Source of the DNA: Thermoanaerobaculia bacterium
Lineage (GTDB): Bacteria; Acidobacteriota; Thermoanaerobaculia; UBA5066
Length of the DNA stretch: 64,000 nucleotides
Assembly: GCA_038245905.1 (NCBI GenBank)
Contig: JBBRRY010000015.1
Span: forward strand, 14,611 to 78,610
Direction of reading: 5' to 3'
Part shown: positions 1 through 64,000 of the stretch, one piece after another
Layout of the letters: each line of letters starts with the position of its first letter
Position numbering within the stretch: the stretch's first letter is position 1
The notes under the pieces: generated by a model
Databases searched by the model: none
Seen by the model: only the letters and a program-made list of their open reading frames with translations
Told to the model about the DNA's origin: nothing
Translations under genes and position numbers: made by a program

Positions 1-477
1 GCTGCGGTGGTTCATCACGAAGACCACTGCCGAGCCGTCCGGAATGGCCGCCAGCCCCGCGTCGTCCGCCGAGCCGATGCGCACCCGGTAGAGCGTCCGG
101 GCGACGGCGCGCGCCACCGCATAGCCGGCGCGGAAGTAGATCCAGGCGTTGAACGCGGGGACGATCTCCGTCGCATAGCGACGGACGCGCTTCTGCACCT
201 CCTCGCGCGGTGCGCCCGTTTCCCTCGCGAACGCCTCGGCGGCCTCGAGGACCTTCGGGTCGAAGCGAAGCTGTTCCACGAGGACTTCTCGCTTCGTGAG
301 CTTGAAGGACGGGATGCGCAGGGGCAGCCGCGTGTTCAGCTCGTCGATGACGCGGTTCGCGCGGCGGCGGAGCACGGCGCGCATCGCGGGCCGGAGCAGC
401 CGGTCGACGACCGCCCAGCCCGCGAGGAGGGCCAGGAGGGCGAACGCCCAGACGGGGAGAGAGACCGTCGCGTGCAT
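1..477 (-). CDS. Membrane acyltransferase (PlsB/PlsC-type glycerolipid acyltransferase), partial; C-terminus lies outside the window
   Basis: Absent from the ORF track because it runs off the left edge. Reverse-strand translation from the ATG at comp(475..477) gives MHATVSLPVWAFALLALLAGWAVVDRLLRP...IPDGSAVVFVMNHRS. This is an N-terminal TM helix followed, at the window edge, by the start of the acyltransferase H(X)4D box (NHRS..). Confidence 0.6.
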   Translation of the reverse strand, partial: MHATVSLPVWAFALLALLAGWAVVDRLLRPAMRAVLRRRANRVIDELNTRLPLRIPSFKLTKREVLVEQLRFDPKVLEAAEAFARETGAPREEVQKRVRRYATEIVPAFNAWIYFRAGYAVARAVARTLYRVRIGSADDAGLAAIPDGSAVVFVMNHRS

Positions 478-533
478 GGTTCGGGGGTCGCCCCGATTGT
501 GTCAGAGGGCGCGAGTCGCGGTCTAATTGACGA

Positions 534-1598
534 ATGAAGACGCTCGCGCTCGCGGCGGCGCTCGCCGCATGTTCCGCCTCCGCCCAGATCGTGCCGCAGC
601 CCCAGGTACCGGGCGACGCCGTTGTCCGGGACTTCCGGTTCGCGAACGGAGAGACTCTTCCCGAGCTAAAGATTCACTACGTCACGATCGGGCGGAAGCT
701 CGACGATGGGCGAGGGCGCACGACGAACGCCGTCCTCGTCCTGCACGGGACGGGCGGCTCGTCGGCCCAGTTTCTCGGCCCGAATTTCGCGGGCGTTCTG
801 TTCGGGCCGGGTCAGCCGCTCGACGCGTCGCGCTACTTCATCGTGATCCCGGACGGTGTCGGCCACGGCGCCTCGTCGAAGCCGAGCAACGGCCTGAAGG
901 CGAAGTTCCCCCGCTATACATACGACGACATGGTCAAGGCGCAATACCGGCTCCTGACCGAGTCCCTCTCGGTGGACCACCTCAGGCTCGTGATCGGGAC
1001 CTCGATGGGCGGCATGCAGACGTGGATGTGGGGCGAGACGTACCCCGCCTTCATGGACGCCCTTCTGCCTCTCGCGAGCCTACCGAACGCGATCGCGGGC
1101 CGGAACCACATGTGGCGAAAGATGGCGATGGACCTCATTCGCGAGGACCCCGAGTGGAAGGGCGGCAACTACGACGCACAGCCGCGTGGGCTCAAGGGGG
1201 CGCTTGCGCTCCTACTCGTTCTGTCGGGCAGCCCGCACCAGTGGATGCGGCAGGCGCCCGACCTGGCGGCCGCCGACGCTGCGGTTGAAGGCTACATGAA
1301 GGACCGATTCGCGAAGGTCGACGCGAACGACCTGCTCTTCGCGCTCGACGCATCCCGCGACTACGACCCGTCCCCGCGCCTGGAGAGGATCCAAGCGGCG
1401 CTCCTGGCGCTCAACTTCGCGGACGACGCCATCAACCCGCCCGAGCTCGGCCTTCTCGAAAAGGGCGTGGCGCGCGTCAAGAACGGGCAGGCCGTGGTCT
1501 TCCCGCTCTCGGAAAAGACGCGCGGCCACCAGACACACACCTGGCCGGACCTTTGGAAAACTTACCTCTCCGAGCTGCTTGCTCGCTCGAAGAGGTAA
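534..1598 (+). CDS. Secreted alpha/beta-fold hydrolase (homoserine O-acetyltransferase/MetX-like family)
   Basis: Signal peptide MKTLALAAALAACSASAQ. Contains VLVLHGTGGS and a nucleophile elbow GTSMGGMQTW (GxSxG). Length and layout resemble MetX-like hydrolases. Confidence 0.8.
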   Translation: MKTLALAAALAACSASAQIVPQPQVPGDAVVRDFRFANGETLPELKIHYVTIGRKLDDGRGRTTNAVLVLHGTGGSSAQFLGPNFAGVLFGPGQPLDASRYFIVIPDGVGHGASSKPSNGLKAKFPRYTYDDMVKAQYRLLTESLSVDHLRLVIGTSMGGMQTWMWGETYPAFMDALLPLASLPNAIAGRNHMWRKMAMDLIREDPEWKGGNYDAQPRGLKGALALLLVLSGSPHQWMRQAPDLAAADAAVEGYMKDRFAKVDANDLLFALDASRDYDPSPRLERIQAALLALNFADDAINPPELGLLEKGVARVKNGQAVVFPLSEKTRGHQTHTWPDLWKTYLSELLARSKR

Positions 1599-1636
1599 GT
1601 GAAGGTCTCAGTCAGGTCAGAGCCGGCCGGCGCGAA

Positions 1637-2029
1637 TCACCTGTAGATGAGGCGCTCGTGCGACCAGTGGCCAGGGTAGTAACGAGTTCCGCCGCGCACC
1701 CTCTGGTAGCGGGGAGCGATCCAGCGCGCGCGGGCGCGCGGCCGTTCGAACCAGCGGCCGTCGTTCCAGCTCCAGTCCGTACCCGTGTGGTTCCAATACC
1801 CGCCCTGCCATACGTGATTCGGGCCCGGCCGCGCGATGCGGACTTCGTGGCGGCGCTCCGGTGGAGCCTGCGGGACGATGCGGACGTGCAGATCGCCCAT
1901 CATCGGGGGCGCGGGCATCCCGGGCGGCACGGGGGGGTGAGGCTGCGCGATCGCCGTCCCCGCGAAGGGCAAGGCGGCCGCCAGCACGAGGAGAGCGGCG
2001 GAGAGAGTGAGATGTTTGGTTTTTCTCAT
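1637..2029 (-). CDS. Small secreted WxxGxW/YxWGxW-repeat protein
   Basis: Internal ATG at comp(2027..2029) of the 291-aa track ORF gives 130 aa starting MRKTKHLTLSAALLVLAAALPFAGTAIAQP (signal peptide). This is followed by repeated HVWQGGYW, WSWNDGRW and YYPGHW motifs. The upstream part of the track ORF overlaps the STAS gene antisense and looks non-coding. Confidence 0.7.
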   Translation of the reverse strand: MRKTKHLTLSAALLVLAAALPFAGTAIAQPHPPVPPGMPAPPMMGDLHVRIVPQAPPERRHEVRIARPGPNHVWQGGYWNHTGTDWSWNDGRWFERPRARARWIAPRYQRVRGGTRYYPGHWSHERLIYR

Positions 2030-2128
2030 GACTGAGACTCTGCAAGCCTCAGGCCAGAAGGCGACGCTGTGCGGGTCAGAACGCTGGCTTTCGCACCGGC
2101 CTTCTGACATCCTCCGCCCACAAACCCG

Positions 2129-2464
2129 ATGGATCTCTCGCTCCACGAAGACGGAAGTGTCACGGTCGTCACGCTTTCTGGCGACCTCATCATCGGCGAC
2201 GCTGAGGCCGTGTTCAAGAAGACCGTGAGCCGTCTTCTCGAGGAAGGCAAAGTGCAGCTCGTCGTCGATTGCGGAGGCCTCAGATACGTCGATTCGTCCG
2301 GCCTCGGCGCTCTCGTACGCGCGCTCACGACGTCGCAGCACGAGGGCGGCGGGACGAAGCTCCTGGGGGTCCCGTCGTCGCTGCGGAAGCTTCTCGAGCT
2401 GACGAAGCTGGATTCCGTCTTCGAGATGTTCGAACAGCGCGACGAGGCCGTCTCGAGCTTCTAG
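2129..2464 (+). CDS. STAS-domain protein (anti-sigma-factor antagonist, SpoIIAA/RsbV-like)
   Basis: 111 aa. VVTLSGDLIIGDAE...LVVDCGGLRYVDSSGLGALV carries the conserved DSSGL phospho-serine motif typical of STAS antagonists. Confidence 0.85.
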   Translation: MDLSLHEDGSVTVVTLSGDLIIGDAEAVFKKTVSRLLEEGKVQLVVDCGGLRYVDSSGLGALVRALTTSQHEGGGTKLLGVPSSLRKLLELTKLDSVFEMFEQRDEAVSSF

Positions 2465-2491
2465 ATCGCCGGCGCTCCGGCGCCGGAAACG

Positions 2492-4912
2492 GTGCACATG
2501 GGTGACGTCCACGGAACGGGCCGGACCTCCGAAGCCGAATCCGGCGTTCTCGGAGAGCTCGCGCGCTGCGAGACCGTCGCGCAGAAGGCGGCATGGGCCG
2601 CACGCTGGTGCGCGCGACTCTCCGGAGCGGACATCGCGCTAGTCTTCTGCGTCGACGCGCCCTCCGGCGGGTGGATCGCCCTCGGCGCTTCCGGCGAAGG
2701 CGCGGCGAAGAGCCTTCGCCGCGTCATCCCACGGGATGCGGGCGTCGCGCGGGATGCCGCGCGCAGTCGCGCGCTCCGCGTGATGCGCCGCGACGATGCC
2801 GCTTTCGTTTCCGATCCGATCGTGTCCCTACTCCCGGGGGGCTCCGGATCTGTCCTCATCGCCCCGCTTCTTCTCGACAAGGGTGCGGCCGGCGTGGCGG
2901 CGCTCTCCTTCCGTCAGGAGCCGGCGGCAGAGCGGATCGGGCGGCTCGAAGCCTTCCTGCCCGACGCCGCCGCGGCACTCGATCGCGCGCAGCTCGCGGA
3001 ACGCAAGACGGCCGGGCACCTTTTTGCCATCGAGCGTCTCACGAACCTGTACGACGTCGCGAAAGCGTTCGGCTCGACGATCGATCTGGAAGACCTGTCC
3101 GGACTCATCGCCCGGAAGGCCGCGGACTTCGTGGCGGCCGAGGTCGCGTCGTTCTGGCTTTTCGACTCCGAGGCGGGTGAAGTCTCTCTGGCGGCGACGG
3201 CTCTCAACGAGAACTACGAGATACCGAATCCGCCCGAGTCCATCGGCGGGTCCATCGTCGGGGCCGTCCTCGCGGACCGAACGATCCTGAGAAACAGCGC
3301 GCTCGCGGACGACGATCCCCTCCGGCACGCCGATCCGCCCTTCGAGACACGCTCTGTGCTCGCCGTGCCGCTCGTCGAGGACGACTCTCCGGTCGGCGTC
3401 CTCGTCGCCGCCAACAAGCGCGGGCGCCGCCCGGAGTTCACCGCGGCGGACGAGGAGCTACTCGTCGACGTCGCCCGGCAAGCCGTCGCCGCCTTGCGTA
3501 ACGCGCGGCAGTACGAGGCCGAGAAGAAAGTCGAGGAACTGGACGCCCTCCTCGCGGTGAGCCACGAGATCACCTCGACGCTCGACCTCGACAAGGTGAT
3601 GCGGACGATCGTCAACGGAGCGTCGGCCCTGATCCGTTACGACCTTTGCGCAATCGCGATCCTTCAGCGGGGGAAGCTGCGGATTGGGGCGGTCTCAGGG
3701 GCGTTGGACGTGGACCGGAAAGAGCCGTCGGTTCGGCGGACCGAGGCGCTCCTCGAGTGGGTCTTCTTCGGCGGCTCCGACGTCGCCGTCACGCGCCGCG
3801 AGGACGGCACCATCGCCACCGACCGCCCGGAGACAGAGGAGAAGTTCCGCGCGTTCTTCGACGAGAGCGGCCGCAACGCGTTCTACGGAGTCCTGCTCGA
3901 GGACGACGAGGGAAAACTTGGCGTTCTCGGCTTCGAGTCGACGGAGCCCCTCGAGTTCGAGGCGGAGACCCGGGATCTCCTCCGGATCCTCGTCAACCAG
4001 GCCACCGTGGCCGTCCGCAATGCCCAGCTCTACCAGCAGGTTCCCCTGCCTGGCTTCCTCCGGCCTCTCGCGGAGCGGACACGGAAGCTGCGGGAGCAGC
4101 CCGGCAACCGCGCCCGGCGATGGGTGCTCGGGAGCGCTGGTGCCATGGTCCTTTTGGCCGTCCTGCCGTGGAATGTGAGGGTGTCCGGGCCCGCGCGGGT
4201 CGTGCCGGGCCGGCGGATCCCGGTCACGGCGTCCGTGGAAGGCGTCGTCGAGAGCGTGGCGCATCGCGAGGGGGATGCCGTCGTCGCCGGGGCCGTCCTC
4301 GCGACGCTTCGCGACGACGCCTACCGCGCCGCGGCGGCAGAGGCGCGCGCGGCCGAACAGATCGCCGACTCCGAGGTCTCCCGGCACCGCGCCGAGGGAA
4401 ACGCTCCCGCACTTTTCCAGTCCGCCGCCCGCCGCGACGAATTGCGGGCGCGCGCGGCTCTCGCGGAGGAGAAGCTCGAGAGGACGCGCCTCCGCGCGCC
4501 CGAGGCCGGCATCATCCTGACGCCACGGCTCGAGGAGCGCCTCGGCCAGCTCCTTCCCGCCGGCGCCGAGTTCGCGGTCCTCGCCGAGACGTCCGCCGTC
4601 CTCGTCGAGGTGGCCGTGCCGGAACGGGATGCGTCGCTCCTCGCCGCCGGGCAGAGGGTCGACGTCAAGCTGAACTCATATCCCGCGGCGACGTTCCACG
4701 GGACCGTCGCCCGCCTCGGCGCCGTCGTCCGCGAGGAAGGTGAGGAGCGTTTCGTCATCGCCGAGGCGCGCGTCGAGAACGCGGACGCGCTGCTCCGGCC
4801 CGGAATGCTCGGGAAAGCCAAAGTTTCGACGGGACGCCAGCGGCTTCTCCGCGCCCTCCTCCGCAAGCCGGCGCGCTGGTTCTGGGTACGGCTCTGGCCT
4901 CTCCTGCCGTGA
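2492..4912 (+). CDS. Triple-GAF sensor fused through one TM helix to a HlyD-type membrane fusion (periplasmic adaptor) domain
   Basis: GTG start. Three GAF-type endings are visible: VLIAPLLLDKGAAGVAALSF; SVLAVPLVEDDSPVGVLVAANKRG..ARQAVAALRNARQY; FYGVLLEDDEGKLGVLGFES..VNQATVAVRNAQLY. A TM segment follows (WVLGSAGAMVLLAVLPW). The C-terminus is an HlyD barrel-sandwich/coiled-coil region (VTASVEGVVESVAHREGDAVVAGAVLATL...LRAPEAGIIL...GMLGKAKV). Confidence 0.8.
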   Translation: MHMGDVHGTGRTSEAESGVLGELARCETVAQKAAWAARWCARLSGADIALVFCVDAPSGGWIALGASGEGAAKSLRRVIPRDAGVARDAARSRALRVMRRDDAAFVSDPIVSLLPGGSGSVLIAPLLLDKGAAGVAALSFRQEPAAERIGRLEAFLPDAAAALDRAQLAERKTAGHLFAIERLTNLYDVAKAFGSTIDLEDLSGLIARKAADFVAAEVASFWLFDSEAGEVSLAATALNENYEIPNPPESIGGSIVGAVLADRTILRNSALADDDPLRHADPPFETRSVLAVPLVEDDSPVGVLVAANKRGRRPEFTAADEELLVDVARQAVAALRNARQYEAEKKVEELDALLAVSHEITSTLDLDKVMRTIVNGASALIRYDLCAIAILQRGKLRIGAVSGALDVDRKEPSVRRTEALLEWVFFGGSDVAVTRREDGTIATDRPETEEKFRAFFDESGRNAFYGVLLEDDEGKLGVLGFESTEPLEFEAETRDLLRILVNQATVAVRNAQLYQQVPLPGFLRPLAERTRKLREQPGNRARRWVLGSAGAMVLLAVLPWNVRVSGPARVVPGRRIPVTASVEGVVESVAHREGDAVVAGAVLATLRDDAYRAAAAEARAAEQIADSEVSRHRAEGNAPALFQSAARRDELRARAALAEEKLERTRLRAPEAGIILTPRLEERLGQLLPAGAEFAVLAETSAVLVEVAVPERDASLLAAGQRVDVKLNSYPAATFHGTVARLGAVVREEGEERFVIAEARVENADALLRPGMLGKAKVSTGRQRLLRALLRKPARWFWVRLWPLLP

Positions 4913-7104
4913 GCGCAGCTGCGCCGGACCCGGTCTCGCGGTACGTTGCGGCCGCCCGCGGCGGACGCGGCGCGGCGGCTCTCGCCGCGCGCCACACCCC
5001 TCGGCAGGACCACCCCGCCCTTCGGGCGGACCTCGTCATCCGCCGCCAGGTGCGAATCGGCGAGGTCACCTGGGTCGTCAAGCAACCGGAGGCGAACAAG
5101 TTCTACAACTTCGAGGACGCCGACTGGACCCTCATCGAGCTTTTCGACGGAACGCGGAGTCTCACTGAAATCCGCGAGGAGTACTGCCGGCGGGTCCCGG
5201 GAGGCGAGATCGCCTTCACCCTCATCCTCGACTACCAGGAGATGCTGCAAAGGATCGAGTTCCTGGAGCAGTCGGCGGCCGAGAAGAACCTCCAGCTCCT
5301 GTCGAAGTTCAAGACCCTGAGGCAGAAAGCGGCGGAGGAGCGCGCGGAGGGTTTCAACATCCTCTTCATGCTCTTCAAGGTCTTCGACCCCGACCGGATC
5401 CTCAATCGGACGATCCGGTACGTCCGCTGGCTCTGGAGTCCCCCCGTCGTCGCGGTCGCCTGTGTCGCGTTCCTCTTCACGATCGGTGTCTTCGCGGCGC
5501 GCTTCGACACGATCTGGGCCCAGACGATCGAGCTCTACTCGTTCCTGAGAAAGCCGTTCTGGGACTTCGTCCAATTCTGGGTCATCCTGACCACGATCGG
5601 CTGCATCCACGAGTTCGGTCATGGCTATGCCACGAAGATGTACGGGGGCGAGGTCCATGACATGGGGATCGCCCTCCTCTACTTCATGCCTGCCTTTTAC
5701 TGCGACACGACGGACTCGCTCCTCTTCCCGAGCAAGTGGCAGAAGCTGACGGTCACGGTGGCGGGGATCTACATCGAGGCGATCCTCTGCACGATCGCGA
5801 CGGCGCTCTGGGTGGCGAGCTACCCCGACACGCTTCTCCACGAGCTGGCCTACAAGACGATGCTCTTCACCGGGGTCTCGACGATCTTCTTCAACATCAA
5901 CCCCCTCGTGAAGATCGACGGCTACTACGCGCTTTGCAGCCTCACCGAGATCCCGGAGCTGCGCGAGGAGTCTTTCCGCTGGATGGGCGCGATCTTCCAG
6001 CGCCACATCCTCCGCCTGAACGTCGAGGTGCCGGTCGTGTCGCGGCGGAAGAGGCGGATCTTCCTGATCTACGGTCCGCTCGCGCTGGGCTACATCGGTT
6101 TCATCATGGCGTTCATCACGAAGCTCCTCGACAACTTCTACTCGAAGGTCGTCCCGGAGCTGGCCGTCGTCCTCCTCCTCGTCACGCTCTACTTCTTCTT
6201 CCGGAAGAGGGTCCGCCTCGTCCTCCGGATCTCCCGCCTCTTCTATCTCGACAAGAAGGAGCTCGTCATGTCGCCGCGCGCCCGTCTCCCTCTCCTTGCT
6301 GCCGCCGCCGGCCTCGTCCTCTTTCTCGCCGTCCCCTGGGGCCGGCGGACGATCAGGATGGACGCCGTCCTCGAGCCCGCCGCGTCGGTGAAGGTCGAGG
6401 CCCCGGAGGACGGAGTCGTGCGGGAGGTCTTCGCGCGCGAAGGGGACATCCTGCGGGCGGGCCAACCGCTTTTCCGGATCGAGAGCCCCGGCGTCGTGGC
6501 CGATTCCGCGTCCCTCTCGGCCCGCCGCGCGGGGGCTGCCGACGAGATGGGAAGGAGCTTCCGGTCCGGAGACGCCGGGGAGGTCTATCGGGCCGAGCGG
6601 AAGGAGGGGGCGGCCGCAGCCGGTCTTGCCCTCGACACGGCGCGCACGGCGCGACTCTCCGTGCTCAGCCCGATGGACGGGCGTCTCCTTTCGGAAGGCG
6701 CGGAAAACCTCGTCGGCAGGTGGGTTACGGCAGGAACCGTTCTCGGAACAGTTGGCGCCACGCGGCAGCTCACGGCAGTATTCCCGGTCTCGGAGCGCCT
6801 TCTGACAGACCTTGTGGTCGGAGCGCCGGTTTCGGTGCAGCTTCGCGCGCGCCCGTTCCACATCCTCCACGGCACGATTGTTTCCATAGCTCCCGCGTCT
6901 CAGGCCGCTTCGTCCGACACCCCCCCGGCACTCCGCCCGTCCGAAACGCCCGGCCGCATCGTGGCTGTGGCGCGTTTCGAAAATCCCGACGGCAGCCTGA
7001 AGCCGAGGCTCGAAGGGAGGGCGAAGATCAGGGGGCCTCGGAGCTCGCTCCTCGGAGAGGGCTTCCGGATCCTCTCCCGTTGGCTCCGCGCGATCGCCTG
7101 GTGA
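4909..7104 (+). CDS. Tri-domain membrane protein: PqqD-like (RRE-like) N-terminal domain + M50 (site-2 protease family) zinc metalloprotease + C-terminal HlyD-type adaptor domain
   Basis: GTGA start/stop overlap with the upstream gene. N-terminus FYNFEDADWTLIELFDGTRSLTEIREEY...ILDYQEMLQRIEFLE resembles PqqD/RRE domains. M50 motifs are present: IHEFGHGYATKMYGG (HExxH) and FFNINPLVKIDGYY (NxxPxxxxDG), within multiple TM segments. The C-terminus (VKVEAPEDGVVREVFAREGDILRAGQPLFRIESP ... GRAKIRG) is HlyD-like. Confidence 0.8.
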   Translation: MSAAAPDPVSRYVAAARGGRGAAALAARHTPRQDHPALRADLVIRRQVRIGEVTWVVKQPEANKFYNFEDADWTLIELFDGTRSLTEIREEYCRRVPGGEIAFTLILDYQEMLQRIEFLEQSAAEKNLQLLSKFKTLRQKAAEERAEGFNILFMLFKVFDPDRILNRTIRYVRWLWSPPVVAVACVAFLFTIGVFAARFDTIWAQTIELYSFLRKPFWDFVQFWVILTTIGCIHEFGHGYATKMYGGEVHDMGIALLYFMPAFYCDTTDSLLFPSKWQKLTVTVAGIYIEAILCTIATALWVASYPDTLLHELAYKTMLFTGVSTIFFNINPLVKIDGYYALCSLTEIPELREESFRWMGAIFQRHILRLNVEVPVVSRRKRRIFLIYGPLALGYIGFIMAFITKLLDNFYSKVVPELAVVLLLVTLYFFFRKRVRLVLRISRLFYLDKKELVMSPRARLPLLAAAAGLVLFLAVPWGRRTIRMDAVLEPAASVKVEAPEDGVVREVFAREGDILRAGQPLFRIESPGVVADSASLSARRAGAADEMGRSFRSGDAGEVYRAERKEGAAAAGLALDTARTARLSVLSPMDGRLLSEGAENLVGRWVTAGTVLGTVGATRQLTAVFPVSERLLTDLVVGAPVSVQLRARPFHILHGTIVSIAPASQAASSDTPPALRPSETPGRIVAVARFENPDGSLKPRLEGRAKIRGPRSSLLGEGFRILSRWLRAIAW

Positions 7105-7114
7105 CCGTAAACAC

Positions 7115-7142
7115 GAGCGCCCCGGCCGGAGCCGGGGCGCTC
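7115..7142. terminator. Bidirectional stem-loop between convergent genes (M50-HlyD gene and repeat-peptide gene)
   Basis: GAGCGCCCCGGC-CGGA-GCCGGGGCGCTC: a perfect 12-bp GC stem with a 4-nt loop, between the stop at 7104 (+) and the stop at 7165 (-). No clear U-tract on either side. Confidence 0.55.
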
Positions 7143-7164
7143 ATGGACGCGGGGAGATGCGCCG

Positions 7165-7569
7165 TCAGTCGGCGTTGTCCGTCGCCCGCGCGTTCAGGAT
7201 TTTGGGGGCCGCCTGCGTGCGGGCCGCGGTAACGCGGGGGGCCGCCTGCGCGCGGGCCGCGGTAACGCGGGGGGCCGCCTGGGCGCGGGCTGCGGTGACG
7301 CGAGGAGCCGCCTGCGCGCGGGCTGCGGTGACGCGAGGAGCCGCCTGCGCGCGAGCCGCGGTGACGCGAGCGGCTGCCTGCGCGCGCGCCATGTTGACGC
7401 GGGGGGCCGCCTGCACACGGGCGCTCGTGACCTTGGCCGAAGTCGTCGGCGTCATGGCGGGGTTGTTGCCGAGATTGCTGACGCGGATCTCACCGACGGC
7501 CTGACCGGTCGCCTGCTTGATCTTCGCCTTCTGCTCGTCGGTCAGCTTGATCCGTACTTCGTTTGCCAT
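7165..7569 (-). CDS. Small (134 aa) leader-plus-tandem-repeat protein; candidate exported or processed peptide precursor
   Basis: ATG at comp(7567..7569) preceded by GAAAGAGGAGGCCACC, a strong AGGAGG Shine-Dalgarno. N-terminus is MANEVRIKLTDEQKAKIKQATGQAVGEIRVSNLGNNPAMTP. Then come about 8 copies of an 11-aa unit: 4 perfect RVTAARAQAAP plus the variants KVTSARVQAAP, RVNMARAQAAA, RVTAARTQAAP and KILNARATDNAD. A sigma54 promoter lies upstream. The longer track ORF (7165..7638) has a non-coding-looking N-terminal extension. Confidence 0.7.
   Translation of the reverse strand: MANEVRIKLTDEQKAKIKQATGQAVGEIRVSNLGNNPAMTPTTSAKVTSARVQAAPRVNMARAQAAARVTAARAQAAPRVTAARAQAAPRVTAARAQAAPRVTAARAQAAPRVTAARTQAAPKILNARATDNAD
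7204..7434. repeat. Seven tandem copies of a 33-bp unit (encode the 11-aa repeats of the small ORF)
   Basis: Period 33 with unit starts at 7204, 7237, 7270, 7303, 7336, 7369 and 7402. Consensus on the + strand is GGGGCCGCCTGCGCGCGGGCCGCGGTGACGCGG. Central copies differ by only 1-3 nt and outer copies are more diverged. Confidence 0.9.
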
Positions 7570-7633
7570 GGTGGCCTCCTCTTTCTTTCGTTCTTCCGTT
7601 CTCGTTGTCCCTGGCTTGGGGCGCAATCTCAAT

Positions 7634-7649
7634 TGCAAAGAGGGGGCCA
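7634..7649 (-). promoter_or_regulatory. Sigma54 (RpoN) -24/-12 promoter for the repeat-peptide gene
   Basis: The minus strand reads TGGCCCCCTCTTTGCA, against the consensus TGGCAC-N5-TTGCW. GG and GC have the exact canonical spacing. It lies about 65 nt upstream of the ATG at 7569 and 117 nt downstream of the stop of the sigma54 activator gene. Confidence 0.75.
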
Positions 7650-7765
7650 GACCAGTCCGGCCGCCAGAGACCCGTAAGTGGTTGAGGAAACGTCGAGACC
7701 GCCTCGTCGCGGTTACGCCGGCTCGATGACTCTTTCAACCTCGGTTGACGGATTCATCGGTCCGC

Positions 7766-9163
7766 TCAGAGGCGGTACTTCCGGCAGAGGTACTTCATCT
7801 GGTTTGCGTCGAGGCCGAGTGCTTCGGCGGCCCGCACCTTCACGCCTCCGGCGCGGGAAATGGCCTGGCTCACGAGCTCCCGTTCGAACCTTCCGACCGA
7901 CTCGGCAAGGGAGAGGTCGGCAGAGTGCGTCGCGGCGGGTTGGGCCGGCTCCCGGGAGCCGCCGGCCCGGCCCAACGTCCCCGGCAGATGCTCCTCCCCG
8001 ATCGTGTCGCCGTCCACCATGAGCGTCAGCATCTCGACGAGGTGTTCCAGCTCGCGCACGTTTCCGCGGAAGATGTGTCGCCCGAGCACCTCGAAGGCTT
8101 CGGACGAGAAGGCCTTCGGGCGGCGGCCATGGCGCTCTGCGGCCCGCGCCGTGAAGAATTCCACGAGCAAGGGGATGTCCTCGCGCCGCTCTCTCAGCGG
8201 CGGAATCCTCAGGATGACGGTGTTCAGGCGATAGAAGAGGTCATTGCGGAACGTTCCCGCCGCCACCTGACGCTCCAGGTCTTCGTTCGTGGCCGCGACG
8301 AGCCGGATGTCGACGTGGATCGTCTTCGTCCCGCCGACCCGCTCGAAGTCGCGCTGCTCGAGGACGCGCAACAACTTGGCCTGTACGGCCGGGGATAGTG
8401 TCGCGACTTCGTCCAGGAAGAGCGTCCCGCCGTGAGCCATCTCGAAACGCCCGGGCCGGGAGGCCACGGCCCCGGTGAAGGCACCCCGCTCATGGCCGAA
8501 GAGCTCGGACTCGGCTAGCGTCTCCGTGAGCGCCGAGCTGTTCACGGCTACGAACGGCCCGTCCCGGCGAGTGCTCCCCCGGTGGATCGCTTCGGCCACG
8601 AGCTCTTTCCCCGTTCCGCTTTCACCGGTCACGAGGACGGTCGCGTCGGTGGGGGCCACCTTCTCGATGGCGGCGAAGAGCCCGCGCATGCTTGGGCTCT
8701 CGCCCACCAGCCCGCCGTACGACCCACGCTTGAAGATCTCCTCCTTCAGCGCCCGGTTTTCAGCCAGGATGCGGTGTCGCTCCAAGGCTCGCCCGAGAAC
8801 GAGGAGCAGCTCCGACTTCTCGAAGGGCTTCCGGAAGAAATCGAATGCACCCAGCTCGACGGCTTTCAGCGCCCAGCGGCGCTCCGCCTCCGCCGTCATG
8901 ACCACGACCGTGGCGGCCGGCTGGCGCTGCCGAATGGCCCGCAGCAGACGGAGCCCCTCTTCCGCCTCGCCCGACGGCGGGAGCCGGAGGTCGACGAGGT
9001 AGACGTCGGGCTCGAGCTCGGCCAGCTTGAGCCCCGCGGCGGCGTCCCCTGCACTGTGGACTTCGAACCTGTCCTTCAGAGCCCAGAGGAGCTGGTCGCG
9101 CAGGAGCGGATCGTCTTCCACGACGGCGAGGCGCCCCTCCACCGTCTTTTGGACCACGCCCAC
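7766..9163 (-). CDS. Sigma54-dependent response regulator (NtrC-family bacterial enhancer-binding protein: REC + AAA+ + Fis-type HTH)
   Basis: REC domain LAVVEDDPLLRDQL...DVYLVDLRLPP. Walker A GESGTGKE. The sigma54-contact loop ERGAFTGAV (GAFTGA) is present. C-terminal HTH KVRAAEALGLDANQMKYLCRKY. Confidence 0.92.
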   Translation of the reverse strand: MGVVQKTVEGRLAVVEDDPLLRDQLLWALKDRFEVHSAGDAAAGLKLAELEPDVYLVDLRLPPSGEAEEGLRLLRAIRQRQPAATVVVMTAEAERRWALKAVELGAFDFFRKPFEKSELLLVLGRALERHRILAENRALKEEIFKRGSYGGLVGESPSMRGLFAAIEKVAPTDATVLVTGESGTGKELVAEAIHRGSTRRDGPFVAVNSSALTETLAESELFGHERGAFTGAVASRPGRFEMAHGGTLFLDEVATLSPAVQAKLLRVLEQRDFERVGGTKTIHVDIRLVAATNEDLERQVAAGTFRNDLFYRLNTVILRIPPLRERREDIPLLVEFFTARAAERHGRRPKAFSSEAFEVLGRHIFRGNVRELEHLVEMLTLMVDGDTIGEEHLPGTLGRAGGSREPAQPAATHSADLSLAESVGRFERELVSQAISRAGGVKVRAAEALGLDANQMKYLCRKYRL

Positions 9164-9165
9164 GC

Positions 9166-9891
9166 CTACACCTGCCGGCCAGGCGCGGCCGGAAGCGGCA
9201 GGAAGAGACGGACGCTGGTGCCCTCGCCCTCCGCACTTCTAACCTCGACGTCGCCCCGGTGGTGGCGCAGGATGCGGCGCGCCGTGTAGAGACCGAGTCC
9301 CACGCCTCCGGGCTTCGTCGTCTGGAACGGCCGGAACAGGCGCCGCCGCACGAACTCTCCCGACATCCCGGGCCCGTCGTCCTCGACGTCGACCACGGCG
9401 AAGTCTCGCGCCCCTCGCCGCTCGAGGCTCGTGCGTACCGTCACGCAGCTCTTCGCGGCCTCCTGCGCGTTCTGAATCACGCCCTGGATCGCCTCTTGCA
9501 AGTAGTAAGGGTCGCCCCAGAGCCCGGGGACCTCGGCGAAGGTCGCGTTCATCCGCGGTGTCGACGCCCGCCCCCGGGGGTGGCACGTGTGCAGGGCCTC
9601 CCGGATCAGGTCGTTCAGATCGAGCGGCACCTTGATGAGGACCGAGTCGCGATGAGCCGACCAGCTTCTCGCGATCCCGTCGAGCTTCTGGACGGTGGAT
9701 TGCAGGAGGTCCGTGGCGCTGCGTTTGAAATCCGGATCGCCGTAGTGCTCCTCCATGTTCGACAGGAGAAGGCTGAGGCGGAGCTCGAGGTTCCGGATGT
9801 CGTGGATGAGGACGGAGTCCTTCGTGGCGCGGATGCGTCGACGCGGGGCAGCCGTGCGTGTCGCCATGGTTTCAGGGCCGGGAAGGCGCAC
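9166..9891 (-). CDS. Soluble histidine kinase (DHp + HATPase_c only; no TM or sensor domain)
   Basis: H-box VLIHDIRNLELRLSLL. N/G boxes VIQNAQEA, VEDDGPGM and GGVGLGLYTARRILRHHRG. The stop lies 2 nt from the regulator start. An alternative start at comp(9865..9867) (MATRTA..) would avoid overlap with the upstream adaptor gene. Confidence 0.85.
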   Translation of the reverse strand: MRLPGPETMATRTAAPRRRIRATKDSVLIHDIRNLELRLSLLLSNMEEHYGDPDFKRSATDLLQSTVQKLDGIARSWSAHRDSVLIKVPLDLNDLIREALHTCHPRGRASTPRMNATFAEVPGLWGDPYYLQEAIQGVIQNAQEAAKSCVTVRTSLERRGARDFAVVDVEDDGPGMSGEFVRRRLFRPFQTTKPGGVGLGLYTARRILRHHRGDVEVRSAEGEGTSVRLFLPLPAAPGRQV

Positions 9892-10657
9892 GGAACGTGA
9901 GCCGGACCGCCATCCCCGGCCGCAGTATTTTTTTCGGATCGTGCTTCACCCGCACGATCACCTGCACCGTCCCGCTGCCCGGATCGATGACGGGGCTGAT
10001 GAACGAGACGCGCCCGCTCGAGCGTGCGTCCGGGAAATCCGGAGCCTCCACGGTCACTTCGTCACCGGTCTTCACGGTCTGAAGGCCGGAGGCCGGCAGA
10101 TAGGCGCGCGCCAGAAGCGGCTGGAGCGCCATCACCTTGAAGAGCGGTTTGCTCTCTTCGAGCGTGAACTTTTCCCCCACGCGCGCGTAACGGTCCGCCA
10201 CGATCCCGTCGAAGGGAGCGCGCACCACGGACCGGTCGATCACGAGTTTCGCCCTCTCCAGCTCCACGAGGGCCAGCTCGTGTCGCGATCTTCTCTGCTC
10301 GAACTCGGCCTCGCTCGTCAGATTCTGGCGGCGCAGCTCCTCGTACCTTTTCAGGTCCGCGAGACTCACGGCGAGCGTCTCCTCCGCGGCTCTCAGATCC
10401 AGGCGGAACTCGCGCTGGTCCAGCGTGGCGAGCGGCTGCGACTTCCGCACGAGCTCGCCCCGCTCGACCTGGATCGAGTCGATCACGCCGCTGACCCGAG
10501 TCGTCACCGTGACTTCCTGCTCGACCATCAGGTTCGAGGCGACGGTGAGCGGCGCAGGAAGCGCCGGCGCCGGCAGAGCGGCGCTGGCCCTCGCGAGCGC
10601 AAGGAGGGAGACGGCGATGAACGCCCGACCGGTAAGCCGGATTGAGTCGCGCGTGAC
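9872..10657 (-). CDS. HlyD/RND-type periplasmic adaptor (membrane fusion protein); start codon uncertain
   Basis: Typical MFP sequence VTTRVSGVIDSIQVERGELVRKSQPLATLD...VVRAPFDGIVADRYARVGE...GSGTVQVIVRV. The first canonical start is the ATG at comp(10526..10528). The in-frame upstream codons encode a signal anchor (RLTGRAFIAVSLLALARASAALPAP). A GGAGG at comp(10663..10667) sits 5 nt before a GTC codon at comp(10655..10657). The track ORF extension to 11137 overlaps the aminotransferase gene and is rejected. Confidence 0.75.
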   Translation of the reverse strand, partial: VTRDSIRLTGRAFIAVSLLALARASAALPAPALPAPLTVASNLMVEQEVTVTTRVSGVIDSIQVERGELVRKSQPLATLDQREFRLDLRAAEETLAVSLADLKRYEELRRQNLTSEAEFEQRRSRHELALVELERAKLVIDRSVVRAPFDGIVADRYARVGEKFTLEESKPLFKVMALQPLLARAYLPASGLQTVKTGDEVTVEAPDFPDARSSGRVSFISPVIDPGSGTVQVIVRVKHDPKKILRPGMAVRLTFRAPSRP

Positions 10658-10695
10658 TTTTTCCTCCAGGGTGTCTGGAACGGAATGATACCGAA

Positions 10696-11922
10696 TCAGG
10701 CGGGCGTGAGCGCGCGCACGAGGCGCTTGAGGGCCTCGTAGAAAACACCAGGCGGCGGCAGGAGGCTGACGACGACGAACGCCTCGAAAGGGAACTCGTA
10801 GAAATAGCCGGGCTGGACGAGCAGATCGTGTGATTCGAGGAGATCGAGGACGAGCTCCTCCTCGGGGCGGACAGCCGGCACGCGGAGGCACGCGGCCCAG
10901 CCGGCCCGGACGGGTAGGACCGTAACACCGCCACCCGCGGGGAAGGCAGCCTTGAGCGCGCGCTCGTTGCGAAGCACGCGCGCCCAGATCGCTTCCGCCG
11001 TCCCGCGCCCGTACTCCAGAAGCCTGGGGAGCGCGAGCTGCACGGGCGTCGAGACGGAGAGATACGAATCCGCAACCCACTCGAGGCGCTCGATCGCCTG
11101 CTCGAGGAGCCCGGCGGGTCCATTCGCGAGTATCCATCCGAGCTTCATCTGCGGGAGGCCGGCCGACTTGGAGAGCCCGCCCAGCGAGAAAACGAGCGCT
11201 TCGGGCGCGTTCGCGGCTGCGGCCACGCGCACGTCGCCGGGCCGGTCCGAGTAGCGATAGTCGACGAACACCTCGTCGGAGACGACGGCGAACCGGCGCT
11301 CCTTCGCCAGCGTCATGAGATCCGACAGCTCCGCGCCAGAGAGGGAGGTGCCCGTCGGGTTGTTCGGATTGACGACGACCACGGCCGCGACGCGACGTCC
11401 TTCCACCTCGACGCGCCGCACTTCCGCCTCCACGGCCGCCGCGTGGAACGCGAAGCCGTCATCGCTCGCGAGCGCGTAGCGGCGCAGCGACAGGCACTCG
11501 AGCTCCGCGAGGGTGTCGAGAAGCGGGTAGGACGGCGCCGGCACGAGGACGACGTCGCCGGGATCGCCCACCAGCTTGAAAAGCCAGCCGTAGGCTTCGC
11601 TCGACGAGGCCGTCAGGACGATCTGGTGCGGGGGCGCGAGAACGCCGTGCAACGCCGCGTAGTAGTTGCTCACGGACGTGCGCGCCGCGAGCAGTCCCCT
11701 CGGATCGGGTGCATACGAGAGGCCGCGGGGATCGGAGAGAGCCGCGAGAATGCGCGCGTCCGGCGCCGACGCAGCGTTGTCGAAGAGGTCGGCTTCGCCC
11801 GAACGCAGAGAGACGGCGGTCGGATTCGACACGGCGAGATCGAGGAACGGGCGCGTTCGCGCCGCGACCGCGCGCGTCAGGCGGTTCACGTCGCGGGGGG
11901 CGGGGATCCGCTGCGAGAACAT
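10696..11922 (-). CDS. Class I/II pyridoxal-phosphate-dependent aminotransferase
   Basis: 408 aa. LDLAVSNPT, VVVNPNNPTG and FSLGGLSKSAGLPQMKLGW (PLP-lysine SKS motif) are typical of AlaT/AspC-like transaminases. Confidence 0.85.
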   Translation of the reverse strand: MFSQRIPAPRDVNRLTRAVAARTRPFLDLAVSNPTAVSLRSGEADLFDNAASAPDARILAALSDPRGLSYAPDPRGLLAARTSVSNYYAALHGVLAPPHQIVLTASSSEAYGWLFKLVGDPGDVVLVPAPSYPLLDTLAELECLSLRRYALASDDGFAFHAAAVEAEVRRVEVEGRRVAAVVVVNPNNPTGTSLSGAELSDLMTLAKERRFAVVSDEVFVDYRYSDRPGDVRVAAAANAPEALVFSLGGLSKSAGLPQMKLGWILANGPAGLLEQAIERLEWVADSYLSVSTPVQLALPRLLEYGRGTAEAIWARVLRNERALKAAFPAGGGVTVLPVRAGWAACLRVPAVRPEEELVLDLLESHDLLVQPGYFYEFPFEAFVVVSLLPPPGVFYEALKRLVRALTPA

Positions 11923-11937
11923 GCGCGGCGCGTTTTC

Positions 11938-14031
11938 TCAGCGCCCGGACACGAGGTCTTCGGGTTTCCACGGCGAGGCGGCGCCGCCGAGGAACCTGTG
12001 GAACCAGTCGAGGTGCGCCGCGTAGTAGAGGCCCATCTCGAACGCGCTCGGCCAGTGGCCCGCCTTCTCGAACACGATCAGGCGCGACGGCACGCCGCGC
12101 GCCTGCAGGTCCGTGAAGAATTCGAGCGACTGCGTATAGGGAACGCGGAAGTCCTTTTCGCCGGTAATGACGAGGCAAGGGGTGCGGAAATCTGTCACGT
12201 ACGAGGACGGCGATTGCTTCGCGTAGAGGTCTCCGTTCTCCCACGGCGCGCCCTTGATGTCCCACTGGGGGAACCAGACCTCCTCGGTCGAGGAGTACAT
12301 CGCGCGCAGGTCGTAGACGCCCATCATCGAGGCGAGGGCCTTGAACCTCGTCGTGTGGCCTTCGAGCCACATCGTCGCGTAGCCGCCCCAGGACCAGCCC
12401 ATCGCGCCCATGCGGCTCTTGTCCACATACGGAAGCCTCTCGAGCGCGTCCGCGACTTTCTCGATGTCGGTCATCACGCGGCCGTTCCAGTCGCCCGAGA
12501 TGGCCGACGTGTAGGCCTGGCCGAATCCGGTCGAGCCGTGCGGATTCGGAAATCCGACGACGTAACCCGCGCCCGGATAGACCTGCCAGTCGCCGCGGTA
12601 GGAGTCCGCCCACTGCTGCTGCGGCCCGCCGTGGATGTTCAGGATGAGCGGGTACTTCTTCGCAGGATCGAAGCCGTGCGGCTTGACGATCCAGACCTGC
12701 ACGGGCTGTCCGTCGGCACCGGGCACGCTGATCTCCTCGGCCGGCCGGATGTCGACCTCGTTTTCGAGGGCGGCGTTGTGCGTCGTCAGGCGCTGTCCCG
12801 CCTCGTCCGCGCCTTTCGCGAGAGAGAGGCGGTAGAGTTCGAGCGGGCTCCCGATGCGGCGCCGCGCGGCCACGGCGAAGGTCACGTCCGGCGCGAGCGT
12901 CCACGCGTCGAGAGACCCGACGGACGACACCGCGCGGAAGGCGCCCGTCGCGAGGACGATCTCGTAGAGCGGCGTTCGCCCCTTCACGTCGGCCGTGAAG
13001 AAGATCCGGCTTCCGTCCCGCGAGAAGTCGAAGTCGCGGACCGCGTTGTCGAACCTGGCCGTGAGGTCACGCTCGGCGCCGGTCGCGCGGTCCCGGAGGA
13101 CGATCCGGAAGCGGTCGGCCTCGTAGCGGGGCGTGAGCTGCCGCTTGAAGGCGAGGAAGCGGCCGTCGGGGGAATAACGCGGCGACCCGTCGTAGCCCTT
13201 GTTCCAGGCCGTGAGATTTTTCGGGACTCCGTCACCCTTCACGGCGACGGTCCAGACGTCCGCGTTCGTCGAGAAGGCGGCGTCCGCGTCGCGGTTCGAA
13301 GAGAACGTGAGCTCGGTCCCGTCCGGCGAGAGGTCGAAGTCCCGCCCGCCACCGACCGAGAAGACGGGCGAGTCGAAGTCGCCCGGTGTCAGGTCGCGAA
13401 TCGCCTTCGCCGCGTCGGGCTCGGCAAGGTCGAGGATGAAAACATGCGTGCGCTTCCCGTCCTTCCACTCGGTCCAGTGCCGGTAGAGGAGGGCGTCCGC
13501 GAGGTGCGCCTTGATCTTGTTCGCCTCGTGCGCGTCGGCCGCCTTCTTGTTGCACGCCGCGTCGGCGCCGCAGGAGGGGACGACGTCCGCCGCGAAGAAG
13601 ACGGACCGGCCGTCCTTCGAGAAGGCCGGCCCGTCGATCCCTCCGGGGAACCGGGTCTTCTGCTCGGCCTCGCCGCCGCCAAGAGGGAGGAAGAAAAGCT
13701 GCGGTTCACCCGTACGCGTCGAAACGAACGCGAGCGTCTTTCCGTCAGGCGAGAAGAACGGGTGCTCGTCGCGCGCGTCGCCTGCGGTGATCGGCCGGGC
13801 GTTTGTCCCGTCCGCGTCCACGCGCCAAAGGGCGGCGGTCTTCCTCTTCGTCGCCCAGTCGTTCGTCGTGACGGTGTAGACGATCGCCTTCCCGTCGGGC
13901 GAGATCGCGGGCTCGCCGACGGCCTTCACGCGATAGAGGTCCTCGAGCGTGAAGGCGCGGCCGGAGGAGGCGGCGAGAGCGGGAGAGGCGAGGACGAAGA
14001 AGAGGGCGAAGGCGGTGGACAGTTTCGGCAT
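11938..14031 (-). CDS. Secreted S9-family serine peptidase (prolyl oligopeptidase/acylaminoacyl-peptidase type; N-terminal beta-propeller + alpha/beta hydrolase)
   Basis: Signal peptide MPKLSTAFALFFVLASPALA. Repeated propeller motifs (SPDGK.., FSPDG.., YSPDGRFLAF). Catalytic GxSxGG in MGAMGWSWGGYATMW. C-terminal GEKDFRVP and AGHW motifs. Confidence 0.9.
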   Translation of the reverse strand: MPKLSTAFALFFVLASPALAASSGRAFTLEDLYRVKAVGEPAISPDGKAIVYTVTTNDWATKRKTAALWRVDADGTNARPITAGDARDEHPFFSPDGKTLAFVSTRTGEPQLFFLPLGGGEAEQKTRFPGGIDGPAFSKDGRSVFFAADVVPSCGADAACNKKAADAHEANKIKAHLADALLYRHWTEWKDGKRTHVFILDLAEPDAAKAIRDLTPGDFDSPVFSVGGGRDFDLSPDGTELTFSSNRDADAAFSTNADVWTVAVKGDGVPKNLTAWNKGYDGSPRYSPDGRFLAFKRQLTPRYEADRFRIVLRDRATGAERDLTARFDNAVRDFDFSRDGSRIFFTADVKGRTPLYEIVLATGAFRAVSSVGSLDAWTLAPDVTFAVAARRRIGSPLELYRLSLAKGADEAGQRLTTHNAALENEVDIRPAEEISVPGADGQPVQVWIVKPHGFDPAKKYPLILNIHGGPQQQWADSYRGDWQVYPGAGYVVGFPNPHGSTGFGQAYTSAISGDWNGRVMTDIEKVADALERLPYVDKSRMGAMGWSWGGYATMWLEGHTTRFKALASMMGVYDLRAMYSSTEEVWFPQWDIKGAPWENGDLYAKQSPSSYVTDFRTPCLVITGEKDFRVPYTQSLEFFTDLQARGVPSRLIVFEKAGHWPSAFEMGLYYAAHLDWFHRFLGGAASPWKPEDLVSGR

Positions 14032-14072
14032 GTGCCGAGTCTATCGGCCCGCGCCCCCGGGCGCCCCCGCCG

Positions 14073-14576
14073 TCAGCTCGTGAGGCCGTCCTCCTTCTGC
14101 AGGATCTCGTTCAGGAACCAGCGGCTCTTCTGGTGCACCTGGACGAGGCGCGTGTATAGGTCGGCCGTTCCAATGTCGCCCGCGTCCGTCGCGACCTCAC
14201 AGTCGTCGTGCATCTCTTTGATCACGACGTCGAGCGTGGCGCGGGCCTCGGCGATCATCTCTTCGAGCGAGAGCTTGCCCTTCGAAGGTTCCACGCTGGC
14301 GCTCGGGAGATAGTCGGCCGGATCGCCCAGCGGGGCGCCCCCCACCATGATGGCGCGTTCGGCGAACTCGTCGATCGTGTCGTACACGAGCGTCGCTTGC
14401 TCGTCGAGCATGAGGTGGATGTCGCGAAAGAGGGGCCCGTAGCTGAGCCAGTGGTATTTCTTGTAGTTGAGGTACGCGACGAGCGCGTTCGCCTGTTGCC
14501 GCTGAAGAGTGCCGACGACGGCCGCCGAGCCGCCGCTCTTGTTCTTCTTCTTCTGCTTCTTGTCTTTCTTGGCCAT
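14073..14576 (-). CDS. dps: Dps-family DNA-protection/ferritin-like protein with a lysine-rich N-terminal tail
   Basis: MAKKDKKQKKKNKSGG tail followed by LNYKKYHWLSYGPLFRDIHLMLDEQA...DEFAERAIMVGG, the Dps ferroxidase-site pattern. Confidence 0.9.
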   Translation of the reverse strand: MAKKDKKQKKKNKSGGSAAVVGTLQRQQANALVAYLNYKKYHWLSYGPLFRDIHLMLDEQATLVYDTIDEFAERAIMVGGAPLGDPADYLPSASVEPSKGKLSLEEMIAEARATLDVVIKEMHDDCEVATDAGDIGTADLYTRLVQVHQKSRWFLNEILQKEDGLTS

Positions 14577-14590
14577 GAATCCTCCGAGAT

Positions 14591-14619
14591 CCTTAGATTA
14601 GACTATGTCTAAAATAAGG
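14591..14619. promoter_or_regulatory. AT-rich imperfect palindrome upstream of dps (candidate Fur/PerR-type 7-1-7 operator)
   Basis: CCTTAGATTAGACTATGTCTAAAATAAGG. The core TTAGAC-TAT-GTCTAA (14598..14612) is a perfect 6-3-6 inverted repeat flanked by CCTTA/TAAGG arms. It lies 15-43 nt upstream of the dps ATG and is conspicuously AT-rich in a GC-rich genome. Confidence 0.4.
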
Positions 14620-14625
14620 TCAAGC

Positions 14626-14865
14626 TCAGGATTTCTTGATGAGACGCACGATCGCGACGAGCACGATGGCGCCGACGAGCCGCACGAGAAAATCGCCCAG
14701 CAGGCCGCCGCCCATCACGAAGCGGCCGAGGAGGAATCCGCCTATCCAGCCGCCGACGATCCCGAGCAGAACGTCGACGAGGAGGCCATAGCCGCCGCCC
14801 TTCATGATCTGTCCGGTCGCCCAGCCCGCGAGCGCGCAGAGCGCGAGTTCCACGATCAGCCACAT
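14626..14865 (-). CDS. GlsB/YeaQ/YmgE-family stress-response membrane protein
   Basis: 79 aa. [47 protein letters not shown] is the characteristic glycine-zipper transglycosylase-associated family sequence. Confidence 0.85.
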
Positions 14866-14924
14866 GTTCCTGTTCTCCTTATGCGTCTGATCCTACCCCC
14901 CGTTCCTGTTACATTCCCGCCCCC

Positions 14925-16604
<1,680 letters not shown>

Positions 16605-16707
16605 ACGGGCAGGATCTCATTTCGACGCCGCGGCGACCGCCCGCGGACCAGTCGACGAGACCCGCCGAGTCGTGCTTCGCCCAGAACTCGCGCTCGGCCG
16701 CTTACAC

Positions 16708-17490
16708 CTAGGGAACGAGGGCGATGACGGCGAAGGCGGCGCCCTCGCGGTCGGACAGGAAGGCGTAACGCCCCACCTTCGCGATGTCGTCGGGTGCCCG
16801 GAGGACGCGCGCTCCGAGCTTTTCGGCCTTCGCTGCGGCCGCGTCGCAGTCGGCCACGCGGAAATAAACGTTCCACGCGGGCGTCGTCGCGCCATCCTCC
16901 GGCCCGATCGCCGTCATCCCGCCGGCCGGGCGCGGCCCCTTCCAGAGCTCGACATACGCGTGGAGGTCCGTCTCCTGCTTCTTGATCGCCCAACCGAAGA
17001 GACTCGCGTAGAAATGTCCGGCCGCGTCGATGTCTGTCGTGGCGAGCTCGGTCCAGCAGAGCGTGCTGATCTCGCCGACGACCTGCGCCCCGGGGTGAGC
17101 CCGCGCCTCCCAGAGGCACAGCTCCGCGCCCTGCGGGTCCTTTACGATCGCCATGCGCCCGTTCGGTCCGACGTCGAACGGCGCCCCGAAAATCGTTCCG
17201 CCGAGAACCTTCACGCGGAGCGCGCTCTCGTCGGCGCTCTTCACCGCCGCATAGGAGTTCCAGTGGGCGACGACGCCGCGCTGCCGCTGCGACTTCTGCA
17301 GGACGTACAGCGCGGCCACGTCCTTGCCTACGAGCCGCGCGATCGTGTAGGTCGTGCCGGGCTCCGGGGACTGGTCGTCGAAGCTCCAGCCGAAGAGGGC
17401 CCCGTAGAGCGCCTTCGCCGAATCGGCGTCCGTCGTGGCGAGCTCGGGCCAGCAGAACGTCCCAGGCTCGTGCTGGATGATCTCTCGCAT
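16708..17490 (-). CDS. Two-domain VOC (glyoxalase/bleomycin-resistance/dioxygenase) family protein
   Basis: Duplicated module: FCWPELATTDADSAKALYGALFGWSF and LCWTELATTDIDAAGHFYASLFGWAI. Confidence 0.8.
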   Translation of the reverse strand: MREIIQHEPGTFCWPELATTDADSAKALYGALFGWSFDDQSPEPGTTYTIARLVGKDVAALYVLQKSQRQRGVVAHWNSYAAVKSADESALRVKVLGGTIFGAPFDVGPNGRMAIVKDPQGAELCLWEARAHPGAQVVGEISTLCWTELATTDIDAAGHFYASLFGWAIKKQETDLHAYVELWKGPRPAGGMTAIGPEDGATTPAWNVYFRVADCDAAAAKAEKLGARVLRAPDDIAKVGRYAFLSDREGAAFAVIALVP

Positions 17491-17551
17491 CGAAGACCTC
17501 CGGATGAGCGTGGATCATAAGGGCGCACGGCGTGTCGCGCCCGGGGAAGGG

Positions 17552-18451
17552 TCAGGAGCCGGCGGCGATCCGAAGTTCGCGAAAGAAACCCTTAACGAGC
17601 GCGGAGGCGACGTGCGCCCGGTAGGCGGCCGTCGAACGGAGATCGTCGATGGGGGCGATATCCCGGCGCGTTGCCGCGTCGAGCTCTTCGTCCGAAACCG
17701 AGGCGAGGCTGGGGGAGAGGCCGAGCGCCCGTACGGACGGGAGGGAGACCGTCACGGGAGCGACCGAGGCCATGCCGAATCCGGAGCGGACGCCGCGGCC
17801 CCGCTCGACCTCGGCGACGGCCGCGAGGGCGACCTTGGAAATCGCCTGGGCGGCGCGCGTGCCCACCTTCCTCCAGACCTGGTGGGCACCGGTCCTCGGA
17901 AGGGTGAACTCCACCCGGACGATCACTTCGTCTTCGGCCCGGCGTGTCGTGCGGTATGCCGTGAAGAACTGCGTCATGGGTACGCGCCGCTCGCCGTGGA
18001 TGCTCGCGAGAACCACGTCGGCGTCGAGGGCCATGAGCGCCGCGGCCCCGTCGGCCGCGGGAGACGCGCCCGCGAGGTTGCCGCCCAGGGTGCCGCGCGC
18101 CTGGATCTGGACGGCTCCCACCTCGCGCGCCATGGCCGTGAGGACCGGTGCGCGCCGCGAGAGCACGGGATGACTCTTGATCTCGAGGAACGTTGCCGCG
18201 GCGCCGATGGTGGCGATCTCCTTCACGACCGTAATGCCGCGCATTTCGGTGAGACGCGACACGTCGAGCACGAGCGGCAGGTCGTTCGGGTCCTCGGGCG
18301 GGGCGAGACGGCGCTCCACGATCCAGTCCGTTCCCCCCGCGAGGAGGACGGTCTTCTCTTTGCGGCCTGCGCGCGCCGAGAGCGTCCGGCACAGCTCGGC
18401 GAGCGTTCCGGGCCGCTCGAACGGGTAGAGAGCGATCTCAGCCGGGTTCAC
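17552..18451 (-). CDS. Molybdenum hydroxylase FAD-binding (medium, CoxM/XdhB-like) subunit
   Basis: LLAGGTDWIV and GTLGGNLAGASPAADG motifs of the FAD_binding_5 / CO-dehydrogenase flavoprotein family. Overlaps the FeS subunit stop. Confidence 0.85.
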   Translation of the reverse strand: MNPAEIALYPFERPGTLAELCRTLSARAGRKEKTVLLAGGTDWIVERRLAPPEDPNDLPLVLDVSRLTEMRGITVVKEIATIGAAATFLEIKSHPVLSRRAPVLTAMAREVGAVQIQARGTLGGNLAGASPAADGAAALMALDADVVLASIHGERRVPMTQFFTAYRTTRRAEDEVIVRVEFTLPRTGAHQVWRKVGTRAAQAISKVALAAVAEVERGRGVRSGFGMASVAPVTVSLPSVRALGLSPSLASVSDEELDAATRRDIAPIDDLRSTAAYRAHVASALVKGFFRELRIAAGS

Positions 18452-18914
18452 GCGCAGCCTGCTCCTTTGCGGCTTGCCGGATCGACTCGACGATGCGCTG
18501 GTAGCCCGTGCAGCGGCAGATGTTGCCCGCGATGCTCTCGCGAATCTCGCCCTCGCCCGGCTGCGGGTTCGCCGCGAGGAGCGCGTGCGCAGCCATGAGG
18601 ATTCCGGGCGTGCAGATGCCGCACTGAGCGCCGCCCTCCTTCACGAAGGCCTCTTGCAGGTCGGAAAGCGTGTCCTTGCTGGCCAGCCCTTCGACAGTGA
18701 GGACCGTTCGCCCGTCGCACTGACCCGCCACGACGAGGCACGCGTTCACGGGAACGCCGTCCAGGAGCACGGTGCACGAGCCGCACTCGCCTTCACCGCA
18801 GCCCTCTTTCGTGCCGGTAAGCCCGAGAGGCCCGCGGAGGATGTCGAGGAGGCGCGTGAGGGGAGGTGCATCGAGCGTGCGGGAGCGCCCGTTCACGACG
18901 AAGGACATTCTCAT
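18438..18914 (-). CDS. Molybdenum hydroxylase (2Fe-2S)-binding small subunit
   Basis: Start MRMSFVVNGR at comp(18912..18914). CGEGECGSCTV and QCGICTPG..CRCTGY are the two [2Fe-2S] motifs. ATGA overlap with the large subunit stop. Confidence 0.9.
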   Translation of the reverse strand: MRMSFVVNGRSRTLDAPPLTRLLDILRGPLGLTGTKEGCGEGECGSCTVLLDGVPVNACLVVAGQCDGRTVLTVEGLASKDTLSDLQEAFVKEGGAQCGICTPGILMAAHALLAANPQPGEGEIRESIAGNICRCTGYQRIVESIRQAAKEQAAREPG

Positions 18915-21178
18915 CGTCCCGTCTTCCATGCCACGAAGAGGTCTTCCGGGAGGAGCGGCAGGTCGTCGCGGACGATCCCCGTCGCATGCTCGATCGCGGC
19001 GGCGATCGCGGGCGCGCCGCCGTCCATCGGCAGCTCTCCGATGCCTTTCGCGCCGCCTCCGGGCCCTCTGGAATAGGGATCCTCCACGAGAACCGTCGTG
19101 AAGCGGGGCGCGTCGATGCTCGTGGGTACGATGTAGTTCGTCATGCGGGCATTGAGGATCTTCCCGTCCTTGAGGACGACCTTCTCGTTCAGGGCCCAGC
19201 CGATCGCCTGCAGCGTTCCTCCCTCGATCTGCCCCTTGCACATGAGGGGATGAATCGCCTTGCCGACGTCCTGCGCGGCCCAGAAACCGATAACCGTCGT
19301 CTCGAACGTGTCGAGGTCCACCTCGACCTCGGCGATGTCGCAGCCCCAGCCGAAGACGGGATAGGCGTCGCCGCGGTAGGTCGCGTCGTCCCAGACGAAA
19401 TCCGCCGGTGTTTCGTAGGTCTTCTCGGAGATGACGGTTCCTTCGTGCGCGATCAGGCGCCGCGCGGCGTCATCGAACGAGCCCCCCTGTTTCTGCCGGT
19501 TTTGCTCGATACGCGCGAAGAGGTCGCGCGCGGCGTGCTCGAGGATCGAGCCGACGATCATCACCGTTCGGGACGCCACGGTGGGCCCCGAATCGGGGAC
19601 GGTCGCGGTGGACGGCGTCGCGAAGTCCACCCGATCCATCGAGACCCAGAGCGCCTCGGCCGCGATCTGCCGGAAGACTGTCTCGGTACCCTGGCCGATG
19701 TCCGTGGATGCGGTGCGGATTCGGAAACGCGGCTTCTTCTCCGTGAGGAGCTGAAACATGTCGATCGCGACGCGGCCCTTCAGCTTGCGCTCGCCCGAAC
19801 CCGTGAATCCCGCGCCGTGGAGGAACACGCTCGCGCCGATTCCGCGCGCCTTTCGGGACGCGGAGCCCCCTGGGGCGGGCCGGCGAAGAATCGCTGAGAC
19901 GGGCCGCGCCGCCGCGGCCTGACCGAGCGTCTCGCGCTTCCGTTCCCAGCCGCTCGCTTTCCGCGCCTCCTCGACGCAGCGCTGGACCCCGACGGACTCC
20001 TTCAGGAACTGGCCCGTCGGCGTCGTGTCCCCGACGCGGAGGAGGTTCTTCTCGCGCAGGGCGAGCGGGTCGGCCGACAGCTCGCGCGCGATCCGGTCCA
20101 GGTGCCTCTCGATCGCCCAGATCGTCTGCGGGGCTCCGAAGCCGCGGAAGGCGCCGTTCGGTGGCGTGTTCGTGGCGACCGCGATGGCCTCGATCGAGAC
20201 GTGCTCCCATCGGTAGGCGCCGGCCGCGTGGAGAGCCCCGCGCGACAGAACGACCGGCGTGAGGGTGACGTACGCACCACCGTCCATGACGATCCGAATT
20301 GACACGGCCGACAGGTTTCCCTCGCGATCGCAGCCCGACGAAATCGTCACCTCCGACGGATGGCGTTTCGTCGTCGCCTCGATGTCTTCCTGCCGGTCGT
20401 AGATCATCTTCACGGGCCGGCCGCTCTTCTTCGCGAGGAGGAGGGCGTGAAGAGCGAGGAGCGTGGGGTACTCTTCCTTTCCCCCGAAACCTCCACCCGT
20501 GACAGCTTGCGTCACGTCCACGTGCGCGTCGTCCAGGCTGAACGTGCGCTTGACGCCCTTGTGTACGTAGAACGGGCACTGCAGCGAGCCCACGAGGTGG
20601 GCGCCGCTCGCGTCCCAGAAGGCGAGCATCCCCTGCGGCTCGATGTAGAGCTGCTCCTGGTGGTGCGTGCGGTACGTACCGGAGAGACGCACGGCGCTCT
20701 CGGCGATGGCCTTCGCCGCGTCGCCCTTCGAGATCCGGTAGGTGGCGAAGACATTGTCGGGGCCGTGAATCTGTGCCTTGCGTTGGAGCGCGTCGGCGAC
20801 CGTCAGGACCGGCGGGAGCGGGTCGATCTCGGGCGTGAGGGCGCGAAGCGCGCGGGCGAGACGCACCGGGTCCTCGGCCGCCACGAGCGCGATCGGCTCG
20901 TACGCGTGGCGGACCTCGTCCGATGCGAGGACGGGCTGGTCCTCCTCGATGAGCGCCACGACGTTCACGGGCACGTCTTCCGCGGTCACGACCGTCACGC
21001 CGGTCCAGTCGAAGGAGGGATCCCGCCGGATGCCGCGCAGGCGGCCGCGCGCCACGGGGCTGCGGAGCGTCGCGCCCAGGAGGACGCCCGGCCGCGTGAG
21101 ATCGTCGACGTAGCGGGCCGTCCCGGCGACCTTGGCCGGTCCATCCGCGCGCGGAACGCTGCGGCCGACGAGCGCCAT
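18911..21178 (-). CDS. Molybdopterin-binding large subunit of a xanthine dehydrogenase/aldehyde oxidase-family hydroxylase
   Basis: Start MALVGRSVPRADGPAKVAGTARYVDD at comp(21176..21178). GGGFGGKE, FRGFGAPQ and the ending ..GIGELPMDGGAPAIAAAIEHATG are typical of this family. The track ORF N-terminal extension to 22120 is rejected. Confidence 0.9.
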   Translation of the reverse strand: MALVGRSVPRADGPAKVAGTARYVDDLTRPGVLLGATLRSPVARGRLRGIRRDPSFDWTGVTVVTAEDVPVNVVALIEEDQPVLASDEVRHAYEPIALVAAEDPVRLARALRALTPEIDPLPPVLTVADALQRKAQIHGPDNVFATYRISKGDAAKAIAESAVRLSGTYRTHHQEQLYIEPQGMLAFWDASGAHLVGSLQCPFYVHKGVKRTFSLDDAHVDVTQAVTGGGFGGKEEYPTLLALHALLLAKKSGRPVKMIYDRQEDIEATTKRHPSEVTISSGCDREGNLSAVSIRIVMDGGAYVTLTPVVLSRGALHAAGAYRWEHVSIEAIAVATNTPPNGAFRGFGAPQTIWAIERHLDRIARELSADPLALREKNLLRVGDTTPTGQFLKESVGVQRCVEEARKASGWERKRETLGQAAAARPVSAILRRPAPGGSASRKARGIGASVFLHGAGFTGSGERKLKGRVAIDMFQLLTEKKPRFRIRTASTDIGQGTETVFRQIAAEALWVSMDRVDFATPSTATVPDSGPTVASRTVMIVGSILEHAARDLFARIEQNRQKQGGSFDDAARRLIAHEGTVISEKTYETPADFVWDDATYRGDAYPVFGWGCDIAEVEVDLDTFETTVIGFWAAQDVGKAIHPLMCKGQIEGGTLQAIGWALNEKVVLKDGKILNARMTNYIVPTSIDAPRFTTVLVEDPYSRGPGGGAKGIGELPMDGGAPAIAAAIEHATGIVRDDLPLLPEDLFVAWKTGR

Positions 21179-21183
21179 CCCGA

Positions 21184-22089
21184 TCAGTCCCTTGTGACGT
21201 CCTGGAGAGCGGCTCCGACCTCGGTGAAGCGGAACTTGAAGCCGAGCGCTTCGGCTTTTCTCGGGACGACCCGTTGCCCCTCGAGGACCACGGTGGCCAT
21301 CTCGCCGAGCAGGAGCCGAACGGCGGCTGCGGGTGCGGGGAACAGGCTCGGCCGGTGGAGGGCGCGGCCCAGCGCCTTCGCGAATTCCTTCATCGTGACC
21401 GGGTTCGGAGCGGTCCCGTTGATGGGGCCGCGGGCGTCTGCGTTCTCGATCGCGAAGACGAACAAGGCGACGAGGTCGCCCACGTGGATCCACGACATCC
21501 ACTGCTCTCCGCTTCCGATGGGGCCGCCCGCGAAGGCCTTGAACGGCGGAAGCATCTTTGCGAGGGCGCCGCCGTCTCCGCCGAGCACGACGCCGGCGCG
21601 AATCATCACGACGCGGACGCCCTGCGCCTCGATCTTCTTCGCGGCCTCTTCCCATGCCACACACGTCGTCGCGAGGAAATCGGTTCCAGGCGGGCTGTCC
21701 TCGTCGAGTATCTCGTCGCCGTGGGAGCCGTAGTACCCGACCGCTGCCGCGTTCACGAGGACGGAAGGCTTCACGGCGGCCTTCTCGATCGCGGCGGAGA
21801 GCCGGGCCGCCGCGTCGACGCGGCTCGCGACGATCCGCAGCTTGGCGGCCGCCGTCCAGCGCTGGGCGATGCTCTCGCCCGCGAGGTTCACGATCCCTCC
21901 GGCGCCGTCGACCCAGGATTCCCACGCGGCGCCGGGCGCCCACGAGACGACGCGTACCTTCGGATGGACCTGGTCCCGCGACCGGGACGCGTCGCGCGTG
22001 AAGAGAACCACTTCGTGCCCTTTCGCGACGAGGTTCTCGCACAGCTTCGAACCGATGAACCCGGTTCCGCCCGTGACGATGACGCGCAT
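21184..22089 (-). CDS. TIGR01777/YfcH-like NAD-dependent epimerase/dehydratase family protein (with DUF1731-type C-terminus)
   Basis: Start MRVIVTGGTGFIGSKL at comp(22087..22089). Rossmann GxxGxxG motif and a C-terminal ..LEGQRVVPRKAEALGFKFRF signature. Confidence 0.85.
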   Translation of the reverse strand: MRVIVTGGTGFIGSKLCENLVAKGHEVVLFTRDASRSRDQVHPKVRVVSWAPGAAWESWVDGAGGIVNLAGESIAQRWTAAAKLRIVASRVDAAARLSAAIEKAAVKPSVLVNAAAVGYYGSHGDEILDEDSPPGTDFLATTCVAWEEAAKKIEAQGVRVVMIRAGVVLGGDGGALAKMLPPFKAFAGGPIGSGEQWMSWIHVGDLVALFVFAIENADARGPINGTAPNPVTMKEFAKALGRALHRPSLFPAPAAAVRLLLGEMATVVLEGQRVVPRKAEALGFKFRFTEVGAALQDVTRD

Positions 22090-22147
22090 TCCGCTCTCCT
22101 TGCGCCCGCATCGTACCCAAAACGCGCCGCCGTATAGTCCGACGGTC

Positions 22148-23050
22148 ATGAACGCGCGTTTCAGGCCTTGCGCCGCCCTGCTTCTCGCCTTTGCGGCGGG
22201 CGTGGCGGAGGCCGACACGGCCGTCCCTCGAACGCCGGACCTGGACGTCCGGGAGCTCGTGAAGCGCGTCGTGAAGAGCCAGCGCCGTGTCGAGGTCGCG
22301 TTTGCCGGCTCGACGTTCGACCAGCGCGAAGTCCGGATCACCTGGGGCGCCGATGGCCGGGCGAAGGAGGTCGCCTCACGGCTCTTCTACGTCCTCTCGG
22401 GCGACGGCGACGTGGAGGGGACGCGCGAGCTCATCGAGGTGGAGGGCCGTCCGGCGACCGAGGAGGAGAAGCGCAAGGCCGCCGAAGGAGACGAGAAGGG
22501 CCGAAAGAAGCGCCTCGAGCAGAAGGCCGCGGCTGAGGCCCGCCTGGCCGAAAGGGTCTCCGGCGACGAAGACGATCCTCTCGTGGGTCGGCGGCGGCTC
22601 TCGGAGCTCATCGGCCGTTTCGTGATCCGCGTCGTCGGGGAGGAGACCGTCGAGGGCCGCCCCACGTACGTGCTCGACTTCTCGCCGGACCCGGCGGCGC
22701 CGCCCGCGACGAACCTCGGGGACCGTGCGCTCAACGCGCTGGCCGGCCGCGCCCTGATCGACGCGGTGGACTTTCAGGTGCGTTCCGTCGTCGCGCACCT
22801 CACGAAGCCCGTGAAGGTGGCGGGAGGAATCGCCGCCAACGTGAAGGAGGCCGAGATCGTTTACACCGGCCAGCCGCTCGGGGGCAACCTGTGGTTTCCC
22901 TGCGTCGTCGAGCTTCGATTGACCGGGAAAACGGCGCTCTTCTTCCGCCTCGACACGTCTTTTCGATTCGAATTCGCAAATCTGAAAAGGTTCCGCGTGG
23001 ACACGGAAAGCGACGTCCGTCCCGCTGGAGACCAGGGGAGCGCTCCATGA
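22148..23050 (+). CDS. Secreted hypothetical protein (possibly LolA-like fold)
   Basis: Internal ATG at 22148 gives MNARFRPCAALLLAFAAGVAEA (signal peptide). A charged central linker (EEEKRKAAEGDEKGRKKRLEQKAAAEARL) is followed by a beta-rich C-terminus. No recognisable catalytic motif. Confidence 0.55.
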   Translation: MNARFRPCAALLLAFAAGVAEADTAVPRTPDLDVRELVKRVVKSQRRVEVAFAGSTFDQREVRITWGADGRAKEVASRLFYVLSGDGDVEGTRELIEVEGRPATEEEKRKAAEGDEKGRKKRLEQKAAAEARLAERVSGDEDDPLVGRRRLSELIGRFVIRVVGEETVEGRPTYVLDFSPDPAAPPATNLGDRALNALAGRALIDAVDFQVRSVVAHLTKPVKVAGGIAANVKEAEIVYTGQPLGGNLWFPCVVELRLTGKTALFFRLDTSFRFEFANLKRFRVDTESDVRPAGDQGSAP

Positions 23051-23619
23051 CACCGTCCCGCCGCCGCGTGTACCTCCTCGGCGCCATTGCCGTTTTCGGC
23101 GTCGCATTCGCCTGGGCCTACTGGCGCTCGCTGACCCCGGCGACGCATGCGGACCATGACCACGGAATGCTGAGCCTCGACGGAGGAGGGCACCTCAACG
23201 TGAAGACGCGCGACGGGAAGACGCGCAATCTCGTCGGGCGCCCGGGAAAGACGCTCGTCATTCACTTCTTCTCGACGTCGGCCGAAGGGGCGGCTCCGGA
23301 GCTCGGCGGGATCTTTCGGACTCAGGAAGAGCTGAAGGCGGATGCCGGGCTGGAGTTCGTCCTCATCGCCCAGGACCGCGATTTCGCGACCCTCGATGCG
23401 TGGCTGAAGGAGAAGGGGCTGACGCCGCCGCAGCCTGCGACACTCGTTCTCGATCCGGACGGAGACGTCACAAACAAGATCAACTCGAAACGCCCCCTCG
23501 AGACGATGTTCTTCACCGCGGAGGGAAAGCTCTCCTCGCAGGCGCGCGGCCGGCTGGAGTGGCCGGACGGCGCCATGGGCCATCTCGCGCGCGCCCGTGG
23601 CGGAGAAACGATCGAGTAA
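23047..23619 (+). CDS. Membrane-anchored thioredoxin-fold (TlpA/redoxin-like) protein lacking the CxxC motif
   Basis: ATGA overlap with the upstream gene. Anchor VYLLGAIAVFGVAFAWAY. GKTLVIHFFSTSAEGAAPEL occupies the position where redoxins carry WCxxC. FVLIAQDRD..LDAWLKEKGL resembles TlpA-family layout. Confidence 0.5.
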   Translation: MTPSRRRVYLLGAIAVFGVAFAWAYWRSLTPATHADHDHGMLSLDGGGHLNVKTRDGKTRNLVGRPGKTLVIHFFSTSAEGAAPELGGIFRTQEELKADAGLEFVLIAQDRDFATLDAWLKEKGLTPPQPATLVLDPDGDVTNKINSKRPLETMFFTAEGKLSSQARGRLEWPDGAMGHLARARGGETIE

Positions 23620-23642
23620 CACTCGAGGTGCTCTCGGGACGC

Positions 23643-24128
23643 TTATTTTTTCGCGGCCGGGGGCGCGGGCGCCGGGTCGTCCGCCGCGTGGTCGGCGACG
23701 TACTTCCACGCGCCGTCCTTCTGCTGCGTGGCGACGGCGCACCAGGTTCCCGTCTCCGTCGTCGCGGCCCCGCCGGCCTTCGGCGCGGTCGTCACCTTGA
23801 AGCGGCCCCAGCCCGCCGAGACGCGGCCGGCCGAGCGGTAGTGGTTGTCCATGACGGCGGCGTCGGTCACCTTGACGGTGTTGAGCCATCCCGCGTAAGC
23901 CTCGGCGATCGCCTTCTTGCCCTGGATCGCCCCCGACCCGGGAAGGACGAGGACGGCGTCGTCGGCGTACAGGTCGGCGCACGCGGCGGCGTCGTTGGCG
24001 AGCATCGCTTTGATCCAAGCGCTATCGACCGTCATAAGGCCGTGCTTTGGCGCCGCGTCCGCAGCCGCGAGACTGCCGGCCGCGAGGGCCGCGCACACAA
24101 ACAAAACGACGATTCCGGCTCTTTTCAT
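23643..24128 (-). CDS. Secreted SnoaL-like/DUF4440 (NTF2-fold) protein
   Basis: Start MKRAGIVVLFVCAALAAGSLAAA at comp(24126..24128). ...DSAWIKAMLANDAAACADLYADDAVLVLPGSGAIQGKKAIAEAY is the typical DUF4440 N-terminal pattern. Confidence 0.65.
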   Translation of the reverse strand: MKRAGIVVLFVCAALAAGSLAAADAAPKHGLMTVDSAWIKAMLANDAAACADLYADDAVLVLPGSGAIQGKKAIAEAYAGWLNTVKVTDAAVMDNHYRSAGRVSAGWGRFKVTTAPKAGGAATTETGTWCAVATQQKDGAWKYVADHAADDPAPAPPAAKK

Positions 24129-24165
24129 CGAGTCCCCCCTATTTCTTCTGGGTGGAGATTCTGCC

Positions 24166-25080
24166 CTAGACGGATCTTCGGCGCATCTCGCCAAGCGTGA
24201 TCAGGACGACCGCCCACACGATCACGGCCGCCGCCAGAAGCGTTCTCGGGGTGACCGGCTCCGCCGCGAGAGCCCAGCCGAGAAACACGGCCACGGCCGG
24301 ATTCACGAACGCGTAAGTCGAAACGAGGGCCGGGGCCGCCACGCGGAGGAGCCACATGTAAACCGTGAAGCCGAGGAGCGAGCCGAATACGAGAAGGTAG
24401 AGGAGGGCCGCCCAGGAACGCGCGGAGACGTGCGCGGGCGAGAAGCGGGTCCATTCACCCGTCGCGAGAGAAAGGGCGAGAAGCAGGCCCCCGCCCGCGA
24501 GCATCTGCAGCGCCGTCGCCTGAAGCGGTGACGACGCTGGTGTGAAGCGGCGAGAGAGAACGGAGCCGAGGGCCCACGTGAACGCGGCGAAGAGCACCGC
24601 GGCGGCTCCGAGGAGGTCGATGCGATCGCCGCCGAGCCGTGCGGGGCCGAGCAGGAGCGCGACGCCCCCGAGGCCGAGGGCGACTCCGGCGAGAGCGCGG
24701 CCGCCGGGCGCATGCCGCTCGGGCGGCAGCGCCTGCAGGAGGACGATGAAGAGCGGCTCGATCGCGATGAGGAGAGCGGCGAGGCCCGACGAGATGCGTT
24801 GCTCGGCCCAGACCACTCCGCCGTTTCCGCAGAGGAGCAGCAGGGCGCCGCACGTGAAGGCCGGCGCGAGGTCGCGGGCCGCGATGCGGGGTGCTCCCCT
24901 CGCCTTTGCGACCGCGAGGAGGATCGCGCCGGCGGCGGCGTAGCGGACACCCGACATCACGAAGGGCGGGATCGACTCGAGTCCGAACCGGATCGCGAGG
25001 TAGGTGGATCCCCAAACGACGTAGAGGACGAGAAGGCCGAGGCCGACGCCGCGTTTCACGGCGCGATCATCGCCTCCCAC
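24166..25080 (-). CDS. EamA-family (DMT superfamily) transporter
   Basis: About 10 TM segments. The duplicated EamA pattern (VVWGSTYLAIR.., ..AFTWALGSVLSRR..) is typical of the RhaT/YedA family. Confidence 0.85.
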   Translation of the reverse strand: MGGDDRAVKRGVGLGLLVLYVVWGSTYLAIRFGLESIPPFVMSGVRYAAAGAILLAVAKARGAPRIAARDLAPAFTCGALLLLCGNGGVVWAEQRISSGLAALLIAIEPLFIVLLQALPPERHAPGGRALAGVALGLGGVALLLGPARLGGDRIDLLGAAAVLFAAFTWALGSVLSRRFTPASSPLQATALQMLAGGGLLLALSLATGEWTRFSPAHVSARSWAALLYLLVFGSLLGFTVYMWLLRVAAPALVSTYAFVNPAVAVFLGWALAAEPVTPRTLLAAAVIVWAVVLITLGEMRRRSV

Positions 25081-26816
25081 ACGGCGCGCGACATTCTCTT
25101 CGCCGCCTCGTAAACGCGCGCGCGCCCCTCCTCGTTCTTCCCGAAGTCGTTCGCGAGGAGGACGAGGACGTACTCACGTCCGTCCGGCAGGCGGACGATC
25201 CCCGCGTCGTGCTGGACGGAGGAGATCGACCCCGTCTTGTGGGCGACGATGGCGCCCGACTGCGGGTGGAGGCCGGCGGGGATCTCCTCGTTAAACGTCT
25301 GTCCTGCGAGGATCTCCCAGGCCTTCGATTTCGCGGCGGCGGAAAGCTTTGGCGTCCGGACGGCGGCCTCCATGACCGCGCCCATGCCGGCCGCGTCCGT
25401 CTCGTTGTTGAGACCCTTGTCGAACGCCTTCGAGTCTTCGACGCAGCGCCGGACGTGGACGGTCGGCGCGCCGAGTGCGTCGGCGAGCTTCTGGACGTTC
25501 TCGGGCGCGACGAGCGAGAGGAGAATGTTCGTCGCGAGGTTGGACGAGCGGACGATCATCTCGGTCGCAAGGAACTCGACCGTGGCCGTCTTCCCGAGGT
25601 GCGCCACGGTAGGGCCGTCGTTGTCCTCGAGGCCGATCGAGAAGAGCGAACCGTCGACGAGGCTCTTGAACTCGTTCTTCACGGGCAGCTCGTCGGTCAG
25701 CCGAAGGCTTCCCGCGTCTACGCGGCGGAGCACCTCGAGGAGGACGGGCGTTTTCATCGTTGAGGCGGCGTGCATGACCAGGGAGGGATCCTTTGAAAGG
25801 GAAAGACCGCTGGCGAGATCCTTGAACCAGATGCCGAAGCGCGCCCCGCTCCCGTCGGCGATCGAGTCGAGCGTGCGCTGCAGGGCGCGCACTTTCGTCA
25901 CGCTGAGACGCGGCCCCTCTTCACCATCTAAGGAATTTCTCTTCAATCTCCTCGCATAACGAAACAGAGGCTTCAGGAACGGGCTGTCGAACGGCGTGAT
26001 CTGGACGCCAGGGACGTTGTGCCTTGTGGACTGAAGGACCGTTCCGTCGCCGATCCACATCGCCTCGTGGTCGATCTTGTCCGGCGTCCCGAAGAAGAGG
26101 AGGTCGCCGGGCTGGAGCTTCTCGAACGCGACGGGGACGAGCTGCGGGTCCTGAAACGCTTGTTCGGAGCTGTTCCTCTTCAGCGTGACGCCGTGCTCCG
26201 AGAAGATCCGCGCCATCAGGCCGGAGCAGTCGAACCCGAGGGGCGTCGTCCCGCCCCACGTGTAGGGCGCGCCGAGGAAGCGCCTGCCGAAGGAGATCCA
26301 GGAAGAGGGGGAGGAGAGAGGGGAAGAAGAGGGAGCTTCTTTGAAGGGTAAGAAGGAGACGTCGCACGCGGCGATGTAACCGCTGCGCCCGTCCGGCAGG
26401 ACGACCCGCACCCACGAATACGGGTCCCCCTCTTTACCTTCAAAGAAATCCGAAAAACCCAGGGTTGCTCCAACCGGGGCCGTGAGAAGCGGCTTCTGCT
26501 TTGTGAACGAAGGTGCCGCGTATACGTGGGCGAAGTTGGACGTCACGCGCGCGACCTTCGCTCCCGCCGCCGGCGGCGCGTCGCCCCGGCGGAGTGCCCG
26601 CTCGGGGATCCACGCAACCTCGCCCGCGGCCGTCCGTACCTTCGCGAAGCCGGCGGCGTCTTCGAGGACGGTCACGCGGTCGCCTAGGATCGCCTGGTCG
26701 TCCACGCTCGACGTCTCGTCCGGCCTCACGAAGAGGTCCTCGACGGCGGTGACGACGACCGCCGTTTTCGCCGGAGAGAGGGAAAAGAGGAGGAAGGCTG
26801 CCGCAAACGTGCGCAT
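25056..26816 (-). CDS. Secreted 2xSH3b + NlpC/P60 (YkfC-like gamma-D-Glu-diamino acid endopeptidase) fused to a class A beta-lactamase-fold serine hydrolase domain
   Basis: Start chosen at MRTFAAAFLLFSLSPAKTA, comp(26814..26816); upstream ATGs are possible. NlpC/P60 signatures YTWGGTTPLGFDCSGLMARIF and IDHEAMWIGDG. C-terminal domain has S-x-x-K (ASTMK), SxN (RSSNLATN) and KTG (AHKTGSI). Confidence 0.8.
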   Translation of the reverse strand: MRTFAAAFLLFSLSPAKTAVVVTAVEDLFVRPDETSSVDDQAILGDRVTVLEDAAGFAKVRTAAGEVAWIPERALRRGDAPPAAGAKVARVTSNFAHVYAAPSFTKQKPLLTAPVGATLGFSDFFEGKEGDPYSWVRVVLPDGRSGYIAACDVSFLPFKEAPSSSPLSSPSSWISFGRRFLGAPYTWGGTTPLGFDCSGLMARIFSEHGVTLKRNSSEQAFQDPQLVPVAFEKLQPGDLLFFGTPDKIDHEAMWIGDGTVLQSTRHNVPGVQITPFDSPFLKPLFRYARRLKRNSLDGEEGPRLSVTKVRALQRTLDSIADGSGARFGIWFKDLASGLSLSKDPSLVMHAASTMKTPVLLEVLRRVDAGSLRLTDELPVKNEFKSLVDGSLFSIGLEDNDGPTVAHLGKTATVEFLATEMIVRSSNLATNILLSLVAPENVQKLADALGAPTVHVRRCVEDSKAFDKGLNNETDAAGMGAVMEAAVRTPKLSAAAKSKAWEILAGQTFNEEIPAGLHPQSGAIVAHKTGSISSVQHDAGIVRLPDGREYVLVLLANDFGKNEEGRARVYEAAKRMSRAVWEAMIAP

Positions 26817-26841
26817 CCCGGGATTCCACCATAATCCGGCC

Positions 26842-27993
26842 ATGACGCAGCCTCCTTTCCCCTCCCTCTCCCGCCGTGAACTCATTTTCTCGTCCGCTGC
26901 CGCCGCCGCGGCTTCCGCGCTGCCCGAGGCCCTGCTCGCGGAGGCTCCTTCGGGTCCGTCCCCTTCGTCGCCCTCTCTCTCCTACCGCGCTCTTCCCTTG
27001 AAGCTCGCACACACGTGGACGATCGCGCGCGGTTCTTCGGACACGAAGACGAACGGTCTCCTGTCGCTCTCGGGCGAAGGCGTGACGGGATACGGCGAGG
27101 CCGCCGCGAACAAGCGCTGGAACCAGAGTTTCGAGACGTCGGAGGCGGCGTTCGCGAAGGTGAAGGCGGCCGTCGCGGGGCTTTCGCCCTGGGAGCACCT
27201 GACGTGGCTCGAGCGTGCCGAGAAAGAGGCCGGGCCCGACAGCGAAGTCGTCGCCGCGCTCGACCTCGCGCTATGGGACTGGAAGGGCAAGAGGCTGAAC
27301 CGTCCGGTTCACGAGCTTCTTGGAATCCCGAAGGGCCGCATGTCGATCACGACATTCTCGATCGGGATCGACACCGCGGAGGTCATGAAGCAGAAGGTCC
27401 TGGAGGCCGCGGCGTTTCCGAGGTTGAAGATCAAGATCGGCCTCCCGAACGACGAGGAGAACATCGCGGCGATCCGGTCCGTGACCGACAAGCCCATCAC
27501 CGTGGACGCGAACGAGGGCTGGACGAGCGTGGACGAGGCGAAGAAGAAGATCGCGTGGCTGAACGGCGTCAAACCCCTCTTCCTCGAGCAGCCCATGCCC
27601 GCGGCGATGGACGGCGAGATGGTGAAGCTCAAGGGCCTCGCGACGTTTCCGATCCTGGGCGACGAGGGGGTGCTGCATGCGTCCGACGTGGCCGCCAAGG
27701 CCGGGCTGTTCGACGGCGTCGTCCTGAAGCTCGCAAAGTCGGGCGGCATCACCCGTGTCTACGAGATGGCGGCCGTCGCCCGCGCCCACGGCCTCAAGCT
27801 GATGCTCGGCTGCATGATCGAGTCGTCGCTCGGCATCGCGGCGGGCGTCGCCGTGGGTCCGCTCTTCGACTGGCTCGACATCGACGGCAATCTCCTCCTG
27901 GCGTCAGACCCGTTCAAGGGCCTCTCGATCGCGAGCGGCCGGTGGGCGCTGCCCGAGGGACCCGGCCTCGGCGTCGTTTTCGCGGGCGTCTAG
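26842..27993 (+). CDS. Dipeptide epimerase (L-Ala-D/L-Glu epimerase-like, enolase superfamily) with a Tat-type signal peptide
   Basis: Start MTQPPFPSLSRRELIFSSAAAAAASALP (SRRxLIF twin-arginine motif). LKIKIGLPNDEENIAAIR, ITVDANEGW, LEQPMP and DEGV are the MR/MLE-type metal and acid-base motifs. Confidence 0.85.
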   Translation: MTQPPFPSLSRRELIFSSAAAAAASALPEALLAEAPSGPSPSSPSLSYRALPLKLAHTWTIARGSSDTKTNGLLSLSGEGVTGYGEAAANKRWNQSFETSEAAFAKVKAAVAGLSPWEHLTWLERAEKEAGPDSEVVAALDLALWDWKGKRLNRPVHELLGIPKGRMSITTFSIGIDTAEVMKQKVLEAAAFPRLKIKIGLPNDEENIAAIRSVTDKPITVDANEGWTSVDEAKKKIAWLNGVKPLFLEQPMPAAMDGEMVKLKGLATFPILGDEGVLHASDVAAKAGLFDGVVLKLAKSGGITRVYEMAAVARAHGLKLMLGCMIESSLGIAAGVAVGPLFDWLDIDGNLLLASDPFKGLSIASGRWALPEGPGLGVVFAGV

Positions 27994-28007
27994 CGCCTGT
28001 CAGGACG

Positions 28008-28883
28008 TCAGGTCCGAGGCACGAGTGCGATCTTCGGGCGCTCGCCCGAGCGGGTGAGCCCGCGCGAGCGCAGAAGGCGGTGGTCCGCGCGTGCGATCGT
28101 CTTCTCGAGTGTCTCGCCGTCTTCGCGCGCGGCCCAGCCAAGAGAAAAAGGCACGAGAAGCTCGCGTTCGGCCATGAACGTCAGACGCTCGCTCATCTTC
28201 TCGGTTGCCGGTGCATCGGCCCCGTCGAGAAGCAGCAGGAACTCGTCGCCCCCCATCCGCACCGTGGATTCCTCGGCGCGCGAGGCTCGCATGAGGAAGC
28301 GCGCGACCCGGTTGAGCACGGCGTCGCCCGCCTGGTGCCCAAATTCGTCGTTGTAATGCTTGAAGTGGTCGATGTCGACCATGACGCACCCCCACGAGCC
28401 GCCCGCGTCCCCGTGACGCGCGACGAACTCGGTGAGGTAGCGGCGGTTCCAACAGCCCGTGAGCGGGTCGCGAAGGGTCTGGTCCAGGAGACGGTCCTCG
28501 AGCTGTTTTCGGTCCGTGATGTCGATGAGGATGCCCTGGAGGTAGACCTCCGTCGTCTCGGGATCGACGCAGCGGTACGCGGTGTCGATAACGGTCCGGA
28601 TCTCGCCGTCCCTGCGCCGGATCTGAAATTCGAAGTCGCGCACGGCTCCGTCGCGCTCGAGGACGAGCAATTCCACCTCGCGCCGTGACGGGTCGACGAG
28701 ATAGTCGGCACTCGCATGCTGCCGCGCTTCCTCGAGAGACGCGAAGCCCAGCATCTCGAGAAATGCCGGGTTGCCGTCGACGATTCTCCCCGCCGCGTCG
28801 GTGACGTAGATACCCTCACGCAGGTCGCGTACGAATCGGCGCAACGCCTCAGCGTCGTCGAGACGGGAGAACCGGCTTGGCAT
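28008..28883 (-). CDS. PAS-domain diguanylate cyclase (GGDEF)
   Basis: PAS region GIYVTDAAGRIVDGNPAFLEMLGF. RDPLTGCWNRRYL..., VMVDIDHFKHYNDEFGHQAGD and an intact GGDEF (RMGGDEFLLLL). Confidence 0.88.
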   Translation of the reverse strand: MPSRFSRLDDAEALRRFVRDLREGIYVTDAAGRIVDGNPAFLEMLGFASLEEARQHASADYLVDPSRREVELLVLERDGAVRDFEFQIRRRDGEIRTVIDTAYRCVDPETTEVYLQGILIDITDRKQLEDRLLDQTLRDPLTGCWNRRYLTEFVARHGDAGGSWGCVMVDIDHFKHYNDEFGHQAGDAVLNRVARFLMRASRAEESTVRMGGDEFLLLLDGADAPATEKMSERLTFMAERELLVPFSLGWAAREDGETLEKTIARADHRLLRSRGLTRSGERPKIALVPRT

Positions 28884-28923
28884 GGTGGGGTGGGATCCTA
28901 TAACGAACGCTTGGGGCGGTTTG

Positions 28924-30519
28924 TCAAGGCGTGGTCGAAGCCGAATGCCCGTTCAGTTTCTCCGCGAGGGCGAGACCGCGTCTCATGATTTCGTTCCACG
29001 GGAAGAGGGCGCCGGGGTCGTTCTTGCGGTCCGGGGCGATGTGCTGATGCCCGGCGATCCACGGCGACTCGAGCTCGAACATCGCCGTGAGAACGCCCAC
29101 GAGCCGGACGACGGTCTCGATTTGCGCGGGCGTGAACGGATACCGGTTTCCGTCCCCCGTGATCTCGACGCCGACGGACGTGCGGTTCACGGCCATCCGC
29201 CCGTGCAGGAGAGACGCGCCCGCGTGCCACGCCCGATGCTCGAGCGAGACGAACTGCACGAGGCGGCCATCGCGTTCGACGAGGAAGTGCGAAGAGACCC
29301 TGCTCTCGGGTTTCTGGAAGAGCTCGATGCACTCTTCGTCCGTGTCCTGCGCGGTGTGGTGGAGGACGAGGGCCGAGATCGGCTCGATCTTCCACGGCAT
29401 GTATCCGTCCCACCAGGAGTTCGGCATCGGGATGAGGCAGGCGTCCGTCTCGTCCCCGCCGGCGGCCCGCCAGAGGTCCCAGAAGCGGCGGTCCCCGTCC
29501 CGGAAGACGCGGTCGAGGTGCGGCGCGCCTGGGTTCGCGCGGGCCTCGGCGAGCGTCGTCTCCGCGCGGGGCACGGGCGGCACGAGGACGGGGGGAAGAA
29601 AAGGCTCGACGACAGGCGGAAGGTCCGGCAGCGAGGCGGACCAGTCGTTCACGATCCCTGCGGCGATATCGCCCATCGCGCGGATGGCGGTGGTCGCGCT
29701 TCCCTTCGCGTCGGGGATGCGGTCGGCAAAGGCGACCAGGACGAACCGGCCCTTCTTCGTCGTGAGGATGCCCGAGTCGTTCCGAACGCCTCCGTAGCTG
29801 CCCGTCTTGCCGGCCCACGACGTCCCGCTCTCGTGCAGGAGAAGCCGGGGCAGGCGGTCGTGCGTGTGCTGCGTCGCAAGGAGCTTCGCGAGAAGGCGAT
29901 CGCCCGCCGGACCCGTGAGCGTGCGCGTCGCGACGCGCCTGTAGAACTCCGCCGTGTCCTCGGGCGTCATGCTCCCAAGGGGCGGCCATTTCGGCGGCTC
30001 CTGTCCTCGACTCGGGATACGGCCGACGAGCCGGATTCCCGGCAGGCCGAGCGCGGCCATGCGGGTGTTCACGGCTTCGGCGCCGAAGAGGTCGATGAAG
30101 CGCTCGGCCGCCGTGTTGTCGGAGATCGCGATCATAAGCTGCAGGAGATCGCGATTCGTGGGCGTGAGACCCGGATCGAATTCGTCCAGCATCCCGGAGC
30201 CGGCGGCCACGTTCTTCGCGGTCAGCCTCCAGCGATCCGTCAGGTCGAAGCGGCCCTCGCGCTCGAGGGCGACGGCCTCGGCGAGGAGAGCGATCTTGAT
30301 GACGCTTGCGCCTTCGAAGTTGTCCGTGGCGTTCAGCTCCAGGCGTCTCCCGCTCTCGACGTGGAGCGCGACGATTCCCATGCGCGCCCCGCTGCCCGCC
30401 GCGAGCTTCGCGACGCGGCGGGCGAGGCCCGCGTCCGGAGGTGACACGCGCAGCGAAGGCGGAAGAGTCGCGCATGAAGAAAAAAGAAGCAGCCCGGCGA
30501 CGGGGAGGAGGCGCCTCAT
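28924..30519 (-). CDS. Lipoprotein: class A beta-lactamase-fold domain fused to an N-acetylmuramoyl-L-alanine amidase (Amidase_2/AmpD-PGRP type)
   Basis: Lipobox-like MRRLLPVAGLLLFSSC. N-terminal domain has SVIK (SxxK), SDN (ISDNTAAE) and KTG (AGKTGSYGG). C-terminal domain has LVLHHTAQ, SSHFLVERDGRLVQFV, RAWHAG and GHQHIAPDRKNDPG (zinc amidase motifs). Confidence 0.8.
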   Translation of the reverse strand: MRRLLPVAGLLLFSSCATLPPSLRVSPPDAGLARRVAKLAAGSGARMGIVALHVESGRRLELNATDNFEGASVIKIALLAEAVALEREGRFDLTDRWRLTAKNVAAGSGMLDEFDPGLTPTNRDLLQLMIAISDNTAAERFIDLFGAEAVNTRMAALGLPGIRLVGRIPSRGQEPPKWPPLGSMTPEDTAEFYRRVATRTLTGPAGDRLLAKLLATQHTHDRLPRLLLHESGTSWAGKTGSYGGVRNDSGILTTKKGRFVLVAFADRIPDAKGSATTAIRAMGDIAAGIVNDWSASLPDLPPVVEPFLPPVLVPPVPRAETTLAEARANPGAPHLDRVFRDGDRRFWDLWRAAGGDETDACLIPMPNSWWDGYMPWKIEPISALVLHHTAQDTDEECIELFQKPESRVSSHFLVERDGRLVQFVSLEHRAWHAGASLLHGRMAVNRTSVGVEITGDGNRYPFTPAQIETVVRLVGVLTAMFELESPWIAGHQHIAPDRKNDPGALFPWNEIMRRGLALAEKLNGHSASTTP

Positions 30520-30577
30520 CGTTCTCCCGTTCTAACATGGACGAATCGAGAAAGAGCAGCGCCTTGCCGCCCTCGAC

Positions 30578-31663
30578 ATGTTTCGCGGCCTGACGGTTGT
30601 CGGGATGGTGTTCGTCAACAACCCGGGCGATTGGGGGCATCTCTACTGGCCATTCGACCATGCGGAGTGGCACGGCTGGACGCCGACGGACCTCATTTTT
30701 CCGTGGTTCCTGTTCATCGTCGGCGTCGCGGGCGTCTTCTCGCTCGAGAAGCGCTTGGCACAAGGGGCAGACCGCCTCGACCTCGCGCGCCATGCCTTTC
30801 GTCGAGGGATGACGATCGTCTTCGTCGGCTGGCTGATGGCGTTCTACCCGTTCCTGCCGTTTCTCGAGCGCCTCTCGCGCCTCAGGATCCCCGGCGTCCT
30901 TCCGCGAATCGGCGTTGCGTTCGTTTTTGGAACGTGGATCGTTCTCGCGGCCTGGAAGCGGCGCATTTTCGGGGTCGCAGCGGCGGTCGTGGCGCTTCTC
31001 GCCCTGCATACGTGGATTCTCCTCGGGACGGGCTGCGACCTCACGCCTACCGGAAATGCCCAGCGCGCCGTGGACCTCGCGGTTCTCAAGGGTCATCTCT
31101 GGAAGAACGTGCAGGGCTGGGACCCCGAAGGGATCGTCTCGACGCTGACGGCGATCGCGACGATGCTCACCGGCACGCTGACCGGCTTTCTCCTGAGGGG
31201 CGGGGCGGGCGTGAAGGCGAAGGTCGCGCGTCTCATGACGATCGGGGCTGCCGCCACCGCAGCGGGACTCCTGTGGGGCCGGTTTCTCCCGATCAACAAG
31301 AACCTCTGGACGGCGTCGTACGTCGTTTTCACGTCGGGCGCAGCCCTTCTCGCGGTCGGCGTCTGCGTCCTCGCGATCGACGTCCTCGGGTGGAGAAAGC
31401 CCTTCGGCGTCTTCTTCACGTTCGGCACGAACCCGCTCCTCGTCTTCGTGCTCTCGGGCTTCCTTGCGAAGACGATGGGCCTGATCAAGTGGACGGACGT
31501 CGCCGGAAAGGCGATCACGCTTCACACGTGGCTCTACAGAACGTGGTTTTCCTGGATCGCGGACCCCACGTTGCGCTCGCACGCGTTTGCGCTCGTGACG
31601 ATCCTCTTTTGGTGGGTGGTCCTGCGCGCCTTCGAGAAAAAGGGCTGGTTCTGGAAGATCTGA
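30578..31663 (+). CDS. DUF1624/DUF5009 membrane protein (heparan-alpha-glucosaminide N-acetyltransferase-like; NagX-like)
   Basis: MFRGLTVVGMVFVNNPGDWGHLYWPFDHAEWHGWTPTDLIFPWFLFIVGV plus about 10 TM segments. The in-frame upstream codons (..EQRLAALD) also look family-like but contain no canonical start. Confidence 0.75.
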   Translation: MFRGLTVVGMVFVNNPGDWGHLYWPFDHAEWHGWTPTDLIFPWFLFIVGVAGVFSLEKRLAQGADRLDLARHAFRRGMTIVFVGWLMAFYPFLPFLERLSRLRIPGVLPRIGVAFVFGTWIVLAAWKRRIFGVAAAVVALLALHTWILLGTGCDLTPTGNAQRAVDLAVLKGHLWKNVQGWDPEGIVSTLTAIATMLTGTLTGFLLRGGAGVKAKVARLMTIGAAATAAGLLWGRFLPINKNLWTASYVVFTSGAALLAVGVCVLAIDVLGWRKPFGVFFTFGTNPLLVFVLSGFLAKTMGLIKWTDVAGKAITLHTWLYRTWFSWIADPTLRSHAFALVTILFWWVVLRAFEKKGWFWKI

Positions 31664-31664
31664 G

Positions 31665-32609
31665 TCAGTCCGTGTCGAGGATGCGGCGCGGGACGTTCGA
31701 GGCCATCCGGCGGGCCGATTCGGGCGGGAGGCCGAGCGATGCGGCCCGGCTGACGCAGTCGTCGAGGAGCGCCGTCGAGCCCGCGAGCGCGCCCGACGCG
31801 TTGCGCGCGGCCCCGCCCTTCACGGTCAGCGTCTCCCCCCAGACCGCGTAGTCGCCGTCGGCCAGGCCCGCCGCGGGCATCGCGTCGCTGATGAGGGCGA
31901 CGCGGTCTTCTCCCTTCACCTTCAGGACGAGTCGCAGCATCTCCGGCGCGAGGTGCTGCCCGTCCGCGATGACGTCGACCGTCACGCCGTCCGTCACGAG
32001 GCCCCAGCCGATCGGGCCGACATCGCGGTGGTGGAGCGGCTTCATCGCGTTGCCGAAATGCGTCATGTGCCGCGCACCGGCCGCGAGCGCGGCGTCGAGC
32101 GTGGAGGCGTCGGCCTCCGTGTGGCCGATCGAGACGACGAACCCACGCTTCACGAACTCCTTCACGACCGCGATGCCTCCGGGGATCTCGGGCGCGAGCG
32201 TCGTCATCCCGCGCCCCGGAGCGCTCGATGCGATCTCGAAAAACGCGCCGAGCGCGAGGGCGTCTCTCCCGTCGAGGAAATCCTCGCGGTGGAGAGCACC
32301 GCAGCGCGCGCGGGAGACGAACGGCCCCTCGAAGTGAATGCCGAGCGGCAGCGCGCCCTTCCCGTCCCCCGGCCGGCGCGACCGAATCCACGCGGAAAGC
32401 CGCGCCACGGCAACGGCCATCTCCGGCAGCGGCAGAGGGATGAGCGTAGGCAGGAAGCCAGAGACGCCGCGGGACGAGAGCCCGAACGCGAGCCTGTCCA
32501 TGTCGGCGGCCGACGCCGTGACGACGTCGATGCCGAAAGCGCCGTGGATGTGGAGGTCGATGAAAGCAGGGGACGCAGAGGAAGACGAATTCTTTGTTCC
32601 GGAGCTCAC
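31665..32609 (-). CDS. nagA: N-acetylglucosamine-6-phosphate deacetylase, short form (TIM-barrel core only)
   Basis: GTG start in a GTGA overlap with the murQ stop. FIDLHIHGAFG (HxH), GIHFEGPF, SIGHTEA, HMTHFGNAM and ISDAMPAAG are NagA metal and substrate motifs. At 314 aa it appears to lack the usual N- and C-terminal beta-sandwich strands. Confidence 0.8.
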   Translation of the reverse strand: MSSGTKNSSSSASPAFIDLHIHGAFGIDVVTASAADMDRLAFGLSSRGVSGFLPTLIPLPLPEMAVAVARLSAWIRSRRPGDGKGALPLGIHFEGPFVSRARCGALHREDFLDGRDALALGAFFEIASSAPGRGMTTLAPEIPGGIAVVKEFVKRGFVVSIGHTEADASTLDAALAAGARHMTHFGNAMKPLHHRDVGPIGWGLVTDGVTVDVIADGQHLAPEMLRLVLKVKGEDRVALISDAMPAAGLADGDYAVWGETLTVKGGAARNASGALAGSTALLDDCVSRAASLGLPPESARRMASNVPRRILDTD

Positions 32610-33463
32610 GGGAGGTTTCGCTCCGGAGGCGAGGTCAATGCGGCGGCCACGTTTGAAGATTGCTTAGAAAGGTAATCGTCCGCGGCCTCGCACGAAAGTC
32701 CCCATTTCGCCGAGACGAGCGCGGTGGGCAGCCGCCACCCACACCTTCTAAGAAAATCTTCCGCGTTCTCTTCGGACGTGCCCGCAATGTCCCGGACGAT
32801 CCTCACGGCGCGCGTCTTCAGTTTCTCGTTCGTCGGCTGCATCGCGACCATCTCGTCCCGGTAGACGAGGCCGCGCCTCGCCATGACGGCGGTCGAAAGC
32901 ATGTTGAGGGTGATCTTCTGCGCGGTTCCGGCCTTCAGGCGGCTGGACCCCTCGAGGACTTCCTTTCCCGTGTCGAGAAGGATGGCGATGTCGGCCAGCT
33001 TCTCGATCGGCCCGCCCGGGCGGCACACGACGGCGATCGTGAGGGCGCCCGCGCTCTTCGCGTGCTCCAGCGCGCCGATCACATAAAGTGTCACCCCGCT
33101 CGCGGCGATGCCGACGACGGCGTCCTTCCCCGTGAGGCCGGCGATGGAGAGGTCTTTCCCGCCGGCATCGGCGTCGTCCTCCGCGCCCTCCACGGCCTCG
33201 AACATCGCCGCCCGCCCGCCCGCGAGGAGCGCGACGACGAGCGAAGGATCCGTCCCGAAGGTGGGCGGAAGCTCCGCGGCGTCCAACGCGCCGAGGCGGC
33301 CGCTCGTCCCCGCTCCGGTATAGAACCACCGGCCGCCCGTCTCGAGCCGCTCGGCGATCGCGTCGGCCGCGCGCGCGATCGCGGGAAGGGCGGCCGTGAG
33401 CGCGACCTCGACCGCCCGATCGGCTTCGTGGAGACGCGTGACGAGATCGAGCGAATCGCTCAT
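32606..33463 (-). CDS. murQ: N-acetylmuramic acid 6-phosphate etherase (SIS domain)
   Basis: GGRWFYTGAGTSGRLGALDAAELPPTFG... and IAASGVT.., ..EGSSRLKAGTAQKITLNMLST are the characteristic MurQ motifs. Confidence 0.9.
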   Translation of the reverse strand: MSDSLDLVTRLHEADRAVEVALTAALPAIARAADAIAERLETGGRWFYTGAGTSGRLGALDAAELPPTFGTDPSLVVALLAGGRAAMFEAVEGAEDDADAGGKDLSIAGLTGKDAVVGIAASGVTLYVIGALEHAKSAGALTIAVVCRPGGPIEKLADIAILLDTGKEVLEGSSRLKAGTAQKITLNMLSTAVMARRGLVYRDEMVAMQPTNEKLKTRAVRIVRDIAGTSEENAEDFLRRCGWRLPTALVSAKWGLSCEAADDYLSKQSSNVAAALTSPPERNLP

Positions 33464-34401
33464 GAAGGACTCGTTTCGGTCGTGAGGGCGAGGCGGATCG
33501 CGCCCATTTCCGGGGAATGGGCGGCGGGACCGACGCGCGCGAGCGGGGCCACGCGCCGGATCGCTTCGGCGAGAGGGTCCGTGACGAACGCGCCGGCCGC
33601 GAAGACGCCGCCGATGGTCGCGACGGGAAACGAGGCGCTCTCGAGGCCCAGCTTTTTCACGACCGTCACGACGTCGAGCGCGAGATCGTGTCCGGCCTCC
33701 GCGAGGATGCGCCGCGCCTCGCCATCGCCCGCGCGGGCCGCCGCGAGAACGACCGGAAAATACGCCGCGATGTCGGCGGCGCCGTCCTCGGAGCGGTAGA
33801 TTCTCTCGAGCAGCTCGGTCAAAGACGAGACACCGCCCGTGGAGAAGAGAAGCTCCTTGATCGCCGTCGGGGGACCGCGGCCGTCGAGCTCGCGAACGAC
33901 GGCGACGAGGCCCTGCCGGGCGATGGCATAACCGCCCCCTTCGTCGCTCAGGAGGGGTCCGAATCCGCCGGCGCGCGCCGTGGCGCCGCCTTCTCCCTGC
34001 CCGAAGGCGATGGCTCCCGTGCCTGCGATGACCACGACCGCAGGCGCGTCGACGCGATCGGGAGCCGCGCCCGAGAGAGCGATCCGCGCGTCGCTCGTGA
34101 GGAGGACGCGGCTCTTCACGAAGACCGACTCGAGTGCCTTGAGGAGGGGCTGCCGGTCCCGGATCGAGTCGACGCCGGCAAGGCCCACGACGACGGCTTC
34201 GGGGGGCACATCCCCGAGATCCGCCGCGAGAAGAGCGTCCGATGCAGCTTCCTGGACGGATTCCACGACCCGGGGGAGGGGGCGGGTGGCCACGTTCCCG
34301 GGGCCGGACGCGCCCCGGCCCAGCGGCGCGAGGTCCTTTCGAGCGACGACGGCGCGCGTACGGGTCCCCCCGCCGTCAATTCCGATGAAGAACGGCCCCA
34401 C
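33460..34401 (-). CDS. BadF/BadG/BcrA/BcrD-type sugar kinase (GlcNAc/MurNAc kinase-like)
   Basis: FIGIDGGGTRTRAVV (phosphate-1 motif) and IAGTGAIAFG. 4-nt overlap with the murQ start. Confidence 0.8.
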   Translation of the reverse strand: MGPFFIGIDGGGTRTRAVVARKDLAPLGRGASGPGNVATRPLPRVVESVQEAASDALLAADLGDVPPEAVVVGLAGVDSIRDRQPLLKALESVFVKSRVLLTSDARIALSGAAPDRVDAPAVVVIAGTGAIAFGQGEGGATARAGGFGPLLSDEGGGYAIARQGLVAVVRELDGRGPPTAIKELLFSTGGVSSLTELLERIYRSEDGAADIAAYFPVVLAAARAGDGEARRILAEAGHDLALDVVTVVKKLGLESASFPVATIGGVFAAGAFVTDPLAEAIRRVAPLARVGPAAHSPEMGAIRLALTTETSPS

Positions 34402-34476
34402 GGAGCCAGCTTAGCAAGGGCGGCCAGATTCACCCGCATCAGTTCCGGCGATCCGCGGGCGCGTTAGATTCACCCC

Positions 34477-35793
34477 ATGACGTTCGACACCGACTGGAAG
34501 ACCCGCTACTCCCGAAAGGTCGCGACGGCCGAAGACGCCGTACGTGCCATCCTCCCGGGCCGCCGCATCCTGATCGGCTCCGGCGCCGGCGAACCGGGGC
34601 GCCTCGTCGAGGCCCTCGTGTCGCACGCCACGCAGCTCCGCGGAAACGAAATCGTCCACCTCATGACGCTCGGGGCCGCCCCTTACGTCGCCCCGGGACT
34701 CGAGGACCGCTTCCGCCACATGGCGTTCTTCATCGGGTCGAACGTGCGGGGCGCCGTCCAGGAAGGACGCGCCGACTTCCTGCCCGTCTTCCTGTCCGAG
34801 ATCCCGCAGCTCATCACGAGCGGGCGTCTCGGAGTGCATGCGGCGCTCGTACAGGTGAGTCCGCCCGACCACCACGGATTCGTAAGCCTCGGGGTTTCCG
34901 TCGACATCGTGCGGGGTGCCGTGGACACGGCCGACATCGTCCTCGCCGAGGTCAATCCGAACATGCCGCGGACGCTCGGCGACTCTTTCCTCCACGTGGA
35001 CCGCATCGCGCACCTCGTGCCCGTGGACGACCCGCTGCACGAGCTCAAACCCGAGCCGCTCGACGAAGTCTGCCGGCAGATCGGGCATCACGCCGCGCAG
35101 CTGATCCAGGACGGGTCGACTCTGCAGATGGGAATCGGGCGCATCCCGGATGCGGTCATGAGCGGCCTCCGGGAGCGAAGCGACCTCGGGATCCACACGG
35201 AGATGCTGTCCGACGGCGTCATGGCGCTCGCGAAGGCCGGCGTGATCACGGGCCGGAAGAAGACGCTCCTCCCGGGCAAGATCGTCACGTCCTTCATCAT
35301 GGGCACGCGCGCTCTCTACGACTGGGTGGACGACAACCCCGTCGTCGAAATGCGCCCTTCGAGCTTCACGAACGACTCGTTCCAGATCGCGCGAAACGAC
35401 AAGATGGTCGCGCTGAACTCGGCCCTTGCCGTTGACCTCACCGGCCAGGTCGCGGCCGACTCGATTGGCGGGCGCTTCTTCTCGGGCATCGGGGGCCAGG
35501 TGGACTTCATCCGGGGCGCCGCGCGCAGCAAAGGCGGCAAGCCCATCATCGCCCTGCCGTCGACCGCCAAGAACGGCGCGATCAGCCGCATCGTCCCGGT
35601 GCTCGAGGAAGGGGCCGGTGTCGTGACGAGCCGCGGAGACATTCACTACGTCGTCACGGAGTACGGGGCCGCGGATCTGTGGGGCAAGAACATCCGCCAG
35701 AGAACGGAAGCGCTCATCGGCATCGCGCACCCGGATTTCCGCGCCGACCTCCTGGCGAGCGCGAAGGCCCGGAAATACGTATTCGCCGGCTGA
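34477..35793 (+). CDS. Acetyl-CoA hydrolase/transferase family protein (4-hydroxybutyrate/succinyl-CoA:acetate CoA-transferase-like)
   Basis: 438 aa. ILIGSGAGEP, ..GIGRIPDAV.., SGIGGQVDF and ..YVVTEYGAADLWGK are typical of the family. Confidence 0.85.
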   Translation: MTFDTDWKTRYSRKVATAEDAVRAILPGRRILIGSGAGEPGRLVEALVSHATQLRGNEIVHLMTLGAAPYVAPGLEDRFRHMAFFIGSNVRGAVQEGRADFLPVFLSEIPQLITSGRLGVHAALVQVSPPDHHGFVSLGVSVDIVRGAVDTADIVLAEVNPNMPRTLGDSFLHVDRIAHLVPVDDPLHELKPEPLDEVCRQIGHHAAQLIQDGSTLQMGIGRIPDAVMSGLRERSDLGIHTEMLSDGVMALAKAGVITGRKKTLLPGKIVTSFIMGTRALYDWVDDNPVVEMRPSSFTNDSFQIARNDKMVALNSALAVDLTGQVAADSIGGRFFSGIGGQVDFIRGAARSKGGKPIIALPSTAKNGAISRIVPVLEEGAGVVTSRGDIHYVVTEYGAADLWGKNIRQRTEALIGIAHPDFRADLLASAKARKYVFAG

Positions 35794-35812
35794 CCCGCGC
35801 TAACCTCGCGGC

Positions 35813-37735
35813 GTGCGCCGCCGGCTCCCGACGTTTCTCGCGCCTCTCCTGCTCCTTCTCGCCGCCTTCGCCCTGAAGACGGCGCTGCTCGAGCATTTCG
35901 ACACGCATCCGCTCCTCCAGCCCGCGGGAGACATGGACAGCGGCGTTTATGCGCGGCTCGCGGCCGACGTCGCACGCGGCGACTTGCTCCTCCGCGGGCC
36001 GGGTCCCGTCCCGTATTTCGTCTCGCCGCTCTACATCTATTTCCTCGCAGCGGTTCACGCGCTCTCGGCGGGCTCGCTGTTCGCGGCGAAAGTCGTCCAG
36101 ATCGTCCTTGGGACGGCCGTCGTTGGGCTCGTCTGGGCGATGACGCGCCGGCTCTTCGACGACCGCGCCGCGCTCGTCGCGGGAATCCTCTACGCGCTCA
36201 CCGGCATCGTGTCGTTCCACGAGATTCTGATCTTGCAGGCCGCGCTGGATCCCTTCCTGACCGCGCTCTTTCTTTTCCTGCTGGCGGTTGCACTCAGTCC
36301 AGACCAGCCGAAGACTTCTTTGAAGGTGAATGAGGAGAAGGCAGCAGCATGGGCGGCGGCCGGGGCCGCGCTGGGCCTTTTCGCGTTGAATCGCCCCAAC
36401 GTTCTCCCATTCGCGGCGGTCGTCGCAGTCGGACTCGTCGTGCGGGGCATCGGCGCACGCGGCGAGCGTCCTCTCTCTCCTCCTTTCAAAGAGAATCCTC
36501 TTCGAACGCTGGGATTTGCCGGGGCCTTCCTCGCAGGCACCGCCGCGATCGTGGCGCTGCCCCTCGCGCGCAATCTCATCGTCTCCGGCGAGCCCGTCCT
36601 GATCTCCTCGCACGGCGGCCTGAACCTCCTCGTCGGTAACGGGCCCGGCGCGAACGGGGTATACCGATGGCTGGACGGCATCACGCCGTCTGTCTCCGGC
36701 CAGGCCGCGGACGCGAAAAAGCTCGCGGAACGTGAGACGGGACGGCCGCTCACGACGCGCGAGGTGTCGTCGTTCTTCGCGCGGCGCGCATTTTCCTGGA
36801 TGGCCGAACAGCCCCAGGCGGCGGTACGCCTCTTCGCCCGGAAAATCTGGTACGTCTTCTCGAACGACGAGCTGTCGCTCAATTTCAGCGCGACGTGGTA
36901 CCGCCGCGAGAGCGTCCTCCTCCGGCTTCTCGCCGTGGGGCCGTGGCTGCTGGTGCCGCTCGGGATGGCGGGCCTCGTTCTCGCCGTCCTCGGCGCAGGG
37001 AGATTCCCGGGGCGTGTCGCGGGGATCTGGGCTTCCTTCGTGCCGGTCTACGCGCTCCTCGTCGCCGCGTTCTTCGTGGCGACGCGCTATCGGCTGCCCC
37101 TCGCAGTCCCACTCGCGGCCGGAGCGGGCGGGGCGGTGTCGATCGTGTGGACGTCGCTCCTGAAGCGAGACGGGAAGCGCGACCGGAAGCCAGTTCTCGT
37201 AGCCGCATGCGTCGCCCTGCCGTGCCTGCTCCTCGCGCTCTGGCCGACCGGCGTCGACGACGGCTCGTCGGAAGAAGAAATGCAGTGGGTGCTCGCCCTG
37301 ATCGAGACGGGCGATGTCTCCGAGAGCACGACGCGCCTCCACACGCTCGCGAAAACGTATCCGATGCCGGGCGTCCTGTGGTTCCGGGCGGGCCAGGCCT
37401 GGGCCGCTGCCGGCCGCCTCGACGACGCGATCTCCGCTCTCGAGCGGGCGCGCGCGATCGACCTCGAGCAGAAGGAGACGAGAGGCGTGCTCGCGGCCGC
37501 ACGCGAGAGGCGGGGAATGGAGCGCGCGACGGCGGGAAAGATGTCGGACGCGGCGGCGGACATGGAGGAGGCCGCGCGCCTCGACCCGGGCAATCCGGCC
37601 ATCCGGGTGAACCTCGCCGCGATTCTGGCGGAGCAGGGAGATAGTGCGCGGGCACGCTCTCTCGCGTCGGAGGCGCTCGCGCTTCGGCCCGGCTACGACA
37701 AGGCCGAGGCGCTCCTCCGGGCCCTTCCCAAATGA
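35813..37735 (+). CDS. ArnT/PMT-like (GT39/GT83-type) membrane glycosyltransferase with a C-terminal TPR domain
   Basis: About 11 TM segments with an early periplasmic DxD-like loop (GDMDSGVY). The C-terminal ~150 aa form TPR-like repeats (..AGQAWAAAGRLDDAISALERARAIDL.., ..EEAARLDPGNPAIRVNLAAILAEQGD..). Confidence 0.72.
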   Translation: MRRRLPTFLAPLLLLLAAFALKTALLEHFDTHPLLQPAGDMDSGVYARLAADVARGDLLLRGPGPVPYFVSPLYIYFLAAVHALSAGSLFAAKVVQIVLGTAVVGLVWAMTRRLFDDRAALVAGILYALTGIVSFHEILILQAALDPFLTALFLFLLAVALSPDQPKTSLKVNEEKAAAWAAAGAALGLFALNRPNVLPFAAVVAVGLVVRGIGARGERPLSPPFKENPLRTLGFAGAFLAGTAAIVALPLARNLIVSGEPVLISSHGGLNLLVGNGPGANGVYRWLDGITPSVSGQAADAKKLAERETGRPLTTREVSSFFARRAFSWMAEQPQAAVRLFARKIWYVFSNDELSLNFSATWYRRESVLLRLLAVGPWLLVPLGMAGLVLAVLGAGRFPGRVAGIWASFVPVYALLVAAFFVATRYRLPLAVPLAAGAGGAVSIVWTSLLKRDGKRDRKPVLVAACVALPCLLLALWPTGVDDGSSEEEMQWVLALIETGDVSESTTRLHTLAKTYPMPGVLWFRAGQAWAAAGRLDDAISALERARAIDLEQKETRGVLAAARERRGMERATAGKMSDAAADMEEAARLDPGNPAIRVNLAAILAEQGDSARARSLASEALALRPGYDKAEALLRALPK

Positions 37736-37737
37736 AA

Positions 37738-37761
37738 CGGCCCGGCGTTTCCGCCGGGCCG
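37738..37761. terminator. Bidirectional stem-loop between convergent GT39/TPR and TonB-receptor genes
   Basis: CGGCCCGGCG-TTTC-CGCCGGGCCG: a perfect 10-bp stem with a 4-nt loop, 3 nt after the stop at 37735 and 23 nt before the stop at 37784 (-). Confidence 0.55.
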
Positions 37762-37783
37762 GGAGGAATCGGGAGGGGCGCTT

Positions 37784-40546
37784 CTAGAAGTTGAAGAGCG
37801 CCGTCAGGAGGAAGCGGCGAGCCGCCGTGTATGCCGTCGGGGCCCCGAAGTTCGCGTTCGGCTTCGTCGTCCCCTGCGGACCGAGGTTCCGCGCCGGCGT
37901 CCCGTCGACGTAGTCGTCGAAGTACTGGGTGCGGTCCACGGCGGAGATGATCTGCGTGTTGAAAACGTTCTGGACGCGGCCTTCGAGGCGGAGGCCCATG
38001 TCGCCGCCGAGCTTGAACGTGTAGCCGAGGAGAAGGTCGAGGTTCGACCACGTCGGCAGGCGGCGCGATCCGGCCGGCTCGAGGTAGCGCAGGAAGCTGC
38101 CGTTCGCGTCCATACCCGTCGCCTGCCAGGCCGCGCCGCTCTGGAGGCGGTAGAAGCCGCCCAGCGAGAATCCGTAGGGCAGGTCATAGCTCGCGAAGAT
38201 CTTGAGGATGTGAGGGCGGTCCTGCCCGAGCGTGCCGTTGCGGTTCGGCTCGGCGCTGTTGATGCCCGGGTTGTCCTCGAGGAGCGAGGACGTATTGAAG
38301 AGTCCGAGGCCGTATTCCTCGTCGAAGTTCCCGCGGAGCTCGCTGTAGGTGTAGTTCACGTTCGCGTACCAGCCGTGGGAATACCGCTTCGTGAGGTCGA
38401 GGGTGACGCCTCGGTAGTTGCGCGTCGCGCCCGCGATGTTCGCGGCCTTGAAGGAGCCGAAGTAGTTGTCCGGGTCGATCGGCGCGTCCTCGAAGGCGTC
38501 CTTGAGGGCCCGCTGCTGGTAGTAGACCTCGAAGGAGAAGTCGCTCCCCAACGGGGCGGCGTAGCCGAGGATGAATTCCTGATAGGAGGGCGGCTTGAGG
38601 TCGGCGGGAATGACCTTGCCGCCGGAAGAGCCGCGGATCTGCTGGCCGAGGTACACGCCGGTCACCTTGTCGAACCACGCCTGGTCCTGACGGATCCGGA
38701 AGGGCGCGAACGAGCGGGCGGTCGACTTCTGGTCGAGGCTCAGGTAGCGCCCGAAGCTGCCGTAGAACTTGTCACCGGCGAGGAGCTCGGCGTTGTACGC
38801 GAGGCCGATGCGCGGCTGTATCTCGTCCTTCCAGTCGAAGGACATGAAGTTGTAGCGCGTCTCCTCGGTCACGAGACTGGTGCCGCAGACGACGCCCGGC
38901 ATGCACACCTGCGCGAAGTCGTCCTTATTCACGAGGACGCCGACGGTGGCCGTCAGGCGCTTCCACGTGAGCTGGTCCTGAAGAAATACGGAGTAGGTGC
39001 GCGCTTTGCTGTTCTGCTCGGGCTGCAGCGTGTAGTAGCGGGCGCGGATCTGGCCGGACCGCGATGTCCCACAGACGGAGGCAGGGCATGTCGAGCTTGC
39101 GATGAAGGCTCCCCACCCGTTCGTCTGCCGCACGAGGTCGTAGGTGTCGTTCTCGTAGCCGCCGCCGGCCTTGAGCTGATTCTGCGTCTCGCCGAGGTCG
39201 AAGAACGTGCTCGCCGTGAGCTTGATCTCGTCACGCTTGTACGAGTCGCCGACGTTCGCGAACTCGTAAAAGCCTGTGTTGCCACCCGAGCGGTTCACGT
39301 TGTCGTAGAACGCGCCGTAATTCCCGAGGTTTGCCGGGTCAACCGTGCGCGGCTGGCCCGAGAGTGTGTTCTGGGCCTGTTGCGTGTCGTTCTCCGTAAG
39401 GTGGACGTATTTCGCCTCGACGTAGCTGTCCTTGTTGACGAACCAGTTCGCGACGACGCTGGTTACGTAATTCGTCGTATCGGCGTCCCACCCTGCCTTC
39501 GGCGTGTCGAACAGCGAGTCGAAGCCGTTCGAGACCTTGTTCGGAAGCGCCCGGAACCCGGCGTTCAGGAGGAAGGAGGAGCCGAGGTAGCCGGTCAGCT
39601 TTCCGAAGTAGTCCTGGTTGTGGGTCGTTGTGTCCGGGAGGGAGCCGTACTGGCTGCCCTGACCGGTGGACTTCGCGGAGAAGTAGCGGCCGGACGCATA
39701 GCCGAAGAGCATGTCCTTGACGATCGGGAACCCGATGTTCGCGGCGCCCGTATACCGGTCGGTCGTCTGGGTGGACGCGCCCGTGACCGGTGCGGCGATG
39801 AACCCGTCGGGTTGCGCCTCGACGCGGAGGCCACCGTGGATGTCGTTCGTGCCCGACTTCGTGACCGCGTTGACGATGGCGCCCGACGTGCGTCCGAACT
39901 CGGCGGAAATTCCGCCCTTCTTGATGTTGACGTCCGCGATGTCGAGCTCGTTCGTGTCGACCTGCAGGTAGCCATAGCCGGGGTTCGTGATGTTGACCCC
40001 GTCGACCATGTACTTGTTGTCCTGCCGCGTCCCGCCCGCGACGGAGACGTACCCGTTGCCCGCGGTGGCGGCGGCGCCCGGGATCAGGTTCAGGATGCCC
40101 TCGTACGTGCGCGCGAGCGGGAGCGACTTGATCTCGGTGTCGGTGAAGTTCGCGTTGACCTCGGCGCTCTTCTTGTCCACTTCGGCGGCGGTGGCGGTGA
40201 CCGTCACCTCGGCCCTGGCGGACTGAACCAGCTTGAGATGGACCTGCGCGTCGACGTCGACCTGAACCTGTACCGTGCTCGCGGCCTTGCCGAGTCCCTG
40301 AAGACTCGCCTCGACCGTGTATTTGCCGGGAATCAGGACGGGGAAGTTGTAGGCGCCCCTGGCGGACGTGACGGCGGACCGGCCCGCGGGGAGCTGCGGA
40401 CCGGAAACCTTCACCGTCGCGCCCGGGACTCCGACGCCGCTCGAATCCGTGATGGCGCCGGAAATCGATCCAGTCTCCGCCGCCCACGTGGCGGTGGCCG
40501 TCACGAGGAGCACGAGTGAGAGCAGTGCACGCGAGATAAACCTCAT
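37784..40546 (-). CDS. TonB-dependent receptor with N-terminal carboxypeptidase-regulatory-like (CarboxypepD_reg) domain
   Basis: Start MRFISRALLSLVLLVTATATWA at comp(40544..40546) with GGAGGAG upstream. ISGAITDSSGVGVPGATVKV..GKYTVEA (CarboxypepD_reg). Plug and barrel follow, with a terminal aromatic ..LLTALFNF. Confidence 0.87.
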   Translation of the reverse strand: MRFISRALLSLVLLVTATATWAAETGSISGAITDSSGVGVPGATVKVSGPQLPAGRSAVTSARGAYNFPVLIPGKYTVEASLQGLGKAASTVQVQVDVDAQVHLKLVQSARAEVTVTATAAEVDKKSAEVNANFTDTEIKSLPLARTYEGILNLIPGAAATAGNGYVSVAGGTRQDNKYMVDGVNITNPGYGYLQVDTNELDIADVNIKKGGISAEFGRTSGAIVNAVTKSGTNDIHGGLRVEAQPDGFIAAPVTGASTQTTDRYTGAANIGFPIVKDMLFGYASGRYFSAKSTGQGSQYGSLPDTTTHNQDYFGKLTGYLGSSFLLNAGFRALPNKVSNGFDSLFDTPKAGWDADTTNYVTSVVANWFVNKDSYVEAKYVHLTENDTQQAQNTLSGQPRTVDPANLGNYGAFYDNVNRSGGNTGFYEFANVGDSYKRDEIKLTASTFFDLGETQNQLKAGGGYENDTYDLVRQTNGWGAFIASSTCPASVCGTSRSGQIRARYYTLQPEQNSKARTYSVFLQDQLTWKRLTATVGVLVNKDDFAQVCMPGVVCGTSLVTEETRYNFMSFDWKDEIQPRIGLAYNAELLAGDKFYGSFGRYLSLDQKSTARSFAPFRIRQDQAWFDKVTGVYLGQQIRGSSGGKVIPADLKPPSYQEFILGYAAPLGSDFSFEVYYQQRALKDAFEDAPIDPDNYFGSFKAANIAGATRNYRGVTLDLTKRYSHGWYANVNYTYSELRGNFDEEYGLGLFNTSSLLEDNPGINSAEPNRNGTLGQDRPHILKIFASYDLPYGFSLGGFYRLQSGAAWQATGMDANGSFLRYLEPAGSRRLPTWSNLDLLLGYTFKLGGDMGLRLEGRVQNVFNTQIISAVDRTQYFDDYVDGTPARNLGPQGTTKPNANFGAPTAYTAARRFLLTALFNF

Positions 40547-40652
40547 TCCAGATCTCCTCCTTAAATAGATAATCAATAATTTAACGTGAACCACGGGGGT
40601 TTTTACCACGAAAGGGCAATCGTGATCGAGTGTCCAATGGCCGTCCAATTCA

Positions 40653-42137
40653 TTGGAGCCACGGCTTCGCCGCTCCTTCGCGGATAATCGGGCGGAACCT
40701 CACTTGAGCGACTCGACCAGAATCCTTAACGGCACGTACGAACTTCTGGGAAAAGTGCGCGCGGGCGGCATGGGGGCGGTCTGGAAGGCGCGTCACGTGA
40801 AGCTCGGGACGACCTGCGTCGTGAAGCTGCTGCACGAGTCGCTCATCGACGATCCCTCGGCGCAGGAGCGCTTCAAGCGCGAGGCTCAGACCGCCCTGAA
40901 AGTGAACCACCCGAACGTCGTGCGTTTCTTCGACTACGCGATGGAGCCGGACGGAACGGCCGTTCTCGTCATGGAGTACATCCCGGGAGTCGATGTCTCC
41001 GAGCTCATGAAGTCCACGGGGCGGCCCCCGCTCCCCGTGGCGCTCGAGATCGCGCGTCAGACGCTTGCCGCGCTCGGAGCGCTCCACGCAATGGGAATCG
41101 TCCATCGCGACGTCTCGCCGGACAACCTCATGCTCACGGTCGACAAGGACGGCACGCTCCTTGTGAAGCTCGTCGACCTCGGCCTCGCGAAGGAGATGGA
41201 CCAGAAGAGCCTGACCGAGACTGGCATGTTCATGGGCAAGCTCAAGTACGGCTCGCCCGAGCAGCTCGGTCCCGCCCGGAAGGCGGGGATAGACCTCAGG
41301 AGCGACCTCTACGGCTTCTCGGTCGTGCTCTATCAGATCCTGACGGGGACGCCGCCCTTCGAGGCGGACACGCCTGGAGGCTGGGTCTACGCGCACCTGT
41401 CCGAGGCACCGCGGCCGTTCGCCGAGACCGATCCTCAAGGACGCATCCCCGGGGACGTCTGCATCGCCGTGATGCGCGGCCTGGAAAAAGACCGCGCCCA
41501 GCGGTTTCAGTCGGCTGCGGATTACGCGAAGGCGCTCGAGCCCGTGCGGAGGCGACTCGGAGACGCCGGTCTCGCCGAGACGCTCGGCACGATCCGCACG
41601 CTGGCCGAGGCACGGAAGGCGCGCTCCGTCGAGGCGGTCCGCTTCGGCTCGAAGGTCGCGCGCGATCCCTCTTCAGGCGCGGGGTACGGGCCGTCCTGGT
41701 CCGCAGGGCGCCTGAGGTGGGGTGTTGCCGCCGGCGTTGCGGCGGTTGGACTCGCCTTGTTGCTCTTCTGGATGCGGCGCGGCAATCCACAGGAGCCAAG
41801 GCTCGCGCCGTCTGCCTCGCCCGGCACGCCACGCGTGTCGCCCGCCGCGCGTGCGGTGCGGACCGTCCTGGCGAAGGGCGGGATCTCGTTCGTCGCTCTC
41901 CCGAATGCCGACATCCGCGTCTTTGCCGCGGCGACATCGGAGGAAGTCCCCCTCCCCGGACACACCACGCCGCTGTATGTCTCGCTCTCGCCGGGTATCT
42001 ATCGCGTCGAGCTGACGTTCCCGGGCGCGCGGCCGGCAACCCGGCTCGTGACCGTGGAGCCGGGGCGCGCGATCGCGGTGCGCGTCGAAGACCCGAAGTT
42101 CGACGTCGAGAAGCTCGTGGCCGCCTATGTACCTTAG
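40653..42137 (+). CDS. Ser/Thr protein kinase (Hanks type) with a TM helix and a PEGA-like extracytoplasmic domain
   Basis: GAGGMGAVWKA..VVKLL (GxGxxG...K), HRDVSPDNLML and DLGLAK..GSPEQ. TM helix WGVAAGVAAVGLALLLFW. C-terminus ..ADIRVFAA..PGIYRVELTFPG. The start is a TTG at 40653 and is uncertain; a second in-frame TTG lies about 50 nt downstream. Confidence 0.85.
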   Translation: MEPRLRRSFADNRAEPHLSDSTRILNGTYELLGKVRAGGMGAVWKARHVKLGTTCVVKLLHESLIDDPSAQERFKREAQTALKVNHPNVVRFFDYAMEPDGTAVLVMEYIPGVDVSELMKSTGRPPLPVALEIARQTLAALGALHAMGIVHRDVSPDNLMLTVDKDGTLLVKLVDLGLAKEMDQKSLTETGMFMGKLKYGSPEQLGPARKAGIDLRSDLYGFSVVLYQILTGTPPFEADTPGGWVYAHLSEAPRPFAETDPQGRIPGDVCIAVMRGLEKDRAQRFQSAADYAKALEPVRRRLGDAGLAETLGTIRTLAEARKARSVEAVRFGSKVARDPSSGAGYGPSWSAGRLRWGVAAGVAAVGLALLLFWMRRGNPQEPRLAPSASPGTPRVSPAARAVRTVLAKGGISFVALPNADIRVFAAATSEEVPLPGHTTPLYVSLSPGIYRVELTFPGARPATRLVTVEPGRAIAVRVEDPKFDVEKLVAAYVP

Positions 42138-42987
42138 GCCAGCGCTTCTCCTCGCCCTCTGCCTCCTGGCTGGGCGACTCTTCGCGCAGGACGCGGCGGA
42201 TTCCTATCAAGCGGGGCTCGACGCGTTTGCAAGGAGGGACTTCGGCGCGGCGGCGAATGCGTTTCGGCAGGCGATCCGGCGGGAGCCCGGCGAGCAGCGG
42301 CGGCTTCACATCAGCGGCACGTTCTTTCACGAGAACTACGTTCCGCACTTCTTTCTCGGGCTTTCGCTGAAAGAGCTGGGAGACGCTCCGGGGGCGCGCG
42401 CGGAGCTCGTGCTTTCCAGGAGCCAGGGCCTCGTCCCCCAGCACCCGGCCTACGGCCCGCGTCTTGCCGCCGCGCTCCTCGAGCTGGAGGCGAAGAGGTC
42501 CTCGTCGGCTCCTTTGCCCGCGAAGCCCGTCGCGATTCCGGCGACGGTGGTGACGACGACCGCGGCGACGCCGCGCCCGGGCCTCTCCGCCCCGCTCGGA
42601 CCCGCCGCCGGCGTTCCGCCTCTTCCCGCCGCGTCGGGGGCTGAGACCGCGTTCCAACCCGAAGCGGCTCCCGTGTCGGAGACGCGGATCGTGCTTCGGA
42701 ACGGCATCCGTTCCTTTTTCCGCGGCGACTACGATGGCTCGATCAAGACGCTCTCGGGTCTTTCCGACGCCGGCAACGAAACGGCGCGTCTCTTCACCGC
42801 GTACGCGATGGCGGGGTCCGTGCTCGCGGGCGGCCGGGAGGCGGGTCCGGAGCTGCCGCGCGCCCGCGCCCTGTTCGAAGGCTTGCCCGGCCGCACGCGG
42901 CCGAGGAAGCCGCCCGGCGTATCCGCGCGGATTCTGGAGGCGCTTGCCGCCCCGGCCGGCGGCCGCTCGGCCGATCGCTCCCCATGA
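42127..42987 (+). CDS. Secreted hypothetical protein with TPR-like N- and C-terminal helices and a Pro/Ala-rich linker
   Basis: Signal peptide MYLRPALLLALCLLAGRLFAQ. ..SYQAGLDAFARRDFGAAANAFRQAIRREP.. is TPR-like. 11-nt overlap with the kinase gene and ATGA overlap with the downstream OMP gene. Confidence 0.55.
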   Translation: MYLRPALLLALCLLAGRLFAQDAADSYQAGLDAFARRDFGAAANAFRQAIRREPGEQRRLHISGTFFHENYVPHFFLGLSLKELGDAPGARAELVLSRSQGLVPQHPAYGPRLAAALLELEAKRSSSAPLPAKPVAIPATVVTTTAATPRPGLSAPLGPAAGVPPLPAASGAETAFQPEAAPVSETRIVLRNGIRSFFRGDYDGSIKTLSGLSDAGNETARLFTAYAMAGSVLAGGREAGPELPRARALFEGLPGRTRPRKPPGVSARILEALAAPAGGRSADRSP

Positions 42988-44585
42988 ACGCACGAACGGT
43001 GAGCATCGTCCTCGGGGGCTCTCTTCTCGTGCTCGCGCTGCCGGCGTCCGCCCAACGGCGGGTTCCGGGTGCCCCTGTCGACGAGAGCTATCTCCTCAAT
43101 CTCCAGACGTTCAATTCCGCGCTCGGGGTCGGGGCCCGCGCTCTCGGAATGGGCGGCGCGTTCGTCGCCGTCGCCGACGACGCGACGGCCGCGTCCTGGA
43201 ATCCAGCCGGGCTGGCCTTCCTCATCCGTCCCGAAGTGAGTCTCGTTCTGGACCGGACGACGTCCTCGCTTGCGACGAGCGACTTCGTCGACACGACGCC
43301 CAATCCGGATTCTCCCGGTCAGATACGCCGCGTGCCGGGAACGGACGAAGGGAAAGGAAGCGGACTGTCGTTCCTGTCGGTCGCATACCCGTTGAAGACG
43401 CTCTCACGCCGCGTGACGCTCCAGCTTTCGTACCAGCGCCAGGTCCGGCCGCTCTCCGCGGACCTCTATAGCCGCGACGACACGGGGGCCGTCCCCGCCG
43501 CCGACGCGCCGTTCGTTCCGGATTACTCGACGGAAAGAAGGACGCACGTGGCGTCGAGCGGGGGAGTCGACAACCTCTCCTTCGGCTTCGGCGCCGCCCT
43601 GTCCGAGACGGTCTTCGTCGGCGCGACGGTCAATTACTGGTTCGGCTCGCCGGCGGCCGAGCGCCATACCGCCACGCGCGTCGAGTCCCTTCCGGGGCGC
43701 GGCGACCCGCAGGTCTTCACCGACTTCGTCGAGACGACGACCGAAGCACAACGGATCTCGTCGCTCTCGGCGAACCTCGGCATCCTCTATCGCCCCGTCT
43801 CGTGGCTCACGCTGGGGGCCGTTTACCGGAGCGGGTGGGTGGGCCGCGCGAATACGACCTACGCGACGTCGCGGACGGGCGTCGACTACGTGCTCTACAC
43901 GCCGCCTGGAGGCGAAGCCGAGTACCGGACGCAGCGCGTGGACTGGTCGGGTCAGACCGAGGCGTCGGGCTCGCTCGCGTGGCCGGCGTCGTACGGCGTC
44001 GGCGCGGCTCTCCGCCCCGTGTCGACGCTCGTCCTTTCGTTCGACGTCACGCGGCAGGAATGGAGCCGCGCCTCGGTCGACTTGCCGCGCGTCCATCTCG
44101 CCTGCGTGAACGACGGCGTCACTCAGACCTGCCGCCCAAACGGGATGCCAGGCTTCTCCGATCCCGCCGTCGGCGCGGGCGAATACGTGACGCACGTGCA
44201 GTACCCGACCCAGCTCGATGCCGCGAACCTCGCGCAACGGGACCAGAACTCCTTCCGGGCCGGCGCCGAATGGGTCCTGTTCCTCGGGCGCGTGACGATT
44301 CCCGTGCGCGCGGGCGTCTACCGCGTCGATTCGATTTCTCCCTACTTCGAGGCCTCGACGACCCAGCGGGCGACGCAGTTCGTCGTGCCGGAGGCCGGGC
44401 GCATTTCACTGACGGGCTACACGCTCGGGTTCTCGGTGGGGCTCGGCGGCCTCGTCTTCGACGCCGCCTTCGTGCGCGACCGCTCGACGGACGATCGCGA
44501 GCAGATCGACGACACGCCGCCGGACATCGGGCACCGCGTCCTCACGAACACGCGCTTCCTCGCCGGGCTCACGTACCGGTTCTGA
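42984..44585 (+). CDS. Outer-membrane beta-barrel protein (FadL/PorV-like family)
   Basis: Signal peptide ..LLVLALPASAQ. GARALGMGGAFVAVADDATAASWNPAGLA is the N-terminal motif of this OMP class. Alternating beta-strand pattern and a C-terminal ..FLAGLTYRF. Confidence 0.7.
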   Translation: MNARTVSIVLGGSLLVLALPASAQRRVPGAPVDESYLLNLQTFNSALGVGARALGMGGAFVAVADDATAASWNPAGLAFLIRPEVSLVLDRTTSSLATSDFVDTTPNPDSPGQIRRVPGTDEGKGSGLSFLSVAYPLKTLSRRVTLQLSYQRQVRPLSADLYSRDDTGAVPAADAPFVPDYSTERRTHVASSGGVDNLSFGFGAALSETVFVGATVNYWFGSPAAERHTATRVESLPGRGDPQVFTDFVETTTEAQRISSLSANLGILYRPVSWLTLGAVYRSGWVGRANTTYATSRTGVDYVLYTPPGGEAEYRTQRVDWSGQTEASGSLAWPASYGVGAALRPVSTLVLSFDVTRQEWSRASVDLPRVHLACVNDGVTQTCRPNGMPGFSDPAVGAGEYVTHVQYPTQLDAANLAQRDQNSFRAGAEWVLFLGRVTIPVRAGVYRVDSISPYFEASTTQRATQFVVPEAGRISLTGYTLGFSVGLGGLVFDAAFVRDRSTDDREQIDDTPPDIGHRVLTNTRFLAGLTYRF

Positions 44586-44593
44586 GGCTCGTT

Positions 44594-45949
44594 CTAAGCG
44601 GGCTTCCGCCCCACGGTCAGGTAGTAGACCGGGATCCCTGCCGCCACGACGCCGAGGACTGCGAGCGTCGACCAGCGACTCTCGGGCTGGATGACGGCGT
44701 TCGCGAGGAGATAGAGGACGGACGCGAGGAAGAGGACCGGCACGAGCGGGAAGAGCGGCGCGCGGAAGGACGGCGCGTAGCCGGGTTGGCGGCGCAGCCG
44801 GAAGATCGACGCGACGGCGAGCGCGTAAAACGGCAGAAACGCCGTCACGAACGCGTCCGCGAGCTGCTCGAAGCTGCGCGAGAGGACGAACACGATCCCG
44901 AGAGAGGCCGTCATCGCGATCGAGACCCACGGAGTTCCCCAGCGGGGATGAACGGACGCGACGGACTTGAAGAAGAGGCGATCCGACGCCATCGCGAAGA
45001 AGATCCGCGGGCTCGTGAAGAGGACCGTGTTGAGCGTCCCGAAGGTCGAGATCATCACGGTGACCGACACGAGCGCGACGCCGGCCGGTCCGAGGACAGC
45101 CTGCGCGACGTCAGCGGCGACGAGCTTCGAGACGCGGATCTGCTCGATCGGCAGTACGGCTAGATACGCGAGATTCGCGAGGAGATAGATCGCGACGACG
45201 GCGAGCGTGCCACCGATCAGCGCGCGGGGAAGGTTCCGCTGCGGGTCCTTCACTTCGCCCGCGTTGTAGGCGAGGTCGGCCCAGCCGTCGAACGCCCACA
45301 GCGTCGACACGAGCGCGAGGCCGAACGCGGCCGGGGTGAAGCTGCCCGCGGGAATCGCCGGCGTGAAGTGGCCGCCCGTGTGCGGCAGCCCGAAGACGAA
45401 CGCGATGAAGACGATGAAGACGAGCCCGCCGTACTTCGCGAGGACGGTCACGTTGCTGACCATCGCGGCGAGGGACACGCCCCGGATGTTGAAGAAGCCC
45501 GTGAGGGCGATCGCGAACGCGGCGAAGATCCGCACACTCCAGAGATTTGCGGGATCCTGGGGACTGATCCCGATCACGCGGAAGAAATACTCCGAGAACA
45601 CGATCGCGATCGCGCCGAGCGAGGCCGCGCGGATCATGGCGAACTGCCCCCAGCCGAAGAGGAATCCCGCGAGACGGCCCCAGCCGTCCCGGCAGAAGAC
45701 GTACATCCCGCCGGTCTTCGGCAGCGCGCTCGCGATCTCCGCGAGCGTCAGGGCGCCGCAGATCGCGAAGAGGCCGCCGGCGGCCCAGACCGAGAGCATC
45801 GGAAGAGGGCCCGGGAGCTTCGCGGCGATGCCGGCGGGGGAACGAAAGATCCCCGACCCGATCGTGGAGCCGACAACGACGGCGACGGCGCTCCAGAGGC
45901 CGATGCGGCGCTCCAGCGCCTTTACGGGTCCGGCGGGACGGTCGGGCAT
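44594..45949 (-). CDS. APC-superfamily amino acid permease
   Basis: LERRIGLWSAVAVVVGSTIGSGIFRSPAGIA, 12 predicted TM segments, 451 aa. Confidence 0.9.
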   Translation of the reverse strand: MPDRPAGPVKALERRIGLWSAVAVVVGSTIGSGIFRSPAGIAAKLPGPLPMLSVWAAGGLFAICGALTLAEIASALPKTGGMYVFCRDGWGRLAGFLFGWGQFAMIRAASLGAIAIVFSEYFFRVIGISPQDPANLWSVRIFAAFAIALTGFFNIRGVSLAAMVSNVTVLAKYGGLVFIVFIAFVFGLPHTGGHFTPAIPAGSFTPAAFGLALVSTLWAFDGWADLAYNAGEVKDPQRNLPRALIGGTLAVVAIYLLANLAYLAVLPIEQIRVSKLVAADVAQAVLGPAGVALVSVTVMISTFGTLNTVLFTSPRIFFAMASDRLFFKSVASVHPRWGTPWVSIAMTASLGIVFVLSRSFEQLADAFVTAFLPFYALAVASIFRLRRQPGYAPSFRAPLFPLVPVLFLASVLYLLANAVIQPESRWSTLAVLGVVAAGIPVYYLTVGRKPA

Positions 45950-45958
45950 CCGGAGATG

Positions 45959-48948
<2,990 letters not shown>

Positions 48949-48982
48949 CGGCTACTTGCCCTGCACCTGCACCGCGGGGAGC

Positions 48983-49810
48983 TTACGGGGTCAGCGTCGA
49001 CGTCGTCGTGTTGTTGCCTTCGTTGCTCTCGGCGACTGCATTCGTCGCGTCCGCGGTCGCCGTGAAGTGGTAAATGCCCTTGGGCCACTTCGTGTTCGCC
49101 CACCACGGCATCGTCGCCGTGAACTCGGCGTGGCAGGCGAGCGCCGGGATGTTGACGCCGAGCGCGTCCGGCGTCGCGAAGAACGGAGGCGCGAGCGCGG
49201 AGGCGGGGAGGTCGACGCAGCCGCCGCCGGGGCCCACGTGGCCCTGCTTGACGCACTTGATAAAGAGGCGGCTCGCCCCCGCGTTGCCCATTCCGACGTT
49301 CTTCACGGCGACCCAGCCATCCATCGGCGTGTGGAGGAGCGGGACGAGATCGGGCTTGCCGTCGCAGCGGGCGTTGGGATTCGGGTGCGTCGGGCCCGTG
49401 CCCGGATTGCCGGCGCCGCAGTCGAGCTTGAACTCGGCGGGCCCCGAGAGCTTGTCGGTCGGGGTCAGGACGTGGAGCTTCACCCAGCCGTGAAACGGGT
49501 GGAAGGCGGGCATCGCGGCGCCGAGCGTCCACGTCTCCGACACGAGCGCGGCGTTGACGCCGTCGTACACGACGGCCGGATGCGCGAGCGTGTCGACGGC
49601 GCCGTCGCTCCGCTCCCACTTGTACGTGAACCGCCCCCTGCCGTTGAGGGCGACCTTGCCCGTGAACTTGAACACCGCAGGGCAGGGTCCCTCGCTGTGA
49701 GTGGGCGAGACCGACACGGTGACCGCCGTGACGGACAGGGCCGAGGCCGGCAGGGCCGCGGCGGCGAGAGCGGCGGAGACGAGACAGAGGGCGAGTCCTT
49801 TCGTGCGCAT
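48983..49810 (-). CDS. Secreted hypothetical protein with a CARDB-like C-terminal motif
   Basis: Start MRTKGLALCLVSAALAAAALPASA at comp(49808..49810). Cys-containing beta-rich body. C-terminal ..ATADATNAVAESNEGNNTTT resembles the CARDB E.NE.NN motif. Confidence 0.6.
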   Translation of the reverse strand: MRTKGLALCLVSAALAAAALPASALSVTAVTVSVSPTHSEGPCPAVFKFTGKVALNGRGRFTYKWERSDGAVDTLAHPAVVYDGVNAALVSETWTLGAAMPAFHPFHGWVKLHVLTPTDKLSGPAEFKLDCGAGNPGTGPTHPNPNARCDGKPDLVPLLHTPMDGWVAVKNVGMGNAGASRLFIKCVKQGHVGPGGGCVDLPASALAPPFFATPDALGVNIPALACHAEFTATMPWWANTKWPKGIYHFTATADATNAVAESNEGNNTTTSTLTP

Positions 49811-50009
49811 GGTGGAACTCCTTTCGCTCGACAAGATGGCCCCGGCGCGCGCGCTGCGCAAGGGCCGCGCATGTGCGGCCCGCGCCGAAGGCTGGTCTGG
49901 GCGCGCCAGAGGCCGTTTTGGAGGCCTCGAAATTGACGCCGGTCACGGAACGTTCTCTCGAGCAGGCGCCGTGAGAGAGAACCAGGCCCGTGAAGGGTCC
50001 GGTTCAGCG

Positions 50010-50732
50010 TTACGAGAAGGGCGACCTCCCCCTCCGAAGCGCCGCGACCGCGCCAAGGAGGATCGTGACTTCGCGCTTCGTCGGCTTTCCACGGCGCAGG
50101 AACGACTCGATCTCGAAGAGCACCTCTTTCGAGCGGCCTCGGTCGGGGTAGCCCGCAGAGGAAAGAACTTCTTTGAAAGAGATGAGGAGGCGGCGCACGT
50201 CTTTCGTGGCGGCTTGCGGTTCCTCGGGCTCCGACGTTCCGCGCTTTCGGCGTGGTGCTTCGAAGGGTGAAAGAAGAGCCAGCGCAATGGCCATGGACTG
50301 CGCGAGGTTGAGGGTCGGGAACTCGGGCCGCGTATCGATCCGGAGGCGTGCGTCGCAGAGTCGAAGCTCTTCGGTTGTCAGCCCTCCGCGCTCGGGGCCG
50401 AAGACGAGGGTGACGCGCTTGCCCCGTCGAAGAGAAGAGGAGATTTCTTTGAAAGTGGTGGGAGGCGGCAGCCCACGCGAGACGCGCCCGCGCAGCGACG
50501 TGAGGGCGACCACGTCGTCGGCTCGCGAGGTGAGGTCCTCCCAGTTTGCGAGGGTCTTCACCTTTCTAAGCAAATCTTCGGCGCCCGACGCGAAAGAAAT
50601 GGCATCCGGGTGCGCCGGGTCGGTGCGCGGTCCGAGCAAAGAAATCTCCGCCCCGAAGTTCTTCGCGACGCGCGCCGCCGCCCCGATGTTGCCGGGGTTG
50701 AAGGTTCTCACGAGGACGACGCGAAGCGCCAT
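50010..50732 (-). CDS. trmJ: SpoU/TrmH-family tRNA/rRNA 2'-O-methyltransferase (TrmJ/LasT group)
   Basis: Start MALRVVLVRTFNPGNIGAAARVAKNFG at comp(50730..50732). LVFGPERGGLT and IDTRPEFPTLNLAQSMAIALA (SPOUT knot motifs). Confidence 0.8.
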   Translation of the reverse strand: MALRVVLVRTFNPGNIGAAARVAKNFGAEISLLGPRTDPAHPDAISFASGAEDLLRKVKTLANWEDLTSRADDVVALTSLRGRVSRGLPPPTTFKEISSSLRRGKRVTLVFGPERGGLTTEELRLCDARLRIDTRPEFPTLNLAQSMAIALALLSPFEAPRRKRGTSEPEEPQAATKDVRRLLISFKEVLSSAGYPDRGRSKEVLFEIESFLRRGKPTKREVTILLGAVAALRRGRSPFS

Positions 50733-50753
50733 GACGCGTGATCGTGGTCCAGA

Positions 50754-50966
50754 ATGCTGCATATGGCAAAGCTGCGGTCGGAAGAAGAGCAGAAGGCGGT
50801 GGAGACGATCCTGTGGGCGCTCGGGCACCGCCTCACGCGCCTGAAGGACGAGTACACGATGATGGTTCAGCGGGGCGAGGAACCCGAGGGCGTGCCGAAG
50901 GGCCTCGACCTGGCGCTCCGCCAGATCAACGACATGCTCCCCCGGCGCAAACGTTTCAAGGGCTGA
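50754..50966 (+). CDS. Small hypothetical protein (70 aa)
   Basis: Balanced, non-low-complexity sequence (MAKLRSEEEQKAVETILWALGHRLTRLKDEYTMMVQRGEEPEG..). Third codon positions are strongly G/C, as in neighbouring genes. Divergent from trmJ. No recognised family. Confidence 0.45.
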   Translation: MLHMAKLRSEEEQKAVETILWALGHRLTRLKDEYTMMVQRGEEPEGVPKGLDLALRQINDMLPRRKRFKG

Positions 50967-51114
50967 TCCGCCCCCGGTCTCGGCCTGCGGGATCGCGGCC
51001 CTCGACTGAGGTTCCTGCATCATGGCCGCTCGTTGAGCAGAGCGACATGCTGAGAGCTGGAGGAGATCTCTGCTCAAGCCCGTCGAGCTGGAAATCGAGC
51101 TGTTCTGCCTCGGA

Positions 51115-52317
51115 ATGCGGATCGACGAGTCCTGTCACGTGGACGAGGACGGGCGCCGCATTTCGCGCACGCGCGCTGGCCTCGGCTCGGGACTCGAGCT
51201 CGTGCTGCCTTCCCCGAGGAAGAAGATCTGGATCAACGTTCCCGTCGTCGAGCCGTTCGCGGCGAGGTCTCCCTTTCTCCTCGTCAAGAGCGGGAGCGGC
51301 TACGCGGTCACGGACACGCGCACGGGCGATCACTATCCCGTCGAGGTGCCTCCCGAGCCAGAGTGGTACTCGTGGAAGACGACGTCCGGCACGGAGATGA
51401 GCCGCGTCGGCGTCCTCCAGGGCACGTACCTCGGGATCTACGTCTCGAATGCGTGCCTTTACTGGAGCCTGCCCGCTTCGCCCGCCTGTGCGTTCTGCAC
51501 GACGGGCCGGAACGTCGGCGAGGCCGAGGAGTCGCGCAAGAGGGTCGAGGACGTCGTCGAGGTTGCGAAGGCCGCGCGCGACCACTCCGGCTCGATCTTC
51601 ACGCACCTGAACACCGGGTATCACTTCGAGGACGTCGACAAGCTCGAGTCGCTCCACGGCCTCCGGCAGTGCGAGCCGTTCGTCAAGGCGGTCCGCGCCG
51701 AGGTCGGCGGCTTCATCGGCGTCCAGGCCGTGCCCGTCCCGCGCCACAAATTCAACGAGTACGACGACCTCATCGCCGCCGGGACGGACCACTTCTCCTT
51801 CTGCTACGAGTTCGAGGATCCCGAGGTGTTTGCGAGACTCTGCCCCGGCAAGGCGCAGACGGTCGGGCAGCACGCGTTCTTCGAGGCGATGGAGTACACG
51901 GCGAAGAAGCTCGGCGAAGGCAAGGTTTCGGGCGAGATCATCGCGGGCCCTGAGCCGATCGACGCGACGAAGCGCGCGATCGACCGCATCGTGAACGCGG
52001 GCGCGTTCCCGACCGTGTGCATCTTCCGGCCCACGCTCGGGAGCGCGATGGAGCACGTCGACCCGCCGAAGCCCGACGACATGAAGGAAGTTTTCGCACA
52101 CCTCTGGCGGGCGGTTACGCGGGCCGGTCTCCCCGTAGGCATCCTCCCGGGAATCCAGGTCTCCCTCGTCGTCCAGCCCGAGGAGGCCGCCGACCTCGTC
52201 CCCGAGACGCTCCGGTCACGCCTCTACGAGACGAAGCTCGCGGCGCTCCGCGCGCTCGCGAGGCCTTATGTCGCATGGAAACGCAGGCCGCGAGGAAGCA
52301 GCTCCACGACGGCCTGA
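51115..52317 (+). CDS. Radical-SAM-like protein with an atypical cysteine motif
   Basis: GIYVSNACLYWSLPASPACAFCTTG gives CX10CX2C instead of CX3CX2C. It is followed by a TIM-barrel-like pattern (..IFTHLNTGY.., ..GFIGVQAVP.., ..GEIIAGPEP..). The family call is tentative. Confidence 0.55.
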   Translation: MRIDESCHVDEDGRRISRTRAGLGSGLELVLPSPRKKIWINVPVVEPFAARSPFLLVKSGSGYAVTDTRTGDHYPVEVPPEPEWYSWKTTSGTEMSRVGVLQGTYLGIYVSNACLYWSLPASPACAFCTTGRNVGEAEESRKRVEDVVEVAKAARDHSGSIFTHLNTGYHFEDVDKLESLHGLRQCEPFVKAVRAEVGGFIGVQAVPVPRHKFNEYDDLIAAGTDHFSFCYEFEDPEVFARLCPGKAQTVGQHAFFEAMEYTAKKLGEGKVSGEIIAGPEPIDATKRAIDRIVNAGAFPTVCIFRPTLGSAMEHVDPPKPDDMKEVFAHLWRAVTRAGLPVGILPGIQVSLVVQPEEAADLVPETLRSRLYETKLAALRALARPYVAWKRRPRGSSSTTA

Positions 52318-52346
52318 ACCGCCTCCCAGGGGAAAGAGGCGGCCCC

Positions 52347-52362
52347 TATGACGCCGGTCATA
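52347..52362. promoter_or_regulatory. Perfect 16-bp palindrome TATGAC-GCCG-GTCATA upstream of the bc/nos gene string (candidate CRP/FNR-family site)
   Basis: The TGA-N6-TCA core has the same spacing as FNR/CRP-type boxes (TTGAT-N4-ATCAA). It lies in the 82-bp intergenic gap, 38 nt upstream of the ATG at 52400. Confidence 0.4.
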
Positions 52363-52399
52363 ACGGAACGGCGATGCCCCGGAACAAGGTGAAACTCAC

Positions 52400-54325
52400 A
52401 TGCCTGTTCGCGTCCGGTTTCCCGACCTCGACCACTGGAAGGCGCAGGTTAAGTGCCAGGCCGGCTGTCCGGTCGCGACGGACGCCGGACGGTACGTTCA
52501 GCTCATCGCCGAGGGGCGTGACGAGGAGGCGTTTCTCGTCGCCCGGGCGCCCAATCCGTTCGCGTCGGTCTGCGGGCGCGTCTGCGCGGCCCCGTGCGAG
52601 GACGCCTGCCGCCGCGGCTCGATCGACGCGCCGATCTCGATCCGCGCGCTGAAGCGCTTCGTGACGGAACAGTACGGTGTCGAATCGCGGCATCCGGGAA
52701 CGCAGGACAGGTTGCTGAGAGAGCCCATCCTGGAAGGAAACCGCTATTCGGGTCACCTTCCGATGCACTCTTCGGGCGCAAAGAAATCCACCGGTGCTCC
52801 CGGTCCCAAGGTAGCGGTGATTGGCGCCGGACCTGCCGGTCTTTCCGCCGCGCACGACCTCGCGCTCCTCGGCTACGCCGTGACTGTGTTCGAGGCCGCG
52901 GGTGAGCCCGGCGGAATGATGCGCTTCGGCATTCCGGAGTACCGGCTCCCGCGTACGCTCATCAAGGCCGAGATCGACAAGATCCTCTCCCTCGGGGTCA
53001 CGCTGCGCCTCGGGACGGCGCTCACTTCGTCTTTCGGACTCGCGGAGCTTCGCGCCGCGGGCTTCGAGGCCGCCTTTCTCTCGGTCGGCGTGTCGAAGGG
53101 CCGCGATCTCGACATCCCGGGCGTCGAGCTGGACGGTGTCGTGAAGGCGGTCGACTACCTCCTGAACGTGAATCGCGGCTTCCGGATGGACCTCGGCCGC
53201 CGGGTCGTCGTCATCGGCGGCGGGTTCGTGGCGTTCGACGCCGCGCGCACGGCGCTCCGCCTCGGCCGCGAGACCGACGTGGACGCTCGCGAGAAGGCGG
53301 GAGAGGCGGACGCGCGCCTCAAGGAGGCGCTCGACTCCGCGCGCGCCGCGCTGCGCGGAGGCGCGACCGAGGTCACGATCGTCTCTCTCGAGAACTTCGA
53401 GGAGATGCCCGTCCTCCGAAGCACGCAGGGCCACGAGGAGTTCGAGGAGACGAAGAAGGAAGGCGTCGTCTTCGTGCCGCGCCGCGGGCCGAACCGGTTC
53501 CTCGGCAGCGGACGGCTCTCAGCGGTCGAGCTGAAGAGGGTGACGACGGTCTTCGACGCGGAGGGCCGGTTCGCCCCCGCGTACGACGAGTCGGACCTCG
53601 TCAAATTCGAGGCGGATGCCTGCATCCTCGCGATCGGCCAGAAGCCGGACCTCTCGTTCCTGAAACCGGCGGACGGTGTCGCCCTGACGCCGGGCGGCAC
53701 GATCGCGGTCGACCGGACGACCCTCGCGACGTCCGCGCCGGGGATCTTCGCCGGCGGCGACGTCGCGTTCGGGCCGCGGAACCTCATCGAGGCGGTCGCG
53801 AACGGCAAGCGCGCGGCGCGCTCGATCCACGAGCACCTCGCGAAGGAGAAGGCCTCGATCCGCGCGACGCTCGAGATCGAGAAGATCCCGACGATCTCCT
53901 ACCGCATGATCGCGGGCTTCGAGATTCTCGACCGCGAGGCGCCTCCCACGCTCGACGTTGGTCGCCGCACCGGCATCGCGGAAGTCGAAAGCGGTTATGC
54001 GGCTGCCGAGGCGCGCACGCAGGCCGCACGCTGCCTCGTGTGCCACGTCCAGACGATTTACGACCCGGAGGCCTGCGTCCTTTGCAACCGCTGCGTGGAC
54101 GTGTGCCCGGAGTACTGCCTCGCGCTCGTGCCGCTCGAATCGCTCGACCTGTCCGAGGAGGAGCGCGCGGCTCTCGTCGCGCGCGCCGAGGGCAACGGAT
54201 TGCCGCTCTCGGCGATGGTCAAGGACGACGACCGGTGCATCCGCTGCGGCCTCTGCGCCGTCCGGTGCCCGACGGACGCGATGACGATGGAGAAGTTCTC
54301 GATCACGGAGGGATTCCATGAGTGA
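52400..54325 (+). CDS. GltD-like NAD(P)H-dependent flavo-iron-sulfur oxidoreductase with a C-terminal 2x[4Fe-4S] ferredoxin domain
   Basis: N-terminal Cys cluster CQAGCPV..CGRVCAAPCEDAC. VAVIGAGPAGLSAAHDL..FEA..PGGMMRFGIPEYRLP (GltD signature). Second Rossmann motif VVVIGGGFVAFDAA, then GIFAGGDV. C-terminus has CLVCHV..CVLCNRCVDVCP and CIRCGLCAVRCP. Confidence 0.85.
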   Translation: MPVRVRFPDLDHWKAQVKCQAGCPVATDAGRYVQLIAEGRDEEAFLVARAPNPFASVCGRVCAAPCEDACRRGSIDAPISIRALKRFVTEQYGVESRHPGTQDRLLREPILEGNRYSGHLPMHSSGAKKSTGAPGPKVAVIGAGPAGLSAAHDLALLGYAVTVFEAAGEPGGMMRFGIPEYRLPRTLIKAEIDKILSLGVTLRLGTALTSSFGLAELRAAGFEAAFLSVGVSKGRDLDIPGVELDGVVKAVDYLLNVNRGFRMDLGRRVVVIGGGFVAFDAARTALRLGRETDVDAREKAGEADARLKEALDSARAALRGGATEVTIVSLENFEEMPVLRSTQGHEEFEETKKEGVVFVPRRGPNRFLGSGRLSAVELKRVTTVFDAEGRFAPAYDESDLVKFEADACILAIGQKPDLSFLKPADGVALTPGGTIAVDRTTLATSAPGIFAGGDVAFGPRNLIEAVANGKRAARSIHEHLAKEKASIRATLEIEKIPTISYRMIAGFEILDREAPPTLDVGRRTGIAEVESGYAAAEARTQAARCLVCHVQTIYDPEACVLCNRCVDVCPEYCLALVPLESLDLSEEERAALVARAEGNGLPLSAMVKDDDRCIRCGLCAVRCPTDAMTMEKFSITEGFHE

Positions 54326-54824
54326 GCCCCCAAGCCGGCGTGAGGTCTTCCTGAGGCTGGGATTCGGAGCGGGTGTGGCCGCCCTCGGCGTGCAGGCCGT
54401 CGCCTCGCTTCGGTCGCTCGTCCCGAACGTCTCCTACGACTCGCCGACGACCGTGAAGATCGGAATGCCGAACGACTTTCCGGACGGCATGAAGTTCCTC
54501 CCGGACGAGCGGCTGTTCGTGTTCCGGGAAGGGAAGACGCTCCACGCGGTCTCCGCGGTGTGTACGCACCTCGGCTGCACCGTGCGCGCGGAGGCGCTGT
54601 CCGCACCGGAGACGAAGGACGTCAGCGGCAAGCCGCTGCGCCTCACGCACCGCTTCCTCTGTCCGTGCCACGGCTCGAAGTACGCGGGCGACGGCACGAA
54701 CGTGGCGGGCCCGGCGCCGAAGCCTCTCGCCTGGTACCACCTGTCGCTTTCGCCGGACGACGGCCAGCTCGTCGTCGACCTCGCGCAGCCCGTGGAGCGC
54801 GATTTTCGATTCACTCTGGCCTGA
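54318..54824 (+). CDS. Rieske [2Fe-2S] subunit of a cytochrome bc-type complex (Tat signal)
   Basis: SRREVFLRLGFGAGVAALG (Tat). CTHLGCTV and CPCHGSKY Rieske boxes. 8-nt overlap with the upstream gene. Confidence 0.9.
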   Translation: MSEPPSRREVFLRLGFGAGVAALGVQAVASLRSLVPNVSYDSPTTVKIGMPNDFPDGMKFLPDERLFVFREGKTLHAVSAVCTHLGCTVRAEALSAPETKDVSGKPLRLTHRFLCPCHGSKYAGDGTNVAGPAPKPLAWYHLSLSPDDGQLVVDLAQPVERDFRFTLA

Positions 54825-54839
54825 AGGGCGGGACGAGAC

Positions 54840-56189
54840 ATGAGCGTACATCCCGATAAGCCCGCTCCGAAGCCAGACGGCGCGCCCGGCGTCCACGCGA
54901 AGCCGCTCTGGAGCATCCGGCCCGCCTCGGACCGCGAGGCCGGCGACGCCGTCGTCTCCAACTTCCTCCTGCACTGGTTCCCGGCGAAGACGTACAAGCC
55001 GTCCCTCGACTGGAACTACTCGTTCTGGCTCGGCACCGCCTCCGCGGCGCTGCTGCTGCTCGTGACCGTATCGGGGCTGCCGCTCCTCTTCCTGTACGTC
55101 CCGTCCGTCGAGCGCGCGTACGGGTCCGTGAAGGACATCGAGTACGTCACGACGTTCGGTTTCTGGATACGCGCCGTCCACCGCCTCTCCGCGCACCTCA
55201 TGGTGGCCGTCGTCTTCCTCCACATGGTCCGCGTCTTCCTCACCGGCGCATACAAGAACGGGCGTGGGCAGGGGCAGAAAAGGGAGCAGAACTGGGTGCT
55301 CGGCATCGGCCTCCTCCTCCTGACGCTTCTGCTCTCGTTCACGGGCTATCTCCTGCCGTGGGATCAGCTCGCGTACTGGGCGATCACCGTCGGCACGAAC
55401 ATCGCGTCCTCGATCCCGTTCGTCGGGCCAGCGATCCGCGAGCTGCTCCTCGGCGGGCGCGCGATCGACCAGGCCACGCTCATTCGCTTCTACGTTCTCC
55501 ACGTCATCGCGCTGCCGGCGGCGATCGGCGTGATCTTCCTGTACCACATGTGGCGCGTGCGCAAGGACGGCGGACTCGCGCGCGCGGACCAGCTCACGCT
55601 TCTCCCCGAGAAGGCCGCCGAGGCTCCCTCGAAGACGAAGACCTACACGCTCCTCGGCGTCGCGCGCGGGACGTCACCGGCCGTGAAGGCATCGACGCTC
55701 GAGCGTCCGGACACGACCGTCAACTCGGTTCCGGACCTGACGCGGCGGATCCTGATCGTCGTCCTCGCCATCTTTGCGATCGTGAGCATCGCGTCGGTCT
55801 TCTACCACGCGCCGCTCGAGGAGCCCGCGAACGCGCTCGTGACGCCGAACCCCGCGAAGGCACCGTGGTACTTTCTCTGGCTCCAGGAGATCGTGACCGA
55901 CACGACGGTGAAGATCGGCTCGTTCACGATCAACGGCGCCTTCCTCGGCGGCGTTCTGCTGCCGGGGGCGCTCGTCCTGCTCCTCACCGTCTGGCCGTGG
56001 CTCGACAAGAGCGCGCCCGGCTCGGCGGGCCTCTGGTTCCCGAAGGACCGGCGCACGCAGAACGCGGTCTTCCTCGCGTTCGTCGCGGGCGTCCTCGTCC
56101 TCACGTTCATCGGCACGTTCTGCCGCGGGCCGTACTGGCACCTTTACTGGCCGTGGCAGGCGTGGCCCGAGCTGCCGACGAGGATCTGA
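54840..56189 (+). CDS. Cytochrome b (fused b6 + subunit IV type)
   Basis: Bis-His helices RAVHRLSAHLMVAVVFLHMVRVF and FYVLHVIALPAAIGVIFLYHMWRV. PWDQLAYWA (PEWY-region equivalent). 449 aa with extra C-terminal helices. Confidence 0.9.
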   Translation: MSVHPDKPAPKPDGAPGVHAKPLWSIRPASDREAGDAVVSNFLLHWFPAKTYKPSLDWNYSFWLGTASAALLLLVTVSGLPLLFLYVPSVERAYGSVKDIEYVTTFGFWIRAVHRLSAHLMVAVVFLHMVRVFLTGAYKNGRGQGQKREQNWVLGIGLLLLTLLLSFTGYLLPWDQLAYWAITVGTNIASSIPFVGPAIRELLLGGRAIDQATLIRFYVLHVIALPAAIGVIFLYHMWRVRKDGGLARADQLTLLPEKAAEAPSKTKTYTLLGVARGTSPAVKASTLERPDTTVNSVPDLTRRILIVVLAIFAIVSIASVFYHAPLEEPANALVTPNPAKAPWYFLWLQEIVTDTTVKIGSFTINGAFLGGVLLPGALVLLLTVWPWLDKSAPGSAGLWFPKDRRTQNAVFLAFVAGVLVLTFIGTFCRGPYWHLYWPWQAWPELPTRI

Positions 56190-56190
56190 C

Positions 56191-57435
56191 ATGGAAAAAC
56201 GCACGGACTCTCCGTATCCGCGTCTCGACCGCCCGATCCTGGCCGTCGTCGGCGTCCTCCTTGTCATCTCGTGCGCGCTCTTCGCGTGGAGCGACCGCAA
56301 CCACGACTGGCGCTACTACCAGGCCACGTTCCGGGCCCAGGTCGCGGAGAAGCTTGGAGCCGAGAAAGCGAAGGAGCTGCACCCGGGTCTCCAGCAGGTG
56401 TGGGTCGCCGATCTCAAGCGCGCCGACCGCTGCATGACGTGCCATCAGGCGGCCCTCTGGAAGGGTTTCGAGACCGCAGAAGAGCCGCTCCGGACGCATC
56501 CGGCGGGACCGTTTCGGAACCACCCCGTCGAGAAATTCGGCTGCACGTCCTGCCACGGCGGACAGGGCTATGCCGTGGACGCGACGGAGGCCCATGGACT
56601 GATCGAGCACTGGGAGGAGCCGCTGCTCGGCAGGACCCTCGGCGAGGCCTACTCGCTCGTGGACGACAAGAACGCGGCCATGCAGATGAACTGCAACGTC
56701 TGCCACCGGTACGACCGCGAGACGAAGGGCGCCGACGCGATCAACCTCGGCAAGAAGCTCGTGGTTGAGAAGGGCTGCCGCGCGTGTCACGTCGTGAACG
56801 GGCGTGGCGGCTCGATCGGACCGGACCTGACGAACGTGGGCGAGAAGGCGGCCGAGCAGTACGAATACGGCCGTCTCTCGGGGCAGAAGACATCGTTCGC
56901 GTGGCACGTCGCGCACTTCAAGGACCCTCGTGCACTCGCGCCCGAGACCGTCATGCCGAACTTCCACTTTTCGACGAAAGAGGCGCAGGCCCTCTCGATG
57001 CTCGTTCTCTCGTGGCGGAGGGCGCCGGTTCCGGCCGACTACCGCCCGGGAACGCCTCGCACGGACCCGCAGACGGCGGCCGAGGTCGAAGCCGAGGCGA
57101 AGATGAAGACCGGCCCGGGCGCGTGGTTCGTCAAGACGGGCTGCTTCGTCTGCCACTCGATTCAGGCGCTGGGCGTGAAGAGCCCCGCGCAGATCGGGCC
57201 GGACCTCTCGACGGCGGTCGAGGACGTGCAGTCGCGCTTCGGCCGGACTCTCGACGACTTCCTGAGGGAGCCCACGGGCACGATGTCGGTCGTCCTCTCG
57301 CGCCAGATCATCCTGACTCCCGAAGAAAAGGCCATCGCCGTCGGAAAGCTCCGCGAGGCGTTCGCGGAGTACCAGAAACAGAAAGCGGAGGACGCGAAGG
57401 GAAAGAAACCCGCGGCCTCCATCGCCGCCCACTGA
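56191..57435 (+). CDS. Membrane-anchored pentahaem c-type cytochrome
   Basis: N-terminal TM helix ILAVVGVLLVISCALFAW. Five CxxCH motifs: CMTCH, CTSCH, CNVCH, CRACH, CFVCH. Starts 1 nt after the cytochrome b stop. Confidence 0.85.
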   Translation: MEKRTDSPYPRLDRPILAVVGVLLVISCALFAWSDRNHDWRYYQATFRAQVAEKLGAEKAKELHPGLQQVWVADLKRADRCMTCHQAALWKGFETAEEPLRTHPAGPFRNHPVEKFGCTSCHGGQGYAVDATEAHGLIEHWEEPLLGRTLGEAYSLVDDKNAAMQMNCNVCHRYDRETKGADAINLGKKLVVEKGCRACHVVNGRGGSIGPDLTNVGEKAAEQYEYGRLSGQKTSFAWHVAHFKDPRALAPETVMPNFHFSTKEAQALSMLVLSWRRAPVPADYRPGTPRTDPQTAAEVEAEAKMKTGPGAWFVKTGCFVCHSIQALGVKSPAQIGPDLSTAVEDVQSRFGRTLDDFLREPTGTMSVVLSRQIILTPEEKAIAVGKLREAFAEYQKQKAEDAKGKKPAASIAAH

Positions 57436-57466
57436 GGATCACGCCTCGAGCCGAAGGAGAAGAGAA

Positions 57467-59338
57467 ATGAGACAAGCCTCCGGGAAATGGAAAGCCACCG
57501 CCGCGATCGCGTCGATCTTTGCGGCCGCCCTCGTGGCCTGGCAGTGTGCGCCCTCGGCGCCGAAGGGCGCGAAGAAGGGTCCCGCGAACGCCTCGGACCA
57601 GTCCGTCGCGGCGATGAAAACCTACGTGGCCCCGGGCGATCTAGACGAGTTCTACATGTTCGCGTCCGGTGGGCACTCGGGGCAGGTCTACGTCTACGGA
57701 ATCCCGTCGATGCGGCACCTCTCGACGATCCCCGTCTACACGCCGTATCCCGCCACCGGCTACGGTTTCGACGACGAGTCGAAGGCGATGCTCGGGAACC
57801 TGACATGGGGCGATGCTCACCACCCGGCGTTGTCGGAGACGAACGGCGACTACGACGGCCGCTGGCTCTTCATCAACGACATGAACGGCCGCATCGCGCG
57901 AATCGATCTCAGGGACTTCAAGACGAAGCAGATTTTCGGGCCGGTCCCGAACGTGTCGGGCAACCACTCCGGATCGTACGTCACGCCGAACACCGAGTAC
58001 GCGATGATGGGGTCGCGGTTCTCGATCCCGATCCCGAAGGGCAAGGTCCTTCCCCTCGATAAATACGCGACGGAATGGAAGGGCGTGCTCGCCGCCATCA
58101 AGATCGACCCGAAGACGGGCACGATGTCGCTCGCCTGGCAGATCCTGATGCCTCCCTTCGACTACGACCTCGGCGACGCCGGTAAGAAAGTCTCTGACGG
58201 CTGGATGTTCTGGACCTGCTACAACGCCGAGCGTGCAACAGGCAAGCTCGAGGTCACGGCCTCGCAGCGCGACCGCGATTACATCGCGGCCGTGGACTGG
58301 CGGGCGGCCCAGAAAGCGATCGACGAGGGGAAAGGAGACCTGATCGGCGGCGTGAAGGTCCTCGACCCGAAGAAGGTGCCGGGGATCGTGTGGCTCATGC
58401 CGTGCGGCAAGTCGCCTCACGGCGTGGACGTCTCGCCCGACGGCAAGTACATCGTCGGCTCGGGCAAGCTCCAGGGTGTCACGACCGTCTTCAACTTCGA
58501 GAAGATCCAGACGGCGATCCGCAACAAGGACCTTACCGGCGACGAGGACGGGATCCCCGTCCTGAAGTACGAGTCGATCAAGGACGCCGAGGTCGCGGTG
58601 GGCCTCGGCCCCCTCCACACGCAGTTCGGGCCGGACGGCTACGCGTACACGTCGCTCTTCGTCGACAGCGCGATCGCGAAGTGGAAGCTCGGCACCTGGG
58701 AGGTCGTGGACAAGATCCCGATGTCCTACTCGATCGGCCACCTCGCGGCCGCCGAGGGCGACACCTGCACGCCGAAGGGCAAGTACCTCGTCGGTCTGAA
58801 CAAGCTGTCGCACGGCCGGCATCTGTCGGTGGGGCCCGGGCAGCCGGAGTCGTCGCAGCTCGTCGATATTTCCGAGGAGAAGATGAAGCTTCTCTACGAC
58901 GCGTTCACGGAGCCCGAGCCGCACTACGCCCAGATCGTCCTTGCGAAGACACTCCATCCGATCGAGGTCTATCCCAAGGAAGAGAACAAGAACCCGCTCG
59001 CGATCTGGGATCTCAAGGACGCCGGCGTCACGCGCGCGGGAACGAACGTCACGGTGAAGGTCGTCCTCGTGCGCTCCACGATCACGCCGCAGGCCATCGA
59101 GGTGAACCAGGGAGACACTGTGAAAATCGCACTGACGAACATCGAGCAAACGACGGACGAGCTGCACGGCTTCGGCCTGCTCGACTACAACATCAACATC
59201 GTGTGCGATCCGGGTGAGACCAAGGTCGTCACGTTCAAGGCCGACAAGCCGGGTGTCTTCCCGTACTACTGCACGAACTTCTGCTCCGCGCTCCACCAGG
59301 AGATGCAGGGCTACCTCATCGTGAAGGGAAAAAGCTGA
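57467..59338 (+). CDS. nosZ: Nitrous-oxide reductase NosZ, Sec-type (clade II)
   Basis: GDAHHPALSETNGDYDGRWLFINDMNGRIARIDL (CuZ His region). CuA site ELHGFGL...YCTNFCSALHQEMQGYLIV (CX3CX3HX2M). The N-terminus MRQASGKWKATAAIASIFAAALVAWQ lacks a twin-arginine motif. Strong RBS GAAGGAGAAG. Confidence 0.95.
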   Translation: MRQASGKWKATAAIASIFAAALVAWQCAPSAPKGAKKGPANASDQSVAAMKTYVAPGDLDEFYMFASGGHSGQVYVYGIPSMRHLSTIPVYTPYPATGYGFDDESKAMLGNLTWGDAHHPALSETNGDYDGRWLFINDMNGRIARIDLRDFKTKQIFGPVPNVSGNHSGSYVTPNTEYAMMGSRFSIPIPKGKVLPLDKYATEWKGVLAAIKIDPKTGTMSLAWQILMPPFDYDLGDAGKKVSDGWMFWTCYNAERATGKLEVTASQRDRDYIAAVDWRAAQKAIDEGKGDLIGGVKVLDPKKVPGIVWLMPCGKSPHGVDVSPDGKYIVGSGKLQGVTTVFNFEKIQTAIRNKDLTGDEDGIPVLKYESIKDAEVAVGLGPLHTQFGPDGYAYTSLFVDSAIAKWKLGTWEVVDKIPMSYSIGHLAAAEGDTCTPKGKYLVGLNKLSHGRHLSVGPGQPESSQLVDISEEKMKLLYDAFTEPEPHYAQIVLAKTLHPIEVYPKEENKNPLAIWDLKDAGVTRAGTNVTVKVVLVRSTITPQAIEVNQGDTVKIALTNIEQTTDELHGFGLLDYNINIVCDPGETKVVTFKADKPGVFPYYCTNFCSALHQEMQGYLIVKGKS

Positions 59339-59357
59339 AGAAGGGATCCTTACCAAG

Positions 59358-60005
59358 ATGAAGAACATCCTCGCGAAGAGCAATCGGTTTCTGGAGCTAC
59401 CTCTCGATCTCGGGCCTCGCGGCCTCCTCTTGGTGGCCGTCCTCCTCCTCGTCCCGTCGTACTTGTTCCCGCTCTGGACCCTCACGATGTTCGCGCCCCA
59501 GTACGGCGACGGCCTGCGGATGCAGATCTACAGCTGGAGGCTGGACGGCGGGAACGGCGGCCAGGACATCAAGGAGATCAACGTACTCAACCACTACATT
59601 GGCATGCGCGACCTCACGACGGCGGACTTCACGGAATTCAAGTGGATTCCGTTCGTCGTGGGCATCCTGGCTCTCCTCATGCTGCGGACGGCCGTCCTCG
59701 GGAAGATGTCGCACCTCCTGGACAACGTCGTGCTCTATCTCTACTTCGGCGCGTTCTCGCTCTGGTCGTTCGCGTTCAAGCTCTGGAGCTACGGGCACAA
59801 CCTCGCCTCGACGGCGGCCGTGAAGGTCGACCCGTTCATGCCCCCGATGTTCGGCTACAAGAAGCTCGCGAATTTCGAGGTCTATTCGTATCCGGGTGTC
59901 GGGTCGTATGCCCTCGGCCTCGTCGCGGTCGTCCTCGTCCTCGCGATGGCGCTCGCCGTGCGCGGGGGCAGACGCTTGTCCGCAAGCGCCGCCGGCTCCT
60001 CATGA
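59358..60005 (+). CDS. nosB: NosB-like integral membrane protein (clade II nos accessory)
   Basis: Four TM segments and a periplasmic loop ..MFAPQYGDGLRMQIYSWRL..INVLNHYIGM. The position directly after nosZ and the ATGA overlap with nosD match clade II clusters. Confidence 0.65.
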   Translation: MKNILAKSNRFLELPLDLGPRGLLLVAVLLLVPSYLFPLWTLTMFAPQYGDGLRMQIYSWRLDGGNGGQDIKEINVLNHYIGMRDLTTADFTEFKWIPFVVGILALLMLRTAVLGKMSHLLDNVVLYLYFGAFSLWSFAFKLWSYGHNLASTAAVKVDPFMPPMFGYKKLANFEVYSYPGVGSYALGLVAVVLVLAMALAVRGGRRLSASAAGSS

Positions 60006-61360
60006 TCGCCTTGCCCTTCGTCCTTCTCCTGCAAGTCACCGGCAACATGGAGCCGGTGACGCCGGGGGGACTCGAGGGGCGCCCGCCCACGGCGGAGGCG
60101 TCCGCGCTGCAGGCGCGCGTGGACCGCGCGTCGCCGGGAGAGACTGTCGTCGTCGAGCCGGGCACGTACGCGGGGGATCTCGTGCTGGACCGTCCCGTCC
60201 GTCTCGTGGGCCGGGGGCGGCCTCTCCTCATGGGTTCCGGAAAAGGGAGCGTCGTGCGCGTGCGAGCGGACGGCGTCGTTCTCGAAGGATTCGACATCGA
60301 CGGCCGGAGGGGCGGCGATCTCGGGAGAGATTCCTCGGGTGTCCACGTCGCCGCCCGAAACGTCGTCGTCCGCGACTGCCGGATCTCGGAGGCCCTGTTT
60401 GGAATCTACCTCCGGCAGGCAGACGGCGTCGTCGTGGAGCGCTGCCGCATCCGCGGCATCCACGGCAAGGATCCGGGAGAGAAGGGCTCGGGCCTGCACG
60501 TCTGGGACACGAAGGGCTTCATGTTCAGGGACAACGTCATCGAGGACGTGCGCGACGGCTTCTACATCCAGTCCTCCTCGGGCGGGACGATCGCGGGCAA
60601 CGTGGCGCGGGACCTCCGTTACGGCCTCCACTACATGTTCTCGGACGACAACACGTTCGAAGACAACACCTTCGAGAATGGCGCGGCCGGCGCGGCGCTC
60701 ATGTACAGCAAGCGCATCGTCTTCCGGCGCAACCGCTTCGTGAGGAACCGCGGATTCGCGTCGGTGGGGCTGCTCTTCAAGGCCTGCGACGACGTCCTCG
60801 CCGAGGACAACCTCATCGCGGACAACGCGCGCGGGATCTTCCTCGAGGGCTCGTACCGGAATATCTTCCGGGGAAACGTCGTAGCTCTCTCGGACGCCGC
60901 GATCGTCCTCTACGACTCGTGCGGCCAGAACCGTTTCGAGGGCAACTCGTTCGTCGGAAACCTGACGCCTCTCGCGCTCGTCGGGCAGCGAACGGACACC
61001 GTCTTCGACGGGAACTACTGGTCGGACAACCGCGAGCCGGATCTCGACGGCGACGGTCGCTCGGACCGGCCGTTCCCGCTCTCGAGCGTCTTCGACCACC
61101 TGCGAGGAAACCTCACGGCCGCGGACCTCTTTTCGCGGAGCGTGGCGGCCCGCGCGCTCGGGGCCGCGGAGCGTGGCTTTCCCGTGCTCCGGGAGGTCGA
61201 AGTCTTCGACCACACGCCGCTCGCGCACCCGCCGGCGCTCCCACGCGTTCCGCGGCCCGAAAGGCCGCCCGCGGGACGCGGGGCGCTCGCGCTCGCCGTG
61301 TCCGGCCTCTCGCTCCTCGGCGGCGCCGGTGTGCTTCTCACGGGGCGGAGGCAGGCGTGA
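60002..61360 (+). CDS. nosD: NosD, periplasmic parallel beta-helix copper-insertion accessory protein
   Basis: Internal ATG at 60002 (MIALPFVLLLQ..). ..PGTYAGDLVLDRPVRLVG.., then repeated beta-helix turns (GIYLRQADGVVVERCRI.., GLHVWDTKG.., GFYIQSSSG.., YGLHYMFSDDNTFEDN.., GIFLEGS..). C-terminal TM segment. Confidence 0.9.
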   Translation: MIALPFVLLLQVTGNMEPVTPGGLEGRPPTAEASALQARVDRASPGETVVVEPGTYAGDLVLDRPVRLVGRGRPLLMGSGKGSVVRVRADGVVLEGFDIDGRRGGDLGRDSSGVHVAARNVVVRDCRISEALFGIYLRQADGVVVERCRIRGIHGKDPGEKGSGLHVWDTKGFMFRDNVIEDVRDGFYIQSSSGGTIAGNVARDLRYGLHYMFSDDNTFEDNTFENGAAGAALMYSKRIVFRRNRFVRNRGFASVGLLFKACDDVLAEDNLIADNARGIFLEGSYRNIFRGNVVALSDAAIVLYDSCGQNRFEGNSFVGNLTPLALVGQRTDTVFDGNYWSDNREPDLDGDGRSDRPFPLSSVFDHLRGNLTAADLFSRSVAARALGAAERGFPVLREVEVFDHTPLAHPPALPRVPRPERPPAGRGALALAVSGLSLLGGAGVLLTGRRQA

Positions 61361-62097
61361 TCCGCTTCGAGTCCTTCTCGAAGAGCTTCGGCGCCCAGCG
61401 CGCCGTCTCGGACCTGACTCTCGCGATCGCGCCCGGAGAGATCGTCGCGCTCCTGGGGCCGAACGGCTCGGGAAAGACGACCTCGCTGAAGGCCGCCGCG
61501 GGCCTGATCCATCCGACGAAGGGCGGCGTCACCGTTGGCGAGGCCCGGCGGCCCGCGACCGAGCCCGCGGCGCGCCTCTCGCTCTCCTTCCTTCCGCAGA
61601 AGGTGTCCTTTCCCGACTCCCTGACGGGGCGCGAGGTCCTCGACTTCTACCGCGCGCTCCGGGGCGTGCCGCCGGGGCGCGTCGACGCCGTCCTCAGGAT
61701 GTCGTCCTTGAACGGAGCTTCGGCCCGCGCGGTGGGAACGTACTCGGGTGGCATGGCGCAGCGGCTCGGGCTCGCCGTCGCCGCGCTGCCCGACACGCCG
61801 ATTCTTCTCCTCGACGAGCCGACGGCCGCGCTCGACCCTGACGGGCTCCGCGCGTTCTACACGCTCGCGGAGGAGCGCCGTCGCGACGGCAAGACCGTCC
61901 TCTTCACGACGCATCAGCTCGGGGACGTCGAGCGCCTCGCGGACCGTGTCGCAATCCTCGTGGGCGGGAGGCTCGTCGCGCTCCTGACGCGGCGCGCGCT
62001 CGAGGACTGGCTCCTCGCGCACGGAGTTCCGCTCGTGCGCGCCGAGACGAGTCCGCTCGAGGACCTGTATCGGGAGCTCGTCGGGGAGGAAACGTGA
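61357..62097 (+). CDS. nosF: NosF, ABC transporter ATP-binding protein
   Basis: GTG start in a GTGA overlap with nosD. GPNGSGKTT (Walker A), YSGGMAQRLGLA (signature) and ILLLDEPT (Walker B). Confidence 0.9.
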   Translation: MIRFESFSKSFGAQRAVSDLTLAIAPGEIVALLGPNGSGKTTSLKAAAGLIHPTKGGVTVGEARRPATEPAARLSLSFLPQKVSFPDSLTGREVLDFYRALRGVPPGRVDAVLRMSSLNGASARAVGTYSGGMAQRLGLAVAALPDTPILLLDEPTAALDPDGLRAFYTLAEERRRDGKTVLFTTHQLGDVERLADRVAILVGGRLVALLTRRALEDWLLAHGVPLVRAETSPLEDLYRELVGEET

Positions 62098-62552
62098 ACG
62101 CCCGCGCGCTCCCCGTCGCACTCCTCCTCGCCGCCCTGGCGGGCTGCTCGCGCGGCCCTGCGGCGCCCATCGCGGTCGACACGAAGAACGACCGCTGCGC
62201 CTGGTGCCGTATGGCCGTGTCGGACGCGCGCTTCGCCGCGCAGCTCGTGTCGCCGTCGGAGGAGCCCCGCGCGTTCGACGACATCGGATGCCTTGCGACG
62301 TTCCTGAAATCGGGCGGCGCTCCCGCGAAGGGACAGGTCGCCTACGTGGCCGACCACCGCACGAAGGCGTGGGTGCGCGCGGCGGGCGCGGTCTACACGA
62401 AGAAACCCGGCCTCGCGACGCCGATGGGCTCCGGCCTCGTCGCCCACGCGGAGGCCGCGTCCCGCGACGCGGACGCCGAGGCTGTGGGCGGGAGCCCGGT
62501 TTCCCGAGAGGACGTGTTCGGTCCTAACGGCGCCCCGGACGGCGGCCGATGA
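62094..62552 (+). CDS. nosL: NosL copper-chaperone lipoprotein
   Basis: GTGA overlap with nosF. Lipobox LAALAGCS. CAWCRMAV..., FDDIGC.. and ..TPMGSGLVA are NosL-family motifs. Confidence 0.85.
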   Translation: MNARALPVALLLAALAGCSRGPAAPIAVDTKNDRCAWCRMAVSDARFAAQLVSPSEEPRAFDDIGCLATFLKSGGAPAKGQVAYVADHRTKAWVRAAGAVYTKKPGLATPMGSGLVAHAEAASRDADAEAVGGSPVSREDVFGPNGAPDGGR

Positions 62553-62559
62553 GCGCGAC

Positions 62560-63399
62560 ATGAGCGCTTCTCCCGGCCCCTTCCTCCTCTGCGCGCGGCA
62601 GGAGCTGCTTCTCGCGGTCCGCTCCCGCTGGACCCAGATTTTCGCGGCGGTCTTCGCGGTGCTCGCTCTCGCCGTCGCGTCTTCGGGCTACGTGCTCTCG
62701 GGCGGCCACGGCGTGCAGGACTTCGCGCGCACGGCGGCGTCGCTCGTCGAGCTGGTGCTCCTCCTCGTGCCCCTCACTGCGCTCCTGATCGGGGTCCTCG
62801 CGCTCGCCCCCGAGCGCGGAGCGGCGGAGCTGCTCTTCTCGCAGCCGGTCGCGCGGCGCGCGATCCTCTTCGGCAAGGTCACGGGCCTGTTCGGCGCGCT
62901 CGCCGCGGCGCAGGCCGTCGGGTTCGGCGCGGCCGGCCTCGTCATCTTCTCGCGGGCGGGCGGCTCAGGGCTCGGCGGCTTCGCGCTTCTGATCCTCGGA
63001 TCGTTCGTTCTGACGGCGGTCTTCCTTGTCCTGGCGGCGCTCGTCTCGTCAGGAACCGTGGGTCGCCGTACGCGGGCGCTTGCGATCGCGCTCGTCGTGT
63101 GGTTCGGCGCCGTCGTGCTGTTCGACGTGGCCGCGCTCGGATTCGCCTCGCTCCTCCCGTCCGGTCCCGCATCGCGCGTCCTCATCGTGTCGGTGCTCGT
63201 GAATCCCGCGGATGCGGTCCGGACCGGCGCGCTTCTGGGGATCGAGGGAAGCGGCGCCTTCGGTGCGGCATCCCTCGCGCTTCTGCGCTTCACGCACGGT
63301 CCCGTCGGCGCCGCAATCCTCCTCGCCGCTTCTCTCCTCGTCTGGATGGTCGTGCCGGCTCTGCTCGCCGCGCGCCGGCTGGACAGGGCGGATCTCTGA
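62560..63399 (+). CDS. nosY: NosY, ABC-2 type permease
   Basis: Six TM segments. ARQELLLAVRSRW.. N-terminus, ..NPADAVR.. motif, and cluster context. Confidence 0.85.
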   Translation: MSASPGPFLLCARQELLLAVRSRWTQIFAAVFAVLALAVASSGYVLSGGHGVQDFARTAASLVELVLLLVPLTALLIGVLALAPERGAAELLFSQPVARRAILFGKVTGLFGALAAAQAVGFGAAGLVIFSRAGGSGLGGFALLILGSFVLTAVFLVLAALVSSGTVGRRTRALAIALVVWFGAVVLFDVAALGFASLLPSGPASRVLIVSVLVNPADAVRTGALLGIEGSGAFGAASLALLRFTHGPVGAAILLAASLLVWMVVPALLAARRLDRADL

Positions 63400-63440
63400 G
63401 ACTTCCGGAACTTCCAGTGAGCGAACCAAAGGGGAACACC

Positions 63441-64000
63441 ATGATGAGTTTCATCCGAACGTCCGTCGTCGTCGCGTCTGCTCTGGTCACGATCCTGTCG
63501 ACCGGTCCGGCTCTGGCCCACTGCGATACGGCCGACGGCCCCGTCGTCGCCGACGCGAGGGTCGCGCTCGAAAAGGGAGACGTCACGCCCGTTCTCAAGT
63601 GGGTCAGGCCCGCCGCGGAAGTTGAGGTCAAGGCGGCCTTCGCGCGCGCGCTTGCGGCACGCGGGAAGGGCCCGGAGATCCGGGCGCTGGCCGACGAGTA
63701 CTTCTTCGAGAACCTCGTGAGGATCCATCGGGCCGGAGAGGGCGCGCCCTACACAGGCATCCTGCCCGCCGGAACGCCCGTCGAACCGGCGATCGCGCTG
63801 GCCGACGAGGCTCTCGGCAGCGGCAACGCCGACAAGCTCGTGAAGGCCATCGCGCACCACGTCGAGGAAGGGATCCGCGAGCGGTTCGCGCGCGCCGCAG
63901 CCGCGAAGAAACAATCCGGCACGAGCGTGGCGTCCGGGCGGGAATTCGTCGAGGCGTACGTGGAGCTCACGCACTACGTCGAGCGCCTGCACCTCGACGC
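63441..64000 (+). CDS. Secreted DUF6448-like protein, partial (runs off the right edge)
   Basis: Not in the ORF track. ATG at 63441 after AAAGGGGA. MMSFIRTSVVVASALVTILSTGPALAHCDTADGPVVADARVALEKGDVTPVLKWV...FFENLVRIHRAGEGAPYTG... The mature N-terminus would start with HCDT. Confidence 0.6.
   Translation, partial: MMSFIRTSVVVASALVTILSTGPALAHCDTADGPVVADARVALEKGDVTPVLKWVRPAAEVEVKAAFARALAARGKGPEIRALADEYFFENLVRIHRAGEGAPYTGILPAGTPVEPAIALADEALGSGNADKLVKAIAHHVEEGIRERFARAAAAKKQSGTSVASGREFVEAYVELTHYVERLHLD

Follow-up and report, generated by a model that had tools for sequence, protein, structure and literature searches.

What does a locus do that joins three HlyD adaptor modules, an M50 protease and a small gene for a leader and a repeat tail to sigma54-type regulators, and that encodes no pump? 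This question is raised by positions 2129 to 10657 of the window, i.e., the whole 64,000-nucleotide stretch of contig JBBRRY010000015.1 from a Thermoanaerobaculia bacterium that was analysed here. An earlier note, made from the sequence alone, had read the locus as a regulated module for peptide maturation and secretion or for envelope signalling, and this broad reading is supported. In our view, there is about an even chance that the cassette is a self-contained, regulated leader-peptide maturation module, probably coupled to export. The argument rests on the following features, with positions given in the window.

2129..2464, plus strand: STAS-domain protein, 111 aa, with a DSSGLG motif (PF01740, E 6e-18)
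2492..4912, plus strand: 806-aa protein, GAF-GAF-GAF (the first one weak), one membrane segment and an HlyD periplasmic adaptor (GAF, HlyD_D23/HlyD_3)
4909..7104, plus strand: fusion of RRE, M50 intramembrane metalloprotease and HlyD, 731 aa (Peptidase_M50, HlyD_3/HlyD_D23)
5035..5253, plus strand: RRE (PqqD-like) leader-recognition domain of the fusion, residues 43-115, predicted to be cytoplasmic (model fold)
5608..5922, plus strand: M50 catalytic motifs HEFGH (residues 234-238) and NPLVKIDG (331-338) (invariant residues)
6340..7104, plus strand: C-terminal periplasmic adaptor module of the fusion, residues 478-731, its hairpin consisting of two ~27-residue helices (Foldseek)
7115..7142, no strand: GC-rich hairpin between the convergent genes, with a 12-bp stem and a 4-nt loop (centroid structure)
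7165..7569, minus strand: precursor-like small gene, 134 aa, with the leader at residues 1-38 (nt 7456-7569) (leader HMM, repeats)
7575..7579, minus strand: Shine-Dalgarno sequence GGAGG upstream of the small gene (sequence)
7634..7649, minus strand: sigma54-type -24/-12 promoter TGGCCC-CCTCT-TTGCA, i.e., TGGCCC-N5-TTGCA (sequence, conservation)
7681..7748, no strand: enhancer-like half-sites (GTTGA/TCAAC; 7681, 7735 and 7744) in the stretch from the bEBP stop codon to the promoter
7766..9163, minus strand: response-regulator bEBP with REC, AAA+ with GAFTGA, and Fis-type HTH (PF00158, E 7e-70; PF00072; PF02954, HTH_8)
9166..9891, minus strand: soluble histidine kinase, 241 aa, DHp with an HDIRN H-box, and HATPase_c (PF02518, E 6e-21)
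9872..10657, minus strand: third periplasmic adaptor, 261 aa, with an N-terminal membrane anchor (HlyD_D23, E 2e-24)

The cassette comprises seven genes, i.e., those for the STAS, GAF-HlyD and RRE-M50-HlyD proteins and then, convergent with these, those for the small ORF, the bEBP, the kinase and the HlyD adaptor. The gene coordinates, the hairpin, the GTGA at which the GTG start of the fusion gene overlaps the TGA stop of the gene upstream, and the 134-aa leader and repeat ORF were all part of the earlier note, and all hold. The STAS gene is the first of the plus-strand operon and the gene for the 261-aa adaptor the first of the minus-strand operon. As judged by sequence comparison, the cassette is conserved across the Thermoanaerobaculia, a class of soil Acidobacteria. 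All six protein genes were found in 53 of the 57 full-length loci from this class, a gene being scored as present when tblastn gave a match with at least 50% query coverage. The STAS gene was found in 73 related loci and the gene for the 806-aa protein in 77. The genes flanking the cassette in the window recur in just 2-3 loci, and all-against-all clustering of the flanks of 55 loci revealed no further gene family in more than 43 of them. Only two flank genes were recurrent, i.e., one upstream of the STAS gene (43/55 loci) and a LemA-family gene (40/55). No Rfam family matched over positions 1-20000 of the window, and scans for sigma70-type promoters and intrinsic terminators were uninformative in this GC-rich DNA. 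A role in anti-phage defence was considered and rejected, as PADLOC gave only generic matches to the AAA+ part of bEBPs.

The 731-aa fusion protein (AF2 model, pLDDT 78) contains seven hydrophobic segments, which would place the RRE inside and the adaptor outside. Its N-terminal domain had been called PqqD-like. Pfam PqqD (PF05402) did not match the N-terminal 212 residues even at E <= 10, and in a PDB profile search the best sequence match, PqqD (5sxy), reached only E 0.1; the question was therefore settled by structure. The domain model (residues 33-122; pLDDT 89) shows a beta3-alpha3 topology, i.e., beta1-3 followed by alpha1-3. The nine best Foldseek matches in the PDB were all leader-binding RREs, from TbiB1, CteB and TfuB1 (TM 0.54-0.72, probability 0.98-1.0). 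The top matches were to the lasso-peptide RREs TbiB1 (5v1u/5v1v; TM 0.65-0.68) and TfuB1 (6jx3; TM 0.69-0.72) and to the RRE of CteB. The fusion also matched NF041824, the model for the daptide protease MpaP, with E 1e-49 over residues 53-431, spanning the RRE and M50 regions. Thus, by its modelled fold and by homology to MpaP, the N-terminal domain is RRE/PqqD-like, and the original call stands on these two grounds and not on the Pfam model. The protease region scored 35.5 bits against Peptidase_M50 (PF02163), above the cut-off of 27.2, and has both HExxH and the third-zinc-ligand motif (NxxPxxxxDG) by which M50 proteases are recognised; H234, E235, H238, N331, P332, D337 and G338 are invariant across 53 homologues. 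A search of 1.84 billion representative proteins gave 2,610 matches to the fusion family at E <= 1e-30, and the best 150 of these were mostly full-length. Their names are generic, such as 'putative peptide zinc metalloprotease protein' and 'efflux RND transporter periplasmic adaptor subunit'. A few of the distant representatives were placed taxonomically, in the Blastocatellia and the Planctomycetota.

HlyD_D23 and HlyD_3 exceed their cut-offs in all three adaptor proteins, and the fused module resembles MexA, AcrA, MacA and ZneB in Foldseek (E about 1e-13); the three HlyD calls were thus right. In the 806-aa protein, the proposed architecture of three GAF domains, a membrane segment and HlyD was recovered with two GAF domains at confidence (E 3e-23, two stretches), a single hydrophobic segment at residues 544-562 and HlyD_D23 at E 3e-21, whilst the third, N-terminal GAF was weak (GAF_2, E 0.005). 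The 261-aa adaptor scored 158 bits against TIGR01730, above the cut-off of 94.9, and has a hydrophobic segment at residues 12-30. The STAS protein, a candidate anti-sigma-factor antagonist, scored 63 bits against TIGR00377 (cut-off 53.45), and an RsbW-type partner for it was not found in the cassette.

The small gene is tied to this machinery by position and by its leader. In 73 of 83 sources, a leader HMM matched a convergent ORF immediately downstream of the M50 gene; the other ten were all truncated contigs, and the small ORF is present in every locus where the contig extends beyond the M50 gene. The co-occurrence on which the earlier reading depended is thereby borne out. The leader of ~38 aa is conserved, with nine invariant positions (M-A-N-E-V-R-I-K-L-T-D-E-Q-K-A-K-I-K-x-A-T-G...E-I-R-V). 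Synonymous changes account for 44% of its codon differences as compared to 9-13% in shifted frames, an excess which indicates that the leader evolves as coding sequence, in agreement with the ORF having been called a gene. A plus-strand ORF at 7157-7504 was set aside, as both the conservation of the leader and the codon statistics point to the minus-strand frame as the coding one; the plus-strand frame is open because it lies antisense to the repeats.

Behind the leader, the tails consist of tandem repeats with a unit of 3 to 22 residues that varies by genome. In the window, the unit is an 11-residue repeat, RVTAARAQAAP, encoded by 6.6 copies of a 33-bp repeat (7204-7422), and the protein ends in ATDNAD. 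Repeat period and sequence differ even where the M50 proteins are ~85% identical. The tails are hydrophilic, free of cysteine and tryptophan, and rich in Ala (28%), Arg (13%), Ser (12%) and Lys (7%). Their net charge exceeds +2 in 60 of 71 loci, and eight loci have acidic tails, down to -21. Neither a residue nor a cleavage motif is shared by all repeat types; hence, no shared downstream processing step is evident. Neither a signal peptide nor a hydrophobic segment was detected in the small protein, and Pfam and NCBIfam searches with the leader and the whole protein gave no family except a sub-threshold Apolipoprotein match, which is due to the 11-residue periodicity of the repeat in the window. 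A leader profile search of 5.8 billion proteins returned 31 short unnamed proteins, the longer repeat-bearing forms evidently not being retrieved by the word index. A leader that stays fixed while the tail changes through expansion and replacement of repeats is what one would expect of a recognition tag on a cargo, and in such a reading the cargo tail would be expected to be under diversifying or relaxed selection.

The small gene is also predicted to have a regulatory circuit of its own. The near-consensus -24/-12 element and the sigma54 wiring that had been noted are well preserved: the element lies upstream of the small gene in 71/72 loci as compared to 1.0% of random 85-nt windows, and a palindrome GTTGA-N5-TCAAC with at most one mismatch occurs 78-135 nt upstream of the -24 element in 48/71 loci, as compared to 0.5% in the control. 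A GGAGG-like element precedes the small gene in nearly all orthologous regions. Domain searches confirmed the response regulator with GAFTGA and the sensor-less kinase, in which no sensor domain and no membrane or hydrophobic segment was found within its 241 aa. With the -24/-12 element, the GAFTGA motif and the enhancer-like sites all present, the small gene is predicted to be sigma54-dependent and to have the bEBP as its activator. The hairpin at 7115-7142 is the centroid structure of its region (z = -3.2 over a 71-nt stretch) and is probably a bidirectional terminator.

Relatives outside the class keep the leader beside the protease. In the Gemmatimonadota, as an extension of the co-occurrence to a second phylum, loci contain GAF-HlyD, HlyD, a 31%-identical RRE-M50-HlyD protein and one or two homologous leader peptides. 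The tails of these peptides are 4 to 15 residues long (e.g., RTMRQK, RKKAF and RKSFAK), one of them with a threefold MPRKA repeat, and are preceded by ELEERVSP. The regulators are of the cAMP type, i.e., a Crp-family factor and a cyclase; a TGTGAC-N4-GTCACA site lies upstream of four of five peptide genes, and the cyclase adjoining the peptide genes has MalT-type TPR repeats. In further loci from the Acidobacteriota, the adaptor trio is retained and is accompanied by small genes with promoters of the sigma54 type.

Several known systems share parts with the cassette. MpaP is an RRE-dependent intramembrane leader peptidase, with Pro at leader position -1 (Ren et al., bioRxiv 10.1101/2023.03.08.531785). 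As in MpaP, an N-terminal RRE precedes the M50 membrane domain in the fusion, a precursor-like gene lies nearby, and the ELExxxxP motif before the tail in the Gemmatimonadota resembles the daptide ELExMEAP. However, the fusion reaches only 169.4 bits against the NF041824 equivalog cut-off of 300 and bears a complete periplasmic adaptor at its C-terminus. Moreover, the tailoring genes for MpaB, MpaC, MpaD and MpaM are absent, the small protein carries a repeat tail where daptide precursors have a hydrophobic helical core and does not end in Thr, and the cassette occurs in the Acidobacteriota and Gemmatimonadota, whereas daptide systems are found in the Actinomycetota and Bacillota. A PF00155 aminotransferase adjoins the cassette in the window and recurs in only three loci. 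A daptide reading was rejected on the missing tailoring genes, the wrong precursor C-terminus and this aminotransferase, which is of the wrong class and not syntenic.

Peptidase-containing ABC transporters (CvaAB-TolC and the three-gene transport clusters of NHLP/Nif11 precursors) follow the logic proposed here: the protease that recognises and removes the leader sits at the inner membrane and is linked physically to export machinery with an HlyD-type adaptor. The cassette differs in having an RRE-M50 protease without ATPase where these systems have a C39 protease and an ABC ATPase, in its three adaptor modules as against a single one, and in a leader that lacks a GG motif. Like MexA, AcrA and MacA, the adaptor module has hairpin, lipoyl and beta-barrel domains, and more than one adaptor type in one system is also found in pumps such as TriABC. 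In contrast to tripartite efflux systems, the cassette lacks a partner pump, a membrane-proximal domain seems to be missing (TIGR01730 was matched over positions 18-248 of 322 only), and a protease and GAF sensor domains are found fused to adaptors; two reviews of periplasmic adaptors mention neither type of fusion. YydH, from the B. subtilis yydFGHIJ operon, and Eep are likewise M50 metalloproteases that go with a small peptide, and the peptide that they mature is exported or serves as a signal; the fusion matches NF058609 at E 6e-13. The fusion scores 49 bits against the YydH/LiaK equivalog at 225, the cassette lacks a radical-SAM epimerase and an ABC exporter, and YydH and Eep have neither RRE nor adaptor fusions. 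Finally, the best-scoring NCBIfam models for the regulators are those of PrsK and PrsR, the sigma54 pair of PEP-CTERM/exosortase systems, a pair whose targets likewise include secreted proteins of low complexity. Neither score reaches its cut-off, i.e., 429.5 bits against 502.6 for PrsR (TIGR02915) and 142.8 against 300 for PrsK (TIGR02916), of which only the C-terminal third is matched since the kinase lacks the membrane and GAF portion. Furthermore, the small protein has no PEP-CTERM sorting signal or C-terminal hydrophobic segment. In agreement with the statement that the combination is not a described system, a search of the literature on combinations of M50, RRE, RiPP, HlyD, sigma-54 and Acidobacteria found no description of one.

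In the reading that we prefer, the sensor-less kinase would phosphorylate the bEBP, which would bind the GTTGA/TCAAC palindromes ~100 nt upstream and activate the sigma54 promoter, with the small gene as its only product; this regulatory step is well supported by sequence comparison. The ~38-residue leader would then dock on the cytoplasmic RRE, and the M50 domain, with HExxH and NPLxxxDG at the cytoplasmic face, would remove it, as MpaP does for daptides; fold, homology and strict co-occurrence point to both steps. Cleavage would probably occur near a semi-conserved G-x-N-P-A, although this site is a guess. Least securely, the released repeat tail may leave the cell via an assembly of the protease-fused, the GAF-fused (with three cytoplasmic GAF domains) and the free adaptor modules, whose hairpins are similarly long. 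This assembly would have as its docking partner in the outer membrane a TolC-like factor whose gene lies elsewhere, and export would be gated by the GAF domains together with the STAS protein. We infer cleavage and secretion, as well as the choice of maturation and secretion over envelope signalling.

Export is the step that is hardest to account for. As had been stated before, the cassette has no gene for a pump, an outer-membrane factor or a tailoring enzyme, and the flanks of 55 loci, taken to 8 kb, contain no conserved ABC, RND or MFS transporter and no conserved outer-membrane factor. An ABC protein near the cassette in the window is of the ABC-F type, without a membrane domain. To our knowledge, M50 proteases do not translocate substrates; in the absence of a conserved pump, the route across the inner membrane and its energy source are therefore unexplained. 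In addition, most tails are strongly cationic, so that the membrane potential would oppose their export. In favor of export are the match of the adaptor module to MexA, AcrA and MacA and the two OEP (TolC-family) genes that flank one distant homologous adaptor trio.

These difficulties give some room to envelope signalling without export, a possibility that we consider somewhat unlikely. The adaptor trio would sense the state of the periplasm or outer membrane, and this signal, along with ligands that bind the GAF and STAS domains, would gate the M50 protease; the leader or tail of the cleaved small protein would feed back on the sensor-less kinase or another target, in a regulated intramembrane-type proteolysis of a soluble substrate. 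RseP and SpoIVFB are M50 signalling proteases, classic ones, and a kinase that lacks a sensor of its own shares an operon with a periplasmic adaptor. The three GAF domains and the STAS domain, attached to or encoded with membrane parts, the absence of a pump and the lack of a signal peptide or hydrophobic segment in the small protein would all fit, as would the regulators, which change between phyla yet each time adjoin the peptide gene. However, signalling gives no reason for the retention of three complete adaptor modules with hairpins of OMF length, for tails that are hypervariable repeats and not a conserved effector, or for the OEP genes that flank one distant trio.

The tail may also be the product itself, in a polyprotein precursor of pheromones or bacteriocins, which we regard as quite improbable. 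The Gemmatimonadota would make one short cationic peptide, and the Thermoanaerobaculia an array cut after export into copies of 5 to 22 residues; the producing cell would in turn sense this species-specific peptide, or competitors would be its target. The short tails of the Gemmatimonadota, with the one MPRKA repeat, the neighboring cyclase with TPR repeats and the genome-specific repeat units agree with this explanation. Eep is an M50 protease that matures peptide pheromones in Firmicutes, and epipeptides are matured by proteases of the YydH/LiaK type, according to the NCBIfam model name. Nevertheless, the cassette encodes no protease to cut between repeats, which share no common site, some units being without basic residues and some without Ala or Pro. 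An extracellular receptor is not evident, as the kinase is soluble, and no immunity gene is present. Very improbable is an intracellular low-complexity protein, either a histone-H1-like Ala/Lys/Arg/Pro-rich nucleic-acid binder or a hydrophilin, which has only a regulator in common with the adaptor cluster next to it and is no substrate of the protease: the composition and mostly cationic charge of the tails and the weak Apolipoprotein match would suit it, but the acidic tails of eight loci could not bind nucleic acids, and it leaves unaccounted for a conserved leader of exactly RRE size that adjoins the RRE protease in two phyla despite the regulator swap and gene rearrangement.

Leader-peptide maturation thus remains our preferred reading, and it has a bolder form, which we hold to be unlikely. 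In that form, the RRE-M50-adaptor fusion, the GAF-adaptor and the free adaptor would constitute an unrecognised pump-less trans-envelope route for leader-tagged peptides, with an intramembrane protease in place of a type I ABC transporter. In the Thermoanaerobaculia, this route would carry a polyprotein built from repeat units specific to each genome, similar to eukaryotic tandem pheromone precursors, and the same core machine would be present in thousands of uncharacterised proteins of several phyla.

RRE-guided leader peptidases and HlyD adaptors are well-studied parts that are joined here without a transporter or tailoring enzyme, with a second adaptor bearing sensory domains. The precursor family, with its fixed leader and a repeat unit that changes between close relatives, is an unusually clean natural experiment in repeat evolution. 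The predicted circuit of a kinase, a bEBP, a palindrome, a -24/-12 promoter and one small gene is simple and directly testable in a heterologous host. If the module matures and exports peptides, then these peptides would leave a diderm cell without a dedicated ATPase, and, as ribosomal peptides with minimal or no modification, they would represent a class that is overlooked by current rules for RiPP mining.

The gene list that the earlier note had drawn up for this region (G+C ~68%) was borne out by Pfam and NCBIfam; the features are as follows, with the two databases named where they support the assignment.

2129-2464, plus strand, STAS protein (Pfam, NCBIfam)
2492-4912, plus strand, 806-aa GAF/HlyD-type periplasmic adaptor protein (Pfam, NCBIfam)
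4909-7104, plus strand, 731-aa protein with Peptidase_M50 and a second adaptor, the M50 fusion (Pfam, NCBIfam)
7115-7142, hairpin with a 12-bp stem, between the M50 fusion and the small ORF
7165-7569, minus strand, small ORF of 134 aa
7634-7649, TGGCCC-N5-TTGCA, upstream of a GGAGG located 5' of the small ORF
7766-9163, minus strand, REC/AAA+/HTH sigma54 activator with GAFTGA (Pfam, NCBIfam)
9166-9891, minus strand, soluble 241-aa kinase limited to an HDIRN H-box and an ATPase domain (Pfam, NCBIfam)
9872-10657, minus strand, third adaptor (Pfam, NCBIfam)

In the 806-aa protein, which has a single hydrophobic segment according to hydropathy, two GAF domains are confidently recognized by Pfam and the N-terminal one weakly. 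The GTG start of the M50 fusion overlaps the stop codon of the gene for this protein. PADLOC, Rfam, and scans for sigma70 promoters and terminators added nothing in this region of the window.

Hundreds of homologs of the M50 fusion share 54-90% identity with it, all of ~731 aa and all from Thermoanaerobaculia or Acidobacteriota metagenome-assembled genomes (MAGs). A scan of species-representative genomes yielded 103 relatives, and 80 loci were fetched. All six protein genes are present in 53 of the 57 full-length loci (tblastn, at least 50% query coverage), and their order and orientation are those of the window in the loci inspected with gene coordinates (L001-L006). Other neighbors in the window, i.e., the genes for an alpha/beta hydrolase, a WXXGXW protein, an aminotransferase, and an S9 peptidase, recur in only two to three loci, and when the flanking ORFs of 55 loci were clustered, no further gene family exceeded 43 loci, and no transporter or outer-membrane factor was found among the recurrent families. 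Since the six genes are kept together while their flanks vary, the unit is a seven-gene cassette spanning approximately 2129-10657.

Several genes outside the cassette deserve mention. Directly past the third adaptor lie genes for a class I/II aminotransferase (10696-11922, minus strand) and a PD40/S9 prolyl oligopeptidase (11938-14031, minus strand). A prolyl peptidase adjoining a proline-containing repeat protein is suggestive, yet these two genes are present in just two to three of 82 related loci. Further on are a Dps/ferritin-like protein (14073-14576, minus strand) and an ABC-F protein (14925-16604, plus strand), which has no membrane domain and is not a transporter; both genes lie outside the cassette. 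In 40 of the 55 Thermoanaerobaculia loci, the strand opposite the third adaptor carries a LemA-family gene (PF04011) ~1.5-2 kb past it (e.g., L012, 16293-16877), and the gene immediately upstream of that for the STAS protein recurs in 43. In two related loci, L001 and L002, the cassette is flanked by genes resembling cell-wall recycling functions: upstream, L002 has BcrAD_BadFG kinase-like, SIS/GKRP, and amidohydrolase genes, with L001 counterparts showing weaker or no domain matches; downstream, both loci have an MR_MLE epimerase-like gene, and L002 alone also has Amidase_2 and NlpC/P60 genes. These flanks may reflect synteny retained by descent or a connection with the cell envelope.

The small ORF and the M50 fusion, which the earlier note had placed in one system, do co-occur: a leader HMM built from three leaders detected a convergent ORF directly past the M50 gene in 73 of 83 sources, and in the remaining 10, the contig ends within ~300 nt of that gene. 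Neither Pfam nor NCBIfam has a model for the family, and the databases give it no name. Its first ~38 residues, the leader, are conserved, with M1, V5, L9, T10, Q13, I17, T21, G22, and E27 invariant. Differences between leaders are twice as frequent at third codon positions, and 44% of differing codons are synonymous vs. 9-13% in shifted frames. The region after the leader consists entirely of tandem repeats (6.6 copies of a 33-bp repeat in the window), whose unit varies by genome, e.g., KAT, LKSPS, ANTPR, AQDLS, LRDDA, AAAPRG, KAMRAQ, GRAAGKSIA, RYAAAKAAAP, or RVTAARAQAAP, and already differs between genomes with ~85% identical M50 proteins. Repeat periods range from 3 to 22 residues, with 9, 5, and 6 the commonest, and the proteins total 76-227 aa. 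Their overall composition is 28% Ala, 13% Arg, 12% Ser, and 7% Lys, with Cys and Trp nearly absent; the net charge exceeds +2 in 60 loci and is negative in 8. Three loci contain a tandem pair of precursor genes (L056, 10994-12279; L058, 6272-7436; L065, 10957-12366). The second gene of the pair in L056 and L058 encodes acidic or neutral repeats behind a leader that departs from the usual one (E-[LV]-K-V-E-L-T-D-A-Q-K-[AT]-K-I-R...), which suggests duplication followed by divergence. In three others, the repeat ORF runs into a long, unrelated-looking frame (L017, 10124-12016; L018, 11062-11799; L070, 10816-11487), likely owing to a frameshift or assembly error within the repeats, which shows that MAGs assembled from short reads are prone to errors in such arrays. 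Opposite the repeat tail in the window, the plus strand has a 115-aa ORF (7157-7504); it is an artifact and not a gene, open only because the repeats have no stop codons in that frame.

Elements like the sigma54 promoter proposed for the small gene recur across the family. In 71 of 72 orthologs, the start codon is preceded at 27-65 nt by a -24/-12 element that agrees with the consensus at 8 or more of 10 positions and keeps GG/GC intact; random 85-nt windows drawn from these loci contain one at a rate of 1.0%. The palindrome GTTGA-N5-TCAAC, with one mismatch allowed, occurs in 48 of 71 loci vs. 0.5% of controls, 78-135 nt away on the upstream side of the -24 element; half-sites in the window are at 7681, 7735, and 7744. 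This layout is as expected for an enhancer-binding activator encoded directly upstream, and we infer that the cassette's own activator binds these sites. The sole other strict sigma54-type match in the window (TGGCCT-GAGGC-TTGCA, 2041-2056, minus strand) stops 11 nt short of the ATG (2029) of a gene for a WXXGXW-repeat secreted protein (1637-2029, minus strand). It is probably fortuitous, since the gap is too short for a ribosome-binding site and 128 kb should contain about one match by chance.

The N-terminal domain of the M50 fusion had been described as PqqD-like. Pfam detects no PqqD domain there, but homology, profile, and fold all identify a leader-recognition domain (RRE). An NCBIfam daptide-protease model matches residues 53-431 (E 1e-49), covering both this domain and the M50 core, and the daptide protease is described as an intramembrane site-2 protease that carries an RRE at its N-terminus and cuts off the leader (bioRxiv 10.1101/2023.03.08.531785). 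In a profile search of PDB sequences, PqqD ranked first, with an E-value of only 0.1. The domain was modeled as three strands followed by three helices (pLDDT 89), and the nine structures that match it best are without exception leader-binding RREs (TbiB1, CteB, TfuB1), with TM-scores of at most 0.72. Thus, the daptide-protease homology, the profile ranking, and the RRE-like model together assign the domain as an RRE. The full-length model and hydropathy indicate seven membrane segments and predict that the RRE and both catalytic motifs are cytoplasmic and the adaptor periplasmic. The fused adaptor, whose hairpin consists of two ~27-residue helices, matches MexA, AcrA, MacA, and ZneB structurally.

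Relatives extend beyond the class. An exhaustive search yielded 2,610 representative proteins matching the M50 fusion at E <= 1e-30; the best 150 of these are mostly full-length (~680-840 aa, 25-36% identity) and the remainder shorter fragments, and the proteins bear generic names only. Other Acidobacteriota loci retain the trio of adaptor-bearing proteins, an enhancer-binding activator, and convergent small genes, which encode a 29-aa Lys-rich peptide present twice, a 35-aa and a 24-aa peptide, or, in a Blastocatellia-like contig, a further repeat protein (unit STSSAQTRLPSG); sigma54-like promoters were found at those that were checked. Two TolC-family OEP genes flank one distant trio, and a Planctomycetota member has a different gene context. 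Weak matches to the leader profile are 46-59-aa peptides, e.g., MDDKIRIELTDEQKAKIRQATGQEASAIELTAEELEDRVSPRKKAF, in four Gemmatimonadota loci (L087, 11064-16120; L088; L083; L086). The gene order there is GAF-GAF-HlyD, HlyD, RRE-M50-HlyD (full-length identity to the window protein, 31%), a Crp-family cNMP-binding regulator, one or two peptides, and a ~1,100-aa zinc-ribbon/cyclase/AAA/MalT-type TPR protein, which adjoins the peptide genes in three of the four loci (L083 ends too early). A Crp-type site, TGTGAC-N4-GTCACA, lies ~240 nt upstream of four of the five peptide genes. The tails past ELEERVSP are just 4-15 residues long, one with a threefold MPRKA repeat. The ELExxxxP motif is reminiscent of ELExMEAP in the daptide leader, where Pro occupies position -1 (bioRxiv 10.1101/2023.03.08.531785), and may be a lead to the cleavage site, not proof of it.

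Among known systems, the daptide protease MpaP is the closest relative, but the cassette shows no other hallmark of a daptide cluster. Nor does it correspond to YydFGHIJ, to PrsK/PrsR, or to a tripartite pump or type I secretion system, there being no pump. In functional terms, it comes closest to the leader-cleaving exporters of double-glycine peptides, with an RRE-M50 protease in the place of their C39-ABC transporter. The literature searched contained no account of the fusion, of the trio, or of the repeat precursor family, which does not prove absence.

In the best-supported mechanism, the precursor would first be synthesized under regulation, for which the comparative evidence is strong. 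The cytoplasmic RRE would then recognize the leader and the M50 domain cleave it, in view of fold, homology, and strict co-occurrence. Most likely, given the known roles of adaptors and the one distant locus with OEP genes, the tail would pass through the adaptor assembly and on to an outer-membrane factor whose gene lies elsewhere, with the GAF and STAS domains as gates. Objections are that the conserved flanks of 55 loci encode no energized transporter, that M50 proteases are not known as substrate translocators, that the tails are mostly strongly cationic, and that no motif common to all repeat types was found. Cleavage might instead serve signaling alone, a reading to which we give a minor but real share of credence; that the small protein is a polyprotein pheromone or bacteriocin appears improbable. 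An unrelated intracellular low-complexity protein is the weakest rival and very unlikely, because the leader stays beside the RRE protease in both phyla despite differing regulators and gene order.

Leader-guided maturation and export remains our preferred reading. The core conserved in two phyla comprises three adaptor modules, the RRE-M50 protease, and a regulated, leader-bearing small gene; the regulators are interchangeable. The cassette may represent a form of leader-guided peptide maturation and export, with a real possibility of its being something more distinct.

Follow-up and report, generated by a model that had tools for sequence, protein, structure and literature searches.

The fusion of a RiPP recognition element (RRE) to the N-terminus of an intramembrane site-2 protease is already known from daptide biosynthesis, in which the enzyme MpaP removes the leader of the precursor peptide (bioRxiv 10.1101/2023.03.08.531785). 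Daptide leaders carry the motif ELExMEAP and are cut after the proline, the precursors end in an invariant threonine, and the gene cluster further encodes a DUF-RRE protein (MpaB), an oxidative decarboxylase, a class III aminotransferase and a methyltransferase (bioRxiv 10.1101/2023.03.08.531785). In the epipeptide system, the protease EpeP has been proposed to carry out both cleavage and export of the peptide (PMC10885120). The existence of such RRE-protease fusions was missing from the initial annotation of the locus described here.

This locus lies in a 64,000-nucleotide stretch of DNA from a Thermoanaerobaculia bacterium (the window), where an RRE, an M50 intramembrane protease and a HlyD-type adaptor are joined in one protein. 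Because a small tandem-repeat gene adjoins it, the fusion looks like an undescribed, widespread machine for peptide processing and export that works without a conventional transporter. With moderate confidence, it is regarded as the central part of a module through which a diderm Acidobacteriota bacterium (Thermoanaerobaculia-like) would mature and export peptides, guided by their leaders. No prior descriptions of the HlyD fusion, of a transporter-less module with three adaptors or of the repeat precursors were found in the literature.

Architecture of the fusion protein

The fusion gene and its parts, all on the plus strand, are the following:

4909..7104, plus strand: RRE-M50-HlyD fusion protein (731 aa, open frame)
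5026..5262, plus strand: cytoplasmic RRE/PqqD-like winged helix (beta3-alpha3), residues ~40-118 (AlphaFold2, Foldseek, PqqD matches of homologues)
5440..6342, plus strand: polytopic M50/site-2-protease core, residues ~178-478 (Pfam, NCBIfam, hydropathy, AlphaFold)
5608..5622, plus strand: HEFGH zinc-binding/catalytic motif, H234, E235 and H238 (conservation in alignments)
5899..5922, plus strand: NPLVKIDG motif, N331-G338, with D337 as presumed third zinc ligand (conservation)
6343..7104, plus strand: periplasmic HlyD/MFP adaptor domain (Pfam, Foldseek, A3 profile)

The open reading frame has a GC3 of 0.88, as expected of coding sequence (window GC 68%). Its GTG start (4909-4911) overlaps the TGA stop (4910-4912) of an 806-residue GAF-HlyD frame in the string ccGTGAgc; the GTGA overlap with the upstream gene (4909-4912), put forward in the initial annotation, is thus real. 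The same four-base overlap is present in two related contigs, L001 and L002, and the start position coincides in aligned orthologues. The strings quoted in that annotation, FYNFEDADWTLIELFDGTRSLTEIREEY, HEFGH (residues 234-238) and NINPLVKIDG (329-338), all occur in the protein, and Pfam, AlphaFold2/Foldseek and homologues confirm its reading of an RRE segment, a polytopic M50 core and a HlyD adaptor within a single polypeptide. Of the 150 best cluster representatives at 50% identity, 107 share this three-part architecture, which is also present in at least 599 loci of a species-representative genome collection and is therefore no chance juxtaposition. Orthologues are named 'HlyD family efflux transporter periplasmic adaptor subunit' by NCBI and KEGG yydH by JGI.

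The RRE segment was modelled with AlphaFold2 at a pLDDT of 84, as three strands (43-49, 52-59 and 64-69) followed by three helices (70-76, 85-95 and 103-115). When the model was compared with the PDB by Foldseek, the top nine matches were RRE domains only (TbiB1, a lasso-peptide B1 protein, CteB), with probabilities of at least 0.96 that fell to about 0.2 thereafter. The E-values of these matches are modest (2e-3 to 0.1). The TM-score normalised to the target ranges from 0.65 to 0.72 for the stand-alone RRE proteins TbiB1 and 6jx3, with 0.70 for TbiB1 with bound leader and 0.72 for the lasso-peptide synthetase B1 protein 6jx3. Pfam PqqD (PF05402) matches 11 of 72 diverse homologues of the fusion (best E 5e-5) and gives no HMMER match to the fusion protein itself even at E <= 10, so the homology to RREs is transitive; no profile match to solved RREs was obtained for the fusion protein either. 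The PqqD/RRE similarity claimed earlier consequently stands by fold and through these homologues, but not by direct HMMER comparison of the window protein.

The M50 core comprises seven transmembrane helices and a re-entrant beta-hairpin at residues 252-265, as indicated by hydropathy, the positive-inside rule and the AlphaFold model, and HEFGH lies inside a predicted helix (217-244). Peptidase_M50 (PF02163) scores 35.5 bits over residues 223-329, against a cutoff of 27.2, and matches 69 of the 72 diverse homologues. Conservation was followed in an alignment of 40 orthologues (A1) and in one of the 72 diverse homologues, which share 23-48% identity (A3). H234, E235, H238, P332, D337 and G338 are invariant in both, so that the M50 motifs singled out in the initial annotation persist down to 23% identity; N331 is invariant in A1 and at least 90% conserved in A3. 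Among the 150 cluster representatives, HExxH is found in 141 and NxxPxxxxDG in 137, and 103 of the 107 full-length ones possess both. In the orthologue alignment, no region of the fusion is better conserved than the M50 part.

The predicted topology places the N-terminus inside and the C-terminus outside, with a cytoplasmic RRE and a periplasmic HlyD part, and hydropathy, the positive-inside rule and the AlphaFold model agree that the domains stand on compatible sides of the membrane. The two large cytoplasmic loops hold 9-10 Lys/Arg residues versus 1-3 in the periplasmic loops, which fits the positive-inside rule. As in site-2 proteases of the RseP type, HExxH and the Asp of NPxxxxDG would each lie at that end of their helix which faces the cytoplasm.

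In the AlphaFold secondary structure, a transmembrane helix (456-474) precedes the strands of the adaptor. The C-terminal domain has a genuine adaptor fold, composed of a lipoyl-like part, an alpha-hairpin (527-553 and 556-581), a beta-barrel and a C-terminal amphipathic helix. Pfam detects HlyD_3 (E 1e-15) and HlyD_D23 (E 6e-11) over residues 494-671, together with Biotin_lipoyl, and in this way both the M50 and the HlyD assignments passed a Pfam check. Foldseek relates the domain to MexA, AcrA, MacA and ZneB at E ~1e-13, and the A3 profile matches the RND membrane-fusion protein 6vej, MacA and EmrA at E 1e-33 to 1e-26.

Candidate precursor, regulators and partner adaptors

The genes and elements surrounding the fusion are the following:

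2129..2464, plus strand: 111-aa protein with a STAS domain (anti-sigma-antagonist-like), whose gene opens the plus-strand operon
2492..4912, plus strand: GAF-HlyD partner, 806 aa (Pfam; stop overlaps the fusion start)
7165..7569, minus strand: candidate substrate, 134-aa precursor, convergent with the fusion (translation, GGAGG ribosome-binding site)
7204..7422, minus strand: DNA tandem array encoding the peptide repeats (Tandem Repeats Finder: period 33 bp, 6.6 copies, 88% matches)
7634..7649, minus strand: sigma-54-type -24/-12 element TGGCCCCCTCTTTGCA, 64 nt upstream of the precursor ATG
7766..9163, minus strand: response regulator of 465 aa, sigma-54-dependent, which presumably activates the precursor promoter
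9166..9891, minus strand: short soluble histidine kinase, 241 aa (Pfam HATPase_c, E 6e-21)
9872..10660, minus strand: third adaptor, a small HlyD-family protein of ~262 aa (Pfam; exact start uncertain)

The candidate precursor is encoded downstream of the fusion on the opposite strand, behind a strong ribosome-binding site (GGAGG). It consists of a hydrophilic conserved leader, MANEVRIKLTDEQKAKIKQATGQAVGEIRVSNLGNNPA, followed by tandem 11-residue repeats (RVTAARAQAAP-like), and terminates in ...TDNAD. Neither a signal peptide nor a transmembrane segment could be read from its sequence, and its leader matched no family in Pfam or NCBIfam. The orthologues in L001 and L002 have the leader in common and entirely different repeats, a leader HMM matches 17 ORFs in 14 loci (window included), and eleven database homologues combine the same leader with variable repeats. 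A conserved leader with a freely varying core is the signature of RRE-recognised precursors. This gene was absent from the initial annotation and had previously gone unnoticed; leader-plus-repeat genes of this kind are easily missed, or called on the wrong strand, by gene callers.

Besides the window, at least 34 of 82 related loci have leader-plus-repeat or leader-plus-short-core genes next to the fusion. These genes belong to two leader families and occur in three arrangements (convergent downstream, first in the operon, or multi-copy arrays), with six small precursor genes in locus L044. Unbiased clustering of small ORFs also recovers them, and besides STAS they are the only conserved small ORFs. 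The precursors of Gemmatimonadota have cores of only 5-11 residues behind a daptide-like leader (EELEERIAP), and their loci have no sigma-54 regulator. The ELExxxAP motif is absent from the window precursor. Short-pattern searches and small-ORF clustering found no precursor in the loci of Planctomycetota and Verrucomicrobiota, and the short-pattern searches would overlook any third leader family. The repeat units end in proline in the window (RVTAARAQAAP), in L026 (RKAMP) and in L002 (SLKSP). They resemble in this respect the leader junction of the Gemmatimonadota relatives, which also ends in proline.

The pattern TGGC-N7-TTGCW occurs twice in the window, versus 0.32 expected. In L001 and L002 the sigma-54 element stands 67-70 nt before the precursor, and 19 of 40 candidate precursor genes have it at a distance of 61-106 nt upstream, all 19 in loci with an adjacent sigma-54 activator. 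The response regulator contains the Pfam domains Response_reg, Sigma54_activat (E 7e-70) and HTH_8; such a regulator adjoins the fusion in 31 of the 82 loci and is also present in L001 and L002. The kinase, in which no transmembrane segment or sensor domain is visible, matches the C-terminal part of PrsK in NCBIfam. The STAS protein is supported by Pfam (STAS, E 6e-18) and NCBIfam (ant_ant_sig, 63 bits); tblastn finds it in 24 of the 82 loci, and it emerges from the unbiased clustering of small ORFs as well. Kinase and STAS genes keep their positions in L001 and L002, in which the class I/II aminotransferase of the window (10696-11922) is not conserved.

Two further adaptors accompany the fusion. 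The GAF-HlyD protein combines cytoplasmic GAF domains (E 3e-23, two stretches), one transmembrane segment and a periplasmic HlyD adaptor (HlyD_D23, E 3e-21, residues 575-773), and 50 of the 82 related loci, across phyla, encode its N-terminal part upstream of the fusion. The small HlyD protein has an N-terminal hydrophobic segment and matches HlyD_D23 (E 2e-24) and HlyD_3 (E 8e-22) in Pfam; it is homologous (E 4e-22) to a small HlyD protein encoded between GAF-HlyD and the fusion in Granulicella (L010), and its position is the same in L001 and L002. The three adaptors co-occur in Acidobacteriota, Planctomycetota and Alteromonadaceae. This third member of the module did not figure in the initial annotation.

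To our knowledge, characterised periplasmic adaptors all work with an energised transporter. No ABC, RND or MFS transporter was found beside the fusion within +/-10 kb in L001 and L002 or among its neighbours in the window, where the sole ABC protein is of the ABC-F type, without membrane domains. The alpha-hairpins of the adaptors are poorly conserved, and the RLS motif for docking to TolC (R-x3-L-x6-S) is absent from the hairpin of both large ones. A gene for an OEP/TolC-like protein directly follows the module in only 2 of the 82 loci; an unlinked outer-membrane factor is not excluded.

Proposed mechanism and its alternatives

The most likely role of the fusion is the leader-guided cleavage and export of small peptides, of which binding, cleavage and export are all inferred. 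The sigma-54 regulator and the soluble kinase would switch on the precursor gene (7165-7569) from its -24/-12 promoter, an activation deduced from gene order and motif. The precursor leader would then dock on the RRE (residues ~40-118), probably by beta-strand addition, the mode of lasso-peptide B1 proteins, and the M50 core would separate the leader from the repeat core in the manner of MpaP on daptides and EpeP/YydH on epipeptides. The weakest step comes next: the basic repeat peptide, either intact or already divided into units, is supposed to cross the inner membrane and to enter a periplasmic conduit formed by the HlyD domains of the fusion, GAF-HlyD and small HlyD, which would dock to an outer-membrane factor encoded elsewhere. 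A gating role for the cytoplasmic GAF domains and the STAS protein is speculative.

Since the module has no ABC, RND or MFS transporter, the protease would itself be the inner-membrane partner of the adaptors. Extended to its full form, this proposal is a new type of trans-envelope secretion, in which a leader-recognising zinc protease is the engine for a hetero-oligomeric ring of three adaptors, the multi-core precursors are unmodified, and a sigma-54 two-component system is in control. From the tandem repeats, cleavage would then release a short basic peptide in many copies. This extension is doubtful as it stands, and is offered only tentatively.

The signalling parts of the locus (STAS, GAF, kinase and sigma-54 regulator) are also compatible with a role in regulation alone, in which the RRE-M50 part captures the small repeat protein, or some different cytoplasmic regulator, and destroys it, and so controls the sigma-54 two-component circuit without any secretion, the HlyD domains being only periplasmic modules for oligomerisation or sensing. 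Signalling is the established function of classical site-2 proteases, the locus abounds in signalling parts, with a sensor-less kinase among them, and the lack of a transporter, of the RLS motif and, usually, of an outer-membrane factor agrees with regulated proteolysis. This role is nevertheless unlikely, as three adaptor-fold proteins are conserved together across phyla, with an OEP gene directly after them in two loci, and as hypervariable, often multi-copy cores such as the six genes of L044 are typical of exported products, not of regulators. It is also at odds with the short cores and daptide-like leader of the Gemmatimonadota forms, which do without a sigma-54 regulator, and with the closest characterised relatives, MpaP and EpeP, which are peptide maturation proteases.

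The domains may, on the other hand, have been read correctly while the repeat genes are not the substrates, so that the fusion matures another peptide or protein, encoded elsewhere, or is an accessory protease of an efflux system with an unlinked transporter. There are no binding or cleavage data for the precursor, about half of the related loci, including all those of Planctomycetota, have no detected precursor, and the window precursor lacks the ELExxxAP of daptides and of the Gemmatimonadota relatives. Against this, leader genes of two families are tightly linked to the fusion, in three different gene orders, and leaders are retained while cores vary freely; the apparent lack of precursors could also reflect a third leader family that escaped the short patterns. 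We therefore judge a different substrate improbable. Scarcely credible is an ordinary adaptor of efflux or type I secretion with a degenerate protease domain and no proteolysis, that is, a mis-annotated HlyD protein, as the NCBI name might suggest, given that the M50 part is the best conserved, with invariant catalytic residues, N331 conserved at 90% or more down to 23% identity and both motifs in nearly all full-length representatives (103/107), and that no transporter gene accompanies it.

Significance and relation to known systems

If leader-guided cleavage and export by the fusion is true, diderm bacteria of several phyla that have been little studied (Acidobacteriota, Gemmatimonadota, Planctomycetota, Verrucomicrobiota and others) would share a form of peptide export that needs no ABC, RND or MFS pump, which would change the view of what partner a periplasmic adaptor requires. 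RRE-guided leader removal would extend from the RiPP pathways of Gram-positive bacteria (daptides) to a fused, envelope-spanning format. A function would also be assigned to the leader-plus-tandem-repeat genes, a large family without annotation whose leaders match no Pfam or NCBIfam model. Possible roles of the peptides in abundant soil bacteria include signalling, antimicrobial action and a contribution to the surface or matrix. The family lends itself directly to testing, since its locus is compact, with few small genes, the substrate is predicted and the active-site residues are clear.

Among known systems, AgrB/AgrD is comparable by analogy only: it pairs a membrane protease with a small precursor under adjacent two-component control, whereas its protein families are unrelated, and the window has a soluble kinase without a visible sensor and a regulator that depends on sigma-54. 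Peptidase-containing ABC transporters (PCAT/AMS) of bacteriocins with double-glycine leaders likewise unite leader recognition, leader removal and export in one inner-membrane machine with a HlyD-family adaptor. In contrast, the fusion locus has no C39 peptidase, ABC ATPase or GG-type leader, and would rely on RRE recognition and zinc-dependent intramembrane cleavage instead; the NHLP HlyD model TIGR03794 gives no significant match to the fusion (E 0.059). With MacA, MexA/AcrA, EmrA and HlyD, the fusion shares the fold of lipoyl domain, alpha-hairpin and beta-barrel after an N-terminal transmembrane anchor, and with tripartite pumps the presence of several adaptor genes per operon and, in two relatives, an adjacent OEP gene. 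It differs from these pumps in that its adaptor is fused to a protease, in the absence of an ABC, RND or MFS transporter and of the RLS motif, and in having a partner adaptor with large cytoplasmic GAF domains.

EpeP/YydH, too, is an intramembrane protease of the M50 family that serves one small ribosomal peptide; its model NF058609 matches residues 214-354 of the fusion (E 6e-13). The match is limited, however, to the catalytic core and stays below the cutoff (49 vs 225 bits); EpeP has neither RRE nor HlyD domain, and its radical-SAM epimerase and ABC transporter genes are absent at the window locus. MpaP, from monoderm Actinomycetota and Bacillota, also lacks a HlyD domain. The MpaB-type DUF-RRE protein, decarboxylase, aminotransferase and methyltransferase of daptide clusters are absent at the window locus, the neighbours in the window, L001 and L002 being STAS, HlyD proteins and a two-component system, and the window precursor has tandem repeats and ends in ...DNAD instead of the invariant threonine. 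The daptide_HExxH model NF041824 aligns with residues 53-431, across RRE and protease (E 1e-49), although the score of 169.4 bits is far below its 300-bit cutoff. The likeness to MpaP nonetheless comprises an N-terminal RRE on an M50/site-2 protease, clustered short precursor genes with conserved leaders, and a daptide leader motif, ELExMEAP, that resembles the EELEERIAP of the Gemmatimonadota precursors.

Architecture and topology of the fusion protein

The gene at 4909-7104 (+) is an unbroken frame of 731 codons with a real-gene-like GC3 of 0.88 in a window of 68% GC, and it contains all the sequence strings quoted for it in the initial annotation. Its GTG start, whose position is common to orthologues, overlaps the TGA stop of a preceding 806-aa ORF that encodes a GAF-HlyD protein (…ccGTGAgc…). 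The translational coupling proposed earlier is thus borne out, and an identical 4-base overlap occurs at this junction in two related contigs (L001 and L002). The nearest database relatives, 53-100% identical and nearly all about 731 aa long, are encoded in metagenome bins of Acidobacteriota/Thermoanaerobaculia; they are labelled 'HlyD family efflux transporter periplasmic adaptor subunit' by NCBI and 'putative peptide zinc metalloprotease protein' by JGI. Long shadow ORFs also cross the locus, e.g., one of 849 aa at 4321-6870 (-), as is typical for high-GC DNA.

The domain architecture, a RiPP recognition element (RRE), an M50 protease and an HlyD adaptor in one chain, is essentially certain. 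Pfam supports the protease and adaptor assignments of the initial annotation, matching Peptidase_M50 above threshold at residues 223-329 and HlyD_3 plus HlyD_D23 at residues 494-671. Residues H234, E235, H238, P332, D337 and G338 do not vary among 40 orthologues or among 72 diverse representatives (23-48% identity); N331 is likewise constant in the orthologues, and its conservation in the diverse set is at least 90%. Among the best 150 cluster representatives, 107 have the length of the fusion, and 103 of these full-length proteins carry both protease motifs. The fusion belongs to peptidase family M50, all of whose sequence features it shows.

The full-length AlphaFold2 model (pLDDT 77) displays, in its adaptor part, a lipoyl-like sandwich, an alpha-hairpin of 27+26 residues and a beta-barrel. 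Its top PDB matches by Foldseek are MexA, AcrA, MacA and ZneB (E ~1e-13), and the family profile retrieves from the PDB an RND membrane-fusion protein (6vej), MacA and EmrA (E 1e-33 to 1e-26). The fusion accordingly has the fold of an adaptor, but neither the transporter partner nor the docking motif of one.

Recognition of the N-domain required a less direct route. HMMER/Pfam gave no PqqD match at E <= 10 with either the whole protein or the isolated N-domain, and a profile of 27 orthologous N-domains returned only noise against all PDB sequences; structure prediction and transitive Pfam matches were therefore used. Since Foldseek with the full-length model gave only adaptor proteins, the N-domain was modelled separately (pLDDT 84), yielding three strands followed by three helices. 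Its nine top PDB matches are all RREs: TbiB1 with leader peptides, a leader-bound lasso-peptide synthetase B1 (6jx3) and CteB, a sactipeptide enzyme with an N-terminal RRE. Beyond them the Foldseek probability drops to about 0.2, having been 0.96 or higher. Target-normalised TM-scores are 0.65-0.72 for the six stand-alone RRE proteins and 0.14-0.15 for CteB, where the value is low only because the RRE makes up little of a 420-440-residue chain. Independently of the fold match, Pfam PqqD is found in 11 of the 72 diverse family members, at a best E of 5e-5. The NCBIfam daptide RRE-protease model spans N-domain and protease (residues 53-431, E 1e-49), below its cutoff. The PqqD/RRE reading is hence correct by predicted fold and transitive homology; fold and gene context are in place, while the direct Pfam match expected of the PqqD-like segment is not.

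Hydropathy and the AlphaFold2 model place the following elements:

Residues 178-197: first transmembrane (TM) helix
Residues 217-244: HExxH helix
Residues 252-265: re-entrant beta-hairpin
Residues 276-303 and 309-326: TM helices
Directly after 309-326: unwound NPLVKIDG segment
Residues 337-367: cytoplasmic helices
Residues ~384-403, 413-431 and 456-474: TM helices, followed by the adaptor domain

With seven crossings, the RRE would be cytoplasmic and the adaptor periplasmic, as the initial annotation had supposed. The charge distribution points the same way, with 9-10 Lys/Arg in each of the two large presumed cytoplasmic loops and 1-3 in periplasmic loops. Given this count, the model puts HExxH and D337 at the cytoplasmic ends of out-to-in helices, which is the arrangement of RseP-type site-2 proteases. 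Lack of RRE similarity, an incompatible topology or unconserved M50 motifs had been named as refuting the original reading, and none of these was encountered.

The gene module, its regulation and its distribution

The fusion lies in a compact set of genes:

2129-2464, plus strand: STAS protein, first gene of the operon
2492-4912, plus strand: GAF-HlyD protein, second gene of the operon, followed by the fusion
7165-7569, minus strand: candidate precursor of 134 aa, convergent with the operon and absent from the initial annotation
7634-7649, minus strand: perfect sigma-54 -24/-12 element, TGGCCCCCTCTTTGCA, 64 nt upstream of the precursor ATG
7766-9163, minus strand: sigma-54-dependent response regulator, upstream of the precursor on the same strand
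9166-9891, minus strand: short soluble histidine kinase, likewise upstream
9872-10660, minus strand: small HlyD-family protein, the third adaptor, likewise upstream

This complete arrangement is kept in L001 and L002. No ABC, RND or MFS transporter was found in the module, whether in these two contigs or among the window neighbours, and the RLS TolC-binding motif is absent from the alpha-hairpins of both the fusion and the GAF-HlyD protein.

When fusion residues 33-480 were compared with 1.84 billion cluster representatives, 1,717 matches fell below 1e-30. A scan of species-representative genomes gave at least 600 stretches, at least 599 of them confirmed, from which the best-scoring 80 were retained as loci; most matches in these extend from the N-domain into the adaptor. 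The loci belong to Acidobacteriota (including the cultured Granulicella sp. S190), Gemmatimonadota, Planctomycetota, Verrucomicrobiota, Binatia, Alteromonadaceae and others. Across 82 related loci, GAF-HlyD stands upstream of the fusion in 50, a sigma-54 regulator adjoins it in 31 and a STAS protein occurs in 24. The small HlyD gene adjoins the fusion in all three other-phylum loci scanned with Pfam, and several further loci have HlyD-like tblastn matches between GAF-HlyD and the fusion. A TolC-like outer-membrane factor gene (OEP, E 5e-51) directly follows in an Alteromonadaceae locus, but such a linked factor occurs in only 2/82.

Several neighbouring features were recorded alongside. Kinase and regulator come closest to the PrsK/PrsR pair of PEP-CTERM systems: the kinase, which lacks PrsK's membrane and sensor part, matches TIGR02916 over its C-terminal part only (E 1.5e-41), and the regulator scores 429 bits against TIGR02915 (cutoff 503 bits). 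An ABC-F type protein at 14925-16604 (+) has two ABC_tran domains, ABC_tran_Xtn and no membrane domains; it is no transporter, and it probably does not supply the module with energy. At 11938-14031 (-), 1.3 kb past the small HlyD gene, lies the gene for a secreted protein of the S9 prolyl-oligopeptidase family (Peptidase_S9, E 6e-50) that carries PD40 beta-propeller repeats. A post-proline peptidase close to a precursor rich in AAP-R junctions is suggestive; the gene is absent from the corresponding position in L001 and L002. In four Terriglobales-type loci (L015, L016, L020 and L022), a conserved ORF of ~146 aa (…VALAVQEALANAVVHG…) follows the STAS gene at ~12750-13290 (+) and resembles an anti-sigma-factor/HATPase-like serine kinase, which suggests that a partner-switching pair is attached to the module in several loci of this type. 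The window holds only the STAS gene of this pair.

Leader-bearing candidate precursors

The candidate precursor has a GGAGG ribosome-binding site, and its product starts MANEVRIKLTDEQKAKIKQATGQAVGEIRVSNLGNNPA… before running into tandem 11-residue units (RVTAARAQAAP-like), encoded by 6.6 tandem copies of a 33-bp repeat. The protein sequence shows neither a signal peptide nor a hydrophobic stretch. In L001 and L002 the leader is kept and the repeats are entirely different, one contig having LNAK/LNAR units and the other 17 SLKSP units; 11 database homologues likewise have a constant leader and variable repeats.

Two leader families adjoin the fusion. Type A (…[IV]R[IV]xLTxEQKxxI…) precedes tandem repeats in the window clade. 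In Gemmatimonadota it runs on as …AIELTAEELEERIAP and then into 5-11-residue cores or mini-repeats (e.g., …ERTMP-RKAMP-RKAMP-RKAMP-RKAIP-RKSF). Type B (M[ST]IQKKSLIxN…KKAI…), found in Terriglobales-type loci, is always convergent and just downstream of the fusion, preceding Lys/Arg-rich repeats of 3-12 residues (VGLSKQ, LAKGT, ATKNL, GGKNL, GRA, KAAPKLM). Together they account for at least 34 of the 82 related loci, plus the window. Unbiased all-against-all clustering of all small intergenic ORFs recovered exactly these two types, besides STAS and antisense shadows. No Pfam or NCBIfam family covers the leaders; the sole match is sub-threshold, of low complexity and in the repeats.

Type A is sometimes multi-copy. 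In a Gemmatimonadaceae MAG (L044:10138-12425 (-)), six tandem small genes have leaders ending ELE(E/Q)RI(A/T)P and six different cores of 3-11 residues (LVIKMG, IMLG, AQIGTFF, LYLQ, LRI, TSIDSSIGTFF). The array is multi-precursor like daptide clusters, but lies beside an RRE-M50-HlyD gene. In an Acidobacteriota MAG (L003:10136-10867 (-)), three near-identical ORFs of 33-35 aa (MAKKEAKPAAKGGKKTLKGSSKVGNTKLMFG…) downstream of the fusion may represent a third, repeat-free type.

The window contains two copies of the sigma-54 pattern where 0.32 would be expected, and 4 of 100 shuffles reach that number. In a relaxed form the pattern lies 61-106 nt upstream of 19 of 40 candidate precursor genes, and all 19 are in loci with an adjoining sigma-54 regulator. 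The second exact match, TGGCCTGAGGCTTGCA at 2041-2056 (-), is ~10 nt before the ATG of an ORF at 1637-2030 (-) whose 131-aa product begins like a signal peptide (MRKTKHLTLSAALLVLAAALPFAG…) and gives a weak WXXGXW-repeat match; this ORF might belong to the precursor's sigma-54 regulon, or the element may be due to chance.

Two other readings of the repeat region were set aside. The plus-strand ATG ORF at 7157-7504 (115 aa, AACARAAVTRG units) is a shadow of the precursor, because the conserved leader, ribosome-binding site and promoter belong to the minus-strand frame; gene finders could mis-call it. A Pfam Apolipoprotein match (30.5 bits, cutoff 90) was taken as an effect of low complexity and 11-mer periodicity.

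Assignment of the small leader-bearing genes as the substrate is likely. The module might instead be the right machine acting on a different substrate, which we hold to be improbable; the linkage of leader-bearing genes to the fusion is observed across loci, and no precursors were detected in Planctomycetota or Verrucomicrobiota loci by leader patterns or small-ORF clustering.

A proposed mechanism and its relation to known systems

What is documented directly comprises the identities of the domains, the conservation of the motifs and of the module, a topology that fits, the coupled translation, the tie to leader-bearing small genes and the matches to a sigma-54 promoter; the steps that would join them are inferred. 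By homology, the RRE would capture the leader and the M50 core would remove it. In daptides, RRE-guided leader capture and removal are reported for the site-2 protease MpaP, with precursors carrying ELExMEAP cut after Pro (bioRxiv 10.1101/2023.03.08.531785). The epipeptide M50 protease EpeP/YydH also has this role, and both cleavage and export of its own peptide have been proposed for it (PMC10885120). From architecture alone, the hydrophilic, basic core may then pass through a periplasmic conduit built by the three adaptors and reach an outer-membrane factor encoded away from the locus, while the GAF and STAS parts would gate the module.

The export step is the weakest, since the locus has no energy source, the RLS docking motif is missing and the outer-membrane factor is rarely linked; the secretion mechanism, inferred only from architecture, remains open. 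Purely regulatory proteolysis by the fusion would dispense with export, and is considered unlikely. Leader-guided cleavage coupled to export is the account we favour, with moderate confidence. Identity with daptide, epipeptide or NHLP/PCAT systems was rejected, because scores fall short of the cutoffs and the features that define those systems (modifying enzymes, ABC transporters, precursor hallmarks) are missing.

Full-text literature searches for the fusion and its parts yielded no description of an RRE-M50-HlyD fusion, of a transporter-less, conserved three-adaptor module with GAF and STAS parts, or of sigma-54-controlled leader-plus-tandem-repeat precursors, an absence that does not prove the fusion undescribed; a 2025 RRE survey does not mention it. 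In two adaptor reviews the text matches to 'M50' were false, arising from residue M507 and from a DOI, and the TMcin preprint deals with another member of the clan, a Gram-positive one. RRE-site-2-protease fusions are known, as are adaptors; the fusion is therefore regarded as a variant whose parts are both known and whose combination has no description found. Proteins of this family are common in databases, where they are annotated only generically.

The logic of the module is similar to that of a PCAT-plus-HlyD bacteriocin exporter. Nothing in it substitutes for the ATPase of such a system, whereas the two functions of the C39 domain have counterparts within the fusion: the RRE would take over its recognition role, and the zinc intramembrane protease its cleavage role.

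What the first reader, a model, noticed from the sequence alone, without database searches (positions are those of the whole stretch)
7165..7569. 134-aa ORF with a lysine-rich leader-like N-terminus and ~8 tandem 11-residue Ala/Arg/Pro repeats (possible multi-core precursor)
The N-terminal ~40 residues (MANEVRIKLTDEQKAKIKQATGQAVGEIRVSNLGNNPAMTP) are compositionally normal and look like a recognition or leader segment. The remainder is KVTSARVQAAP, RVNMARAQAAA, 4x RVTAARAQAAP, RVTAARTQAAP and KILNARATDNAD. A strong AGGAGG RBS and a dedicated sigma54 promoter argue that it is expressed. A leader followed by several near-identical cassettes recalls multi-core RiPP precursors, in which one precursor yields several peptide copies. 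The convergent neighbour carries a PqqD-like domain and a protease. One alternative is a basic, intrinsically disordered nucleoid-associated protein, since AlgP/histone-H1-like proteins also have Ala/Pro/basic repeats. Another is a cell-envelope repeat protein.
Basis: partly seen in the sequence, partly recalled or inferred. Interest (0 to 1): 0.8.

Follow-up and report, generated by a model that had tools for sequence, protein, structure and literature searches.

The report
Repeat-tailed precursor peptide with dedicated protease
This small gene encodes a precursor peptide with a conserved 40-residue recognition "leader" and a fast-evolving tail of repeated short units, always found beside a membrane protease that carries a leader-binding domain; the pairing occurs in about 150 soil-bacterial species and no paper in the searched library describes it.

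Summary
Window 7569..7165 (minus strand) is a 134-aa ORF with a conserved N-terminus and eight 11-residue units. It has an AGGAGG ribosome-binding site and a sigma54 -24/-12 promoter.

The N-terminal ~40 aa define a protein family of about 100 clusters at 50% identity, with 49 loci in Acidobacteriota species genomes. In these loci the leader is conserved and the tail is a hypervariable tandem array with unit periods of 4-24 aa. Repeat copies differ about twice as often at third codon positions, so the unit peptide sequence is under selection.

The gene sits in a fixed cassette: small adaptor protein (PAP), histidine kinase, sigma54 response regulator, precursor, then convergent M50-protease-PAP, GAF-PAP and STAS genes. 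A structure prediction of the protease's N-terminus matches lasso-peptide leader-binding domains (RREs).

Gemmatimonadota carry the same leader and the same three machinery proteins, but with cargo tails of only 2-16 aa. Another relative of the leader sits next to TglHI-like RiPP enzymes.

Best reading: a leader-guided precursor that is cleaved, and probably exported, by the RRE-M50-PAP machine. No modifying enzyme is conserved in the cassette, and release of individual units ("multi-core") is plausible but unproven. The nucleoid-protein alternative is not supported. No description was found in the literature searched.

The parts
7165..7569 (-). Precursor gene, 134 aa plus stop: leader, short linker, then eight 11-residue units
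   Evidence: Translation; homologues; codon-position signature
7447..7569 (-). Leader module, residues 1-41 (MANEVRIKLTDEQKAKIKQATGQAVGEIRVSNLGNNPAMTP)
   Evidence: 18 invariant columns among 13 homologues. An exhaustive profile search finds 124 cluster representatives, about 100 with the module at the N-terminus. hhalign against the Gemmatimonadota leaders gives 98.5% probability.
7171..7434 (-). Cargo array, residues 46-133: eight 11-residue Ala/Arg/Pro units, net charge +14, no transmembrane segment
7575..7580 (-). Ribosome-binding site AGGAGG, 5 nt upstream of the ATG
   Evidence: Sequence; an RGGAGG site is present in most homologous loci
7634..7649 (-). Sigma54 -24/-12 promoter TGGCCCCCTCTTTGCA
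   Evidence: TGG-N9-TGC is present 43-81 nt upstream of the ATG in 49 of 49 loci, against 0.03 expected per locus
7735..7748 (.). Candidate activator binding site: palindrome TCAACC-N2-GGTTGA about 100 nt upstream of the -24 element
   Evidence: the GGTTGA/GTTGAA hexamer is present in 36-37 of 50 homologous upstream regions. Assigning it as a binding site is inference.
7115..7145 (.). GC-rich hairpin between the convergent genes, a likely bidirectional terminator
   Evidence: sub-threshold Rfam hits to sRNA 3' ends only
7766..9163 (-). NtrC-type sigma54-dependent response regulator (receiver, AAA+ and HTH domains), directly upstream of the precursor
   Evidence: upstream on the same strand in 44 of 49 loci
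9166..9891 (-). Soluble histidine kinase (H-box plus HATPase_c, no transmembrane segment or sensor domain)
   Evidence: conserved in 42 of 49 loci
9872..10600 (-). Small periplasmic adaptor (PAP/HlyD-like) protein; overlaps the kinase start by 20 nt. Its true start is uncertain because the long ORF runs into the aminotransferase gene.
   Evidence: conserved in 43 of 49 loci
4909..7104 (+). RRE-M50-PAP fusion protein, 731 aa, convergent with the precursor gene
   Evidence: present in 41 of 49 loci, the rest being contig ends or orphan copies
5014..5268 (+). RRE (PqqD-like) domain, residues 36-120, with beta-beta-beta-alpha-alpha-alpha topology
   Evidence: AF2 pLDDT 90.6. Foldseek top hits are TbiB1-leader complexes 5v1u/5v1v (TM 0.64-0.69, probability 1.0), CteB 5why and lasso B1 6jx3.
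5386..6333 (+). M50 intramembrane metalloprotease core with HEFGH (residues 234-238) and NxxPxxxxDG (329-338)
   Evidence: Pfam PF02163. NCBIfam daptide_HExxH scores 169 bits, below its cutoff of 300, and YydH/LiaK scores 49 bits. H234, H238 and D337 are invariant. Hydrophobic segments are listed.
6340..7104 (+). Periplasmic adaptor (PAP) module with lipoyl, alpha-hairpin (residues 527-581) and beta-barrel parts
   Evidence: Foldseek matches MexA, AcrA, MacA, ZneB and EmrA at E about 1e-13.
2492..4912 (+). GAF-GAF-TM-PAP protein, 806 aa; its stop overlaps the start of the M50 gene
   Evidence: conserved in 41 of 49 loci and in Gemmatimonadota
2129..2464 (+). STAS-domain protein, 111 aa, first conserved gene of the plus-strand operon
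   Evidence: conserved at 59-93% identity in 11 of the 13 related loci searched

Best explanation
The ORF encodes a ribosomal precursor peptide of an apparently undescribed leader family. It is transcribed from its own sigma54 promoter, probably under control of the adjacent NtrC-type response regulator and soluble histidine kinase. Its conserved ~40-residue N-terminus (xVRIKLTDEQKAKIKxATGxxxxEIRV...LGxNPA) acts as a leader that docks on the cytoplasmic RRE domain of the convergently encoded RRE-M50-PAP protein. The intramembrane M50 metalloprotease then separates the leader from the C-terminal cargo near the conserved junction. The cargo here is about 90 aa, eight 11-residue Ala/Arg/Pro units, net charge +14. 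It is handed to a periplasm-spanning assembly built from the three adaptor-type proteins (M50-PAP, GAF-PAP and the small PAP) and leaves the cytoplasm. Shown here: the family, the leader/cargo architecture, the fixed gene linkage, the promoter, the RRE fold, an intact protease active site, and selection on the unit peptide. Inferred: binding, the cleavage site, export, and control by the regulator. Whether the array is then cut into single units is open; I put that at about one in three. The biological role is also open. My lean is a secreted cationic peptide or peptides acting as a signal or antagonist.
For: 1) Leader/cargo architecture. 18 of 41 leader columns are invariant, while tails differ completely between close relatives. 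2) Fixed linkage in Acidobacteriota: the response regulator is present in 44 of 49 loci, and M50-PAP and GAF-PAP in 41 of 49; absences are contig ends or orphan second copies. 3) The same leader type (hhalign 98.5%) sits beside the same three machinery proteins in Gemmatimonadota: GAF-PAP in 65, PAP in 57 and M50-PAP in 56 of 80 loci, with a different regulator. The peptide-machinery pairing is therefore the conserved core. 4) The N-terminal domain of the protease is an RRE by fold; its top PDB hits are RREs solved with bound leader peptides. 5) The M50 core has intact HExxH and NxxPxxxxDG motifs. Its nearest curated families are RiPP peptidases, daptide_HExxH and YydH/LiaK. TglG, an M50 RiPP peptidase, is also predicted to carry an RRE (PMC9016710). 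EpeP, another M50 peptidase, is thought to both cleave and export its product (PMC10885120). 6) The C-terminal domain is a true PAP with an alpha-hairpin. 7) The sigma54 promoter is present in 49 of 49 loci, and a conserved palindrome lies upstream. 8) The cargo is translated and constrained: mismatches between adjacent copies are 20.2%, 15.6% and 38.4% at codon positions 1, 2 and 3 over 36 loci. 9) The same leader type is used by a TglHI-type RiPP locus.
Against: No modifying enzyme, no ATP- or PMF-driven transporter and no outer-membrane channel gene is part of the conserved cassette, so export has no identified motor. Nothing here shows transcription, translation, binding or cleavage. The protein has no signal peptide or transmembrane segment. 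The M50 protein scores below the curated cutoffs of every named RiPP peptidase family. The many regulatory domains (GAF, STAS, kinase, regulator) would also fit a purely regulatory proteolysis circuit.
Confidence: 0.6

Rival explanations
1. Multi-core precursor in the strict sense. After or during leader removal the array is cut at every unit boundary, releasing about 7-8 copies of an 11-mer such as RVTAARAQAAP (monoisotopic mass 1110.63 Da). This would be a bacterial counterpart of multi-copy pheromone or cyanobactin-type precursors. It refines the best explanation rather than excluding it.
For: Gemmatimonadota precursors with the same leader carry a single cargo of 2-16 aa (median 7). These cargos are basic and rich in G, K, R and P, matching the length (4-22 aa) and composition of Acidobacteriota units. 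Intermediate forms exist: L140 has RTMP|RKAMP|RKAMP|RKATP, P0226 has (VAEELRKAP)n, and P0232 repeats an EERANP motif; in each the unit repeats the junction motif. 17 of 38 unit types contain proline, and several end in small-small-Pro like the junction. Unit peptides are kept by purifying selection despite synonymous divergence, for example L032 with 9/8/68 mismatches at codon positions 1/2/3.
Against: 21 of 38 unit types have no proline, and no motif is shared across unit boundaries in the family. An RRE-guided protease is expected to cut at a fixed distance from the leader, that is, once. The edge units are degenerate. No second protease is conserved; the S9 prolyl peptidase next to the cassette occurs only in the closest relative, L012.
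Confidence: 0.3
2. A regulatory substrate that is not exported. The small protein docks on the RRE-M50 and is degraded, or sequesters the protease, as part of a signalling circuit with the GAF, STAS, kinase and regulator components. The disordered tail would act as a degradation handle or timer rather than a product.
For: The cassette is unusually rich in signalling domains: two GAF domains, STAS, a sensor-less kinase and a sigma54 activator. No transporter or modifying enzyme is present. M50 site-2 proteases classically act in regulated proteolysis (established knowledge).
Against: The three PAP modules, one with a TolC-docking-type alpha-hairpin, are hard to explain without a periplasmic or export function. 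Selection on the exact unit sequence and extreme diversification between relatives are unexpected for a mere handle. In Gemmatimonadota there are 1-3 paralogous precursors per locus, as in bacteriocin and pheromone loci.
Confidence: 0.1
3. A basic, intrinsically disordered nucleoid-associated protein of the AlgP / histone-H1 type, or a generic polyanion-binding protein, that acts intact in the cytoplasm.
For: The tail is Ala/Arg/Pro-rich with net charge +14 and pI about 12. One distant family member (P0224) gives weak hits to H1-like models, 30 bits against a cutoff of 80. 79 of 101 family tails are net positive.
Against: The window protein matches no NCBIfam model, including the H1-like ones. 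19 of 101 tails are net acidic, and Gemmatimonadota tails are only 2-16 aa, so DNA binding cannot be the family's conserved function. The strict linkage to a membrane protease with an RRE has no place in this model.
Confidence: 0.03

Closest known systems
TglG / TmoG, membrane-bound M50 peptidases of pearlin pathways (3-thiaglutamate biosynthesis)
   Same: Both are M50 metalloproteases predicted to carry an RRE that recognises a ribosomal scaffold peptide and cuts off its C-terminal part (PMC9016710, PMC10885120). A peptide with the same leader type as the window's (P0230) lies next to TglH- and TglI-like genes.
   Different: The cassette here has no PEARL (LanB-like) ligase and no MNIO enzyme. 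The M50 is fused to a periplasmic adaptor. The cargo is a ~90-aa repeat array rather than a single appended amino acid. TglA uses an F[N/D]LD motif that is not seen here.
Daptide intramembrane metalloprotease (NCBIfam NF041824) and YydH/EpeP/LiaK epipeptide protease (NF058609)
   Same: These are the best-scoring curated families for the M50 protein. The daptide model aligns over residues 53-431, which includes the RRE-like region. EpeP is thought to both cleave and export its peptide (PMC10885120).
   Different: Scores are 169 and 49 bits against cutoffs of 300 and 225. There are no daptide tailoring genes, no radical-SAM epimerase, no ABC transporter and no C-terminal Thr on the precursor. 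The PAP fusion and the two extra PAP proteins are additional.
Lasso-peptide B1/B2 leader peptidase (RRE plus protease)
   Same: An RRE presents the leader to an attached or partner protease. The RRE model's best structural matches are the lasso B1 proteins TbiB1 and 6jx3, solved with bound leader.
   Different: The protease here is an intramembrane zinc M50 enzyme rather than a cytoplasmic cysteine protease. There is no cyclase. Sequence identity to the structural hits is 12-15%.
Double-glycine-leader bacteriocin and pheromone export (PCAT ABC transporter with C39 peptidase, HlyD-family accessory protein, and an inducing peptide with kinase and regulator)
   Same: The logic is the same: an unmodified small precursor with a conserved N-terminal leader, a leader peptidase physically coupled to the envelope-spanning apparatus, a HlyD-type adaptor, and an adjacent two-component system next to the peptide gene.
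   Different: There is no ABC transporter or ATPase. The peptidase is M50 rather than C39. The leader family is different. The promoter is sigma54-dependent. The cargo is a tandem array.
Multi-core precursors (cyanobactin PatE-type, yeast alpha-factor-type polyproteins)
   Same: One leader is followed by several near-identical cassettes, and the copies are kept identical at the peptide level despite synonymous changes.
   Different: No conserved recognition or cleavage sequence flanks each unit across the family. No macrocyclase or dedicated unit-cutting protease is present. Release of units has not been shown.
AlgP / histone-H1-like Ala/Pro/Lys repeat proteins
   Same: Both have a basic, low-complexity Ala/Pro-rich repeat composition.
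   Different: The window protein matches no H1-like model. Tails in the family can be acidic or only 2-16 aa long. The genomic context is a membrane protease and adaptor cassette.

Membership tests
RiPP precursor (general definition) | Small gene-encoded peptide with a conserved leader and a variable core | tested here: met
   Leader mean column identity is 85% with 18 invariant columns. Tails are hypervariable in sequence and period.
RiPP precursor (general definition) | Co-localised enzyme that post-translationally modifies the core | tested here: not met
   The conserved cassette holds only a protease, three PAPs, STAS, a kinase and a response regulator. The neighbouring aminotransferase, S9 peptidase and alpha/beta hydrolase are not conserved beyond the closest relative.
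RiPP precursor (general definition) | RRE (PqqD-like) domain in a pathway protein | tested here: met
   AF2 model of residues 36-120 of the M50 protein has pLDDT 90.6. Foldseek top hits are TbiB1, CteB and lasso B1 RREs. Pfam's PqqD model itself does not hit.
RiPP precursor (general definition) | The leader is bound by the RRE and removed by a pathway protease | not testable with these tools
   This needs a complex prediction or binding and cleavage assays. Only the presence of an RRE fused to an intact M50 site is shown.
Multi-core precursor | Repeated cores, each flanked by a conserved recognition or cleavage sequence | tested here: inconclusive
   17 of 38 unit types contain Pro, several ending in small-small-Pro like the junction, but 21 of 38 have no Pro and share no motif. 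A few distant members repeat the junction motif itself.
Multi-core precursor | Individual units released as separate peptides | not testable with these tools
   Requires mass spectrometry.
Daptide system (NF041824 protease) | Protease scores above the curated cutoff; tailoring genes present; precursor ends in Thr | tested here: not met
   The score is 169.4 bits against a cutoff of 300. No tailoring genes are conserved in the cassette. The precursor ends ...TDNAD.
Epipeptide system (YydF/YydG/YydH) | YydH/LiaK-family protease above cutoff, radical-SAM epimerase, ABC transporter | tested here: not met
   The score is 49 bits against a cutoff of 225. No radical-SAM or ABC gene is in the cassette.
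Pearlin pathway | PEARL (LanB-like) aminoacyl-tRNA ligase acting on a scaffold peptide, with or without an MNIO TglHI pair | tested here: not met
   Neither is present in the window cassette. A related leader (P0230) does sit next to TglH- and TglI-like genes elsewhere.
Sigma54-dependent gene | GG-N10-GC -24/-12 element at a suitable distance, plus a bacterial enhancer-binding protein | tested here: met
   TGGCCCCCTCTTTGCA lies 65-80 nt upstream of the ATG. The element is conserved in 49 of 49 loci against 0.03 expected per locus. An NtrC-type activator is adjacent. Activity itself was not tested.
Tripartite efflux / type I secretion system | Inner-membrane ABC, RND or MFS transporter plus a PAP plus an outer-membrane factor | tested here: not met
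   Only PAP modules are present. No transporter or TolC-like gene is in the cassette or its conserved flanks. Partners encoded elsewhere cannot be excluded.
AlgP / histone-H1-like nucleoid protein | Match to H1-like models; basic repeat as the conserved, function-defining part | tested here: not met
   The window protein matches 0 NCBIfam families. The tail is the non-conserved part of the family, and 19 of 101 tails are net acidic.
PEP-CTERM PrsK/PrsR regulatory pair | Scores above the TIGR02915 and TIGR02916 cutoffs | tested here: not met
   The regulator scores 429.5 bits against a cutoff of 502.6, and the kinase 142.8 against 300. These are the nearest models but the proteins are not members.

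The most novel reading that the evidence does not exclude
The three adaptor proteins and the RRE-M50 protease form an ATPase-less 'cleave-and-eject' peptide secretion machine of diderm bacteria. In Acidobacteriota its substrates have become polyprotein precursors: tandem arrays of short cationic peptides released as many copies. These would act as lineage-specific signals sensed through the small PAP and kinase pair, giving a sigma54 autoinduction loop. That would be a bacterial analogue of multi-copy pheromone precursors and a new secretion route.
Probability: 0.2. Interest if true: 0.85.

Novelty: new variant of a known kind. Interest (0 to 1): 0.7.

Why it matters
If correct, this defines a new and widespread leader-peptide family together with its processing machine. 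It is found in about 50 Acidobacteriota and at least 100 Gemmatimonadota species genomes, two abundant and poorly cultured soil phyla. The machine couples an RRE-guided intramembrane protease directly to periplasmic adaptor proteins, with no modifying enzyme and no recognisable transporter.

It also provides a class-independent handle for genome mining: the leader motif and the RRE-M50-PAP fusion. It suggests how short unmodified peptides could leave diderm cells. And it offers a natural series from single 2-16-aa cargos to 200-aa tandem arrays, in which to study how multi-copy peptide precursors evolve.

The sigma54 two-component control makes the system directly testable with reporter fusions and synthetic peptides.

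Tried and rejected
- A protein-database search with the N-terminal 46 aa alone returned only 5 candidates because of the word index. The exhaustive profile search was needed.
- Pfam and NCBIfam give nothing meaningful for the precursor. There is only a sub-threshold Apolipoprotein hit (30.5 bits against a cutoff of 90), which reflects the 11-residue periodicity. An 11-mer amphipathic-helix reading was dropped because family periods range from 4 to 24 aa.
- A PDB sequence search with the leader found nothing.
- A PADLOC search found no defence-system match for the cassette, apart from generic sigma54-activator similarity.
- Literature searches for M50/HlyD/PqqD/RiPP, GAF/HlyD/sigma-54, daptide protease, the motif 'LEERIAP', and Gemmatimonadota precursor/HlyD found no description of this system. 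Searches within the RRE-Finder paper, the 2025 RRE-definition paper and the MNIO-landscape paper found no mention of an M50 or HlyD fusion.
- The S9 prolyl peptidase (11938-14031) was considered as a post-proline unit cutter, and the aminotransferase (10696-11922) as a daptide-like tailoring enzyme. Both were rejected because they are conserved only in the closest relative.
- A CRISPR or non-coding RNA reading of the 33-bp repeat was rejected. The copies are head-to-tail without spacers, the frame is conserved, and Rfam gives only sub-threshold hits on the terminator hairpin.
- Foldseek with the full-length model returned only adaptor proteins, so the RRE had to be modelled separately.
Full report
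**Observation.** It comprises a ~41-residue N-terminus, a 4-residue linker, and eight 11-residue units: KVTSARVQAAP, RVNMARAQAAA, 4x RVTAARAQAAP, RVTAARTQAAP and KILNARATDNA(D). Tandem Repeats Finder sees a 33-bp period at 7204-7422 with 6.6 copies, 88% matches and no indels. AGGAGG lies 5 nt before the ATG. A sigma54-type element, TGGCCCCCTCTTTGCA, lies at 7649-7634. The pattern TGG[CT]N7TTGC[AGT] occurs only twice in the 64 kb on both strands. GC at the third codon position is 84%, like neighbouring genes. The five central units differ at six synonymous sites and one non-synonymous site. The protein has no hydrophobic segment, and its tail has net charge +14.

**Family.** A search with the whole protein found 11 relatives, and 11 genome loci in Acidobacteriota (Thermoanaerobaculia) MAGs. 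All share the first ~40 residues almost unchanged and then diverge completely. Thirteen N-termini align with 85% mean column identity and 18 invariant columns. An exhaustive profile search of 1.84 billion cluster representatives found 124 hits at E <= 1e-3, and about 100 carry the module at their very N-terminus (sequences).

Among 101 representatives with a tail of at least 15 aa, 50 are strongly periodic, with periods of 5 to 24 aa. Seventy-nine are net basic and 19 net acidic, and aromatic residues and Cys are rare. A second scan of species-representative genomes gave 49 Acidobacteriota loci. Their tails include (AAPRN)n, (LSPK)n, (SLKSP)n, (GLSGKP)n, (RGAAAP)n, (SARSARATE)n, (QDLSA)n and (EALRAGDQ)n, often over 100 aa long. 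Close relatives with about 85% identical regulators can carry unrelated units (L021 against L022). Copy number also varies between near-identical genes (P0001 against L001).

**The tails are translated and constrained.** Adjacent copies were compared over 36 loci. Mismatch rates at codon positions 1, 2 and 3 are 20.2%, 15.6% and 38.4%. In some arrays the copies are old at the DNA level yet identical as peptide; L032 has 9, 8 and 68 mismatches at positions 1, 2 and 3. The unit peptide sequence therefore matters. The arrays are not merely recent slippage products or composition-driven spacers.

**Gene neighbourhood.** The gene sits in a fixed cassette.
- On its own strand, from upstream to downstream: a small PAP/HlyD-like protein (9872-~10600), a soluble sensor-less histidine kinase (9166-9891, overlapping the PAP gene by 20 nt), an NtrC-type sigma54 activator (7766-9163), and the precursor.
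- Convergent with these: STAS (2129-2464), GAF-GAF-TM-PAP (2492-4912), and a 731-aa M50-PAP protein (4909-7104).
- A GC-rich hairpin separates the two converging gene ends.

Of the 49 loci, 44 have the regulator, 42 the kinase, 43 the small PAP, and 41 each of the two large proteins. The exceptions are contig ends and three orphan second copies. The orphans lie among housekeeping genes in genomes that hold a complete cassette elsewhere. The TGG-N9-TGC element is present 43-81 nt upstream of the ATG in 49 of 49 loci, against 0.03 expected per locus. A palindrome, TCAACC-N2-GGTTGA (7735-7748), lies about 100 nt upstream of it, and its hexamer recurs in 36-37 of 50 upstream regions. The adjacent aminotransferase, S9 peptidase and alpha/beta hydrolase are conserved only in the nearest relative. 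No transporter, outer-membrane channel or modifying enzyme belongs to the cassette.

**The protease.** Pfam finds Peptidase_M50 and HlyD domains. The best NCBIfam models are the daptide intramembrane metalloprotease (169 bits, cutoff 300, aligned over residues 53-431) and the YydH/LiaK epipeptide protease (49 bits, cutoff 225). More than 620 homologues exist, and JGI names them 'putative peptide zinc metalloprotease protein'. H234, H238 (HEFGH) and N331-P332...D337-G338 are invariant across 46 sequences.

An AlphaFold2 model (pLDDT 77.6) shows three parts: an N-terminal beta-beta-beta-alpha-alpha-alpha domain, a helical membrane core, and a C-terminal adaptor with a two-helix hairpin. Foldseek matches the adaptor to MexA, AcrA, MacA, ZneB and EmrA at E about 1e-13. 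Residues 36-120 modelled alone (pLDDT 90.6) give as top PDB hits the lasso-peptide RRE TbiB1 solved with its leader peptide (TM 0.64-0.69, probability 1.0), the RRE of CteB, and lasso B1 6jx3. From the literature, the pearlin M50 peptidase TglG is also predicted to contain an RRE (PMC9016710), and the M50 protease EpeP is thought to both cleave and export its epipeptide (PMC10885120).

**Beyond Acidobacteriota.** Weaker profile hits are 45-60-aa peptides of the form xVRIELTxEQKxQIxxATGKDAxAIELSVEELEERIAP followed by a short tail. Their leader is homologous to the window's (hhalign 98.5%, E 2e-15). One such locus (L014) has three tandem precursor genes followed directly by GAF-GAF-PAP, a lipoprotein PAP and an M50-PAP protein. 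A genome scan returned 103 relatives, and nearly all of the 80 loci kept are from Gemmatimonadota. Of those 80, 65 have GAF-PAP, 57 the PAP, 56 the M50-PAP, and 58 a divergent BTAD/AAA regulator in place of the sigma54 pair. They carry 1-3 precursors each.

Their 89 distinct tails are 2-16 aa long with one outlier (median 7). They are rich in G, K, R and P, and mostly carry a charge of +1 to +3. The conserved core across two phyla is therefore the leader peptide plus the three machinery proteins, while regulation is interchangeable.

Another leader homologue, P0230 (hhalign 97.7%), ends in ...LDKVAGGAKPVGPHC. It is followed by an MNIO enzyme and a TglI-like partner. So the same leader type also serves a recognisable RiPP pathway.

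**Mechanism proposed.**
- Shown: leader/cargo architecture, fixed linkage, RRE fold, intact M50 site, a true adaptor module, a conserved sigma54 promoter, and selection on the units.
- Inferred: the activator, fed by the sensor-less kinase, switches on the precursor promoter. The leader binds the cytoplasmic RRE. The M50 site cuts near the conserved junction (LGxNPA[VLM][ST]P here, EELEERIAP in Gemmatimonadota). The cargo leaves through an assembly of the three adaptor proteins.
- Unknown: the energy source and the outer-membrane partner.

**One product or many?**
- For unit release: Acidobacteriota unit lengths (4-22 aa) and composition mirror the single Gemmatimonadota cargos. Mini-arrays exist in which the unit repeats the junction motif, namely L140 (RKAMP)3, P0226 (VAEELRKAP)n and P0232 with EERANP. 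Seventeen of 38 unit types contain proline, several ending in small-small-Pro like the junction. Units are under purifying selection.
- Against: 21 of 38 unit types have no proline and no common boundary motif. An RRE-guided protease would be expected to cut once, at a fixed distance from the leader.
- I therefore treat 'multi-core' as a plausible refinement, at about 0.3, and not as established.

**Rivals.** A non-exported regulatory substrate fits the abundance of signalling domains. It does not explain three adaptor modules, unit-level selection, or the multiple paralogous precursors per locus. The nucleoid-protein idea fails because the basic tail is the non-conserved part of the family; tails can be acidic or 2-16 aa long, and the window protein hits no H1-like model. 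A chance ORF, a CRISPR array and a non-coding RNA are excluded.

**Comparison with known systems.** The system works like RRE-guided leader or scaffold peptidases (TglG, the daptide protease, EpeP/YydH, lasso B1/B2). It also resembles leader-dependent bacteriocin and pheromone export coupled to a HlyD-type adaptor and a neighbouring two-component system. It is not a member of any of these families. Scores fall below every curated cutoff, the tailoring enzymes are absent, there is no ABC transporter, and the leader matches no Pfam or NCBIfam model. Seven searches of the held papers found no description of the leader, the RRE-M50-PAP fusion or the cassette. That library omits most subscription journals, so prior description cannot be fully excluded.

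**Verdict.** I rate it a new variant of a known kind, namely leader-guided ribosomal peptides processed by RRE-bearing M50 proteases. The unusual features are the adaptor fusions, the lack of a transporter or modifying enzyme, and the tandem-array cargo. Interest is 0.7.

Noticed in passing
window 2056..1637 (minus strand): The only other match in the 64 kb to the sigma54 -24/-12 pattern is TGGCCTGAGGCTTGCA at 2056-2041. It lies 13 nt upstream of an ATG at 2028 that opens a ~130-aa secreted protein with a signal peptide and a WXXGXW repeat (PF12779, at threshold). This gene is divergent from the STAS gene and is not conserved in distant loci. The promoter-to-ATG distance is very short, so the match may be chance or the transcript leaderless.
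   Followed up: partly
L032, L036, L053, L056, L059 (Acidobacteriota loci): These tails are (GLSGKP)n, a Gly-X-Y collagen-like pattern with up to about 50 triplets. They show the strongest excess of synonymous differences between copies (L032: 9/8/68 mismatches at codon positions 1/2/3). L032, L036 and L056 are orphan second copies. L032 lies among housekeeping genes (HPPK, SDR, amino-acid permease). All three keep the sigma54 promoter.
   Followed up: partly
L069-L148 and L014 (Gemmatimonadota loci): A sister system is widespread in Gemmatimonadota. It has a divergent BTAD/AAA regulator, 1-3 precursors of 45-56 aa ending ...EELEERIAP plus a 2-16-aa basic tail, and then GAF-PAP, a lipoprotein PAP and an RRE-M50-PAP protein. 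L140 carries a mini-array RKAMP-RKAMP-RKATP.
   Followed up: partly
L016 1-2128 and L017: A 57-aa peptide with the same leader type, a double-glycine motif and a C-terminal Cys (…LDKVAGGAKPVGPHC) is followed by an MNIO (TglH/BufB-like) enzyme and a TglI-like partner. This looks like a pearlin-like locus with a genome-encoded terminal Cys.
   Followed up: partly
window 7735-7748 and 7680-7685: The palindrome TCAACC-TC-GGTTGA lies right after the regulator's stop codon, and a third GGTTGA copy lies nearer the promoter. The hexamer recurs in 36-37 of 50 homologous upstream regions, making it a candidate binding site for the sigma54 activator.
   Followed up: partly
window 9872-11137 against 10696-11922 (minus strand): The long ORF for the small PAP overlaps the aminotransferase gene. 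Distant homologues match only from about residue 160-190 onward, so the real start is probably near 10600. The PAP stop and kinase start overlap by 20 nt, which suggests translational coupling.
   Followed up: partly
L004/L031, L005/L037, L010/L048: In several MAG loci the reading frame changes inside the repeat array, giving Arg/Gly-rich read-through products of up to 572 aa. These are probably indel errors in assembled repeats. Real frameshift variation was not excluded.
   Followed up: no
L035: One complete cassette with an Acidobacteriota-like leader lies on a contig binned as Acidithiobacillales. This may be a binning error or a horizontal transfer.
   Followed up: no
window 7100-7167: The terminator hairpin between the convergent genes gives sub-threshold Rfam hits to the 3' ends of proteobacterial sRNAs (sX6, 27.6 bits against a gathering score of 40). 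This is a generic terminator resemblance.
   Followed up: yes
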